Part shown: positions 1-64,000 of the stretch, in pieces | Layout of the letters: each line of letters begins with the position of its first letter | Position numbering within the stretch: position 1 is the stretch's first letter | Source: Azolla caroliniana | Taxonomy: Eukaryota; Plantae; Polypodiophyta | Assembly (NCBI GenBank): GCA_043228905.1 | Contig: JBHGNT010000062.1 | Span: 62,001-126,000, forward strand | DNA: 64,000 nucleotides | Direction: 5' to 3' | Position numbers and translations under genes: made by a program | Notes under the pieces: model-generated | What the model was told of the DNA's origin: nothing | The model's database searches: none | The model's input: only the letters and a program-made list of their open reading frames with translations

Positions 1-1
1 C

Positions 2-814
2 CCGGTATGCACCGTTTCTCTCCGGTGACTTCTTCGAATCGGTGTCGTCGGCTCCGTTGTCTTTTCGGTAATGCCGACAGTTCTTTCGGAAGTGCCCCGG
101 CTTCCCACAGTGGAAGCATGTGGGCCTTCCTCTTGACTGCGACCGGGTCCCCGACTTCTCCCGTCTTTGCGGACTCCGGTTCCATTGTCTTCCCCGATCC
201 GATTCGGTAAATAGCATCTTCGGTTCGGAGGCCGGTTCCTTGTCTCTCCGACGCGCTTCTTCGTTCAAGATACTTGTCTTTACCGTTTGCAAGGACAAGT
301 TATCTTCGGTGCAGGAGGTGCTGAGAGTCACCACCAAGTTCTCCCAGCTGTCCGGCAATGTACACATCAAGATGATGGCTTGCATTGCATCCTCCAGCGG
401 GAACTTGATCGCCGCAAGCTGATTCACGAATCCCATGAACGTGCTTACGTGTTCCACCATACTCTCGCCGTCCCGGTACTTGAGATTCACAATCTTCCTC
501 ATCAGGGAGGTCCGGTTCAACGCATTCTTCCTCTCGTAGAGGCCCGACAGCTTCTTCCACATTTCATATGCGTTGGTGTCGTTCGCCACATGTTGTAGGA
601 CGCTTACATCGACATATTGTCGGATCGTTGCTACGGCTTTCCGGTTCAGGAGCTTCCACTCCGACTCAAGTACCCCCTTCGGTATTTCCGACCTGTCAAT
701 CGGTTCGTACAGGTCCCGAACAATCAGAAGATCCTCCATCTTGATCTTCCAGTCGGCGTAATTCTGTGCGTTCAGCACCATCATCCCCGGCTGCCCGCTG
801 CCGCCGCCTTCCAT
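2..814 (-). CDS. Ty1/Copia gag (N-terminal part of gag-pol, runs off the left edge of the window)
   Basis: Manual translation from ATG at 814: MEGGGSGQPGMMVLNAQNYADWKIKMEDLL...TNAYEMWKKL...LPDSWENLV...CFHCGKPGHFRKNC (CCHC knuckle); no stop before the window edge, so it is absent from the ORF track. Confidence 0.88.
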   Translation of the reverse strand, partial: MEGGGSGQPGMMVLNAQNYADWKIKMEDLLIVRDLYEPIDRSEIPKGVLESEWKLLNRKAVATIRQYVDVSVLQHVANDTNAYEMWKKLSGLYERKNALNRTSLMRKIVNLKYRDGESMVEHVSTFMGFVNQLAAIKFPLEDAMQAIILMCTLPDSWENLVVTLSTSCTEDNLSLQTVKTSILNEEARRRDKEPASEPKMLFTESDRGRQWNRSPQRREKSGTRSQSRGRPTCFHCGKPGHFRKNCRHYRKDNGADDTDSKKSPERNGAYR

Positions 815-828
815 TTTCTGCAACAGTC

Positions 829-1434
829 GCTCTGATACCAGTTTGTTGAGAATCAACGCTTCGATTCACCTTCTTCACTCGGCCACAACCGAGTAATTGC
901 GGATCAATGGAGCAGAAAATAGGAACCAAAAAAAGAAATACACGAGTACACAGTGATTAACGTGGAAAACCCTAGATGGGAAAAACCACGGGAGTACAAG
1001 ACTCCAAACAACACTATACAAAGAGAAGTATACAATGACGAGCTCCAAGGCGACAACCTTGAGCTCGCTGTCCTCGCCACAGGCGGCGGAAATACACAGA
1101 GGCGTCGTCCTCTTCCTCTCTCGCGCTCTATCTCTCTCTCTCTCTCTCTCACGGCTGCTTACTCTTCACTCCTCTTGAGTGGAAAAAACAGAAAAATGAG
1201 AAGCAACGACAAAACAGTTTGCCCTAAGTCATATTTATACTCATATGACTTTGGGCTATTTACAACTGTAGCCTCAGGGGCCCATAGCGAACATATTCAC
1301 GGATATGTCCCTGCATCCGGATCGCTCTCCGGGTACATTCGTCATCCGGTACCGAAACCGGGGTCTTCGTCATCCGGATCCGAAACCGACAACCGGATCC
1401 GACCATCCCATCCGAAGGGACCGTAATCCCAACA
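829..1434 (-). mobile_element. 5' LTR (844-1434) and tRNA-iMet PBS (829-840) of the Copia element above
   Basis: gctctgatacca is the reverse complement of TGGTATCAGAGC; LTR bounded by TG...CA; same family as the LTRs at 4704 and 8740. Confidence 0.85.
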
Positions 1435-1787
1435 GCACGTAGTGGGTCTCTTGTCCCTTCTCTCTTGCTCTTCGGTACAGGACCCCTAAGGTCCCGCCTC
1501 ATTCCACGCATCCGCGAGGAAAACCTCGACAGCGCGATACCTTCTCTCCCCCGTCTCCCTCTCTTTTATAGCTCAAGGAGGGAGGTCGTTTCACCCGTTT
1601 ACATCACATTAATTCTCTGTCCTTTCGGACAGAGATACTCCTCGATTTCCCCTATAGAATATTGCTACCTAGGATTTGACCTTTGTGCCTACCTATCCAC
1701 TATACAACAAGGGGCATGCCCACGTGTAAGGGCCGGTTCACACACACCATACACGGTTTGCGCCTGGGGACGGTTTTCTTCACGACA
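1435..1787 (-). mobile_element. Partial Gypsy LTR, interrupted by the Copia insertion
   Basis: Reverse complement begins tgtcgtgaagaaaaccgtccccaggcg...gaaccggcccttacac, matching the LTR start at 11989. Confidence 0.75.
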
Positions 1788-2168
1788 ACGTCATTACGAA
1801 TGCCTCTCGTAAGAACGAGCTCATGGTGGCATCGTATCCATGTAACGAGGGAGGGATGTTGGATACGTGTGTCATTGGAGCGACCTCACTTGAAGTCGGT
1901 CAAGCCCTACGTACTCAACATCATTATGGCTATAGGCGTTTCTTTACGTAACGAAATCGAGGTCATCAACAGGGTTGTCAACAATCAAAAATTGTTGAAA
2001 AAGGGATGGTGACAACGCCATTCTCACAAAAATTTGAGGACGGCCACCAACATCCTTTTCCCGACAAGGACAACTTTCGATATAATCACGTAATAACGAA
2101 TATACACATATGTTTACTTATCATATATATACATGACCACATATGCCTATATTAAACATATCGTTATA

Positions 2169-3440
2169 TTAAACATTCGGATCCAGATCTGTCCGAATTG
2201 GCGCGCTTCTTCCAACACTTGCTTTCTCTGTGGCCCTTTTTGCCATAGTACCAGTTTTCCGTGGCGGATTTGTCTTGTCAGCCTCCGGCTCCACCTTCAC
2301 TCCCCCTGCTTGTGGAAGTCCCGGAACTATTGTCGGCACGGTCTCTGTGTCGTCGGTCTTGCCCTTGTCGGCCGCCTCCATTGCGTGCCAATCCGCCTTG
2401 TCCACCACGCCCACGGGGCCGATCCGCCTCCGTGTACAGAACCGCTATCGGTGGGTGCCCTTGTTGACGCACTGACGTGGTTCTCCTCTACAAGGAGCAT
2501 TGATTGTAAGTCAAAAAATGACGGCGTATTCTCCCTCGTACATAGAGCTGTCCGGAAAGCTCGAAACTTAGACGTCATGCCCCCAAGACAAACCTGTACC
2601 ATCTCGTCTTCGTCTACCGTGACGTTAATAGAGGCAAGCGAGTCACATATCTCTTTGATTCGGGCCATGTAATCAGCCACCGACATGTCCTTCTGTCAGA
2701 CATTGCTCAACTCTTGTCGGAGTTGCAGCTTCTGGGCTGTAGTGCTTGCGGCGAACACCTTCTTTAGGTTTCCCCAAGCCTCTTTCGGCGTCTTAGCATC
2801 TCGGACATGCCTCAGTAGCTGGTCTCCGACACTGGACGCAAAGAAGTACATCACTCTGCTTGTCGATTGTTCCCACACCGGGAAGTCCTTGTGTGCCGCA
2901 TCAGGTGTTGTATCGTTAGCTCCGTCGACATAGCTCCAGTAACCATGCCCAAGCAGCCACTGGTGCACCTTGTATGACCAAGATGCATAGTTAGATCTGT
3001 CGAGCTTCTCCACCGGAAGCGAGCTAGCCATTCCTCTATCCATTGTTTTTTTTTTTTGTTCTTTACAAAGGTTAGGTTTTCTTCTTGCGAAAGCGAATGT
3101 CCACTGCAGAGGTTCTCAACCGTCACGCTCTAATACCATGTAAAAACAAATAGTGTGTGGAAGCAATAAAAAACAGAAGACAGAGAACAGGTTTAATGGA
3201 GAGCTTAACAGTACGCGGGAGAGACAGAGAGAGCAAAACAAGAATCTCTATTCAAAAATTATATCAACACTCTATACATCATATGTGTTCAACGAACACT
3301 TTTATACAGGTCCATACGGACTGACAGAAGTACGGTGTACTTCAATGCTCACTCGAGCATCTGACACTAACTACGAGAGTAATAACTCCCTAGTAGTCTA
3401 GCTGCTACTAGGCTTCCAGTTACTGATGGATCCTGCTAAC
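2169..3440 (-). mobile_element. Degenerate Copia 5' part: LTR fragment (from about 3139), PBS (about 3127-3138), frameshifted gag
   Basis: ORFs 2696-3043 (EKLDRSNYASWSYK...KTPKEAWGNLK) and 2327-2686 (MSVADYMARIKEICDSL); zinc-knuckle remnant near 2200-2250; PBS variant tggtattagagc. Confidence 0.85.
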
Positions 3441-3449
3441 GGGCTCGCC

Positions 3450-5382
3450 AGCTAACGGGGACCTCGAAGAGGAGATCTACATGCAGCAACCGGAAGGATT
3501 CGTGGAGAAAGGGAAGGAGCACCGTACGGATGGAGGTCATCTTTGCTACCTGGTATACCGGTTGAAGAAGAGCCTGTATGGACTGAAGCAGGCTCCCCGA
3601 CAATGGTACCGGAAGTTCGACTCCTTCATGACCGATCAAGGGTACCACAAGACATAGGCTGACCACTGTGTGTTTGTGAAGAAGTTCGAAGGAGGCAACT
3701 TCCTGATACTCCTTCTATACGTGGACGACATGTTGATTGTCAGACGAAACCAAGCCAAAATATGGATGCTGAAGAAGGCTCTCAACCGGACCTTCTCAAT
3801 GAAAGACTTGGGTCCGGCAAGAAAGATGTTGGGGATGCATAATATCCGAAACTGGTCAATGAAGCAATTGTGGCTGTCACAGGAGAAGTACGTGACAAAG
3901 GTGCTTCAGCAGTTCAACATGTCAGATGCGAAACCGGTCGGATCGACACTTCCGGCAAATTGCAGGTTATTCGATAAGCAAAGCCCGAAGACGAAAGCAG
4001 AGAAGGCGGATATGATGAAGGTTCCATATGCCTCTGCCGTCGGAAGCTTAATGTACACAATGGTGTGTACCCGACCGGATATAGGATATGCAGTCGGAGT
4101 GGTGAGCCGGTTTATGAGCAATCCTGGCAAGGAACACTAGAAAGCGGTCAAATGGATACTCCGGTACTTGAAGGGCACTTTAAATATGTGTCTCTGATTC
4201 GGCTCCGGTAAACCTCAACTTGACGGTTTTACCGATTCGGACATGTCGGCTTATGTGGATTCCAGCCGGTCTACATCCGGGTATGTAATGACATATGCAG
4301 GGGGAGCTGTTTCGTGGTAGTCGAGGCTACAAAAGACGGTTGCGTTGTCAACCACGGAGGCGGAGTACATGGCTGCTGTGGAAGCCGGCAAGGAAATATT
4401 TTGGATGAAGGACTTCGTCAGAGAGCTCGGTATCCGGCAAGATGAATACCGGCTCTATTGCGACAGTCAAAGTGCCATCCACCTTGCAAAGAATGCGGCC
4501 TACCATTCCCGGACGAAGCATATCCAGCGAAGGTGTCACTGGATCCGGGAAAGAGTAGATGACCAGGAGTTCGCTGACAAAGATCCACACGGCCGAGAAT
4601 GGGTCAGATATGCTAACCAAAGTACTGATACCTGACAAGCTGGATGCATGCCAGAAGTGGATCGGACTAGTAAGACATCCCATGCCGGAGTGAAGGGGGA
4701 GTTTGTTAGGAAACAGATCCCTCCGGATGGGAAGTGAGAAGAACACTACCGGATGTAGAGTACCCGGCTATGGAAGACCCGGTGAGAACCGGATGCGTAA
4801 TACCCGGCAAGAGCGGGATGGTGAAGACCTAGTGATGACCGGATGAAGAGTACCCGACTACGGAAGACCTGGTGAGAACCGGATGAAGAGTACTCGGCTA
4901 GAGCCGGATGGTGAAGGCCCGGTGAGAACCGGATGACAAGAGCCCGGCAAGAGCCGGATGATGCAGGCCCGGTGAGGAGTGCTCACCGGATGAAGGGACA
5001 TATTCGTAAATATGTTTTCTGAGAGTCCATCGGGGCTATATTTGTAAATAGCCGAGAAGTCATATTAGTATAAATATGACTTAGGGCAAACTTAGAAGTG
5101 GAGTTGTCATTCTTGTTGGCGCTAGATCAGAGAGCGTGTAACAGTGTATAGAGAGAGAGAGAGAGGAAGAGGTTGTTTCCTCTGTTGTAACCGCCACCTG
5201 TGGCAAAGATTGAGAGCGCGAGGTCGTTGCCTCCGTGAGCTCACTGTTGTAATCATTGTGATATATTGATAGTTTGGAGTCTGTGAACTCCCGTGGTTTT
5301 TCCCTCTCAAGGTTTTCCACGTTAAACATCCTGTGTACTCTTCTCTCCTTTGTGTCGTGCATTTATTTCCCGTTTTTTGTGT
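3450..5382 (+). mobile_element. Degenerate Copia 3' part: RT/RNase H pseudogene, PPT and 3'-truncated LTR (4704-about 5382)
   Basis: LLLYVDDML, TRPDIGYAVGVVSRFM, STTEAEY, CDSQSAIHLAKN...HSRTKHI, with stops; gaagggggagtt then TGTTAGG at 4704; the LTR is fused directly to Gypsy integrase sequence. Confidence 0.9.
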
Positions 5383-5852
5383 GGATGGTGGATCTGGTGA
5401 CAATGTTGATGGGGGTAGGGCAGATGCAATATCTGGTGCTGGCTCGAGAGGACCTAACGAACCAGGTGGAAGGCCGAGCGTTGCCTAACAAAACATATGG
5501 GAAGGTGGAACGTGGACACAGGCCGATTGTCAAAGTGTTAGTGCGGGCATGTGGAGACCAAGTCGGAAACTGACCGCGGCTCTTGCCCAATGCGTTGTGG
5601 GCTGACCGAACTACGCACAGTTCCGTAACCATTTTCATGCCGGCGGAGCTGATGTACGGGCAGAAGCCGATCATGCCAATGGAGCGAACGATCTCCTCAT
5701 GGGCCACGGTGGACTGGAGGGACCAGATGATCCGGTGTCACGTTATTACGTGCGTGCGTGTGGAAGGGGCGGGACCACGGGGGTCTCAGACAAGGGAGAA
5801 AAGGGGTGCCAAGAAAACTGACACCGGGCACGACCCGGATGCAATCGAACAT

Positions 5853-5884
<32 letters not shown>

Positions 5885-7042
5885 ACCATGGGCGCGACAC
5901 CAACTCTTATGCACAGGAAGCAAGGGGTTGTGCTCCCGACACCACCAAATACACCAACATGTACAAACAGATATGAGTATGTGTATTACAGGCGAAATAA
6001 TACAACTCCAGCTTCGAGGCGGACCAAGGTAGGTTACAACTGCAGTCGGCTGCCAAGCCGCTGGTCGGGGAGCTCACGGGTCGTCACGCCGAGCGGGGCC
6101 TTGCACAGGAGACCGAGCAAAAGCAAAACCTAAACAAACACGAGCTCCCGAATTAACTACTGTCCAGCGCCATGATGGCGCCCCTATCATTTACACGATT
6201 TGTACAAGGGTGAGTGCACATGCTCCACCCTGCCGATTCTTCCGATATTCTCCGATTTCTCACTGTGGCCCAAAATTTTCACGACATCTGCCCCCACGAA
6301 ACCGCATGTCCACTGGTACGTGCCAAATCCGGAGAAAGGCGAAGGATTCGGGCCGGTGAGAAACCGGTCCTCCGTGATCTGCATCCTGGCTTGCTGCGTC
6401 GACCACTACCGGTTTGAACCGTCCACTCCGGTTCATCCTTCGCGCTTGCCTCTCCATAGGCTCGTTTGACCCGTCAATAGGTCGTCCGCCGCGATCCCGT
6501 GGCGCGCGTGCTTCCTTGTTGGCCCTTCTTTCGACCGTATGCACGCTTCTCATCCCTTCGGATACGCAGTGTCCTCCGTCCGAGGAGCACCCGTGATCGC
6601 CCGCTTGGCCTCCACCGATCTTCGCGTCGTCCTGGTTCTCGTTCCGAGCTGATCTCCATCGCCTTCGTCCCCTCGCCATCACCTACCTTTTCCTTGGTCT
6701 TATGCTGTCACAGCGGCCGAACTGCTAAGGTCTCCGTCTTCCGCCTTCCTTGTTCCGCACCGCCTGTGCCGAACACGGTCCCTTACTCGTGCTTCTCTTT
6801 GGCCCTTGATGGCCACACGCACGTCTTCCGTTCCACTTTCGGGTGTGCCCTTTCCGGCTCGGCACACCGCTCCTTAACCAGATGTCCCCAACAGCTTACC
6901 GGAAGATCACCCTTTTCGCGTACCGGCCCGCGTGGCCTCCTTCGTTCACGTAACGCCTTGGTTGGTCAGTGCTTCTGTTGTTGCCACCTTCGTCCGCTTG
7001 TCGCCACCTTCCATTACCATTGGTCTCACGCTGCCACGTCGG

Positions 7043-7330
7043 CCGAACAGCGGGGGTCTCCGGGCAAGTGTGAAGGATCCTTCCCGGGACTCCGTTTGTT
7101 GGGTCACTGAGTCTTGTACTAAGCGCGTCCGATATTTGTCTTGCCGACCCTGCCGGTCGGGTCCGTATTCGGTTCGTGGCCGCCTTGCCGAACAGCGGGG
7201 GTCTCCGCGCAAGTGTGAAGGATCCTTCCCGGGCCTCCGTTTGTTGGGTCACCGACTCTTGTACCAAGCGCGTCCGATATTTGTCTTGCCGACCCTGCCA
7301 GTCGGGTCCGTATCCAGTTCGTGGCTGCCT
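7043..7330. repeat. About 145-bp direct repeat, 2 copies, inside Gypsy B
   Basis: ccgaacagcgggggtctccg...gtgtgaaggatccttcccggg starts at 7043 and again at 7188. Confidence 0.85.
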
Positions 7331-8739
7331 CGTCGGCCTTATACCTCCTTTTGTTCTGCTTTCCGTCATCCGATCACGTTCACCTGCCGCCACCGTCCTT
7401 TCCTATAGGACTCACGCCGGCACTCAAGCCGAGCACCGGTTCGGTGTGAGGATCTTCGTGGGACCTCCCTTTTTTTGCATCTCGATTGCCCGCCTTGCCG
7501 TCGCCACTGTTCTTCTCTCTAGGTCTACGTTGTACCTCGTTGTCGGCTGCCGATGTGTGTAAGGTCGCTGCAACACCGCATGCCGTCTTCCCGACCTCCG
7601 CGTCGGCCTCTTCGGCTACTCACGTTCACCTCCGGCCACCGATCTCTCCTATAGGACTCACACCGGCACTCGGACCATCCGCCGGATCAGTGTGAGGATC
7701 TCCATAGACTGCCCATCCACAGTCCCTTTGCCTTCGTCCCCTCGCCACCATTGTTCGTCACTCTAGATCTCACGTCGGCTCTCGGGCGGACCACCGGAGC
7801 CTCTAGAACCGGTGTGAAGGATCCTCCTCGGGCTTGTCATATCTCCGACCCTTGTCCTAGGTCGTCTATCTCCGTAAGTCAAGAGGGTGGCTCGCTCCAC
7901 ACCCTCTCCCGTGGTACCGTCGTACCCTGTGTCCCGGCCTCTATGTAGGCCTATCTCTTCCTCCCTTCCGGATCGGTTATCCGGAAGTCCGCCCCGCCCG
8001 GTTCTCGTCCAGGTCCGACCGTCACTCCGTGTTGCCGGGTCCCGTTCTCCTGCCGCCACCGTCAGTATCTTGGTCTTACGTCGAACCCGTTGCCAACCGC
8101 CGAAGTCTCAAGATCCGGTGTGAGGTGACCTATAGGACCGAACTTCGTTCTCCGCATCTGTTTCTCCCCCGTCTTCCTCCAAAGACTCGTCCCAGGCCAC
8201 CGACCCTTTTAGTGGTGTTGGTGGATAGCATCCGCTCTATCATCAACCAAGCCCCTCCTGGGCTTGATACTCCAATGTTCGGAGTTTCGGCTCCGATGCC
8301 GATCGTGCCGAATGCATTCCGAACCCTTGATCACCTTCCTTTCGGTTCCCGACCTTCACCCGGTTGGTCTTTCTCCCCATGTAAAAGAGGGCAGCTCGTT
8401 CTACACCCTCTCCCGTATTGGCACCTTCATGCCGATTCTGGCCCCGGTCGAACAATCCACGACCGGATCGCACTCCACCCGTATCGGAGCACCACAGTGT
8501 TCAGTCCCCGGTCGGGTCGTTTCTTGGTCCCTTTGTCAACCTTCTCGTGGGCCATTTCCCATCCATCTTCGCTGGCATCGTGCCAGAACTCCTCCGTCTC
8601 ACATGGGTGTAAGGGCCCGAATGCTGAGTTCTCCGGAATTGGTCCCGAGGCCTCTCGTTAGTTCCTTCCCCATATCGTCTCGCCAATGATTGTCGGTCTC
8701 TCGTCGCCGCCCTCCTCCTCTTGGGACTCACGTGGGCAC

Positions 8740-9595
8740 TGACGAGAACTTGACGTTCCTTATGCGCAAGACTCGGCCACAACCGAGATTCTTTTCATAC
8801 ACAGCAAATGGGAAATAAAACACGACACAGAGAAGAGAGATGGTACACAGGAGGTTTACGTGGAAAACCCCAAACTAGGGGAAAAACCACGGCAGCCCAC
8901 AGGCTGCAAACTGTCACTATGTAGGAATATACAACAATGAGTTCACTGAGGCAACGACCTCGTGCTCACGGATCTTCGCCACAGGCGGCGGTTACAACAG
9001 AGGCAACGACCTCGTCTCTCTCTCTCTCTGTGTGTACAGTTACGCACTCTCTCTTCTTCTTGCACCAACAAGGAAGAATAACGACCGTATACTAAAAGTT
9101 TGCCCTAAGTCATATTTATACTAATATGACTTTTCGGCTATTTACAAATATAGCCTCGATGGGCTCTCAGAAACATATTTACGAATATGTCTCTTCCTCC
9201 GGTTCTCACCGGTTCTGCACCATCCGGCTCTCCGTAGCCCGGTACTCCTCATCCGGTTCACACCGGGCCTTTATCATCCGGCTCTCCGTAGCCGGGTACT
9301 ACTCATCCGGTTCACACCGGGCCTGCACCATCCGGCTCTCCGTAGCCGGGTACTCCTCATCCGGTTCACACCGGGCCTGCACCATCCGGCTCTCCGTAGC
9401 CGGGTACTCTTCATCCGGTTCATACCGGGCCTGCACCATCCGGCTCTCCGTAGCCGAGTACTCTTCATCCGGTTCATACCAGGCCTGCACCATCCGGCTC
9501 TCCGTAGCCGGGTACTCATCATACCGTTTCGGCCTCGGCCTGTTCGTCGGCACTGTTCTTCTCCCTTCCCATCCGGAGGGAACTGTCTCCCAACA
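8740..9595 (-). mobile_element. Copia solo LTR with 5-bp TSD GGCAC
   Basis: ggcac|TGACG...CAACA|ggcac; homologous to the LTRs at 844 and 4704. Confidence 0.92.
9195..9522. repeat. 54-bp tandem repeat (about 6 copies) within the solo LTR
   Basis: Unit catccggctctccgtagccgggtactcctcatccggttcacaccgggcctgcac; gives spurious 18-aa repeat ORFs. Confidence 0.9.
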
Positions 9596-12501
9596 GGCAC
9601 TCGGGCCCGACTGCCATCGTCTCGGGAGCAAGTGTGGGAAGATGCGTAGAATCGCCCGTCCTATTTATGCCCTTGTCCGTAGCCACCGGCTCCTCGTGGT
9701 CGGTGGTCGTCCCTTTACCGATCGCGCACGCCCTGCCTAGGCTTGCCTCTGCAATGTCCGGAGTTCCGGGCTGACGTGCCCGAAACTGTCGGTCCCGACG
9801 TTCCGATTCTGTGATCGGTATCTCGGCCTTGTCCTTGGCCGTTCTATCTCCGCAAGCCGATAGGGCGATTTGTTCCGCACCCTCTCCTGTGGTACCATGG
9901 TACCGATCTTCTACCATCTCGTGGGGCAAGCTCGTCTCCTTGGCGTCAGCTCGTGGCCTCGATCTTTCTTCTTCCTCGATCATCACCTCGAGAGTTGCGT
10001 ACGCCTCCGCAATCTTGGCTCCGAAGCCGAGCCTTACCGACTCTCTTTGCCGTTCGGCCTCTTCCCGCTGTGATGGCACACCGTCACGCACCTTCCTCTT
10101 AGCCTTCTCAGCGCGCTCGTCATCTAGCCATTGGCATACCCTTCTGACCTTCAACCAGTCCTCCGTAAGGCCATTCGTCTTCGAGCTCAATCCCGATGGC
10201 CTCCTGTTCCGCTCGGTCGATCAACTTAACAAACAATAGGACTTTGTCCGCCCCCACCAAACCTTGTTCCTACCCCGGGAGTCGAGCAAGCCGTCGCTCG
10301 AACTCTCGGAACGCCTTCGTTGCGCCCCGGTGGTTCTTCGTCGATGCAACCCACTGGTCAAAGCAGTATCGTCCCCGGCTCTTCCGACGTCCTCCATATG
10401 CCTGCAGGAGCGCCTCTTCAAAGGCCTCCCACAAACTATGAGCTTCTCGGAGCTCCTTCACTTCCGCGTGCATACAGACAATGATGACCCGACAGAAGAA
10501 CTCCAGCCTCAATGCCTCGTCTACGTCTCACTCCTCCATCTCCGCGTTGTAGGCTTCCAAGTTGAATGGGACCTTGTCCCCGTTGAAACGGCTGACTCTT
10601 TCGACCACTCATTCAACAGCTTGTTGCGTCAACTCTCTTCTTGTTGTTGCTCGTCCAAACTCCCTCACCGCTCGACAAAAAGTTGCGTGAAGTTGTCTTC
10701 TTCCAACTCCATTCTCCCTTGCCGCCCTTTCATGTCGAGTTCACCAAATATGTCGCATTATTACGTGCGTGCGTGTGGAAGAGGCAGGACCACGGGGGTC
10801 TCGGACGAGGGTGAAAAGGGGTGCCAAGAAAACTAACACCGGGCACAACCCAGATGCAACCGAACATGAGAGAGAGAGAGAGAGAAGAGGGAGAGCATGG
10901 GCGCGACAACTCTTATGCACAGGAAGCAAGGGGTTGTGCTCCCGACACCACCAAATACACTAACATGTACAAACAGATATGAGTACATGTATTACAAGCG
11001 AAATAATACAACCTCGGCTTTGAGCCGGACCAAGGTAAGTTACAGCCGCAGTTAGCTGCCATGCCTCCGGTCGGGGAGCTCACGGGCTCGTCGCACCAAT
11101 CGGGGTCGTGCACAGGACACTGAGCAAAAGCAAACCCTAAACAAACACGAACTCTCAACCCTCACGACGAGGAAGAAGGAGAAGAAAAGAAAAAGAAACT
11201 ACCAAGTTAAAACTGCCTAACCCTAACCTAACGGTATACCCCCCAAGCACAAACTGGGCAACCCCTTCACAAAGGGCGCTCCCTTCCTTTTATAGAACAA
11301 GGAGAGGAATGCGTAACAATGTGGGATAAATCCCATATTACATAGGATCGTCTGTCCCAAATTAACTATTGTCCGGCACCATGATGGCACCCCTGACATT
11401 TACACGATTTGTGGAAGGGTGAGTGCACATGCTCCACCCCGCCGATTCTTCCGATTTCTCAATGTGGCCCGAAATCTTCACGACACTGGGAGGAGCTGTT
11501 AGCGGTGCGGATCCGACAGCTCGAGCGAAGACCGGAGGATGTGGAACAAGCCACGGAAAAGTTGCGGGTCGCGAGGGTAAAGAACAAGGGACGATTCGAT
11601 CGGACTCACCGACTAAGGCCGAAGAAAATCGAGGAAGGAGATTGGGTTCTGGTATATGACAGCAGCCTCGACAACTAGCACAAGGCGATGCGGAAGTTCG
11701 CAAGGAGGTGATTTGGGCCTTACGTGGTGACAAGTGCCAACGACAACAAGACCTACCATCTCACGGAGCTTGACGGGACGAGGATGGCAGTACCGATGGC
11801 CGGAAAAAGGATCAAAGCGTTCAAAAACCAGCAAGAGGATGAACCGGACCCAGACGACTTGGATAGCGAGGACGACCGGTTCGGAGCGAATGGCGATCCG
11901 GATGACGAAGGGTAAGCGCGGGCCGGTCTTCTCCGGCACGAGTCTATTTTGGCGCCTACCGGTGGATGCGCAGTTAGGTGGGGGCGGATGTCGTGGAGAA
12001 AACCGTCCCTAGGCGGAATCGGAGAATGATGTGCGCGAACCGGCCCTTACACACGGGCACAAGTTTTGTTGTAATGTACATATTTAGGTACAAGTCGGCC
12101 GATGTGAATACCTTAGGTCGCACGGATTTGATAGGTAGGAAATCGAGGCATATCTCGTTCCGAAAGGACAGAGAATAAAGATGATGTAACAAGTTGTAAC
12201 GGCCTCCCTCCTTGGGCTATAAAAGAGAGGGAGAGGAATCGTAAAAGGGATCGCTTTTGTGGAGGATGAAGTGTTGTCAGACTGGGACCGAGCTCTTCTC
12301 CTTTTTCATCAGAATATATATATACATATACGCATTTGTCTCGTTTCCGTTGTTTCATTCAGTTGCAGTTTCTGTGTATCTGTGTGTGTGTGTGGAAGCA
12401 TGGCCATTGTCTTTCTTGCTCCTACTCCTGATCGGTTATTCCTCGGTCCAAGACCCCGTGGTCCCACCTCGTTCTATACGCACGCGCATAACAACGCGAC
12501 A

Positions 12502-14915
12502 ATGAGACACGGGATCTCGTCCCCCACTCACCGCACAAGAAGGCAATCGGCTGTCAAGGTGAATTATAATGTCGATGGATCCATAAACCGCTACAAAGCT
12601 TGACTCGTAGCGAAAGGATACGCGTAGACACATGGAGTCGACTACGAAAAGACATTTGCCCCGGTAGCAAAGATGACAACTGTGCGGACCGTGATCGCAC
12701 TCGCAACAACGAAAAGGTGGCATCTCCACCAAATGGACGTAAAGAACAACTTTCTTCAAGGAGAATTAGAAGAGGTGTATATGGTATGGCCTTCAACAAG
12801 AATTGTGTGCTTGGTATTCAAAGATAACACAATATCTTCATGAAATCGGCTTTCGAATGTTGAAATCCGACAACTCCCTCTACATACGAAACGAATCTAG
12901 AACCCCGATTTCATCATCCTTATAAGGGGACGATCTGGTTATTGAAGTTGAGCATTTAGTCAACATCAACAAGATAAAGTCCCTCCTCTCCAACAAATTC
13001 GAAATGACGGACATGAAGGAGCTCCATTACTTCCTTCGCATCGAGGAAATTCGAACTCCATCCGATATTATGATCTCTCAACAGCACTACATCCTCAACT
13101 TGTTATACAATTTCGGGATGGCTGAGTGTAAATATGTTGCAACCACTCTCGATCGAAGACTCAAACTGGATGCCGACTCCGGCACAGAAGAGTGCGAGCC
13201 GACTCAATATCAACAACTAATCGGGATTCTCATCTATCTCACAATCACGCCACCCAACCTCAACTATCCGGTCGGATTCCTTAGCTAATTCATGCAAACT
13301 CCACGAGATATCCATTTTGATTACGCTAAGCAGGTATTACGATACGTGAGTGGCACAATGGATTGTGACATTCTCTACAAATCGGCCACACCAATTCGAT
13401 TTGAAGGGTTCACGAATGCCGACTGGGCTAGCTACAAAGTTGATCGACTATCAACCTCTGCTTTTTTCTTCTCCCTCAGCAATAGAGCGATTTCGTGGAG
13501 TAGCAAGAAGCAACCGACCATCGCTCTTTCGAGTACGAAGGCCGAATATAGGGGCGCAACCATGGCTACATGTGGAGCCGTATGGCTCAAAAGGATTTTG
13601 AAGGATCTGGGTGTTCCTAACAATCGGCAACGGTTCGATTCGGTTTGAGAGGGTCCAAACCGAACCATAAAAAAATGTTGAAACCTGAACCAAACGAAAC
13701 CGAACCGCGAAACCTTTAAAGCGAACCGTTAAACCATTTTCAAACCATTAAACCTTTAAACCGTAAAAACCGCGGTTTCGTGGTTCGGTTTCGATTTTCA
13801 ACATAGGTCAAATTTATTTTATTTTATTTTTAAATGTATAATATTTCATTATTTAGATTTTTTTTAATTTTTAAGATGTTCCTAAAATGTGAGAATAAGA
13901 GTAAAAATGATAAGATTGTTTAAAAACAATTTTAAAAAATTTTTAGATTTTTTTTCAAAATTTAAAAATTTTAAAAAAAAAAAATTAAAAATCGTTAAAC
14001 CGTTTAAACTGCGGTTTTTGACTGCTAAAACCAAACCGGAACCGAACCGAACCGTTTAAAAAAACCTAAACCTGAACCGAAATGTTGAAACTGTTAAGTC
14101 GTTAAACCGCAGTTTCACGGTTCGGTTCGGTTCAAACCGAACCGTTGCCGATTGTTAGGTGTTCCCATCAAGGATCCGACTCCCCTTTACTGCAAAAACA
14201 TGAGCAATATTTATCTGCCTTGGAACCCGGGGTTCCACGCACGCGCGAAGCATATTGAAGTGCACTATCACTTCATTCGAGAGCGCGTTCAGGCCGGAGA
14301 TGTCGACCTTCAACACATCAACACTTTTTAAATCTTCAGACAGCCGACATCTTCACCAAGGCCCTAGGAGACAACAAGCTTCTGCAATTCATGTCGGACC
14401 TTAGATTGACGATCCCTGACTTGCCAAGCTTGAGGGGAAGTACAAGACCGTCCGAACGAGTACCAACCGAAGCGGACATCAAACAAGAGAGAACTAGATT
14501 CTGTTTGAATCGGGTACAAGCTGAAGCGGACATCAACTGAATGGAACCGACCCGAGTTGAGCTTGAGGGGGTGTGTTGAGAATCAAGCTCAACCTAGTCT
14601 AGTGTGTGAACACACATTTGAGAATCTATGACCACTCAAAGGTCAAGAGTCACACCACTCTTTACATATTAACTATGTGTCATAGAATCATATTCTAACT
14701 GACGAGTTCCATATTCCCCATGACTATAAGTATTCACATTCCTCAAGGTTCTAGAGACAGAGTGGACGTTGTAGTGAGTTAATGAAGAGAGAGGGTGACC
14801 TTATATAAAGCACCCTCCTCCTACTTCATACTAAGTCGGTTGTGACTCCTTGTAATGCTACATTTTGCAATTCATATTCTCCTTGTGAATATACATCTTC
14901 TTCTTCTTCTCCTCA
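12502..14915 (+). mobile_element. Degenerate Copia RT/RNase H, PPT and truncated 3' LTR (14574-about 14915); same family as the element at 60310
   Basis: [62 protein letters not shown]; LTR starts tgttgagaatcaagctcaac as at 60310. Confidence 0.88.
13618..14157. mobile_element. hAT-type MITE (540 bp) inserted in the Copia RNase H region
   Basis: TIR taacaatcggcaacggttcg / cgaaccgttgccgattgtta; 8-bp TSD ggtgttcc at 13610-13617 and 14158-14165; many subterminal aaaccg/cggttt motifs; AT-rich core. Confidence 0.92.
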
Positions 14916-14917
14916 AG

Positions 14918-15859
14918 GTATTGTTGAACTGCATTCCTCCTTGTTTTGTGTTTTGATCTTTCTCTATCCACGGCTTCGACCTTTGTCCTCTTTGGGTGAA
15001 CCTTTTGTTCTTGTATGCTACCATTGCCACACTTGGAGTTGAATTTGAAGACCTTTGTGAACGCATTGTTTCCTCCTATCTAATGTTTGCAAGAAGATCA
15101 ATTAACGTTGGACAATTTATAGAGTTTTGGGTGGTTCTAAAAGTAGACCACAAGTGAGGAAGGGCACCAAGAAGGAGAATCCTTTGTGATTTATCATGGA
15201 TTTCTAATCCAGAATTTAACACATCATCTAATTTCTTTTGCCATATTAATAGAAATTCACCAACTGGTTGTTCGTCATTCATTTTGTAATTAACAAGCAC
15301 TTGAAGTGTATGCATCGTTTTTCGGCTCGTAGATAGTTTGTAAGTGCTTCCACATTTCATGGGTCATCTCCATTTTTCGCAATGTTTCTCCGGTGCCATC
15401 ACTTACGTGCATTAGAATTTCCATTCTTGCACACAAGTATTTTTCTTCATATTCTTCAAGTTCTTCGCCTTTTTCAGGTTTTGTCGACGATCCTGAAATT
15501 ATGTCCCATACTTTATTATATTTAAAAAGTAATTCTAATCTTGCCTTCCATATTCGATAATTTGTGTCCGATAATTTCTCGATCGTGAATTTTCGCATGT
15601 TGGGTTGCGACGGTGACATGGATTGTGCCATTATTGCAGAGGGTTGTCCGGATCAACGCACGGCAAACACAAAATTGTCTTTCATTACTTGACGATCTTA
15701 GACACTATGAATATGATTATTTTTCGTATAGGCATGAAAGTTAAATTATGATGGGGGCATGTGTTTTGTGATTTAAGAAAGGCATAGACTATAGGTTATA
15801 GATAATTTGGCTCTGATACCATGTTGGGATGTTGGGAAAGAAGAGAAAGAGAGATATAA

Positions 15860-15900
<41 letters not shown>

Positions 15901-16081
15901 GGGAAATTGTAAATCGTTTATTATATTAAAACGCCCTAATAGTTACAACGTTGGTGGTGCCTTTATATAGACCACCACCAATACACTTACGGTTTCCTTC
16001 TCATGAAGGAAACCGTATTCATAAGAAGTACTAACTATTAATATATATTAATATATTAATTTTTGCTTAATATTTTCCGCA
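14918..16081 (-). mobile_element. Truncated Copia (5' LTR about 15822-16081, PBS, frameshifted gag); same family as the element at 43976
   Basis: MAQSMSPSQPNMRKFTIEKLSDTNYRIWKARLELL is nearly identical to the start of ORF 44414; gctctgatacca PBS at about 15810-15821. Confidence 0.9.
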
Positions 16082-16178
16082 TCCACAACTCAATATGTTA
16101 CAACATTCCACTACTTTCCACCATAGCTCCCTTCACTTTACATGTCAATTCCACAACCATACCCTAACCTAATGTTCT
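16082..16178. repeat. 97-bp sequence with an inverted copy at 32421-32518
   Basis: tccacaactcaatatgttacaacattccactactttcc...ctaatgttct vs agaacattag...gttgtgga; about 4 differences by eye. Confidence 0.85.
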
Positions 16179-17639
16179 TCTGCATAGACATACGAGAAAA
16201 TATGCTTGAGTTCATCTCCTATTCTGCACCTAATGACCACACAAGCACCTGATTACCATACAATTGAACATCTATTACACTACAAGGGATTGTAATAAGG
16301 CTAATCAATAGTTACTATAGTTGCCCTATAGTTGGTCCTTGTGTTAAGAACTATAGATATACGTATACGGTATACCCTGTAGAATGTTTACAACTAAAGT
16401 ACATTAGTATATACTTATTTTACAAAACTCTAAGGTGTAGGGAGCTTCCATGTCCTAATCATGTAAGAATTTATGGTTAATGCATAACCACAATTGATTG
16501 GACAAAGAGGATAAAAGCATAATCATTGTAAGATTACATTATCATCTCTGTTTTTTGTGAAAACACAAAAAGGAAACTACAAAGAACTCAAGACCAAGAG
16601 ACCGTGAGGATCCATATGCGCTCATTTATTATTGACTAAGAGACCATGAGGATTTACATGGACTCATTTGATTGTGCCACAAAGTAGTCTTCGAAGAGAC
16701 CCTGTACCAGAGCATGGTTATTTGACATTGTGGTCCCTTTTGCCCTAATGTATGGTGTAACCATATGGTCCTAAAGCCTCCCCATGCACACTAGCTATCC
16801 AAGTTGAATTGGTAGCACAACCTCCCATGGTGGAGTGTCTATGACTGGTCATATTTGTAAATAGTCCATAGTATGTGATGGAGAGATATAGAAAAAGATA
16901 GAGAAAAGAAGAGGAAGAGAAAGGAATACTTTAATACACTATTAGGAAAACAATACCATCTTCTTAGACTCCAAAAGTAACAACCCCAAAGAACTACCTT
17001 AATCTCAATGACACTAATTCATAATACTCTTCATTCTTCTCTCTTTCTTCAACTAAGACTCCTATCACTTCTTCTAGGCTTCGTATACTTCCTCCCCCTT
17101 ATAGATATTCAATTCCCCCTCCTCCCAAATTACTAAGAATAGTTTCGTATTTATAAGTTTTTAGGTGCTTTTTTCTTTTCTTCTCTTTTTACATATCCTC
17201 GAGTTTATGTGAGGTGTTTTATTATATCACTATGTTTGCTTTGTCATCCCAAATTTTAATACAAGAAAGCTCTCTTTGTCAGCTTTCTTACGAATCACAC
17301 TTTGATACAATGCTCTGCTATGATCATATTCGACCATCCTTTCCAGACATTTTCGACCAAGCCCAATCCTTGCACGAATTTCTCTCACAACCACAATGTG
17401 CACTCTTGATTGTAACATTCATTGGTAGAGTTCTTGAACATCAAGAGTTGCTACTCACTTTCACACGTATAACGTGAAATGTAATATTTTTGGTCTCATA
17501 GGTCATACTTGACCTCCAAAGACGATAATAAAAACTCTCTCTCTCTACCTTGAGAGAGCCTTAGTACGAAACTCACTCACATCCTTCATCCGCAACAGTT
17601 AACAGTTTCCCATATACGAAACACTCCAATCAAGGTAGA

Positions 17640-19916
17640 TTAGGATCTATGCCACAAAATAGATGGTATGATGAGGATTGTAGGAACTTACATAGACAAC
17701 TTACAATATTGCAACTAAGTGGTAGTAGTACTGCAATACAAGCTCGCAAAGAAATGCACAAGATGACACATCGTAGAATGGGAGGCATCCCAATATTGGG
17801 AACTCTACCATATGCTCATGAGTAGTGATTGCAGCACTGCATGGAAGAGATTACGAGAACCAAGACCACAAACACCCATCGAAGATCCTGAAACCTGGCA
17901 CACATACAAAGAGACTTTACCAAATCCCAAACCAACCATCCATTCCAATGCCTTCTACACCCTGACCTACCGTGGGGACACTTTTCACGACCTCTAGGGT
18001 CGCGAAGGTCATAAAGAAATTACAACATAGGAAGTCCATGGACCACACAGGATTACGAGCAGAACACATCATATATGTGAGAGAGTGCCTAGCTCCCTTG
18101 CTAACTCTAATTTTCAATCATGCCCTCGCAGAGGATTTTCCACCACAATGGGCTATGAACACAATGGCCCCCATACATAAAGGGGGTGATGCCATGGACC
18201 CAAATACATGTAGGAGCATTATGATAGGTCATACCCTTGTTAAATTATATGGTGCAGTAATGGAGGCAGAGCTTAGTCATTATATGGACACCCTAAATCT
18301 TCGCGCACCTGAACAGGTTGGCTTTAGACGAGCCTTCTCCACTATTGATCATATCTTCACACTTAGATGCTTAATTGACCAAACTAAGGCTCGCAAGAAG
18401 AAATTATATTGCTGTTTTGTGGACTTCCGCAAAGCCTTTGACACGGTCACTACAGAGCGTTTATTTGATAGGCATAAAAGCTTGAGGATACCAGATGACA
18501 TGGCTTGGGCCATCTACGCACTATATGAACAAGTGTCCGGTTGTGTTTGATGCCCAAGTGGCTTATCCAATTGTTTCACTAGTACTATTGGTGTAAAACA
18601 AGGTTGCCCCCTATCTCTGACTCTTTTTGGGATCTACATTGATGAGTATACAGATTTTATTGCTCGTAAGGGAGGCAATGGAGTAGTCCTTGGCGATACG
18701 CAAGTTCGTATCTTGCTCTATGTAGACGACATAGTTTTGCTCTCTGAATCCGAATACGACCTACAAAGGCACCTTAATGCGTTAGATGACTTTTGTGCAC
18801 AACGAGGATTGGCAATGAATCTAGGGAAAACTAAAGTCTTTATCTTCCACATATCGGCCCAAGTTAGAGCTAAGTGTCACCTAACTATCTCCCATAGCCC
18901 AATGGAGGTGGTTGGATCATATGTCTATCTCAGGTAAATTTTCGATGACACAAGCAGCGGAGGATAGACTTACGAGAGGACATGCATCCCTCTCACTCCT
19001 CAAGAGACAATGCCTTCAAGCCTACTTTCAAGAGCCATGGACTAAAGGGTGGCTCTTTGACTCATTAGTGACTCCCTCCCACATGTATGCATCAGTGGTT
19101 TGGGCTCCAGGACTACCATCCTTCATGTGGACGCAATTAGAGGGACCATTGGTGATAATGTTATCACGCCAACTCCGAAACAAATCGACAGTACCACATG
19201 ATATTATTAGGGCTGAGTTCACTTTACCCCCAATGCTAGTACATGCACTTTTTCAACTTGTAGTCTTTATCCATAGGATACATAGCCAACCACATGATAG
19301 AATATCCCATGAAGTCTTTAAGGCCTCTCGATGACTGTATGAGTTCGGTTATACTAGCTCATGGTATGACATAATGGTGAGTTTGCTTCTTGCGAATGGT
19401 CTAGACATTAATAACCTCCCTCCCCTTACCTACAACCACGCGATTGATAACACTTTAATCTATCATGAGGACCACAATAAAGTAATACACTAAGAAATAT
19501 GGAAAATTTACACTCAGTATAAATGGATCACCCCACTAGAGCAACTCCCATCTAAAATGTTGTACTATAAGGAACACTTCATGCACTTCTCTAAATTAGG
19601 TTTTATTACCCGGCCAAAATATCTAGATGTATTCTTACCACATGCACTAAGGGTTGCCATTGGACAACTAAGAATATTATCTCACCAACTTGAGATTGAG
19701 AATGGTCATACTAATGAAGTCCCTAAGGAGGAAACGATATGTAGGTTATGCCAAATCGAGATAGAGGATGAGTACCATTTTACATGCAAGTGTCCCACCT
19801 ACGCTGAGATAAGGGGAAAATACCAAGACATACTTGGTTCCACTCCCACCCTCCCCAAACTATTAGATACTCTAGATATAAAGAAATTAGGCATATACAT
19901 CCTAGAGCTAAAATAA
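17640..19916 (+). mobile_element. Degenerate LINE (RTE/RTEX-like) reverse transcriptase with C-terminal CCHC finger
   Basis: PIHKGGD, QVGFRRAFSTIDHIFTL, CFVDFRKAFDTV, GVKQGCPLS, LLYVDDIVL, CRLCQIEIEDEYHFTCKCP; multiple stops and frameshifts. Confidence 0.88.
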
Positions 19917-20689
19917 CACAGAGAGAATAACTTACAAAATGCTGACAATAATGTTGCTAATGCTCATCAACATGTAAGAAATGAAGTTTTTCAGGAACAG
20001 GGGGAGACAACGAATGTTGATACACCTCCACCACTCGGCATTTTCCTCGATGGAGCAAAAAACCAAAGAAGAACCAAACGCCCTTGGATGTCGGGTTTCA
20101 AAGCATCTCGACGTGGTGTAGAAGCAGTAAAGAAAATAAGGGAACGTGAGCTACACAGCCTACAAGCCATGGCTGGGGCACTCTATACACTGAGACCATG
20201 GGTCACACCCACACCAAAACCCTTTGACCTCCCACTTCTTTTCGAGAGGTTTGGGTGGAAATGAAATTAGGCTTAGTGCAAAGTCGCTTCCTTTTATCGA
20301 GTATACCATGTTCTGTACACTACTAGAACTCTTTTAGTTTAAGTTCAATTAATTTTTTACTTTATTTTATTTTAGTTCTGATGATTGGGATAAATACCCA
20401 TTTTGTTGTAAACCAACTGTCTCATGGGCCAATTTTGGCCTTTAGAAGACTTTAATATATCTTTCTTTCTTCCTTTTCTCTCTCTCTCTCTCTCTCCCCG
20501 TGACTTTGTTGCAGGCCCTGCCCCAACATCTTCATTGCATCTGCTACAACTTGCCCAAATATTCTAGCTCGTTGCATTTGCATTGTATGTAAATCAATGT
20601 TGCTACAGTCTACATTGATAAGTCGTCAATTCTTTGTAGCTTTGGCTCTACAATTCTTGTCGAATTTAGGTAATCAATAGCACCCTAAA

Positions 20690-21940
20690 GGTATGCATGC
20701 GATGCAATGCAAATATTGCAACCATACTTATGTTGGTGGCCCATAAAGGATTAGAGTCCACTTATTGGGATTGAGAGGACAAGGTGCAGAGAAATGTAAA
20801 TATGCAAGTAATGATGTAAAACAACAAATCAAGAGATTAATGGGATTTGCAAGTGAGGAAGTTGTTTCAAATGTTGATGCACCTATTCCAAATGAAAATC
20901 AAAGTATTACTTCTACATCTATTTCTAAAAATGAAATGCATAATGTATCTCAGCCTCAAGCATATAGTGAAACAAGGAAAAAAGTAAAATTGGATGCAAG
21001 TGGTTCCTTATAGATGTCATGGAATATGCAATTAAGGAAAAATGTGGAAGAGGCTCTTGCAAGGTTCTTTTATGCTGAAGATATTCCACATGGAAAAGTA
21101 GAAATTTCATTTTCCCACGATGTGCTTAAGGCTGTTGTACAAGTTGACCCTTCTTTTAAACCACCTTTTGCATATCAATTACGCAATAAGTATTTGAATG
21201 CAGAAATTGAAAATGTCAAATTTGATTTATCACAAAGTTTTCTTTTTGGAAAAAAAGAAATAAACCAATTATTAACGTTATGGCATCATCTATGTATGGC
21301 TCAATATTTTTGAAATCAGTGGACACAAGTGGTCATGTTAAGATAGGAGAATACATTTTTAACATTTTAAATGATGCTATTCTCGAAGTTGGACCATTGA
21401 ACGTAGTGCAAGTTTGTATGGATAACGCTACTAATTGTGTGGTGGCAGGGGAGATGATAAAAAAAGAATGGCTATCAATTTTCTATATTGGATGCACATG
21501 ACATTGTGTAGATTTTTTTTTGAAGATATAGCCAAATTGGCTTGGATTGATAACATTTTGTAATCAGCTATGAAGTTTACTATTTTCATAACTAGAAAAC
21601 AAAATGTTTTGGCAATCTTTTGAAGGTTTAGTGAGAAAGAATTGCTTAAACCTTCTAATACAAGGTTTGCATATAGTTTTATTATTCTTTCGAATTTGAT
21701 AGATGAGAGAGTATATGGTGGTTTGAGAAGAATGATATTCAGTGAATAATGGGCAAATGGAAGGGATCTAAAACAAAGAAGGTTGAGGAGATAGTTACAA
21801 TTATTTTGATGCTAGATTTTGCTTAGATGGGAAGATGATGGTCACATTATGCAGACCAAATTTGAAATTACTTCGTTTAGCAGATAGGGAGGGTGATACA
21901 ATTGGATTGATTTATGATCTTACGTAACAAATGATGGAGC
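20690..21940 (+). pseudogene. hAT-superfamily transposase remnant (BED finger and DUF659-type core)
   Basis: CKYCNHTYVGGP.RIRVHLLG...EKC; LARFFYAEDIP; FLKSVDTSGHVK.GEYIF...EVGPLNVVQVCMDNATNC; KPSNTRFA. Confidence 0.82.
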
Positions 21941-22209
21941 TGCTTGTGAACCCAAGAAGTTTGGACAAGGAGCTTAAGAATCTTGGCTCGGTACGGGGTT
22001 GATGTTCATGTATCAAGCACACAAACTATTTGGTTGGCTAGTGTTAGAGTTAGATCCTAATGTAAGCATGAGGTAAGGAAAAAATATATAGAAAAATAAG
22101 AGAGGAGAGAGAAAGATGGGTGCCAATCCACCCGACCACCCCCGAGCGAAGGGATTGAGACGGACTTGAGCCTTGATCAACGTCCCATACCACTGTTGTG
22201 GCGTCGAGA

Positions 22210-24660
22210 CAAGTATGTCGACGTTATCAAGTGCTAGAGTAGACATGCTTTGTAGATTCTCTCTTCTCCGCTTTCTACTTGTGCCTTCGACATCCTTAAC
22301 CATCTATAAAGAGTACTTCCTAGTAAATGCATCGTTGGAAATGATACCAATGAATCAGAATAGACTTTACTTGATTGCCTTCATCATCCTTAATAATTTT
22401 AGTGATTTTGGCAATCCGGAAGGGATGGCCCAACTTATCACCCCCAGCTAATGTTGCAACCAACATACCAACTTATAGCTCATGTAGATTGCCTTGCCAC
22501 CTTGCCTATGCAACATGCGATAGTCTTGGTCCTGCGTAAATATCTCTTTGTCGTGGGCAAACTATATTATTCAATTCAAGACTATCTAGTGGTTGTAAAG
22601 GAGTTGTGCTCGCCATTTATGGGCCACCAACCACCCATTCGAATTGATTTTGTTGTGGCCAGTACCCTGCAAAGTGGTTATCTAAAATTGTATGTTGATG
22701 ATTAAAGAAGACATCCCACCAATCCACATCATCATCACTAGCGTACTTTTTGGTTCGCTCAATATTTTTCTGTTTTTCCTCAAGGCACTGCATCCAATAT
22801 ATCTTTTGCTCTTCAATTGAACTACCAACAGCCAATCTTTTATGGTCTTCATAGGGCATTTTCTCAACACCATAGATTATTGCATCTGGGAAATGCAATA
22901 AGAGCCTGCATCCGTCTTGTGGCTCCCATTGTAAACTAGATGAGTATTGTTTGGCATACCACATGGTTTGGTTGTGACTGACCACACTTTTTTGGATGAG
23001 GAAGACGCGGTTAAAACTTAAATTATTAAGCGGAGCAAGAACCCTACATCCAGTCCCATCACCATCCAAACAAAAGCATTTGAAAAATCATATACTTCAT
23101 CTAAATGTTGCACATCTGGGTTGGGGGTATAAGCTTCAACGATCAACCTTGATAGCATAGGAAGTGTGAAAGCATCACACCTCGCTAATTTCTTGGAGAA
23201 CCTACTAAACAGTTGATCTATGTGATCATGTGTATGACCAACTAGCAAGAAGTTGACCTTAATTTTTTTGAAAATATCATTGTCAACTAACACGCTCAAA
23301 TAACCAAACACAGTTGGCTTCTTGTTTTCTCTCGTCCTGTTGTCAAGTTGCACGTATAGTACTGGTGGGAGTAAACCTTGCCAAGTCTGGAGAACTCTTT
23401 GCATGACTGCCACTATAAGATTAGGGTCATTGTGGATATTTGGATAAGTTAGGAACACTTGAGGCCTCATTGTTTGACAATACAGAAGACATCCTACTAA
23501 GTGCATCTACACTAGGCATTCATTCATCTCCAACATCCTTGGGCAACCTTCGAAAATGTGGCAAACAAGTTTTCTTCTGATCTATCCCATCTATAATCAA
23601 GCACATATATCTTTCTGGCGATTGATGCGCTTTTTGACAATAGTGCATAGCTTTAGATCTTTCCAACGCCAGGCTTTCTTGATGTTCTCTCAATAAATTC
23701 TTATATTTTGTTATTTCTTCATCTATTATCCCACTCTTTGCCATACTTTTTAAACTCGTGCATATAGAACAAACACCCATCCGCACCTTGCTAGGTATGA
23801 CCACATTGTTAAACTTCGATCTCCATAAACGATTAAAATGTCGATATTGTACGTAAGGTACACTTTCCAATAACATGTCATCCTTATACCTCACGACGAG
23901 TGAAGTTATCTAACAAAGGTAACCTTCCAGTGGTGGGCATAACATCACATTGTTTCGAAAAATATATCTCCATCCATCTAACGGCATGCCGCCCAATTAG
24001 ACCCTTACATGTAGATTTTGTATTGTTGAAAGATACCCACCACGCCTTAAATAATCGATGTTGAATTCTTTGTAGCCTCACCCGATGCTATAGACAAATT
24101 TAAAAGCAACTCGACAACTCTTCATAGTAAATGAAAGGTAATATTCCACCTGCTAAGAACATGGGACTGCCAGATGGTCCTTAACAAGTTCCATATTGGC
24201 AATCAAGAATGTATCTTGTTCATCGCCATTGAGAGACAAATACTTTTGTCACAACCCCTGCAAGTTTGCCTTTCCAAATTTTGATAGACAAGCTCCCACA
24301 ACATACCTTGCATATATCAATTGCAATTTGGCGATCCGAACATAGAAAATTATATCGTTTAACACTCACTTGTCGAGGAACTCTTCGAAAATTTAGAGGC
24401 TTGTTGACATAGTCGTCGTCAACATTCGATAAACTAGACTCGTCATGATTTGTATCTACTTTAATATTTCTTATTTTACCTAAGTTAAAAGGCTCTACCG
24501 AAAAAAGTGACGTCGAACTTTGCTCTCGATCGTCGTTCGACTTTACATAGCACCGTTTATTATTAACATGTTTATATTACTCAATTGAGAATAACGAGTT
24601 ATGAGACAATTTAAAAGGCTCAATAGAAAACAGAGAATTTTTACTCGAGTTTGAGGACAT
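22210..24660 (-). pseudogene. DDE transposase remnant, Sola1-like (DUF7869-type), with BAH-like C-terminal segment
   Basis: CLIIDGIDQKKTCLPHF; LYVQLDNRTRENKK; FLLVGHTHDHIDQLFS; upstream CSICTSLK...REHQ zinc motif; stops and frameshifts. Confidence 0.72.
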
Positions 24661-25040
24661 TTTGAGTAAGGCTAACTAAGATCATGGGATTCCAAAATAG
24701 GCTCAAGTTTAGTTCTATAATAAGCACCATGTCTAAAGACATTTTTTTAAAAAACAAATGTAAATTTTATTTAGAAATAAATAAAAAATAAAAAATAAAA
24801 AATAAAATTATATAAGGGAAAGTCATCTTCATTGTCATTATCGCGTTCAAGCAACAGAAGAGCACAAGAGCAAAGAGCAACCAAGACTTCCAGTTTTCGC
24901 CTCCCTGGTCAAGTCGACACCAATGTCAGTAACATGAACAAGGGAAAGACGATTGCTAGGTATGTTTTCCGAACTCTATTTTTAGATTCTTCAAAGATTC
25001 CCAAAAGATTCCTTTTTGTGTTTGTTGATTTCTGCGTCTT

Positions 25041-25352
25041 GAATTCAATGCTTTCAATCAAGTTCTCATAATTTCAACAAGAACTCGATGCAATACATCG
25101 AGTTCTCGTTGAAAGGGGGGAGAACTCGATGCACTGCATCGAGTTTATATTGCAAAGGGGGACTTTCAACGAGAACGTGATGCACTTGTTGAAAGGGAGG
25201 AGAACTCGATGATGTGCATTGAGTTCCCGTCGAAAGGGTTTTGCTTTCCACGGGAACTCGATGCAATGTAGCAAGTTCCTGTTGAAAGAGTGTTTCTTTC
25301 AATGGGAACTCGATGCACTACATTGACTTCTTGTTGAAAGGGGCGACTTTCA
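25041..25352. repeat. Array of about 7 imperfect palindromes, core GAACTCGATGCA-N-TGCATCGAGTTC
   Basis: Unit cores start at about 25041, 25081, 25122, 25173, 25202, 25254 and 25306; best unit tttcaacaagaactcgatgcaatacatcgagttctcgttgaaa (25072-25114). Confidence 0.85.
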
Positions 25353-25545
25353 TGATCAATATACTAGAAGTGGTCACTTTCTTGCTATTTTTTTGCATTT
25401 TTCTCAATGTTTTTTTATGTAACATTACATTTAAAAATGGGTGATTTTCGCCTACTTTTGCGGAAGTTTACCTTAGTTTTCAAGTTTACGTTGTTTATTT
25501 TTAAGATTATTGACATATCATTGTGTTATTACTTGTTGTTTTTAG

Positions 25546-28500
25546 TGAATCACGACAGAAGGTCCCATCCGTTAAATTGAAGATTCCTCCCCAACAAAAA
25601 AAACTTCTGACACCATGCCCAAGCCTGACTCACAAAAAACGTTGTCGTGCCTTTCGGCTCCGAATTGTTGCATGAGTCGGGTGGGAACCGTCGGGGTTTT
25701 GGACTAGGAGGAGGAAGAATTTGAGACGAATCTAGTTATGAATAGATTTTAAGAAAGAGATCTAAAAACCTCGTGAATCCCACGAGTAGAATGTATTTTA
25801 TTAGATTAATCAATATTAAGATAAGATATGAATTTGGATTGAAAGAGAAGAATATAGAAACCTCGTGAATCCCACGAATGTAATTTTTTAATTGGTGTTT
25901 TTAGAGATATATCCAATTTCCAAAAGATTTCACACTTACTACATTGTGCTCCCATCCTTATATAGTGATGAGAGAGTCTTGGAAATCCATGGTTTTTTCT
26001 CTAATTATGCCCTCCATGTTTTCTCTATCAATAGACTATATGCTTTCTCTAACATGCTTTCTCTAAAGTCATGTGTTTTTTATCGACTATAGTGTTCATG
26101 CATGCTAGATGTGCATGTGTAGCTTTTTCTTTTATCATGGGTTTTCCTAAATTTTATCCTAGCGTGAACTTACCTTTCTATGTGGGACATCTACTTTTTG
26201 ACACTAATGATATGTTAGTGTAATGGTAAGGCTTCATATTATTAACATGGAGGTGCAAGCTTCAAATCTTGCCCTATGCATGTAATATATATTTTCGTCG
26301 TTTTCTTCATATTTATTAAATCGGGTACTTTATATGTTTTTTCATGTAGTGTACGAAATACACTACGACACTTGCCCCCTCCCAACCCGCACATCCTCCG
26401 GTATGTGCCGAAATTACCGGTGCTCGTAATTCTTCTTTACCCGTAGTACCCTCTATTTCTCTCGCTATGTCGACTTTGTCTCTCCATTTTGAACACATCC
26501 ATTCTTTCCACCCGAACCATTGTCTCCATCCGATCCACAATATTCTTCGTTCACTCTTTGCATGGACATGACCGGTTGTCATGACTCCTTGTGCTCTTCT
26601 TCAGCTTAACCCTTCATGTCTCGTGCATCTGCCACCGTCGTTCTGACCATCTCCTTGGTCAAGACACTCGGCACTTCGTCCATCTTTGTTGTATACTCTA
26701 ACGTTCGAGTTGACAATCTTCATGTTAGAACCCTCCTTCTTTGTTGAGATCTCATCCTCGGTAACACCCTTCAAATCCACTTGGCCCTTGTCATCTGTGG
26801 TAGTGTGCCTGCTTGGCCTCTTCCTTGTCTTCATCAATCTCGACTTCTTTCCTGATCGGTCTCATCCGATCGGCTTTCGGTTGGATTGGCTTCCGATCGG
26901 ATTCGTATCCCGTTGAATCGGACTCAGTTGATTGGTTTCAACTGAGTTGGCCCCCTTCCAGGTCAAGTTCGATCTATCGGTTTCGATTTTGGTTCACTTT
27001 CTTTTCCTCGTGTTCACCAGCCTCGACCGGTTCAACCTCCGGTTGAGTCGGATTAACTTTTGTTGTGCCTTTCGGCACCGGATCATTACGTGAGTCGGGT
27101 GGTTTTGGACTAGGAGGAGGAAGAATTTGAGACGAGTTTAATTATGAATATGAATCGATTATAAGAAAGAGAGATTGAAACTTGTGAATCCCACAAGTAT
27201 ATTGTATTAGATTGCATTAATCAATATAAAGATAAGAATATGAATTTAGATTGAAAGAGAGAGATATAGAAACCTAGTCTCAAATTCTTCTTCCTCCTAG
27301 TCCAAAACCCCGGTGGTTCCCACCCGACTCACACAACGATCCAGCGCCGACACAGTTGGTGAACCCGACGTAAAGACGGGTGGAAAGGAGATGGAGAATC
27401 AACAAGAGGCGATGAAAACGATGATGATGATGTTCGAGTGGATGTTACAAGAACAACGGGCGATGTCGAAGATCACGACGGCAGTAAAACGGCTCGTACA
27501 ACGAAACAGACAGTTCAACGGAAAGGATGCATCACACTATCTACGTGACTACAAAATGGAGATGATGCAATGTGGGATACCAGAAGGATTGCAAGTGATA
27601 TCCTTTAGTCGGGTGGCCGCGAATGAGCTACTAGAGAGAATCCACAAGATACAACAACAAAACCCGACATGAGAGGCATATGATTACGAGAGATTGAAGG
27701 GACGAGATCGGCGAGAGTTTGACGAATGGGTGGCATCAGAGAAGACCCACCGAACTACAACACAAGCATTCCTAGGGTTCGAGCATCGTTTTGCTCGACT
27801 CTCGGAGCGGGAACAAAGATTGGAGGGGGAGGATAAAGTCCTAATGTTCGTAAGATCGATCGATCATAAAGAAAGGATGGACATCAGGATTGAACTCGAA
27901 GATAATGACGGTGCAAATGGTCTTACCAAGGATTGTGTTGAAGTCAAAAAAAGTATGCTAAAGACATGATAAAAGGAAGATGAGAATATTGTTGGCAACA
28001 ACATGGCCTATAAGGGATGATCTATTAAGGATGAACAATGTGGTTGATACGAAGGCCGAAGTACGATACATCAGTACTACAGGAGAGGGTATAGAGCAAG
28101 ACATCCTCTTGTCTTGCGAAAGAACGATGGCTAAGGATAAGACCAATGACTTGAGAGTGGCGAACACCACTTCAAGGGTGGAAGAAGGTTTTGGGATACG
28201 AGTGTCCGAAACATCGAGAGACAAAGGGGTAAGCATAATCGATGCTTGCAAGATCGAGGGAGATAAAGAGTGTGAGGCGTACATGACTGAGGAGGAAGTC
28301 ACGAAAGATGACATCGAGTCGGAGGTGGCTATGGATGAGTCAATGGGGGATGCCTGAGGCAAGACTCTCCCAACACAAATACCAAATATTTCGGTAGTTG
28401 CGTTCGAAAAGCAACGTGAGACCGAAGAGACGGAAGGTGGCGGAGAGAAAACGAAGGTCGAACGAAGGTCGATGTCGATGCATACGATGGAGAGATAGCC

Positions 28501-30602
28501 GAGAAGGTGGCTATGGGTGAAACGACGGAGGACGATAACACCGAGGATTCTTGCCCACTAATTCTAGAGACTTCGGTGGTTGTGTTCAAGAACCAACCTG
28601 AGACTGGAGAGACAGGAGGTGGCGGCAAGAAAGGTAAAGTCGAAAGCCGGTTCAGATGGAAAATGATCCGGGCGGAATTCCGATCAGAAAGAAAGCCGAC
28701 CTGAAAGGGGGTCGACTCGGTCAAAACCGATCGACCGAGTCCGATTCGGCCGAACGCAAATACAGATGGAAGTTGACCTAGCCGAAAGCCGATCGAACGA
28801 GAACGATCCTAAAAGAAGCTAATCCGACTCACGCAACAATCCGGCACCGAAAGGCACGACAACGTTTATTGAGTCGGGAGGTGACAGGACTACCCACACT
28901 TTAGGCGAAAAAAGTAGTGGGGAGCCTCACCTGAAGAGCTACCCTCATGTCGAGTGGACATTAATCTATACCCAGGACGAAGGAGATTTGCTCCTTATTT
29001 TTGTAAAATCTAAAGGTGAGGGCAAGTTGCAGGTGGGGAAGACTTTCACCTACGGCCATGTAAAGAACATCGAATACGAAGACAATGACTCATCGAACCT
29101 CTTGTTCGATGTTGATAGCTCGATGGGGACGTGCAGACTCAGGATAGATGAACAAAATTTCGTAACTGACTCGTGCACCCGAAAGCTTTGAAAAAAGATG
29201 TTCAAACCAAAAATAATTTGATTGTTGCTTTCCGCCCTTATATTAAGGGAGAGTTGATGGTCGCACAAGCAACCACACCACCAAAGTCTGCCAATAAATC
29301 AAAACCGGAGCGTAAGAAGTACAAGAAAAGGCAGCATCCCGAGGACGAGCCCGAGGTACTCAAGTTCGTGGTAGATGAGGAGGAAGAAATCGTGTTTGAT
29401 GTTATTCCTCCAGGGGGGGCACATTGCATCAAGAATACTCACCTCAAACCAAAATCAGATCAGAGAAAACATTGTAAAGATGAAGCTTGTCTATAAAGGA
29501 AAACTATTTCACTTGCCCATCTCCTCTATTTAGAGGCCACCCATTGATCCTGAAATAGCAAGACGAGCTCTAGAAATAAGAGAGAGACATTTAGTGCATG
29601 TGAAAAACTTAAAAAGCAAAATGAAGATAAATTCACATGCCACTGTAGTGCCATTCTTAGTAATGGTAGACCCTAATCAGTGCCCAACTATTGTTGACTT
29701 TAAGTACAATTTGGTTGACAACTACACATACTACGTGATTGGAGGATCCCACTCTGCTGAATCTCGACGTCAACTTGTGAAGGAGTATCCTCTTACCCCA
29801 TTCTTCAAATATGCATAATGTAAAGTGTACGTTGGCCTTAGACATGAAGAAGCCAAGTTGTTAGTTTGGGGTCATAAAAATGATAATGACTACATATATT
29901 AGAAGATGTCATGTATGTATCGAGTGCATCAAGTTCTTCCATCACGAGTACCTTGATGCATTGCAAAAATTTGGTCCTAGGTTGCATCCTGGATTGCAAC
30001 GACAATGTCTGCTTGAAGTGGGGATAACAGTTGACGAAAGCACTAGGTCTGAAGGCCTAAGGAAATATGACTCGTGGTTTCAACTTGTGTTGAGAACAAG
30101 GGAGGTGTGGGACCTCCAAGATCAAATTTTTAGTATGTGGGAGCGGAAAGAAATAAAGGGTCAAAGATCAAAGAAGGCTAAGCTCAACCCACAAGTGGAG
30201 ATGAAGTCTAAGTCACATAAAAGTGACTTAGTAATTGAAAACTTAGCTGAGGATATGAAGCTGCTTCCTTGGCGGACATTGCAAGGAATCAAAGATGACA
30301 GATTATTAATATTTGTATTATCAAGAGTGGTCGTCAAGGAGTTCAGCCTTGATGAAATGGTCACAGAGTTTCAAAAGTGAGTATTCTATGTGATGACTTA
30401 TTTTCATTGTATTGTGGGAATAATTTGCTCTTTATAATAACCTTACTTTCTTTTCATTTTTAGCCATAAGGTTTATATGAAGATACAAGAGTTGATGATG
30501 AAAACATTGTCCTTGCCTACATGGGAAGAGGTGGAGCAATCGTGCCCCAAAACATCATCATACAAGGCTCTTGAAGAATTCTTCATTGTGTTTAGAGAAT
30601 GG
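25546..30602 (+). pseudogene. Intron-containing gene with a ParB/sulfiredoxin-like domain, interrupted by a Gypsy insertion at 25643-28861
   Basis: Removing the insert plus one ACGT restores KPDSQKTFIESGGD... in frame with ORF 28988; core LEIRERHLVHVKNLK...VVPFLVMV...YYVIGGSHSAESRRQL...CKVYVGLRHEEAKLL; GT-AG intron 30377-30463 in phase; next donor at 30603. Confidence 0.6.
25643..28861. mobile_element. Rearranged Gypsy composite with opposed LTR fragments, tRNA-Trp PBS and decayed gag; 4-bp TSD ACGT
   Basis: acgt|TGTCGTGCC...GGCACGACA|acgt; LTR segment repeated at 25643 and 27061; inverted LTR end 27276-27352 followed by tggtgaacccgacgt; gag FNGKDASHYLRDYKMEM and FDEWVASEKTHR. Confidence 0.8.
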
Positions 30603-31299
30603 GTATGTATGTTGTACAAATATAAAACACCACCTAGACCAATATGCCCCATCTCCTCCTCCTTGGCCATGATTCACATTGCTTGAGGCGAGTCAATCAT
30701 ACAAGAACTTGATTTTGATGGTATAGTCATTGACAAACATATGTTTTTGTTGTATGGACTTCACTTCTGGTTAGAGTTGAAGTTTTTGTGTGATTGTGTC
30801 GATGGATAAAATGTTTCGTGAGGTTCTTCCATGCCCCCTTTTGTTATCTTCACATCTGTGACATAGCCAATCATATGGTCATAGTATACTTTACATGGCT
30901 CACTAGACCATATGATGTAGCATATGGTCTAGTATACATTATGTGGCTCCCAAGCATATGGTCTAACAAGGCAAAGCATTAGATGGATCACTCCTTGCTT
31001 CCATTCACAATTATATGTATTGATAATGGCAAACATGTTTTGACAATCACCTTCAATGTATCCCCAATATGCTTGCCCCAAAAGGTATCGATGGATCTTG
31101 TATATCCATGATGCAAAAGTGTTGTGGTATGGAAACTTCTATCCTTGAGGAAAGCTACCCATTTGTTGATTCGTGCAATTCTTCTTTGTGTGGTAGTGGT
31201 TTCTTCTTCTCTTCTTGTTGGCTTCTTCCTTGTTTCACAACACGTGAACAATAGAGCAGTAGCTCTTCCACGCACAAGCTACAATGTCATGCTATGATT

Positions 31300-31616
31300 G
31301 CAATAGTCAATTGTAGGAGTGCATGTGAGCCAAATTCTTTCCATGAAAACCACAAAAGACCGAGCGGTGTTGTGTCTCCCATGACACACATCGTGAATTC
31401 CATGTAAACCAAGGATAGATTTCAAACGCAAATGAGTCGCCAAGTCATGTAAGCGTTCAAGCAATAGTCGATTGTAGGTTAATTACCTAATTTTTAACAA
31501 ATGGCTTCATGAAAACCACAAAAGACCGAGTGGTGTTGTCTTGCCCATGACACACATTGTGAATTGCATGTAAACCAAGGATAGATTTCAAGTGCAAATG
31601 AGTGGCCAAGTCATGT
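31300..31616. repeat. About 165-bp tandem duplication
   Basis: catgaaaaccacaaaagaccgag...ccaagtcatgt at 31342 and 31508. Confidence 0.85.
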
Positions 31617-32420
31617 CAATGTTGGCATGTGTTGAAGACTTATTTCAATGCTTTGAGGCTAGTGTTCATGCTAAGACAACTGGACCAAGGGAATTTGAAC
31701 ATATTACGGTTGTCGAGGATGAATGTGTGACCAGGTATACAAAGGAACGACTCCTCGCAAACTCAAGATTGGAATAATTTTTGCCTTGGTTAGTAACTAT
31801 TTTTTTTGCATGTTCAAGGCATTGATAGTGAAGAGTTTGGAGGTTGGGAGGTCATTGGTTTGACACAACATCAATGTGACATATTGTTCTACAGAAGTGA
31901 CATATTATGATTCCGAGAAAGTTGTAATGTGAGATTAAAATTTGAAACTGTGACCATGGGTATGATGTGGAGTATATAACTAACCGAGAGTACGAGGGCA
32001 AAGAAAGACTTACCACAAAGCCAATATAGGTAGCTCTAGTACGAGAGAGATTTTAGATATAGATGGTCATTAGGTTTCACATGAGTTTCATGTGAGTGTG
32101 GTGTCCCTAAAGAGTCCCAACCAGACCATGGTTCCGAAGTGAGTCAAGACGGACTCAAGAAGCCCCAAAACGTATTGGGACTTAGAAAATGCCCAGTCCT
32201 AGACATTGCCGCAAAAACAACAACGTCCCAGTCACCAACCACACAGTAGCCTAAAAGCCATCTCTTGGCCTAACACTAAGGAAGTCCACCAGCCAACCCT
32301 TGCAATTAATTTTAGACTCCTCTCCCGAGTATCTCACTCCGTAATCCTCATTAGCTCTAATGATTTTGTAATAATCTACTTTAGTTTGAGTGTTTTTATT
32401 AGTGATCATAACAATGGAGC

Positions 32421-32518
32421 AGAACATTAGGGTTAGAGTATGGTTGTGGAATTGACATGTAAAGTGAAGGGAGCTATGCTGGAAAGTAGTGGAATGCTGT
32501 AACATATTGAGTTGTGGA
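32421..32518. repeat. Inverted copy of 16082-16178
   Basis: Direct reverse-complement comparison. Confidence 0.85.
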
Positions 32519-32598
32519 ATGAGTATACAGATTTGGTTGCTGGATCGCGAATATCGGATTAGAATGCTCTGTCGTTGTAATTCTATACTCTGTGCATT

Positions 32599-35204
32599 AT
32601 GTGCTTTTCGTTAAGCATAGCCCGTGCCACTTCGAGGATGTGCCGATTCTTGCGTTCGGCCACTCCGTTATGTTTTGGCATATGTCGACACGAAAACTCT
32701 CGTCGTATTCCTTCTTTCCGTAGAAACGCCGAAAATTCGTCGAAGAAGTACTCCTTGCCTCCATCTGACCGAAGACATCGTACATGTCGGGCCGTGGCTT
32801 TCTTGACTTCATTCTTGAATTTTTGGAAGTGTCCGAACACTTCGCTCTTTTGCCGCATCGGGTAGATCAAGGTGTGTCTAGAGAAGTCGTCGATGAAGGT
32901 CACGTAGTATCGGCTTCCGCCGAATGTCCCCGTCTGAGCCGGACCCCATACATTAGAATGAATTACGTCGAGTACGCCTTTGCTCACGTTCCGCTCCTTC
33001 GGAAATGGGTGTCGATGTTGCTTGCCGAATTGGCAAGTGGCACACACACACGCCTTCAATCTCTTTCTCCGTGAATGTTGGGAGCCCAATGACGACTCCT
33101 TTCTATTGCATTGCCTTGAGCTTTTGGAGGTTGATATGGCCAATCCTCTTGTGCCATAACTCTATGTCGGAATCGGCTTTCACGCCCTTTGCGAACATGG
33201 CCGATTTCATCTCGTGTGAGTCGAGAATGAACATTCGGCCCTCTCTTCGTCCGCGTGCGATGAGTCGGCCCTCTTTTTCGATGAAGCAACCGCCTTGATT
33301 AAATCGTACTTGCATTCCTTGCTCTACAATTTGCCCAACGGAGACCAAATTCTTCGTGATACTTGGTACATGCAAGGCATTTTTAATATAAGTTTGCTTA
33401 CCTTCTTCTCCGAACAGAACATTGCCAATGTGCCGAATCGGGTGCGTAGTATTGTCTCCGGTTTCGACATAGCCGGGTTGGTCCGGCTCTCGAAGCTCTC
33501 GGAACCATTTTTTATGCGACGTCATATGGTTCGATGCATCGGAATCGACGAACCATACGTCTTCCGGATCAAAGGCATTAGTAGAGGTAGAGGCCGACAT
33601 AGAATTCGCTCTATGTCTCATCCCTAACATTCCGCCGCGATCGTCATAATCGGAGTTGATGGCGTAGTTGGTGAGTTGTCGGCTAGTGGAAGCCGACTTG
33701 CGTATCTTCTTACGGCATTCTTCTTCGTGGTGGCCAATTTTTCCGCAATATCCGCATTCGACCAAGCTTTGTCGGTTCGGACCGGAATGGAAGCTCCCCC
33801 TTCTTCCGAAGGTTCCTCGATGGCTTCCATCTTGATGCCGAAATTGCGAGTTGTTTTCGTAAATCGGGCCTTATCCGCCTCGTCCGCCACGTCCTTGGCT
33901 GAATCGGCCTCTTCTTGCATAGCCGCGTCCTCTTCCTCCATCCGAATGCGTGTAGAGCACTTGGCCTTCCGAGGCATTGTTCCTTGTTTGAACATGATTC
34001 TCTTCTACCAACAACATGGATTGAAGGTCGAAGAAGGAGGGCGGATTCTCCCATGCTAGTACGGCGGTCTGCATTGCGCCAAATCGTGGTGCAAGGCCGC
34101 AGAGACATATTTGCACCATCACTTCATCCTCCACGTTTACGCTTATGGAGCTGAGTGAATCACAAAGCTCTTTGATCTTCAAGGTGTAGCTCGTGACGGA
34201 CATATCCCTTTGTTGGATATTATTCAACTCTTGGCGGAGTTGAAGCTTTCTCGCGGTAATGTTGGCGGTGAAAATCTTTCGGAGATTCTCCCACGCTTCC
34301 TTCGGCGTCTTGGCTTCTCCAATGTACCCAAGCATGTGGTCGTGAACACATGTCGCCAAGCAATACATCACTAGACTTGCCGCTTGCTCCCACGTTGCAT
34401 AGTCAACGTTTTCCGGGTTGGGTCGATTTTCTTGTGCTCCTTTGATGTAGCTCCAATAGCCTTGGCCGACAACGTATTAGTGCATCTTGTACTCCCAAGA
34501 TGCAAAGTTGTTGCGATGCAAAGTTGTTGCGATCCAACTTCTCGCTAGGGAGAGCGCTCCCCATTTGAGTATTCATTGTCGATGTAGATTTCTTCCTTCT
34601 TTCCTTTTCCTTCTCTCTCGAACACGAGCTATGTAGTCGCACTACGATAGCGATGAGCCGGTTCTTCTTGAACGTCGGCGTAGAGCATAACACACGATCA
34701 CGATGAGGCGAGTGGGCTAGATCGAGTTACCAAATCGCTCTGATACCATGTAAAGAATCGGGTATAATTCTTGTGTAGCGGAAGAGATGTGTGTTATGTG
34801 TATGTGTCAGAGGAATTAGAGGAGAGATGAGAGAACACTACATAGATAGACAAGAGAAATAAAATACTCAAGAAGAAGGTGTATATTTCACAAGTAGAAT
34901 AAGAATTACAAAATGTAGCATAATAAGGAGTCACAACCGACCTAATATGAAGTATGAGAAGGGTGCTTTATATAGTGTCACCCTCTCTCTTCATTAACTT
35001 TACAACAACCACTCTCTCTTGGGGAATGTGAAGACTCATAGTCATGGGGAATATGTAACTCATTAGTTAGGTGTCATAGAATATGATTCTATTACACATA
35101 GTTAATGTGTAGAGAGTAGTGGTGTGACTATTGACTTCTGAGTAATCATCGATTCTCAAAAGGTGTGTTCACACGTGGCGCTATGTTGAGCTTGATTCTC
35201 AACA
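32599..35204 (-). mobile_element. Truncated Copia copy (5' LTR 34749-35204, PBS, gag-protease-partial integrase pseudogene)
   Basis: CGYCGKIGHHEEEC, WFVDSDASNHMT, LWHKRIGH, YYVTFIDDFSR, LRSDGGKEY, NGVAERKNRH; breaks off at 32599; mirror of 60310-62915. Confidence 0.92.
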
Positions 35205-36109
35205 GCACCAAACCCTAACTCGTAGGTATCTATCTCTTTCGAAGCCTACACAACTTCTAGATTTGTCTTTTCTTTTCTTTCTACTACACTCTTCTTCCTT
35301 TGTTTCTTCTCACGCTCGGCTTCTGAGCTATGGCACTCGCATAACCACTACTATGTTAGCTCTCTGTCGTTCTCTATATCGCTCTACTCTTGCAACACCT
35401 TCTATTATACCTTCCCGCGTTCACTTAGACACATAACTTCACTTTCACGATTTTACTCACTGTTTTTATTCTCAATGAGTTATCCAACATACAAATGCAA
35501 CTAGTTCGACTCACTATATATACTAACTCATCTCACATACATATATATGAATACATATATATATGTGTATATGTTCGTTCGAACTTCTATTTGACCGAAT
35601 CCCATTTCATTTCGGCTTTCTTACCGAATTTGGCCAACCAACTCTCGTTTCGGCTTTTCGGACAATTTTGGTCAGCCAACTCATTTCGACTTCTCAACCG
35701 ATTTCGACCGGCCGACTCTCGAGTCGACTTTTCGGCTGACTCACCCACAAGCAGGGACAACCTTTCATAACACTCTTATTTCGCAAATCTTGTTTCTTTT
35801 ATAATTTTGCTACATAGCACTGCAGCCCATTTCTGTAGGCTTTACATGGTTCCAGCACAAAAAGAAAAAAGAAAAAAGAAAACTGACACAACTTAATAGC
35901 TCACGACACAGGCTTAAAATGTACACAACGCGAGAGTTTTCTTAATTAGTAATGATGGTATGTATAAAATACAGTGGGAAAACCATTGTTCCGATACTTT
36001 TAATGATCTGTGGGAAGGGGTAAATCAAGGCTATTATTAATGCAATATGGACAGTGCAACTTATTGATCCTGACCATATACATACATACATACATGTATT
36101 ATGTATTAT

Positions 36110-36160
<51 letters not shown>

Positions 36161-36276
36161 ATCCATCATTATTCTTCATTCATAACAGCCAACGAAATGG
36201 CGGCTCAACAGTATATAGTGCAAGAAACACAGACAATATTCATAATAATGGTGATGGTGGAGAGGACTAAATCTGA

Positions 36277-39200
36277 CTACAGGCTGAAGCTCACAGAGTG
36301 GAAGTGCAGGAGGGCCCCCCTGCTGCCTTCCGAAGATTTGGATGTGTCCGGGGCAGCATAGAAGGGGCGGAAAGGCGAGCATCTCTTGCATTCCCTGGCA
36401 ATGTCCTCTTGCATGCTCTCCGATCCCGACACCAGAACTCCCACACATTCCCCACGGTGTTGCTCCACCAAGCCCTCGAAGACATCTGCCAATATTTTGG
36501 ACCATCAAATTTAGAAGAACTACACATTCATTGCTTGACATGCTTCATTCTCAGGGGCAATTCATTCATGCATCAATTCAGTGCCATATATAATCCCAAG
36601 TCCACTACAGTATAGCATACATAGCACATTCCTGAGTAGATGGTTTCAAATAGCTATTGCATGATATTTGAATTAACTAGTGCTTTATTCAGCCAGAGGA
36701 TGAGATCATTGAGCTAGAAAATTCTGCACAAATAGTACTATATATTCGTATATAGTGACTGCAGCTTGAATAGAAGGGATTAAAATTTCAGAATTGGGGT
36801 AATCTACCTGTACTCATATATTCACAAACTTGTATATGTAGTAGTACTACTCTTACCAGGTTAAAGAAGATACCACATATATTCACAAATGCTTATGTTA
36901 TGAAAACATACTTAACTTTCTTGGCGTAACGAATGCTTATGTTTTTTCTTTAACGTTTTTAACCTTTAAAACTTTTTTGCCCTAATAAAAAGTTTAGGGT
37001 TTAGGGTTTAGGGTTAGATGTGGACCCTATGATGCCAACCTACCTTTCCAGTTTGGCCGTGACAAAATGTGCACATCCCCATCCCACTGAGATGCGCCAT
37101 CTTCGATTCCGTTGTAAGTTGCTCCCAAATCTTCGTTACTTCCGGATGGAGAAGAAGTCGGACTCTGTGTCCTCGGCTGCACCGATGCCGAGCTTATACT
37201 CGATTGTCGTCGCAACATATGGAACCATAGCAGAACCACGAGGCCGCCACAAATGAGAATCCCCAAGATCATGCACGCCACCACGACATGCGCGCGATTG
37301 TAATTGGTGAAGGTGTGATGGGCATAGGACCTCACAATAAAAGTGTTTGCCAAGCCTGAAAGCACAAAGTATCCTGCAAAGGATGCAATGGTGGTTAATG
37401 CTACCCATGAGGTGCTCCCTGTGCTGCCAATGCTCGAGATTCTTCCATCGGATTGTGGGTGTTGTGCCGCCGGATAAGAGGAATCAAATATCAATGGTTG
37501 TGATGTAGGGTGTTCACGGTTAAACTTGGATAGGTCCAAGGATTGGCCTATTCTATATGAATTATGGGCCGTGTTGCCACCGGATAATGGCACTCCCTCA
37601 TAATCTTGTATGTTCTTCGAGGTTATGTATACATGTACTCGGATGCGCAGTCCTAATGTCTCATAGCCAGGGAGAATTTGGTTAGGATATAGGGTGTTTA
37701 GCACACATAACTCCTCTGGCTTTCTTATGCAGTGGTAGAGTGTGATGGAGGTCGGAAGAGTAGTCGATGCCGGTGAGGATCTAACGTCTTTGTATCGATA
37801 CAAGATATCACGGATTATAGCGAGGGCAGGGGTGAGGCCTATGCCCCCGGCCACGATGACTAGGGCTTTATACCTGCGAAATATTAATCATGTACATTAC
37901 ATTAATTAATGGAAGCAACTCGTTAATGTGAAGGCTAATTATATCAATGAGGAACGACAGACATGAGCTTTGGGAACTGAATCGAGACCAGGAATTACGA
38001 CAAATAATTAGAGAGATCCCCATACTTTAGGTAGAAATCGGACTCATCGCCGTAAGGACCTTCGACTCTAGCCTTAAACGAGAAAGGGCAGGAACCCCCA
38101 GTTTTCTTGGCACTTGAGAATTGATCGCGCAAACTATTCGTCCATTCGCCGAGAGGCTTGATTACGATGGAGAGCTCCTGCGTGTTATCGAGAGGGGACG
38201 ATGCGCCACTGAAGAAGTGCCACTGTAGTTTGGAGATACCAGGAATCTGGATGCACCATGTGGAGAGTGCATTATAGAGTGGGGTCCCTGACATAAGTAA
38301 TGATCACATTATTGCCTGTTATTAGTAAAGGTTAGAAGAGCTCACTGACTGAATTTAGTCAGAGAGATTCTGGAATATTAATTAATATGTGAATCCGAAC
38401 AAGCACACATACATGAAAGAGAATCCATTTATGTTACCTTTGGTGGCATTGGTGTTAAGAGGCAGCAAGAGCTCGACTGCGCCATTCTGGAGGAGCTTGG
38501 CCGAGGATACGCAGACAACACTGGACGATTGGATCATGCGAAGGAAGCGATCGATGAAGAAGAGCATGAGAGGGACGATGAAGAAATGATAATTCCAGAC
38601 CGCGTGATACAGCCAAAAGAGGGAGAAGAGGAGATACAGGTGGTGGACCGAGAAGAATATGTCGTAGAAGCGGCGACGGACGAAGGACAGGGAAGTGGCC
38701 CACATGACTAGACCGAACACCCATGCCACCAGCCCGGCCACTACCGCACATTTTTCTTGCTTCGTGACCCACCCAAAGATCTAACAACAAGAAGCAAAAA
38801 ACTAATTATGTCCCTATCATGATATGATCAAACACACTCAAGTACAATGAATGCATCATGATGGAGAAACCACATGAGCCCTAGCATAGGTTGGCCGTTG
38901 GGACATCATCCGCGTTAAGCCTTGTAACATTACGGTAATATTGGGCGAGACAGTGAGCGCGGAATACTGCATGATTTGAACCTACCAAATCCGTACGGTT
39001 GGTGTTGGCATAGAGAATGATGTAGCCGAGGCTATGGAGGCTGACGAGAACAAGCATGGAGACGGCGAGCCAGATGTGGTAGCGCACGGCGCGCTCGAAT
39101 GGGATGCCTACCAGCCGAAGCAACGGCGAGCCGCGCGACACGGGGATCCAGAGCAACGAGAATGGCACGACGGCCACGCGTCCGAAGTAGAAGGATACAT

Positions 39201-40266
39201 TATTCAATTTCTGCCATGGCCTGCAATATCAATGGAAAACATGAGTGCTTATTATGTACACTCTTGTCACATCTGTTCGAGCTCACGAAGGCCTCCTCGT
39301 ATATGTGACTGGGAATTTAACAAACAATGTGAGCTTGGAGATGGTGTTCAAAGCATGAATGTGTGTCTGTCTGTCTGTCTGTCTGTCTGTTTGAGAGAGA
39401 GAGAGAGAGATATGGTTATGTCATGATCGTAGTAGGACGTACTTGGCGGGGGGCGGGCCGGAGCCGTGGTGGTGCTGGGTGTTGTTGTCGATGCGGGTGA
39501 AAGCAATGTTGACGATTCTGCTGAAGTGGTAGATCATCAACAAAGTTATGGCCAGAATTCCGACAAGCTCCGAGGCCGTGAGGATGCCGAAGGGGCTCTT
39601 GTCCACCCACACCGGGTACGTACTCATCTGCCATTGGTTTTTCCAGCCCTTTGCACCCGCGGGCACCACAACACGGAGCTGTCCAGTCTTTGCTTTGATG
39701 AATGCGCGGAGCCGGATCACAACGAAGCTCAGAATGGTGACGACGAAGAAAGGCATGGTTTGGTATATGAATGTCGAACCTAATGGATGGATGCCATAAA
39801 TATATCAGTTTTAAGTAGGAGGGAGCTGATCAGTTGACAAACCATATATATGCATACACATATGCATTATGCGATCACTAATTATATTATATTACTTGTA
39901 GGAGGTGTACTGTAGAGATTTGTCTGGCAGAGATTGATAATGAGGGGCTTAGTTACCTTCACGACCATCGGTCCGAAAGAAGCGAGAGTGGGATTTGTCG
40001 CCGATCCACGACTCCACGTATTTCTTGTCTCCTTCTGGATCGGGCGCGACAAACCACCATAATACCCAAAACACACACGCGGCCACGATTACCGCTTCCG
40101 TGACCGCTTTTGCCACCTTCGCCCGCCGAATTGCCCCCATCAATCTCTCATCATCCTCATCTCGGCCATGGACGACCGCCGCAGCCTCCTTACCTGCATC
40201 AATCCTCGCGTTAATGCCACAGGATATAAAACTCTGCAGCCACACGGCAAGGAGGCCAAAATCCAT
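36277..40266 (-). CDS. FRO: Ferric-chelate reductase / ferric reduction oxidase, copy 1; exons 40266-39957, 39779-39443, 39220-38986, 38780-38438, 38287-38026, 37873-37044, 36485-36277
   Basis: PVSRGSPLLRLVGIPFERAVRYHIWL, WATSLSFVRRRFYDIFFSVHHLY, VEGPYG, VAGGIGLTP, HFHSVSFSL stop; exon limits mirrored from copy 2. Confidence 0.93.
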
Positions 40267-40754
40267 CCATAGGAGGCACAAACAACAACAACAACAACAA
40301 CTGCTACTTCTCCAACATACTCATCGCGAATTAATCGAGAAGTTAACTGCCGAAAGATGCGCGAAACTCAGTTGATTCTATGTACGGCAATGTTGTTGAT
40401 CATTAGGGAGAAGAATGAGGAGGGTAATGATGCTCGAGCAGACAAGCCTTAAACCACACAGATCCTGTTAAGGACAAAAGTGGAGTGTGTTATATATATA
40501 CATATACTTGCATGATACGGTTGGGTTGACTCTGGAGAACAGCTACCCACTAGGTAGTAGTACAACACTGGTACTGCATGGGTTGTACTAATGTGTTAAG
40601 TCAACTGGTATTTGCAAAGGGCCTCTCATGTCCCCATAAAGACAATGCTAAGGACGAAAAATAGATTCAACAAAATATGTATATAAATTCGTTCGTGTGC
40701 TGGGCGCTGCCCGGGTCTACCCTTGCACACTTCCCGTCCCTTCGTGTAAATTAC

Positions 40755-41960
40755 ATAATCACAAGAATTGCACCATATTTGTTGGGTATGGAAAATCTCA
40801 TGGCTACAAGGGTTATCAATTTTACATTGACCTAAATGTCAAACGATATTTATTTAGTCAATCACCGATGTGCGATGAAGATAGCCTAATATCTCATACA
40901 TGAAAAGACACAAGCTACAACTACCATACCAAACCCCTCAAACATCAAATCCAACAAACAATATCATCAACTAGTACTTTTAAATAGGCTCCGCTAGCTT
41001 CCTAAAAAATCAAAGTCATAATTGACAACATGCTCATCGAACATCTTCAATGAATATTCACATCACTAGACGCTCAACCACATATTTCCCCTTTAAGTAA
41101 TGACTCATCTCTAATAAACAAATAATCATTACAAGGAGAGCCATATGCTCCAATTACAAATAATAGTAATCTTACCCAAACTAGAAAGATATCTAATCAT
41201 GATCTAAATATTCATTACGACAAGGGAAAGGAAGTTCTTAGGAGATCATCAATAAGCCTGGATTGCACTTGAAAAACATGTTGTATTGTACTTAGCCATG
41301 CTTTGGTAGATATGTATGCAAAATGTGGTGCAATAATGAATGTCTATGGCAACCTAAGAGCAGTTGAGAAAAAGTAAAAATCCATGATCAAGTTAAGAAT
41401 ATTTGGAAGTGTCCATCATTGTATCATTTAAATCACTTTAGACATAATATACACCATTGTTGGAATAAAAAACATTCATAATATACACCTAACTCACCTT
41501 GATTATTCATGTTTCCATTCTCGCAAAAGCTCCTTTATCCCATTAAGAAGATCGTCACGAGTCTATGGAATAGACCATGACATCAGTAACAAAGGATACC
41601 AAAATAATCAAATTACTAGGGTGTACAAATGCCTCTTATCCCGTCTAATGGAGAATGCATGGAACATACCAATAATTTTCACATTTTAGCACTAAGAAAT
41701 TAGATGATCTTTAGTTCACTTTCTTTGCAATTAGCTCCCGCTCACTTATATCAAACATTCTTGACGATTCAGTCATTATCAATGAGGCAAAACAATGTAG
41801 AAAGGAAAGCCATTACGGAAAAAGAACTTGAAACTCTCTCTTTGTCAACAAAAATGGATTCTAGTACCACTCCTTATAGGCCACTTGCCTATCTCATGCA
41901 AAGAAAAAATTATGTAACTCTAATGGTACAATAGTATGCCATCAAGCTCGGCTAATGGCT
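40755..41960 (+). mobile_element. Highly degenerate Copia remnant (integrase tail to RT start) containing a PPR fragment
   Basis: IFVGYGKSHGYKGYQF at the start and ARLMA at the end; inverted homologue at 51871-53135. Confidence 0.7.
41218..41400 (+). pseudogene. PLS-class PPR gene fragment
   Basis: DKGKEV..EII.KPGL..KHVV..L.HALVDMYAKCGA followed by GNLRAVEK..IHDQV, with frameshifts. Confidence 0.7.
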
Positions 41961-42128
41961 TTAGATTATTAAACACCCTTAATACTTAAATGTTCTTATG
42001 TCACTTTAAGATCTTAAGGGTTTTAGATTAATTAAACCAATTGGATAGATTAAAGAACTTATACTCAAACGAAAAGTTTTTATACTTCAAAACAATATGT
42101 CACTTACAAATACAAACAATTATACAAA

Positions 42129-42703
42129 TCACTCTATTAGGAGGTCTGGAACAAGTTGTTGTCGAAGATCAGCTGGTTGTTGTGTCATATCCGCTTGTTC
42201 TGTTTGCTGAGCTCAATCTTGTATTAGTTCAGACTATGGTACATCCACGAGGTCGACAAGGTCCCCTCCATCTTCATCTATAGGTTCCATCGGTTCTCTA
42301 GAGGTCAACTAAAACATCTCAATTTCATTGATATGCCCATATACCTTGGATCCTCATTTTAATAAAATTAACTTGTGAGGGGTCTTTCTCCAAGGTGACA
42401 TAGTTCCGGAACAATTTCAGAAAACATGCGGTCGTTGTTCCTGAATAAACAATCGTAAATGCGTAAGTAAGAAAACAAAGTCGAGAAAATCAATTTTATA
42501 TGAAGATAAATTGATCATACTTATAAGAATAGCTGTTCTAGAGAATAAGTTGAGCACCCAATCATCAGAGTTGGAGAGCAACTCGATCAATTGCTTTATC
42601 AAACATTGGGGCTTTTGGTACGGGTTAACTAGACACTTGTCACCAGAAACATGGCGTAACTTCTTCGTCATAGCTAGGCGCATGATATAATTTACGATGT
42701 TTC
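42129..42703 (-). pseudogene. C-terminal fragment of a beta-class N6-adenine/N4-cytosine DNA methyltransferase, split by a 92-nt intron (42532-42441)
   Basis: Spliced translation VNPYQKPQCLIKQLIELLSNSDDWVLNLFSRT-G-TTTACFLKLFRNYVTLEKDPSQVNFIKMRIQ parallels the family pattern HPTQKP..L...I...S..GD.VLDPFxGxGTT..A.KLGR..IG.E.D; acidic tail follows. Confidence 0.75.
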
Positions 42704-42704
42704 G

Positions 42705-43357
42705 TATTGAACACCAACGGGCATGAGCGACCATGTGCAGTCCTCGCCTAGGACTGGATCACGAATACCAACGGGCATGAGTGACCATGTGTGGTCCTCA
42801 CCGGGAATTGGAACATGAATAGCAGCAGGCATGAGCGACCATATCAATCCTCGCCTCGATCTCGAACACAAACAATAGTTGGAGTGAGCGACAATGTACG
42901 ATCCTCATCGGAGATTGGAACACAAATACCAATGGGTGTAAGTGAGCATATGCGGTCCTCACAAGGAACACGAAAACCAATGGGAATGAGAGACCATGTC
43001 GGTCCTCACGGAGAGATGGAACACGAACACCAACGGGTGTGAGCGACCACGCGCCCCTCACCGAGAACTAGAACACAAACGGATGTGAGAGACCATGTGG
43101 CCCTCACCGAGAACTAAACACGAACAGGCGTAAGCAACCATGCGGCCCTCACCAAGAGTTGGATCACGAACGGATGTGAGCGACCATGTGTGGCCCTCAT
43201 CGGGAACTGGAACGTGAGCGACCATGTGCGGTCCTCATCGAAAACATGAACGAGCGTGAGCGACCATGCGGCCCTCATTGAGAACTGGAACATGAATGGA
43301 CGTGGGCGACCATGCGGCCCTCACTGAGAACTGAACACGAACGAACGTGAGCGACCA
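42705..43357. repeat. Minisatellite, about 14 degenerate units of roughly 38-54 bp
   Basis: Recurring gagcgaccatgtgcggtcctcaccgagaactggaacacgaac; period shortens from about 54 to about 44 bp left to right. Confidence 0.9.
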
Positions 43358-43364
43358 CTAAACC

Positions 43365-43950
43365 CCTCCAACTGGTGCACACAGATATATGTGGTCCTTT
43401 GTCTACCCCATCCCTATCTGGAAATGTATATTTCCTAACATTTATCGATGACTTTACTCGTTTCACGATGGTCACATTTCTCAAGACAAAATGTAGTGAT
43501 CAAGTCCTTGAGAAATTCAAAGCCTATCATAAACTTGCAACAAATCAACAAGATTTACCCCTTAAAGTACTCCAATCAGATAATGGTGGAGAATTCAAGT
43601 CCCAAAACTTCCAAACTTATTGCCAAAACCATGGGATTCAACAATGGTTTACCATCCCATATACACCCCAACACAATTCAAGGGCTGAACGACGAAACCA
43701 GTTGTATATGGCTGCCACTCGTTGCATGCTCGCCGTTGCAAACCTTCCCCGAACATATTGGGAAGAGGTTGTTTCAACCGCTTGTTACATATTCAATAGA
43801 ACATATAGTCAATCCACTAGGACAACTCCATTTTCCTTATGGTTTGGAAAAAATCCTAATTATGAAAATCTAATAATCTTTGCATGTCCATCATATGCAC
43901 TCGTACCCTTAGAAACTTGATCAAAATTAGATAATCACGCCGCTAAAACC
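43365..43950 (+). pseudogene. Copia integrase core fragment
   Basis: LVHTDICGP, YFLTFIDDFTR, LQSDNGGEF, PYTPQHNSRAERRN. Confidence 0.9.
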
Positions 43951-43975
43951 ATCTAAAATTTTGCTTAGGGGGGAG

Positions 43976-44155
43976 TGAAGAAAATAATAAGCAAAATAAA
44001 GTAAAATAAATTATTATGTAGTTCTTATTTAGTTCCTATGAAATCGGTTTCCTTCATGAGAAGGAAACCGTATGTCTATTTGTGGTGGCCTTATAAAGCC
44101 ACCACCACCAACGTTTGTATGAATGGCATTATACTAATAATAAAGTTTCTTTCTG

Positions 44156-44204
<49 letters not shown>

Positions 44205-44246
44205 TTCTATCTCTCTTTCTCTTTCATTTCTACATGGTATCAGAGC
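43976..44246 (+). mobile_element. Copia LTR (43976-44234) with tRNA-iMet PBS (44235-44246), preceded by a PPT-like tract
   Basis: aggggggag|TGAAG...CTACA|tggtatcagagc; homologous to the LTR at 15822-16081. Confidence 0.88.
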
Positions 44247-44413
44247 CTATGCCTATGCCTTTCTAAATTACAAAATACATGCCCTTATCATAAGTTAAGT
44301 TTCATGCCCATACAAAAAAAAAAAAAACTATATATTCATAGTGTCCAAGATCGTCAAATAACGAACGACAATTTGTGTTTGCCGTGCGCTGATCCGGACA
44401 GCCCTCTGCAATA

Positions 44414-47400
44414 ATGGCACAATCTATGTCGTCGTCGCAACTCAACATGCGAAAGTTCACGATCGAGAAATTGTCGGACACAAATTACCGAATTTGGAAG
44501 GCAAGATTAGAATTACTTTTTAAATATAATAAAGTATGGGACATAATTTCAGGATCGTCGACAAAACCCGAAAAAGGCGAAGAGCTTGAAGAATTTGAAG
44601 AAAAAGACTTGTGTGCAAGAATGGAAATTCTAATGCACGTAAGTGATGGCACCGGAGAAACATTACGAAAAATGGAGACCGCTCAAGAAATGTGGAAGCA
44701 CTTACAAACTATCTACGAACCAAAGAATGACGCCCAACAAGCACATACACTCCAAGCTCTTGTTAATTACAAGATGATTGACGAACAACCGGTTGGTGAT
44801 TTTCTATTAATGTGGCAAAAGAAATTAGATGATGTGTTAACTTCTGGATTGGAAATCCATGATAAATTACAAAAGATTCTCCTTCTTGGTGCTCTTCCTC
44901 ACTCGTGGTCCACTTTCCGAACCACCCAAAACTCTATAAATTGCCCAACGCTAATTGATCTTCTTGCAAACATTAGACAGGACGAAACAATGCGTTCACA
45001 AAGGTCTTCAAATTCAACTCCAAGTATGGCAATGGTAGCATATAAGAACAAAAGGTTCACCCAAAGAGGAGAAAGCTCGAAGCCGTGGATAAAGAAAGAT
45101 CAAAACACTAAACAAGGAGAAATGCGGTTCAACAATACCTATTGTAAAATATGCAAACGTACAAATCATGCAACCAAAGATTGTCGCGCAAAGTCAAATT
45201 TCAAGAGTTATCAACCATGGAAGCGTGTACAAGCCCATCTTGTTGAAGAAGAGATGGATGATGAAAAAGCCATGGGAGGTGGACATCGAAATGGTGACAC
45301 GTATGACGATGTTCTACAAGCGTTCATTGCCGAATCACTTTCCGCCACGATTCCAAATCCAAGTAATGCAAATGACATGTGGTATCTAGACACTGGTGCT
45401 ACTAACCACTTAACTAATAGAAAAGATTGGTTAAGTAATTATAAGGAAGTTGAACCTCCTATCATTGTAAGATTTGGAAATAATGGGACTAAACAAGCTA
45501 TTGGCAAGGGTAATATTACTTTTGAAGTCACAGGAGGAAGACATTTCACAATCAATGAAGTTCTCTATGTCCCGGGCATCACCAAACATTTGCTATCGGT
45601 TAGCCAAGCAACGGCAAATGGTACAATAATTGAATTTCATCCTAACCATGCTATTATTAAACATAAAGCCTCAAATGGAGAACTTATTAGAACATGTTGT
45701 AAACGAGAAGGAGGCTTATATCCCATAAAATGTATTCCTACATCTCTTATTTTAGAAGCACATCATACTACCCCAATACAATCCTCCATATCTTTAACCA
45801 ATCTTCATTCTCCTTCTTCTCTTTGGCATTTTCGTCTAGGTCATATGCATTTCAATGCTCTAAAAACACTACAATGTAATAATCTAGTCCATGGTTTGCC
45901 AAAAGAACCTTTCAAGCCTATCTCTTTGTGTGAAAGTTGTATCTTTGGGAAAATGCCCCAACAACCCTTCCCAAAGCATAGATCTAGAGCCACTAACCCT
46001 CTTGCATTAGTACATAGTGATCTATGTGGTCCTTTTCCAACCCCTTCTCTTAGTGGAGCCAAATATTTCATTAGCTTTATCGATGACTTTAGTCGATTTA
46101 CAATCTTGCATTTTCTCAAGTACAAGAGTCAAGCTTATCAAGCATTCAAAGAATACAAGGCTCGAGTCGAAGTGCAAACATCATCAAAGATTAAAAGTCT
46201 TCAAACCGATGGTGGTGGTGAGTATGTGTCTCATGAGTTTCAAAGTTTATATCAAAATGAAGGCATACATCATAGAATATCAACACCACACACACCACAA
46301 CAAAATTGTGTATCCGAAAGGAAGAATAGATCACTTCTCAATATGGCTCGAAGTATGTTACAATTTGCTCACTTATCGCCTCAATTTTGGGAGGAAGCGG
46401 TTGGCACCGCTTGCTATATTCAAAATCGAGGATTTCATAGGTCTTTGGGGCTCCAAACCCCTTATGAATTATGGCATGGTCACAAACCTAACCTAAGTAA
46501 TCTTCGTATTTTTGGTTGTGATGCTTATGCTTTTGTGCCAAATGTTCAAAGAAATAAGCTAGATCCAAGGGCTACAAAATCAATCTTCATCGGATATGGA
46601 GAAGCTTCGGGATACAAGGCGTACAAGCTCTTCGATCCACAAAAACAAAGAATATTCTTTAGTCGTAGTGTGATATTCCAAGAAAATGGGCCTTCTACAA
46701 AGGTTTCTTCTTCACTATCTTTTAATCTACCTCCCTTATTACCTACCCCTAATTACTTACAACCATATTCCTCAACCATCTCTAATACTAATAGCTCTCA
46801 TATTGAAGGAGCCAACATTGGCTCATCCTCTACTTCCACAATTTGTGTTGCTCTTCCATCTATTCACAAGGCCAAGAACAATCCTACTCAACCAACTAAT
46901 TCTTCTTCTCATCCTCCCTCATTCCAAACTCTAGATGATTCTCTTCCTCATACTCCTTTAAATACACACTATTTAACCCCCACTAATAATACAAATAATG
47001 TTATCTTCTCCACTCCCTCTCCTAATCCTTCATTCCAAGTGTCATCACCAACTTCTCCACCAAACTCTCCACCTCCAAAGTATAGATCTCTAAGTAGTAT
47101 TTATGAACAACTTGATCAAATGGAAGCACATTTCGTCGACTTGGACCATGAAGCTTATATTCAAGAAGAAGATATTCCAACCCTTGGTGATGACACAAAT
47201 CTATCGGCCAAAGATGCACTTTCCGGACCGGATTCTATCAAATGGAGAAAGGCTATGGAAGAAGAAATGAAGGCTTTACTTAAAAATGGTACGTGGACCC
47301 TCGTTGAGCCTCCAAAGGATCGACAAATAATTGGTTCTAAATGGGTCTTACGCATAAAGCGAGATAGTAATGGCAATCCAATTCGCTTCAAGGCTCGTGT

Positions 47401-48331
47401 AGTTGCTCGAGGATTCTCTCAAGTACGAGGTATTGATTTTCAAGATACATTTAGTCCAACGCTAAAAATATGTGGTTTTCGAATGCTCGTTTCTCTTGCC
47501 GCACAACATGATCTCGAATTGCATCATTTGGATGTACAAACGGCTTTTCTTCATGGAGATTTAGATGAAGAACTTTATCTACAACAACCACAATTTTTTG
47601 AAGATCCAAGTCATCCAACACATGTTTGTCGACTTCGTAAATCTATTTACGGTCTTAAACAATCTCCACGCATATGGTATCACAAACTACACTCTTTTCT
47701 CATAAAAGTTGGATATCATCGTCTAAACAATGAGCCAAATATCTATGTTAGAAAAGCCAAATCCAATTTTGTTATCATAGGTGTCTATGTTGATGATTTG
47801 CCTTTGATCTCTAACTCTAAATCTTATCTAGCTATTGCAAAGAAGGAACTTGCATATGTTTTTCCTATTACCGATTTAGGCCCTATGACCCATTTTCTAG
47901 GCATCAAAATAACTCAAGATAGAACAAATCATACTATCTCATTATCACAATCAAATTATGTTAATTCTATCCTCCAAAGATTTGATATGCTCCATAGTAA
48001 ACCTATTAGTACTCCTCTTACCTCTCCATGTAAACTTTCAAATGATGATTCTCCTAAAAATGAACGAGAAATTTCCGAAATGAAGGATGTACCCTATAAG
48101 CAAATCCTTGGATGTATAAGATATCTAGTAAGTTGCACACGTCCCGATATTTGCTTTGCCGCCAGTTTTCTTTCTCGTTTCATGGCTAATCCAGGACCAA
48201 AGCATTGGATCGCGCTCAAAAGATTACTTCGATACTTGAAGCATAGTCAACATTATGCGTTGACTTACTCCGCTACACAATCCGAGTCAACCACACTTGT
48301 GCAAGGATGGACAAACCCATATTCGCCATGA
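44414..48331 (+). CDS. Copia gag-pol polyprotein (gag, protease, integrase, RT), uninterrupted but lacking RNase H
   Basis: 1305-aa ORF: CKICKRTNHATKDC, WYLDTGATNH, HSDLCGP, QTDGGGEY, LDVQTAFLHG, YVDDL, TRPDI; ends before the RNase H DADW motif; no 3' LTR found. Confidence 0.95.
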   Translation: MAQSMSSSQLNMRKFTIEKLSDTNYRIWKARLELLFKYNKVWDIISGSSTKPEKGEELEEFEEKDLCARMEILMHVSDGTGETLRKMETAQEMWKHLQTIYEPKNDAQQAHTLQALVNYKMIDEQPVGDFLLMWQKKLDDVLTSGLEIHDKLQKILLLGALPHSWSTFRTTQNSINCPTLIDLLANIRQDETMRSQRSSNSTPSMAMVAYKNKRFTQRGESSKPWIKKDQNTKQGEMRFNNTYCKICKRTNHATKDCRAKSNFKSYQPWKRVQAHLVEEEMDDEKAMGGGHRNGDTYDDVLQAFIAESLSATIPNPSNANDMWYLDTGATNHLTNRKDWLSNYKEVEPPIIVRFGNNGTKQAIGKGNITFEVTGGRHFTINEVLYVPGITKHLLSVSQATANGTIIEFHPNHAIIKHKASNGELIRTCCKREGGLYPIKCIPTSLILEAHHTTPIQSSISLTNLHSPSSLWHFRLGHMHFNALKTLQCNNLVHGLPKEPFKPISLCESCIFGKMPQQPFPKHRSRATNPLALVHSDLCGPFPTPSLSGAKYFISFIDDFSRFTILHFLKYKSQAYQAFKEYKARVEVQTSSKIKSLQTDGGGEYVSHEFQSLYQNEGIHHRISTPHTPQQNCVSERKNRSLLNMARSMLQFAHLSPQFWEEAVGTACYIQNRGFHRSLGLQTPYELWHGHKPNLSNLRIFGCDAYAFVPNVQRNKLDPRATKSIFIGYGEASGYKAYKLFDPQKQRIFFSRSVIFQENGPSTKVSSSLSFNLPPLLPTPNYLQPYSSTISNTNSSHIEGANIGSSSTSTICVALPSIHKAKNNPTQPTNSSSHPPSFQTLDDSLPHTPLNTHYLTPTNNTNNVIFSTPSPNPSFQVSSPTSPPNSPPPKYRSLSSIYEQLDQMEAHFVDLDHEAYIQEEDIPTLGDDTNLSAKDALSGPDSIKWRKAMEEEMKALLKNGTWTLVEPPKDRQIIGSKWVLRIKRDSNGNPIRFKARVVARGFSQVRGIDFQDTFSPTLKICGFRMLVSLAAQHDLELHHLDVQTAFLHGDLDEELYLQQPQFFEDPSHPTHVCRLRKSIYGLKQSPRIWYHKLHSFLIKVGYHRLNNEPNIYVRKAKSNFVIIGVYVDDLPLISNSKSYLAIAKKELAYVFPITDLGPMTHFLGIKITQDRTNHTISLSQSNYVNSILQRFDMLHSKPISTPLTSPCKLSNDDSPKNEREISEMKDVPYKQILGCIRYLVSCTRPDICFAASFLSRFMANPGPKHWIALKRLLRYLKHSQHYALTYSATQSESTTLVQGWTNPYSP

Positions 48332-50853
48332 TAAATTGATGGTTGGACGTCCATGCTACTAGAAAATATTTGATAGAAGATTAACTAGTGATCATTATAT
48401 GTATGGGAATGAGAAATTAGAAATGAGATGCAACTGAATATGAAACATAACGAATCTATTTTTTGACAATTATAAATAGTGCTTTAAAAAAAGTTTAGTT
48501 ATTCCTTGGAATCAATGTCTATTAAACGTGCCCGTTGCATTTCGACTTATAGGTTGCATATGGTTAACACACACTTAGCACATGGGCATTAATTTAATAA
48601 TGAGAACTTCCAACTCTACATTGAATTATATGTTCACAAAAAATATCATTTTGAAAGGTACTAGACCTCATCCTATAATTTTTAAATGGTTTATTAGCGT
48701 CTATTTTAAAATTCAAATATTTGTATGAATAATGAAACTTTTAGCATCTCTCACTTTTACATCATGAAATAATGCCAATGTCACAAACTCAACAATATTT
48801 GTGTTCTCTACATCATATTATTGATTGCTCGAGGACCATGTATGGAACATTCAAATGGAAATATGTCTTTTTCTAACTACATCTTATATTATTTGCTTAC
48901 TAAGGGGTGAGATTGAAAGCCCATAGCTAGTCAACACATGTATGTTTTGTATGTAGGCACACTTTTGTGCGCCCATAACTATCTTCATGAGTATCGACTC
49001 CCAACTTTTATCAAGGTTGAGCATGATATGTGTGATCCAAGCACACACAATACAAAGATTCATATTATTAATATATATGGCCATATTAATGTTGAGATCT
49101 ATAATCTCCAACTTAAAACATGTGACTAGTATATGTCATGTACCTTGATCTTACACTTGAACTGTGAAGAACTTTAATTAAATTGCAAAACCATGATCTT
49201 AAACAAAACAAAAAGGGAAAATCATTTTTATGGCGTGGCCTCTTGATAAATTTATCTTTTCCTTAGCAATAGAAAGCAAAAAGAGTCAGAGTTTAACTCA
49301 AATGAAGTGAAAAAATTCATTTGTAGGTAGAGGAGATGGGGAATGTAATGCCCTTACATGGGGTGGGGCATGATAATAATGAGAAAAATAGCATAGATCA
49401 GCAATATATTGATGCTCACTTATAAGTTATAAGTTATGAGATGGTGAAGTATGCCTACACCCTTGGATCTACATCTTCTCTCCTCTTTTCCATCTAGTAG
49501 TGCTTCTCATCATTCTCTTTCTAATTTCTTCTCTTAGCAATGTGGAACTATTTAAATACTATCCAAATACATCCCCTTTTTCATGGTTAAGGAGAAGACC
49601 CATTGATCTTGAAGGCTACACTTAGGTTTTTCTTTTTTCTTATATGATAATAATGTTGCAATACAAATAAAATTCTTTACAATTCTAGTTTGCAGATTTC
49701 ATGGTGTGTAACATTATATACTAAGTCTAACTCACTTATATAAGTTGGGAATATACCCTTATATGCCAATAAAATGAATCTTTATATTGTGTGTGTGTGT
49801 GTGTGTGTTTGTTTCGATGACATACAGTCTTGACAATTAGAAATCAATACTAATTAAGATAGTGGTAGGGTCAAAAACATGTGTATACACAAAGACATAC
49901 ACACGCCACCGAGCCCATTATCTCAAATAGCCTTAGTTATTCTGATGTGGAGCCATATGCACTCCTTGTGCAATCAATATGATGGACCAACATGAATGTA
50001 ATAAGAAGCCCTAGATAGACTTACTAGCATGTGGGCCATAATTGTTGTTTCTGCAAGTATTATTCAATGGGTCCATTGCCCGATATCCAATAGGAAACAC
50101 AAATATATTGTTTGAGTTTGTAGTGGTGTATAGAAAAGATTATTACGATTGTTTAATAATCTAAAACCCTTAAGATGTTAATAACATTATTTTAAGAACA
50201 TTGAATGAGCTTTTTATTTTGAAACGTGGATGTTGCTTTTCTAACATACATGCTAACTAGCTTTTGTTGAGTGTAGAGTTTGAAGTTTTCATTATTAAAT
50301 TGATGCTTCTACGCTAAGTGGTGTCTGAAGCAGTTGGGCCTACAACGGTACCTGTAGATTTCATATACGTACCATACGTGCATTTTGCATTCGAGAATGG
50401 TAAACACCCTCGAAGTATGGTAAATACTAAATACCATACTTTTGTATTCATTATTATTATAATTTATAAGGTAAAAAATGTAATAAAAAAAACATAAGAA
50501 TGTTTTGATAACATGCGCATTCGTTTGCTTTTGTATGAAAAAGAATGTTTGCCAATGCATTCGAGTATATTACGTACTATGGATTTATGAGAAAGAATAA
50601 CTTTAATTACTGTTGTCTAGCACCACTAACCATTGTTATACAAATAGATTCCTTTGATTTGATACATTTGCGTCTCATTCTAAATCTATGATATCTCTAA
50701 TTAATTCATGCATCAAATAGTTTCTAGCAAACATGAACATTGAACCATCATGCCATTATGTCAACACATGATAGTGTTGAATTGTTGAAAAAATTGCTGC
50801 ATTGAAAATAACCGTGAGAAAATTTAAATAATATTTATATACATACATATATG

Positions 50854-50886
<33 letters not shown>

Positions 50887-51464
50887 ATTTGAAGATACTT
50901 TAATCGTAATTGTAATAATGAGTAAACACTTAACATGATAGCGTTTCTTAAAGATGGTTACAAAGTTACAACACACCATGTATTATTATTCTTTACACCT
51001 CTCCTTGAGAATAAATATACGCATAACCTCCATTACTGTGTCCAAACACCTCAAGTGTGTGTACTACGAAAAGCGTTATGCATTGAATAACAAACTATTG
51101 TTGATGTGGAGCAGCAAGGGGAATGGTTGTACAACCTCGGGCAATCCTTGAAGACCAAATTAATGGAATGTTGAAATGAGGAGAGCCAACTCATTGGCGA
51201 ACTCTCACAATTCTTGGAATTCTCGAGATGCTCAAGAGATGACAACCACTCCATGTGAAGGTGGTTTCTCTATGAAGGTGAAAAGTTTCACAATTAGGGA
51301 TGAACACCATCTAGACCATGGTGGACGAATCATCTAACGTGTGATGCACATTGAATGGTTTCTTTGAGTGAATAGTCAAAGTTCGTAGACTATGATTACG
51401 AGTAATTTGCATCACTAGAAAATAAGCTAGAGGGCCTAAATTTATAATTGATAATGTTTTAGGA

Positions 51465-54120
51465 AGCTCTATCTTTGATTCCGTAATTTGTGATGGTGTT
51501 CTAACAGGATTTTGTCGTCCACATATAATGTTACCAATAATAGGCTATTATATGTACGATTATGTCTACTGTATATATTTGGTTCAAATAACAATCTAGA
51601 GTAATCTTGTGAGAGGAATTCAAGGAAATTGTTTAAGTCTAGAGGCATTGATGGAGCCAACAAACATAGTTTGGTTGAGAACTTGAATCAAATCTAAGAG
51701 AGTGTGACATGTAGATTTCTTCTAATAGAAATGTTGTTTGTACATCCAAATAATGTACCTCAAGTCGAAGAATGGTGTCTAGAACCATAAAAAATTCAGA
51801 ATGATGCTATACTGAGAATGGGTGAAAATGTCTCATAATAGTCAAGTCCTCCGACTTGAGAAACACCACAAGCCATTAGCCGAGCATTATACCATACTAT
51901 TGTACCATTAGGGTTACATAGTTTTCTCTTCAACACCCATTTGCATGAGATAGGGAAGCAACTTATAAGGAGTAGTACTATAATCCATTTTTGTTGACAA
52001 AGGGAGAGTTTCAAGTTCTTTTTCCTTAATGGCTTTCCTTTCCACATTGTATTGCCACATTGATAGTTAATGAATCATCAAGAATGTTTTATGTGAGTGA
52101 GGGGGAGCTAATTGCAAAGAAAGTGAACTATAAGAGCCTCTAATTCCTTAGTGCTAAAATGTGAAAATTATTGGTATGTTCCATGCATTGTCCATTAGTG
52201 GGGAAAAGATGCATTTGTACACCCTAGTAATTTGATTATTTTGGTATCCTTTGTTACTGATGTCATTATCTATTCCATAAACTCGTGAGGATCTTCTTAA
52301 TGATATAAAGGAGCTTTTGCGAGAATGGAAACATGAATAATCATGGTGAGTTAGGTGTATTGTGCCCAACGGTTTGTCATTATGAATGTTTTTTATTCCA
52401 ACAAAATGGTGTATATTATGTCTAAAGTGATTTAAATGATACAACGATGGATACTTCCAAATATTCTTAACAACTTCATCACAGATTTTTACTTTTTTCA
52501 ACTGCGCTTAGGTTTCCAAAGACATTCATTAGTGCACCACATTTTGCATACATATCTACCAAAGCATTGGTAAGTACAATACAACATGTTTTTATAGCAA
52601 TCCAGGCTTGTCAATGATCTCCTCATGAACTTCCTTTCACTTGTCATTATGAATGTTTAGATGATGATTAGATATCTTTCTAGTTTGGCTAAGATTAAAA
52701 TTATTTGTAAGTGGAGCATATGGCTCTCCTGGTTATGATTGTTTGTTTATTAGAGATGAGTCATTAGTTAAAGGGGAAATATGTCGCTTGGGCAACTTCA
52801 CTTCTTCTAGTGATGTGAATATTGACATGAGATGATTAATGAGCGTTTTGTCAATTATGACTTGGATTTTTTAGAAAGTTAGGGGAGACTATTAAAAAGT
52901 ACTAGTTGATGATATTGTTTCATTTTATTCAATATTGTTGGATTTGATGTTTGAGGGGTTTGGTATGGTAGTTGTAGCTTGGGCCTTTTCATGTATGAGA
53001 TATTAGGCTATCTTCATTGCACATCGATGATTGACTAATTAGAAATCGTTTCACATTTGGGTCAATGTAAAACTGATAACCCTTGTAGCCATGAGGTTTT
53101 CCATACCCAACAAATATGGTGCAATTCAAGTGATTATCTAATTTAGATAGTGTATCTAAGGGTATGAGTGCATAGCTAGACTACGGTAACCAAACACTTT
53201 TTTATTTTCATAATATGGACTTTGTCTAAACCATAAATGAAATGGAATTGTCCGAATGGATATGCTATATGTCCTATTCAAAATATTCCCAATATGTTTT
53301 GGGAAGATTTGCAATGGATAACAAACAACAGGTAGCATCCATATACGTAAATCAGTTTCATCATTCAACCCTTGAGTTTTGTTGAGGGGTTTAAGGGATT
53401 ACAAATCTTTATTGAATCCTTATGCAACAAGCAATTGATACAACCTCTTTCCAATATGTTCAGGAAAACTTTGCAATTGATAGCATACAACAAGTGGCAT
53501 CCATATACATCAATTGGTTTCATTGATCATCCCTTGAGTTTTGTGGAGGGGTATAAGGATTGCAAATCTTTGTTGAGTCCCATAACTTTAACAAGTCTTA
53601 GAGTTTTGGAAATTAAATTCTTCCCCATTATTTGATTGAAGTGTTTCAAGGGACAATTCTTGTTGGGTTATTACAAGTTTATGATAGGCCTTGAGTTTTT
53701 CAGGATCACTTGATGACAAGATTCTATATTTAGGAAAGTGGACATTGTGAAAGAGTAAATTCATCGATAAATGCTAAGAAATATACATTTCTAGATAAGG
53801 ACGAAGTTAATAAGGGGCCACATACATTGTTTGGCCATGTGAACCATTGTTTGATGGTCCAAGAGACCTAATTGATGGTGCCATAATAGGGTGTCATAGT
53901 TGGATATGTCTAATAGTCTATGTCGTATGCTTCTTGAGCAAGTGCCACAAAGCAACCTAATAAGTAAAGACATCCTTGGCTTGGACAGTTAACCACATAA
54001 CTTCAACTAGAGAGTGTCTTATAGCGGATCGCGCAAGTATAAAAAAACATAGGGCCACCCTTATTTTAAGCTCTTGGAACTATGTCCACAACTTTCTTGT
54101 TCATGCATATAGTTATAGTA
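51465..54120 (-). mobile_element. Highly degenerate Copia remnant (GAG-pre-integrase to RT) with a PPR fragment at about 52470-52650
   Basis: LWHHQLGLL, CKWVLKRK, YNARLMACGVSQVGGLDYYETFSPI, LYVDD; TNALVDMYAKCGAL on the minus strand. Confidence 0.75.
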
Positions 54121-54379
54121 CCACACAATTATGTTTTTACAATATAATGATTATGCATTGCAATTCAAATTATTCCACTCATTAAATGGGTTAAGCAAGT
54201 CGTACATTTATGAATATCTTATAGTACCACACAACTATAGTTATGCATGAAATGGGTTCACACATACAGTTATAGTACCACACAACTATGTTTTTACAAT
54301 ATAATGATTATGCATTGCAATTCAAATTATTCCACTCATGAAATGGGTTAAGCAAGTCGTACATTTATGAATATCTTAT
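54108..54379. repeat. About 113-bp direct repeat, 2 copies (period about 158)
   Basis: agttatagtaccacacaa.tatgtttttacaatataatg...atgaatatcttat occurs twice. Confidence 0.85.
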
Positions 54380-55254
54380 GGGATTGATGTCATGTGGGCC
54401 GTGATAAGAATATAATAACACTTCGAGTCGAGTCTATAATTACTACGGCATAAGCTATGCCGAACATCATGTCATATAACATTATCATGACTCAATGTTG
54501 CAGTTACTAGTGGGATGAATGTGAAGGATCATGATAAATGACGCTCAACTTACATGGGCAGATCTTTATAACTAACCACTCTCATTCATTACACATGCAC
54601 TACCCACACTCTAAGTTCGATCGTTCGTAGCTAGAGAATGGCGAGCCAAAACTAATTATTAATGTGTGATAAGTTTGGGGGCAAGAAACTACTCGTGAAA
54701 TAACAACTTCTTGGTTGGAAGAAGCAAAATTAACACGAAGGGAAGGGAAGCGTGCAAGGGTCGACCCGACTAGCGCGCGGCACACGGACGAATTTATATA
54801 TTTTGTTGAATCTATTTTTCGCCCTTAGCATTGTCTTTATGCGGACATGAGAGGCCCTTTGCAAATCACTAAGTATCGTCCAAGATAAAAGCAGCCCATG
54901 CGGTACGCAGTTGACTTAACACATAAGTACAACCCATGCAGTACCAGTGTTGTACTACTACCTAGTGGGTAGCTGTTCTCTAGAGTCAACCCAACCGTAT
55001 CATGCAAGTATATGTATATATATAACACACTCCACTTTTGTCCTTAACAGGATCTGTGTGGTTTAAGGCTTGTCTGCTCGAGCATCATTACCCTCCTCAT
55101 TCTTCTCCCTAATGATCAACAACATTGTCGTACATAGAATCAACTGAGTTTCGCGCATCTTTCGGCAGTTAACTTCTCGATTAATTCGCGATGAGTATGT
55201 TGGAGAAGTAGCAGTTGTTGTTGTTGTTGTTGTTGTTGTTTGTGCTTCCTATGG

Positions 55255-58200
55255 ATGGATTTTGGCCTCCTTGCCGTGTGGCTGCAGAGTTTTATATCCT
55301 GTGGCATTAACGCAAGGATTGATGCAGGTAAGGAGGCTGCGGCGGTCGTCCATGGCCGAGATGAGGATGATGAGAGATTGATGGGGGCAATTCGGCGGGC
55401 GAAGGTGGCAAAAGCGGTCACGGAAGCGGTAATCATGGCCGCGTGCGTGTTTTGGGTATTATGGTGGTTTGTCGCGCCCGATCCAGAAGGAGACAAGAAA
55501 TACGTGGAGTCGTGGATCGGCGACAAATCCCACTCTCGCTTCTTTCGGACAGATGGTCGTGAAGGTAACTAAGCCCCTCATTATCAATCTCTGCCAGACA
55601 AATCTCTACAGTACACCTCCTACAAGTAATATAATATAATTAGTGATCGCATAATGCATATGTGTATGCATATATATGGTTTGTCAACTGATCAGCTCCC
55701 TCCTACTTAAAACTGATATATTTATGGCATCCATCCATTAGGTTCGACATTCATATACCAAACCATGCCTTTCTTCGTCGTCACCATTCTGAGCTTCGTC
55801 GTGATCCGGCTCCGCGCATTCATCAAAGCAAAGACTGCACAGCTCCGTGTTGTGGTGCCCGCGGGTGCAAAGGGCTGGAAAAACCAATGGCAGATGAGTA
55901 CGTACCCGGTGTGGGTGGACAAGAGCCCCTTCGGCATCCTCACGGCCTCGGAGCTTGTCGGAATTCTGGCCATAACTTTGTTGATGATCTACCACTTCAG
56001 CAGAATCGTCAACATTGCTTTCACCCGCATCGACAACAACACCCAGCACCACCACGGCTCCGGCCCGCCCCCCGCCAAGTACGTCCTACTACAATCATGA
56101 CATAACCATATCTCTCTCTCTCTCTCTCTCAAACAGACAGACAGACAGACACACACACACACATTCATGCTTTGAACACCATCTCCAAGCTCACATTGTT
56201 TGTTAAATTCCCAGTCACATATACGAGGAGGCCTTCGTGAGCTCGAACAGATGTGACAAGAGTGTACATAATAAGCACTCATGTTTTCCATTGATATTGC
56301 AGGCCATGGCAGAAATTGAATAATGTATCCTTCTACTTCGGACGCGTGGCCGTCGTGCCATTCTCGTTGCTCTGGATCCCTGTGTCGCGCGGCTCGCCGT
56401 TGCTTCGGCTGGTAGGCATCCCATTCGAGCGCGCCGTGCGCTACCACATCTGGCTCGCCGTCTCCATGCTTGTTCTCGTCAGCCTCCATAGCCTCGGCTA
56501 CATCATTCTCTATGCCAACACCAACCGTACGGATTTGGTAGGTTCAAATCATGCAGTATTCCGCGCTCACTGTCTCGCCCAATATTACCGTAATGTTACA
56601 AGGCTTAACGCCGATGATGTCGCAAGGGCCAACCTATGCTAGGGCTCATGTGGTTTCTCCATCATGATGCATTCATTGTACTTGAGTGTGTTTGATCATA
56701 TCATGATAGGGACATAATTAGTTTTTTGCTTCTTGTTGTTAGATCTTTGGGTGGGTCACGAAGCAAGAAAAATGTGCGGTAGTGGCCGGGCTGGTGGCAT
56801 GGGTGTTCGGTCTAGTCATGTGGGCCACTTCCCTGTCCTTCGTCCGTCGCCGCTTCTACGACATATTCTTCTCGGTCCACCACCTGTATCTCCTCTTCTC
56901 CCTCTTTTGGCTGTATCACGCGGTCTGGAATTATCATTTCTTCATCGTCCCTCTCATGCTCTTCTTCATCGATCGCTTCCTTCGCATGATCCAATCGTCC
57001 AGTGTTGTCCGCGTATCCTCGGCCAAGCTCCTCCAGAATGGCGCAGTCGAGCTCTTGCTGCCTCTTAACACCAATGCCACCAAAGGTAACATAAATGGAT
57101 TCTCTTTCATGTATGTGTGCTTGTTCGGATCCACATATTAATTAATATTCCAGAATCTCTCTGACTAAATTCAGTCAGTGAGCTCTTCTAACCTTTACTA
57201 ATAACAGGCAATAATGTGATCATTACTTATGTCAGGGAGCCCACTCTATAATGCACTCTCCACATGGTGCATCCAGATTCCTGGTATCTCCAAACTACAG
57301 TGGCACTTCTTCAGTGGCGCATCGTCCCCTCTCGATAACACGCAGGAGCTCTCCATCGTAATCAAGCCTCTCGGCGAATGGACGAATAGTTTGCGCGATC
57401 AATTCTCAAGTGCCAAGAAAACTGGGGGTTCCTGCCCTTTCTCGTTTAAGGCTAGAGTCGAAGGTCCTTACGGCGATGAGTCCGATTTCTACCTAAAGTA
57501 TGGGGATCTCTCTAATTATTTGTCGTAATTCCTGGTCTCGATTCAGTTCCCAAAGCTCATGTCTGTCGTTCCTCATTGATATAATTAGCCTTCACATTAA
57601 CGAGTTGCTTCCATTAATTAATGTAATGTACATGATTAATATTTCGCAGGTATAAAGCCCTAGTCATCGTGGCCGGGGGCATAGGCCTCACCCCTGCCCT
57701 CGCTATAATCCGTGATATCTTGTATCGATACAAAGACGTTAGATCCTCACCGGCATCGACTACTCTTCCGACCTCCATCACACTCTACCACTGCATAAGA
57801 AAGCCAGAGGAGTTATGTGTGCTAAACACCCTATATCCTAACCAAATTCTCCCTGGCTATGAGACATTAGGACTGCGCATCCGAGTACATGTATACATAA
57901 CCTCGAAGAACATACAAGATTATGAGGGAGTGCCATTATCCGGTGGCAACACGGCCCATAATTCATATAGAATAGGCCAATCCTTGGACCTATCCAAGTT
58001 TAACCGTGAACACCCTACATCACAACCATTGATATTTGATTCCTCTTATCCGGCGGCACAACACCCACAATCCGATGGAAGAATCTCGAGCATTGGCAGC
58101 ACAGGGAGCACCTCATGGGTAGCATTAACCACCATTGCATCCTTTGCAGGATACTTTGTGCTTTCAGGCTTGGCAAACACTTTTATTGTGAGGTCCTATG

Positions 58201-59246
58201 CCCATCACACCTTCACCAATTACAATCGCGCGCATGTCGTGGTGGCGTGCATGATCTTGGGGATTCTCATTTGTGGCGGCCTCGTGGTTCTGCTATGGTT
58301 CCATATGTTGCGACGACAATCGAGTATAAGCTCGGCATCGGTGCAGCCGAGGACACAGAGTCCGACTTCTTCTCCATCCGGAAGTAACGAAGATTTGGGA
58401 GCAACTTACAACGGAATCGAAGATGGCGCATCTCAGTGGGATGGGGATGTGCACATTTTGTCACGGCCAAACTGGAAAGGTAGGTTGGCATCATAGGGTC
58501 CACATCTAACCCTAAACCCTAAACCCTAAACTTTTTATTAGGGCAAAAAAGTTTTAAAGGTTAAAAACGTTAAAGAAAAAACATAAGCATTCGTTACGCC
58601 AAGAAAGTTAAGTATGTTTTCATAACATAAGCATTTGTGAATATATGTGGTATCTTCTTTAACCTGGTAAGAGTAGTACTACTACATATACAAGTTTGTG
58701 AATATATGAGTACAGGTAGATTACCCCAATTCTGAAATTTTAATCCCTTCTATTCAAGCTGCAGTCACTATATACGAATATATAGTACTATTTGTGCAGA
58801 ATTTTCTAGCTCAATGATCTCATCCTCTGGCTGAATAAAGCACTAGTTAATTCAAATATCATGCAATAGCTATTTGAAACCATCTACTCAGGAATGTGCT
58901 ATGTATGCTATACTTTAGTGGACTTGGGATTATATATGGCACTGAATTGATGCATGAATGAATTGCCCCTGAGAATGAAGCATGTCAAGCAATGAATGTG
59001 TAGTTCTTCTAAATTTGATGGTCCAAAATATTGGCAGATGTCTTCGAGGGCTTGGTGGAGCAACACCGTGGGGAATGTGTGGGAGTTCTGGTGTCGGGAT
59101 CGGAGAGCATGCAAGAGGACATTGCCAGGGAATGCAAGAGATGCTCGCCTTTCCGCCCCTTCTATGCTGCCCCGGACACATCCAAATCTTCGGAAGGCAG
59201 CAGGGGGGCCCTCCTGCACTTCCACTCTGTGAGCTTCAGCCTGTAG
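55255..59246 (+). CDS. FRO: Ferric-chelate reductase / ferric reduction oxidase, copy 2; exons 55255-55564, 55742-56078, 56303-56537, 56743-57085, 57236-57497, 57650-58479, 59038-59246 (841 aa)
   Basis: All six introns are GT-AG and phase-compatible (2526 nt in total); four haem-ligand His retained (YHIWL...LHS; VHHLY...YHA); GPYG and AGGIG NADPH motifs; the start ATG is the first in-frame ATG and is not independently confirmed. Confidence 0.94.
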
Positions 59247-59362
59247 TCAGATTTAGTCCTCTCCACCATCACCATTATTATGAATATTGTCTGTGTTTCT
59301 TGCACTATATACTGTTGAGCCGCCATTTCGTTGGCTGTTATGAATGAAGAATAATGATGGAT

Positions 59363-59364
<2 letters not shown>

Positions 59365-59404
<40 letters not shown>

Positions 59405-59412
59405 ATAATACA
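59365..59412. repeat. (AGT)n microsatellite downstream of FRO; three units longer in the left-arm copy (about 36105-36160)
   Basis: Visible repeat; explains the 9-bp shift in mirror coordinate sums (95523 vs 95514). Confidence 0.9.
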
Positions 59413-60309
59413 TAATACATGTATGTATGTATGTATATGGTCAGGATCAATAAGTTGCACTGTCCATATTGCATTAATAATAGCCTTGATTTACCCCTTC
59501 CCACAGATCATTAAAAGTATCGGAACAATGGTTTTCCCACTGTATTTTATACATACCATCATTACTAATTAAGAAAACTCTCGCGTTGTGTACATTTTAA
59601 GCCTGTGTCGTGAGCTATTAAGTTGTGTCAGTTTTCTTTTTTCTTTTTTCTTTTTGTGTTGGAACCATGTAAAGCCTACAGAAATGGGCTGCAGTGCTAT
59701 GTAGCAAAATTATAAAAGAAACAAGATTTGCGAAATAAGAGTGTTATGAAAGGTTGTCCCTGCTTGTGGGTGAGTCAGCCGAAAAGTCGACTCGAGAGTC
59801 GGCCGGTCGAAATCGGTTGAGAAGTCGAAATGAGTTGGCTGACCAAAATTGTCCGAAAAGCCGAAACGAGAGTTGGTTGGCCAAATTCGGTAAGAAAGCC
59901 GAAATGAAATGGGATTCGGTCAAATAGAAGTTCGAACGAACATATACACATATATATATGTATTCATATATATGTATGTGAGATGAGTTAGTATATATAG
60001 TGAGTCGAACTAGTTGCATTTGTATGTTGGATAACTCATTGAGAATAAAAACAGTGAGTAAAATCGTGAAAGTGAAGTTATGTGTCTAAGTGAACGCGGG
60101 AAGGTATAATAGAAGGTGTTGCAAGAGTAGAGCGATATAGAGAACGACAGAGAGCTAACATAGTAGTGGTTATGCGAGTGCCATAGCTCAGAAGCCGAGC
60201 GTGAGAAGAAACAAAGGAAGAAGAGTGTAGTAGAAAGAAAAGAAAAGACAAATCTAGAAGTTGTGTAGGCTTCGAAAGAGATAGATACCTACGAGTTAGG
60301 GTTTGGTGC

Positions 60310-63300
60310 TGTTGAGAATCAAGCTCAACATAGCGCCACGTGTGAACACACCTTTTGAGAATCGATGATTACTCAGAAGTCAATAGTCACACCACTACTC
60401 TCTACACATTAACTATGTGTAATAGAATCATATTCTATGACACCTAACTAATGAGTTACATATTCCCCATGACTATGAGTCTTCACATTCCCCAAGAGAG
60501 AGTGGTTGTTGTAAAGTTAATGAAGAGAGAGGGTGACACTATATAAAGCACCCTTCTCATACTTCATATTAGGTCGGTTGTGACTCCTTATTATGCTACA
60601 TTTTGTAATTCTTATTCTACTTGTGAAATATACACCTTCTTCTTGAGTATTTTATTTCTCTTGTCTATCTATGTAGTGTTCTCTCATCTCTCCTCTAATT
60701 CCTCTGACACATACACATAACACACATCTCTTCCGCTACACAAGAATTATACCCGATTCTTTACATGGTATCAGAGCGATTTGGTAACTCGATCTAGCCC
60801 ACTCGCCTCATCGTGATCGTGTGTTATGCTCTACGCCGACGTTCAAGAAGAACCGGCTCATCGCTATCGTAGTGCGACTACATAGCTCGTGTTCGAGAGA
60901 GAAGGAAAAGGAAAGAAGGAAGAAATCTACATCGACAATGAATACTCAAATGGGGAGCGCTCTCCCTAGCGAGAAGTTGGATCGCAACAACTTTGCATCG
61001 CAACAACTTTGCATCTTGGGAGTACAAGATGCACTAATACGTTGTCGGCCAAGGCTATTGGAGCTACATCAAAGGAGCACAAGAAAATCGACCCAACCCG
61101 GAAAACGTTGACTATGCAACGTGGGAGCAAGCGGCAAGTCTAGTGATGTATTGCTTGGCGACATGTGTTCACGACCACATGCTTGGGTACATTGGAGAAG
61201 CCAAGACGCCGAAGGAAGCGTGGGAGAATCTCCGAAAGATTTTCACCGCCAACATTACCGCGAGAAAGCTTCAACTCCGCCAAGAGTTGAATAATATCCA
61301 ACAAAGGGATATGTCCGTCACGAGCTACACCTTGAAGATCAAAGAGCTTTGTGATTCACTCAGCTCCATAAGCGTAAACGTGGAGGATGAAGTGATGGTG
61401 CAAATATGTCTCTGCGGCCTTGCACCACGATTTGGCGCAATGCAGACCGCCGTACTAGCATGGGAGAATCCGCCCTCCTTCTTCGACCTTCAATCCATGT
61501 TGTTGGTAGAAGAGAATCATGTTCAAACAAGGAACAATGCCTCGGAAGGCCAAGTGCTCTACACGCATTCGGATGGAGGAAGAGGACGCGGCTATGCAAG
61601 AAGAGGCCGATTCAGCCAAGGACGTGGCGGACGAGGCGGATAAGGCCCGATTTACGAAAACAACTCGCAATTTCGGCATCAAGATGGAAGCCATCGAGGA
61701 ACCTTCGGAAGAAGGGGGAGCTTCCATTCCGGTCCGAACCGACAAAGCTTGGTCGAATGCGGATATTGCGGAAAAATTGGCCACCACGAAGAAGAATGCC
61801 GTAAGAAGATACGCAAGTCGGCTTCCACTAGCCGACAACTCACCAACTACGCCATCAACTCCGATTATGACGATCGCGGCGGAATGTTAGGGATGAGACA
61901 TAGAGCGAATTCTATGTCGGCCTCTACCTCTACTAATGCCTTTGATCCGGAAGACGTATGGTTCGTCGATTCCGATGCATCGAACCATATGACGTCGCAT
62001 AAAAAATGGTTCCGAGAGCTTCGAGAGCCGGACCAACCCGGCTATGTCGAAACCGGAGACAATACTACGCACCCGATTCGGCACATTGGCAATGTTCTGT
62101 TCGGAGAAGAAGGTAAGCAAACTTATATTAAAAATGCCTTGCATGTACCAAGTATCACGAAGAATTTGGTCTCCGTTGGGCAAATTGTAGAGCAAGGAAT
62201 GCAAGTACGATTTAATCAAGGCGGTTGCTTCATCGAAAAAGAGGGCCGACTCATCGCACGCGGACGAAGAGAGGGCCGAATGTTCATTCTCGACTCACAC
62301 GAGATGAAATCGGCCATGTTCGCAAAGGGCGTGAAAGCCGATTCCGACATAGAGTTATGGCACAAGAGGATTGGCCATATCAACCTCCAAAAGCTCAAGG
62401 CAATGCAATAGAAAGGAGTCGTCATTGGGCTCCCAACATTCACGGAGAAAGAGATTGAAGGCGTGTGTGTGTGCCACTTGCCAATTCGGCAAGCAACATC
62501 GACACCCATTTCCGAAGGAGCGGAACGTGAGCAAAGGCGTACTCGACGTAATTCATTCTAATGTATGGGGTCCGGCTCAGACGGGGACATTCGGCGGAAG
62601 CCGATACTACGTGACCTTCATCGACGACTTCTCTAGACACACCTTGATCTACCCGATGCGGCAAAAGAGCGAAGTGTTCGGACACTTCCAAAAATTCAAG
62701 AATGAAGTCAAGAAAGCCACGGCCCGACATGTACGATGTCTTCGGTCAGATGGAGGCAAGGAGTACTTCTCCGACGAATTTTCGGCGTTTCTACGGAAAG
62801 AAGGAATACGACGAGAGTTTTCGTGTCGACATATGCCAAAACATAACGGAGTGGCCGAACGCAAGAATCGGCACATCCTCGAAGTGGCACGGGCTATGCT
62901 TAACGAAAAGCACATGCCAAAATCGTATTGGGTGGAAGCAGCTAACACAACTGTCTATCTCATGAATCGGTGTACGACATCGAGTGTGCTCGAACTAACT
63001 CCGCATGAGAAGTTCTTCGGAAAGAAGCCGAACATATCGCATGTTTGGATATTTGGATCCATTGCATACGTGCACATCCCTGACGAGAAGCATCAAAAGC
63101 TTGACCCGAAGTCAGAAAAATGTATCCTTGTAGGATACTCACTTGAGCAAAAGGGGTACAAGTGCTACAACCCCTCAACTCGAAAATCTCGCATAAGTCA
63201 AGACGTCGTTTTCGACGAGTCTGTATCCTGGTATGCACCAGAGACAACTTTGACTTCGATTTCGCGCGACCCGGATTCCGCCGAAATAGAGATAGAAGCC

Positions 63301-64000
63301 GAAGATCGACTCACACACATGTTCGAAGAAAGCCCAATTACGACAAGGCTTAGTGGGCCACAAGAGACTCCAAGCGGTCAAAGCACATCTCGGCCGAGTC
63401 CAAAGATGGACAAAGGGAATGCGAAAATGCCGGAGTATGAAGACGATCACTTCGACGACAACGAATCAACTCACTCCCTCGATAGTGAGTTCGAAGGCCT
63501 TGAGATCTGGACAAATGGAGCGGAGAACGCCGTAGTATCCGCAAACGAGAAGCTCCGCCGATCCACCTATGAAAAGAACCCTGTAAACTGCTTCGGCTAC
63601 AATGAGTACATGGCGTACCATTACGCCTTTATGATGAAGGTTGCAACAGTACGGGAGCCGGAAACCTTTTCCGAAGCCAGGAAGGACCCCCGATGGATCG
63701 AAGCAATGAACGAGGAGATGCGTGCACTACGCAAGAATGACATATGGGATATCGTTCCCCACTCACCGCACAAGAAGGCAATAGTCTACAGATGGATCTA
63801 CAAGGTGAAGTATAATGCTGATGGCTCTGTCAATCGCTACAAAGCTCGACTCGTAGCAAAAGGATACGCGCAAACACATGGCGTCAACTACGAAGAGACC
63901 TTTGACCCGATGGCAAAGATGACGACGGTGCGGACCGTGATCGCACTTGCACCTGCAAAAGGGTGGCACCTCCACCAAATGGACGTCAAGAACGCCTTTC
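60310..64000 (+). mobile_element. Copia element: 5' LTR 60310-60765, PBS 60766-60777, disrupted gag-pol continuing past the window
   Basis: TG...CA LTR then tggtatcagagc; 16-bp duplication frameshift at 60981-61012; protease, integrase and RT start ([26 protein letters not shown]). Confidence 0.93.

What the first reader, a model, noticed from the sequence alone, without database searches (positions are those of the whole stretch)
42129..42703. Bacterial-type beta-class amino-DNA-methyltransferase fragment with a spliceosomal intron in a plant genome
Seen: PYQKP..LI..LI...S...DWVLNLFSRT, then after a 92-nt AT-rich intron ending ttcag, (G)TTTACFLKLFRNYVTLEKD...IKMRI. Single G-to-A reversions give LDLFSGTGTT, the SAM-binding motif I. 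The donor reads CT rather than GT, so this copy is dead. Established: C-terminal HPTQKP followed by FxGxG is the architecture of beta-class N6A/N4C methyltransferases such as CcrM, and horizontally acquired members deposit 4mC in bdelloid rotifers and Marchantia. Inference: an intronised, transposon-borne DNA amino-methyltransferase family exists in this genome. The catalytic DPPY/SPPY half is missing, so 6mA versus 4mC cannot be called.
Basis: partly seen in the sequence, partly recalled or inferred. Interest (0 to 1): 0.85.

Follow-up and report, generated by a model that had tools for sequence, protein, structure and literature searches.

The report
Plant transposon carrying its own methylase
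This is a dead fragment of an intron-containing, bacterial-type DNA methyltransferase gene that intact relatives carry inside a high-copy cut-and-paste transposon of plants, where the protein likely binds palindromes in the element and likely puts a methyl-adenine mark on it; the same two-gene design was already reported from a brown alga.

Summary
It is the 3' end of a beta-class amino-methyltransferase gene with a 92-nt intron (42532-42441, CT..AG). All 70 scored relatives have a GT donor there; only this copy has CT. The copy is dead: its 5' part is missing, motif I is damaged, and the last exon has a 35-nt deletion and stops.

Intact relatives are about 6-8 kb transposons with terminal inverted repeats. 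They carry a DUF7869 DDE-fold transposase head-to-head with a six-exon gene of about 970 aa: a ParB-like domain plus the methyltransferase. Motif IV is DIPY in 58 of 64 loci, not SPPY, and dN/dS is about 0.04. Helically phased palindromes lie in the predicted first intron. Homologues occur in Chara, Riccia, ferns and Ginkgo. Pieces of what is probably a second copy lie at 22.2-30.6 kb.

The layout, 4-bp target duplication (seen in 1 of 4 two-ended loci) and ends resemble Sola1-1_Ec32 of Ectocarpus (2025), so this is a new member of a known kind. It is not a Marchantia or rotifer 4mC-type enzyme. Self-methylation, probably 6mA, is inferred; activity and expression are untested.

The parts
42533..42704 (-). 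3' part of the penultimate exon of the methyltransferase gene (NPYQKP segment and damaged motif I); cut off at 42704 by an unrelated high-copy tandem repeat
42441..42532 (-). 92-nt intron at a family-conserved position splitting motif I; donor reads CT (GT in 70 of 70 scored relatives); 89% identical to the intron of L020
42129..42440 (-). last exon: end of the SAM-binding region and acidic tail, with a 35-nt deletion and stop codons
42034..42128 (-). remnant of the element's 3' untranslated region; no terminal inverted repeat found beyond it
22209..24402 (-). decayed DUF7869 transposase of the same transposon family, probably a different copy from the 42-kb fragment
24934..24959 (+). predicted short first exon of the ParB-methyltransferase gene (second copy)
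25085..25326 (.). five palindromes of the family consensus TCGATRC-N3-GYATCGA (0-2 mismatches), inside the predicted first intron
25546..25643 (+). start of the long second exon, interrupted by a 3.25-kb insertion (25642-28897) with LTR-like direct repeats
28898..30376 (+). rest of the long exon with the ParB-like domain, with stops and frameshifts
30377..30626 (+). 87-nt GT..AG intron, short third exon (30464-30602) and start of the next intron; homology ends at 30626, so the motif IV exon is absent from the window

Best explanation
The finding is a dead 3' fragment of a spliced-type gene that intact relatives carry head-to-head with a transposase inside a cut-and-paste transposon, and its product, a ParB-like domain fused to a beta-class DNA amino-methyltransferase, likely binds the element's own palindrome array and likely writes N6-methyladenine on the element to keep it expressed or mobile. 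Shown by sequence: the six-exon layout with GT..AG introns, terminal inverted repeats with varied flanks, the transposase link, motif order IV-then-I, DIPY and FSGTG motifs, strong purifying selection, and the palindrome array. Predicted by structure models of relatives: CcrM-like and ParB-like folds and a DDE transposase core. Inferred and untested: splicing and expression, catalytic activity, binding to the palindromes, adenine as the target, and a benefit to the element. I put the identity of the fragment at about 0.95 and the full self-marking 6mA mechanism at about 0.5.
For: Element: L002 has 37-bp ends, 97% complementary, 7.6 kb apart, and L039 has 34-bp ends. A right end was found in 34 of 80 loci, nearly all with different flanks. 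L033 has a 4-bp duplication at its ends that keeps the interrupted Gypsy reading frame. The transposase is head-to-head with the gene in 6 of 80 loci, and most other contigs are too short to reach it. In Riccia sorocarpa the methyltransferase R1sor_010796 and the DUF7869 gene R1sor_010795 have adjacent locus tags. Enzyme: DIPY in 58 of 64; 40 of 48 spliced catalytic regions are open; median dN/dS 0.037 over 23 unsaturated pairs of 351, against 0.13-0.15 for three transposase pairs. The model of relative P0110 matches CcrM (Z 24.1, rmsd 2.7, 219 aligned) and PadC ParB (Z 9.4, rmsd 3.2, 99 aligned). In CcrM the first proline of DPPY is the equivalent of an N4CMT proline that contributes its main-chain carbonyl (PMC10406627, passage), so Ile there need not abolish catalysis (inference). 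Target: 71 CGAT-N7-ATCG sites in 17.3 kb upstream of the long exon against 0 in the other 132.8 kb of 24 loci; spacing is in phase with 10.5 bp (R 0.75, n 51); 22 of 22 sites in six loci fall in the predicted first intron. Abundance: 4424-6585 contigs per DNA run lie on L019, over all 30 bins.
Against: No activity, methylome or binding data exist here. DIPY departs from canonical DPPY, and some distant homologues have lost the aromatic residue (DIPH, DLPR, DIPS). A target duplication was seen in only 1 of 4 two-ended loci; the others may be collapsed assemblies, but that was not shown. L036 has the transposase in a different arrangement. Only 1 of 3 named Riccia methyltransferases had an adjacent transposase tag among the 120 listed hits. 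Differences among copies are dominated by C>T and G>A and CpG observed/expected in intact elements is 0.57-0.82, so copies are not immune to host cytosine methylation. Other eukaryotic transposon-borne adenine methylases gave no 6mA in E. coli, and streptophytes are described as lacking abundant 6mA (10.64898/2026.05.21.726589, passages). The folded protein is a relative about 34% identical to the clade's long exon, not the clade's own protein.
Confidence: 0.55

Rival explanations
1. The same element and self-targeting, but the mark is N4-methylcytosine. It would go on CG cytosines such as those in the palindrome arms and block host 5mC.
For: The N6_N4_Mtase domain has switched between 6mA and 4mC repeatedly (PMC8885841, passage). 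By fold, the N4C enzymes N4CMT and PvuII score Z 20.1, close to the N6A enzymes at Z 20-24. Every palindrome arm contains CG (by definition of the search). Asp-first N4C enzymes such as M.BamHI exist (recalled, no call).
Against: No member read has SPPY; motif IV is Asp-first in 58 of 64 loci and in nearly all readable distant homologues. The sequence profile prefers N6A enzymes by about eight orders of magnitude in E-value.
Confidence: 0.17
2. The protein is mainly a DNA-binding regulator or scaffold. The ParB-like part binds the array in its own first intron to set expression of the two divergent genes or to help assemble the transposition complex, and the methyltransferase fold is inactive or acts on RNA.
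For: The array lies between the two genes and inside the gene's own predicted first intron. The ParB-like region is highly conserved (71-100% identity over 294 aa among the 23 closest hits). Motif IV is non-canonical. Related folds moved to RNA several times in eukaryotes (PMC4738411, passages).
Against: Both motif IV and the SAM-binding motif I are held almost invariant across three clades with saturated synonymous sites, which is hard to explain for an inactive domain. No RNA-binding domain was found.
Confidence: 0.15
3. The enzyme is active on the element, but the mark restrains transposition (copy-number control), as Dam methylation does for some bacterial insertion sequences (recalled).
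For: Purifying selection and self-targeting fit either direction of effect.
Against: The family has reached very high copy number, and 6mA is linked to active chromatin in the eukaryotes studied (10.64898/2026.05.21.726589, abstract passage).
Confidence: 0.1
4. It is a decayed copy of a domesticated host gene like Marchantia DN4MT1, or bacterial contamination, and not transposon cargo.
For: Host-domesticated beta-class enzymes exist in Marchantia and rotifers. Most relatives came from metagenome assemblies.
Against: Conserved GT..AG introns, shared terminal repeats with varied flanks, thousands of matching contigs, junction contigs joining the fragment to flanking plant retroelement DNA in three runs, and named homologues in plant genome assemblies.
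Confidence: 0.03

Closest known systems
Sola1-1_Ec32 of Ectocarpus (PMC12477816; main-text passages and supplement table rows seen)
   Same: A second gene on the strand opposite the transposase, encoding a ParB-like domain plus an N4C/N6A methyltransferase domain (1104 aa there, about 970-980 aa here). 4-bp target duplication. Ends begin AAC (AACCG..CGGTT there, AACAC..GTGTT here). The authors propose self-binding and self-modification. Its best transposase hit is listed as Sola1-1_PPa_tp, which by the name I read as a moss element (inference).
   Different: Brown alga against streptophyte plants; 21.5 kb with 282-bp ends against about 6-8 kb with 34-37 bp ends. The passages seen give no motif IV, intron map, selection test or palindrome array.
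Red-algal Plavaka accessory genes PAG2 and PAG3 (10.1101/2025.02.11.637652; passages seen; supplements not seen)
   Same: A DNA transposon carrying a PF01555 methylase and a ParB-like protein, with tandem inverted repeats next to the ParB gene proposed as its binding sites.
   Different: There the methylase is fused to SET and the ParB-like domain to a 2OG oxygenase, in separate genes, on EnSpm-type elements. Here ParB and methylase are one protein on a DUF7869 element.
Bacterial beta-class N6-adenine methyltransferases CcrM, M.BceJIV, M.MboIIA, M1.HpyAVI, M.RsrI
   Same: Fold (Z 20-24), motif order IV then I, PxQKP segment before FxGxG.
   Different: 13-21% identity; DIPY instead of DPPY; long N-terminal ParB-like region; introns; transposon-borne.
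Marchantia MpDN4MT1a/b and bdelloid N4CMT (10.1101/2021.02.12.428880 and PMC8885841; passages seen)
   Same: Beta-class amino-methyltransferases of prokaryotic type in eukaryote genomes; N4CMT also has introns.
   Different: They bear TSPPY/SPPY, write 4mC and are host genes (no extra domain, or a chromodomain). This family is Asp-first, ParB-fused, multicopy and mobile.
DAM-carrying DIRS and LTR retrotransposons (10.64898/2026.05.21.726589; passages seen)
   Same: Transposon-encoded prokaryotic-type adenine methylases proposed to favour the element's own activity.
   Different: Retrotransposons, NPP-type catalytic motif; the LTR type is reported absent from Streptophyta. The terms Sola, ParB and PF01555 had 0 occurrences in the main text.

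Membership tests
beta-class DNA amino-methyltransferase (PF01555) | catalytic motif IV lies N-terminal to SAM-binding motif I | tested here: met
   in spliced intact relatives DIPY precedes FSGTG; the window copy itself lacks the motif IV exon
beta-class DNA amino-methyltransferase (PF01555) | motif IV of the (D/N/S)PP(Y/F/W) type (consensus recalled) | tested here: inconclusive
   DIPY in 58 of 64 loci: Asp, second Pro and Tyr kept, first Pro replaced; it aligns with CcrM DPPY
beta-class DNA amino-methyltransferase (PF01555) | motif I FxGxG | tested here: met
   (L/M)DLFSGTGTT in 53 of 63 rows; damaged in the window copy
beta-class DNA amino-methyltransferase (PF01555) | permuted Rossmann fold like CcrM/RsrI and Pfam score above cut-off | tested here: met
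   model of P0110: CcrM Z 24.1, rmsd 2.7, 219 aligned; P0052 65.7 bits and P0110 39.9 bits against cut-off 26.7; the window exon alone scores 17.8
beta-class DNA amino-methyltransferase (PF01555) | SAM-dependent methylation of adenine N6 or cytosine N4 in DNA | not testable with these tools
   needs an assay or methylome
Sola1 DNA transposons | transposase with an acidic catalytic triad in an RNase H/integrase fold | tested here: met
   D355, D436, D478 invariant or nearly so in 81 homologues; model matches integrases, Metnase and Mos1 at Z 9.1-9.6, rmsd 2.8-3.6
Sola1 DNA transposons | terminal inverted repeats | tested here: met
   37 bp in L002, 34 bp in L039; none left in the window
Sola1 DNA transposons | 4-bp target site duplication | tested here: inconclusive
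   present in L033, absent in L002, L030 and L039; 4 bp is listed for Sola1-1_Ec32
Sola1 DNA transposons | transposase clusters with Repbase Sola1 transposases | not testable with these tools
   no Repbase sequences available; the defining paper was not held; DUF7869 has 0 hits in the paper library
Sola1-1_Ec32-type ParB-methyltransferase cargo | single ParB-like plus N4C/N6A methyltransferase protein on the strand opposite the transposase | tested here: met
   6 loci head-to-head; PadC Z 9.4 and KorB Z 8.7 for the N-terminal part
Sola1-1_Ec32-type ParB-methyltransferase cargo | sequence homology to the Ectocarpus protein | not tested
   sequence not obtained
Marchantia DN4MT1 / bdelloid N4CMT (4mC writers) | SPPY catalytic motif | tested here: not met
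   DIPY in 58 of 64 loci, no SPPY seen
Marchantia DN4MT1 / bdelloid N4CMT (4mC writers) | low-copy domesticated host gene | tested here: not met
   multicopy, bounded by transposon ends

The most novel reading that the evidence does not exclude
A streptophyte-wide lineage of DNA transposons, from Chara to ferns and Ginkgo, runs a self-contained bacterial-style epigenetic system. A ParB clamp loads at a parS-like array in its own first intron, spreads along the element, and deposits 6mA that counters host 5mC silencing. It would be a genuine, locus-specific source of DNA 6mA in land plants, which are described as lacking abundant 6mA, and a programmable load-and-spread methylation module.
Probability: 0.3. 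Interest if true: 0.8.

Novelty: new member of a known kind. Interest (0 to 1): 0.48.

Why it matters
Whether land plants have real, enzyme-written DNA 6mA or 4mC outside Marchantia sperm, and whether transposons write their own protective marks, are open questions. This family supplies intact candidate enzymes under strong selection and a precise predicted address (the palindrome array), so existing long-read data could test the idea directly. The design itself has been proposed for algal transposons. What this adds is the plant range, the catalytic motif, the selection evidence and the array. The window's own copy is inert.

Tried and rejected
No whole genome is held for this window, so paralogues were read from metagenome loci and laid contigs instead. 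The window exon alone found nothing in solved structures. No RNA holder was listed; the one guessed-RNA run laid gave 4 contigs on L019 with no splice joint and 0 on the window, which says nothing about expression. No terminal repeat was found in the window.

One broken copy flipped by the neighbouring inversion: considered and judged unlikely but not excluded. The 30-kb piece is closest to L026 and L019 (94%, 91%; L020 87%), while the 42-kb piece is closest to L020 (88%; L019 80%, L026 70%) and groups with L020 at support 98. Capture of the fragment as cargo of a spreading Copia element: not supported, as the junction contigs have depths like other unique contigs.

CpG observed/expected as a test of protection was uninformative. 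An independent empty Gypsy site to confirm the duplication length was not found, and removal of 1, 4 or 7 bases all keep the frame. Pfam found no ParB family on the long exon; the assignment rests on the fold search, and the Atlas gave DUF3723 as a lead. Foldseek gave no match at E 0.001 or better for the transposase. The careful tree did not finish; the quick tree has long branches and cannot place a bacterial donor. The host lineage was not determined.

Paper searches that found no description of this family in land plants. PMC10294476, PMC4455052 and PMC12344493 (passages) added nothing on this family. Not seen: the paper defining Sola, Iyer et al. 2011 cited for green-algal cases, the Cell version of the Marchantia paper, Repbase entries and bioRxiv supplements; any of these may already note the gene.

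Full report
Observation. The described sequence is present on the minus strand: exon remnant 42704-42533, a 92-nt intron 42532-42441 beginning CT and ending TTCAG, and a last exon 42440-42129. The exon alone gives a sub-threshold PF01555 hit (E 0.0035). A protein search found 15 relatives among 20 candidates at 66-79% identity; nearly all run into unrelated sequence right after the FSG motif, as expected for gene calls crossing an intron. Of 24 aligned members, 22 hit PF01555. Contigs of two DNA runs cover the CT donor without mismatch, and contigs of three runs bridge the junction to flanking retroelement DNA near 41961; one of these runs may be the window's own source.

Intact relatives. A scan of metagenome contigs matched 176 stretches, 99 confirmed, of which the best 80 were kept. 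Four downstream intron positions are conserved, with GT..AG in 49 of 49, 48 of 50, 63 of 67 and 62 of 71 scored rows; the counts for the first and last include window pieces, and the window is the only row with a non-GT donor at the last intron. A short first exon and first intron are predicted in the six loci examined, giving six exons and about 970-980 residues. Motif IV reads DIPY in 58 of 64 loci covering it; the other six are visibly damaged copies. Motif I reads (L/M)DLFSGTGTT in 53 of 63 rows. Of 48 loci where the catalytic exons could be spliced, 40 are open. After removing near-duplicates, 27 sequences gave 351 pairs; 328 were set aside as saturated, and the 23 left have median dN/dS 0.037 (range 0.018-0.475). 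Three unsaturated transposase pairs give 0.13-0.15 and one very close pair 0.23.

The element. L002 is complete: 37-bp inverted ends at 180 and 7773, an 897-codon DUF7869 frame on the minus strand, and the methyltransferase gene on the plus strand. The head-to-head layout recurs in L004, L030, L033, L039 and L057; L036 differs, and L009 has only a short hit in its flank. Right ends were found in 34 of 80 loci, with different flanks apart from two identical pairs. A 4-bp duplication flanks L033 and is compatible with the interrupted Gypsy frame; L002, L030 and L039 show none. The three end types follow the three methyltransferase clades. The transposase has conserved D355, D436 and D478, a model of mean pLDDT 80.8, and matches integrases and mariner transposases at Z 9.1-9.6. 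In three DNA runs that hold the window's fragment, 4424-6585 contigs lie on L019 across all 30 bins, the motif IV exon included; this shows many copies but is not a copy number.

The protein. A model of P0110, a 789-aa relative (mean pLDDT 81.8), matches CcrM (Z 24.1), M.BceJIV (23.1), M.MboIIA (21.8), N4CMT and PvuII (20.1 each) in its C-terminal part, and PadC (9.4), KorB (8.7) and other ParB/sulfiredoxin folds in its N-terminal part. The family profile scores N6-adenine enzymes at E 7e-17 to 2e-14 and N4-cytosine enzymes at 7e-7 to 4e-6. Named homologues come from Ginkgo, Chara braunii, Riccia sorocarpa, Adiantum nelumboides and Ceratopteris richardii, with motif IV variants DFPY, DLPY, DAPY, DVPY, DPPY and a few lacking the aromatic residue. 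In Riccia one methyltransferase gene has the locus tag next to a DUF7869 gene, and P0110 and a DUF7869 protein both come from an 8915-bp JGI contig, probably the same one (inference from equal length).

The array. Inverted repeats between the two genes appeared; earlier notes prompted a systematic count. CGAT-N7-ATCG occurs 71 times in 17,305 bp upstream of the long exon and 0 times in the other 132,777 bp of 24 loci; 20 of the 24 have at least one, and the rearranged L051 was left out. Other spacer lengths from 3 to 11 give at most 4 sites against 86 for 7. The consensus is AANTCGATRC-N3-GYATCGANTT, and 51 spacings are in phase with a 10.5-bp period (R 0.75; no shuffle control was run). All 22 sites in six loci lie in the predicted first intron; the acceptor in L030 is uncertain.

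The window. Besides the 42-kb fragment, the window holds a decayed transposase (22209-24402), the short first exon, five palindromes (25085-25326) and the ParB exon split by an insertion (to 30626). The motif IV exon is absent. The two pieces have different closest relatives and are probably separate copies.

Mechanism. The simplest reading is that the ParB-like part recognises the phased palindromes, as ParB proteins recognise inverted repeats (10.1101/2025.02.11.637652, passage), and so brings the methyltransferase to its own element. Adenine is the likelier target, given the Asp-first motif and profile scores. The benefit is most likely kept expression in a host that silences with 5mC. All of this is inference. 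Rivals are 4mC, a non-catalytic regulator, and a self-restraining mark.

Comparison and novelty. PMC12477816 (passages and supplement rows) describes Sola1-1_Ec32 with a 1104-aa ParB plus N4C/N6A methyltransferase gene opposite its transposase, 4-bp duplications and AACCG..CGGTT ends. It proposes self-modification and cites similar proteins in green and red algae. I reached that paper through earlier scan notes and read it myself. Nine paper searches found no description of the family in land plants, but Repbase, subscription papers and bioRxiv supplements were not seen. Verdict: a real feature, a dead copy, and a new plant member of a known design. Interest 0.48.

Noticed in passing
window 32599-40752 and 54728-62915: An 8.2-kb inverted duplication, 98.8% identical, holding an intron-containing ferric reductase oxidase gene and a Copia remnant.
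   Followed up: partly
window 40747-41961 and 51870-53145; 43385-43938 and 53130-53827: Older inverted matches (69-87%) of Copia-type sequence next to both inner borders of the duplication, which may mark an older, larger inversion.
   Followed up: no
window 42709-43357: Tandem repeat with a 46-54 bp unit that abuts the break in the methyltransferase fragment and is highly repeated in the runs laid.
   Followed up: partly
window 43980-48330: Largely intact Copia element with polypurine tract, LTR and primer-binding site read by eye; a related LTR-gag stretch lies inverted at 14916-16077.
   Followed up: no
L002:510-3200 (-), model residues 729-837 of P0196: The transposase ends in a confident all-beta domain that the fold search did not test; it looks like a chromatin-reader type domain by eye only.
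   Followed up: no
P0183 and P0201 (Ceratopteris richardii): The fern's ParB-exon protein and transposase are 56% and 54% identical to those of L030, about as close as the clades are to each other; possible horizontal spread among non-flowering plants.
   Followed up: partly
L002:3721-5439 (+), residues 255-573: The ParB-like region's nearest Atlas clusters are fungal DUF3723 proteins (score 0.96), a lead that DUF3723 is a related ParB-like domain.
   Followed up: no
P0110: A 789-aa uninterrupted gene call for the whole ParB-methyltransferase protein suggests intron-free versions in other lineages.
   Followed up: no
L030:11900-14500: Long nested inverted repeats downstream of the element, and an open frame at 3-539 with a cysteine cluster and no Pfam hit.
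   Followed up: no
window 21226-21498: DUF659 fragment, of the kind found in hAT transposases (association recalled), just beyond the decayed transposase.
   Followed up: no
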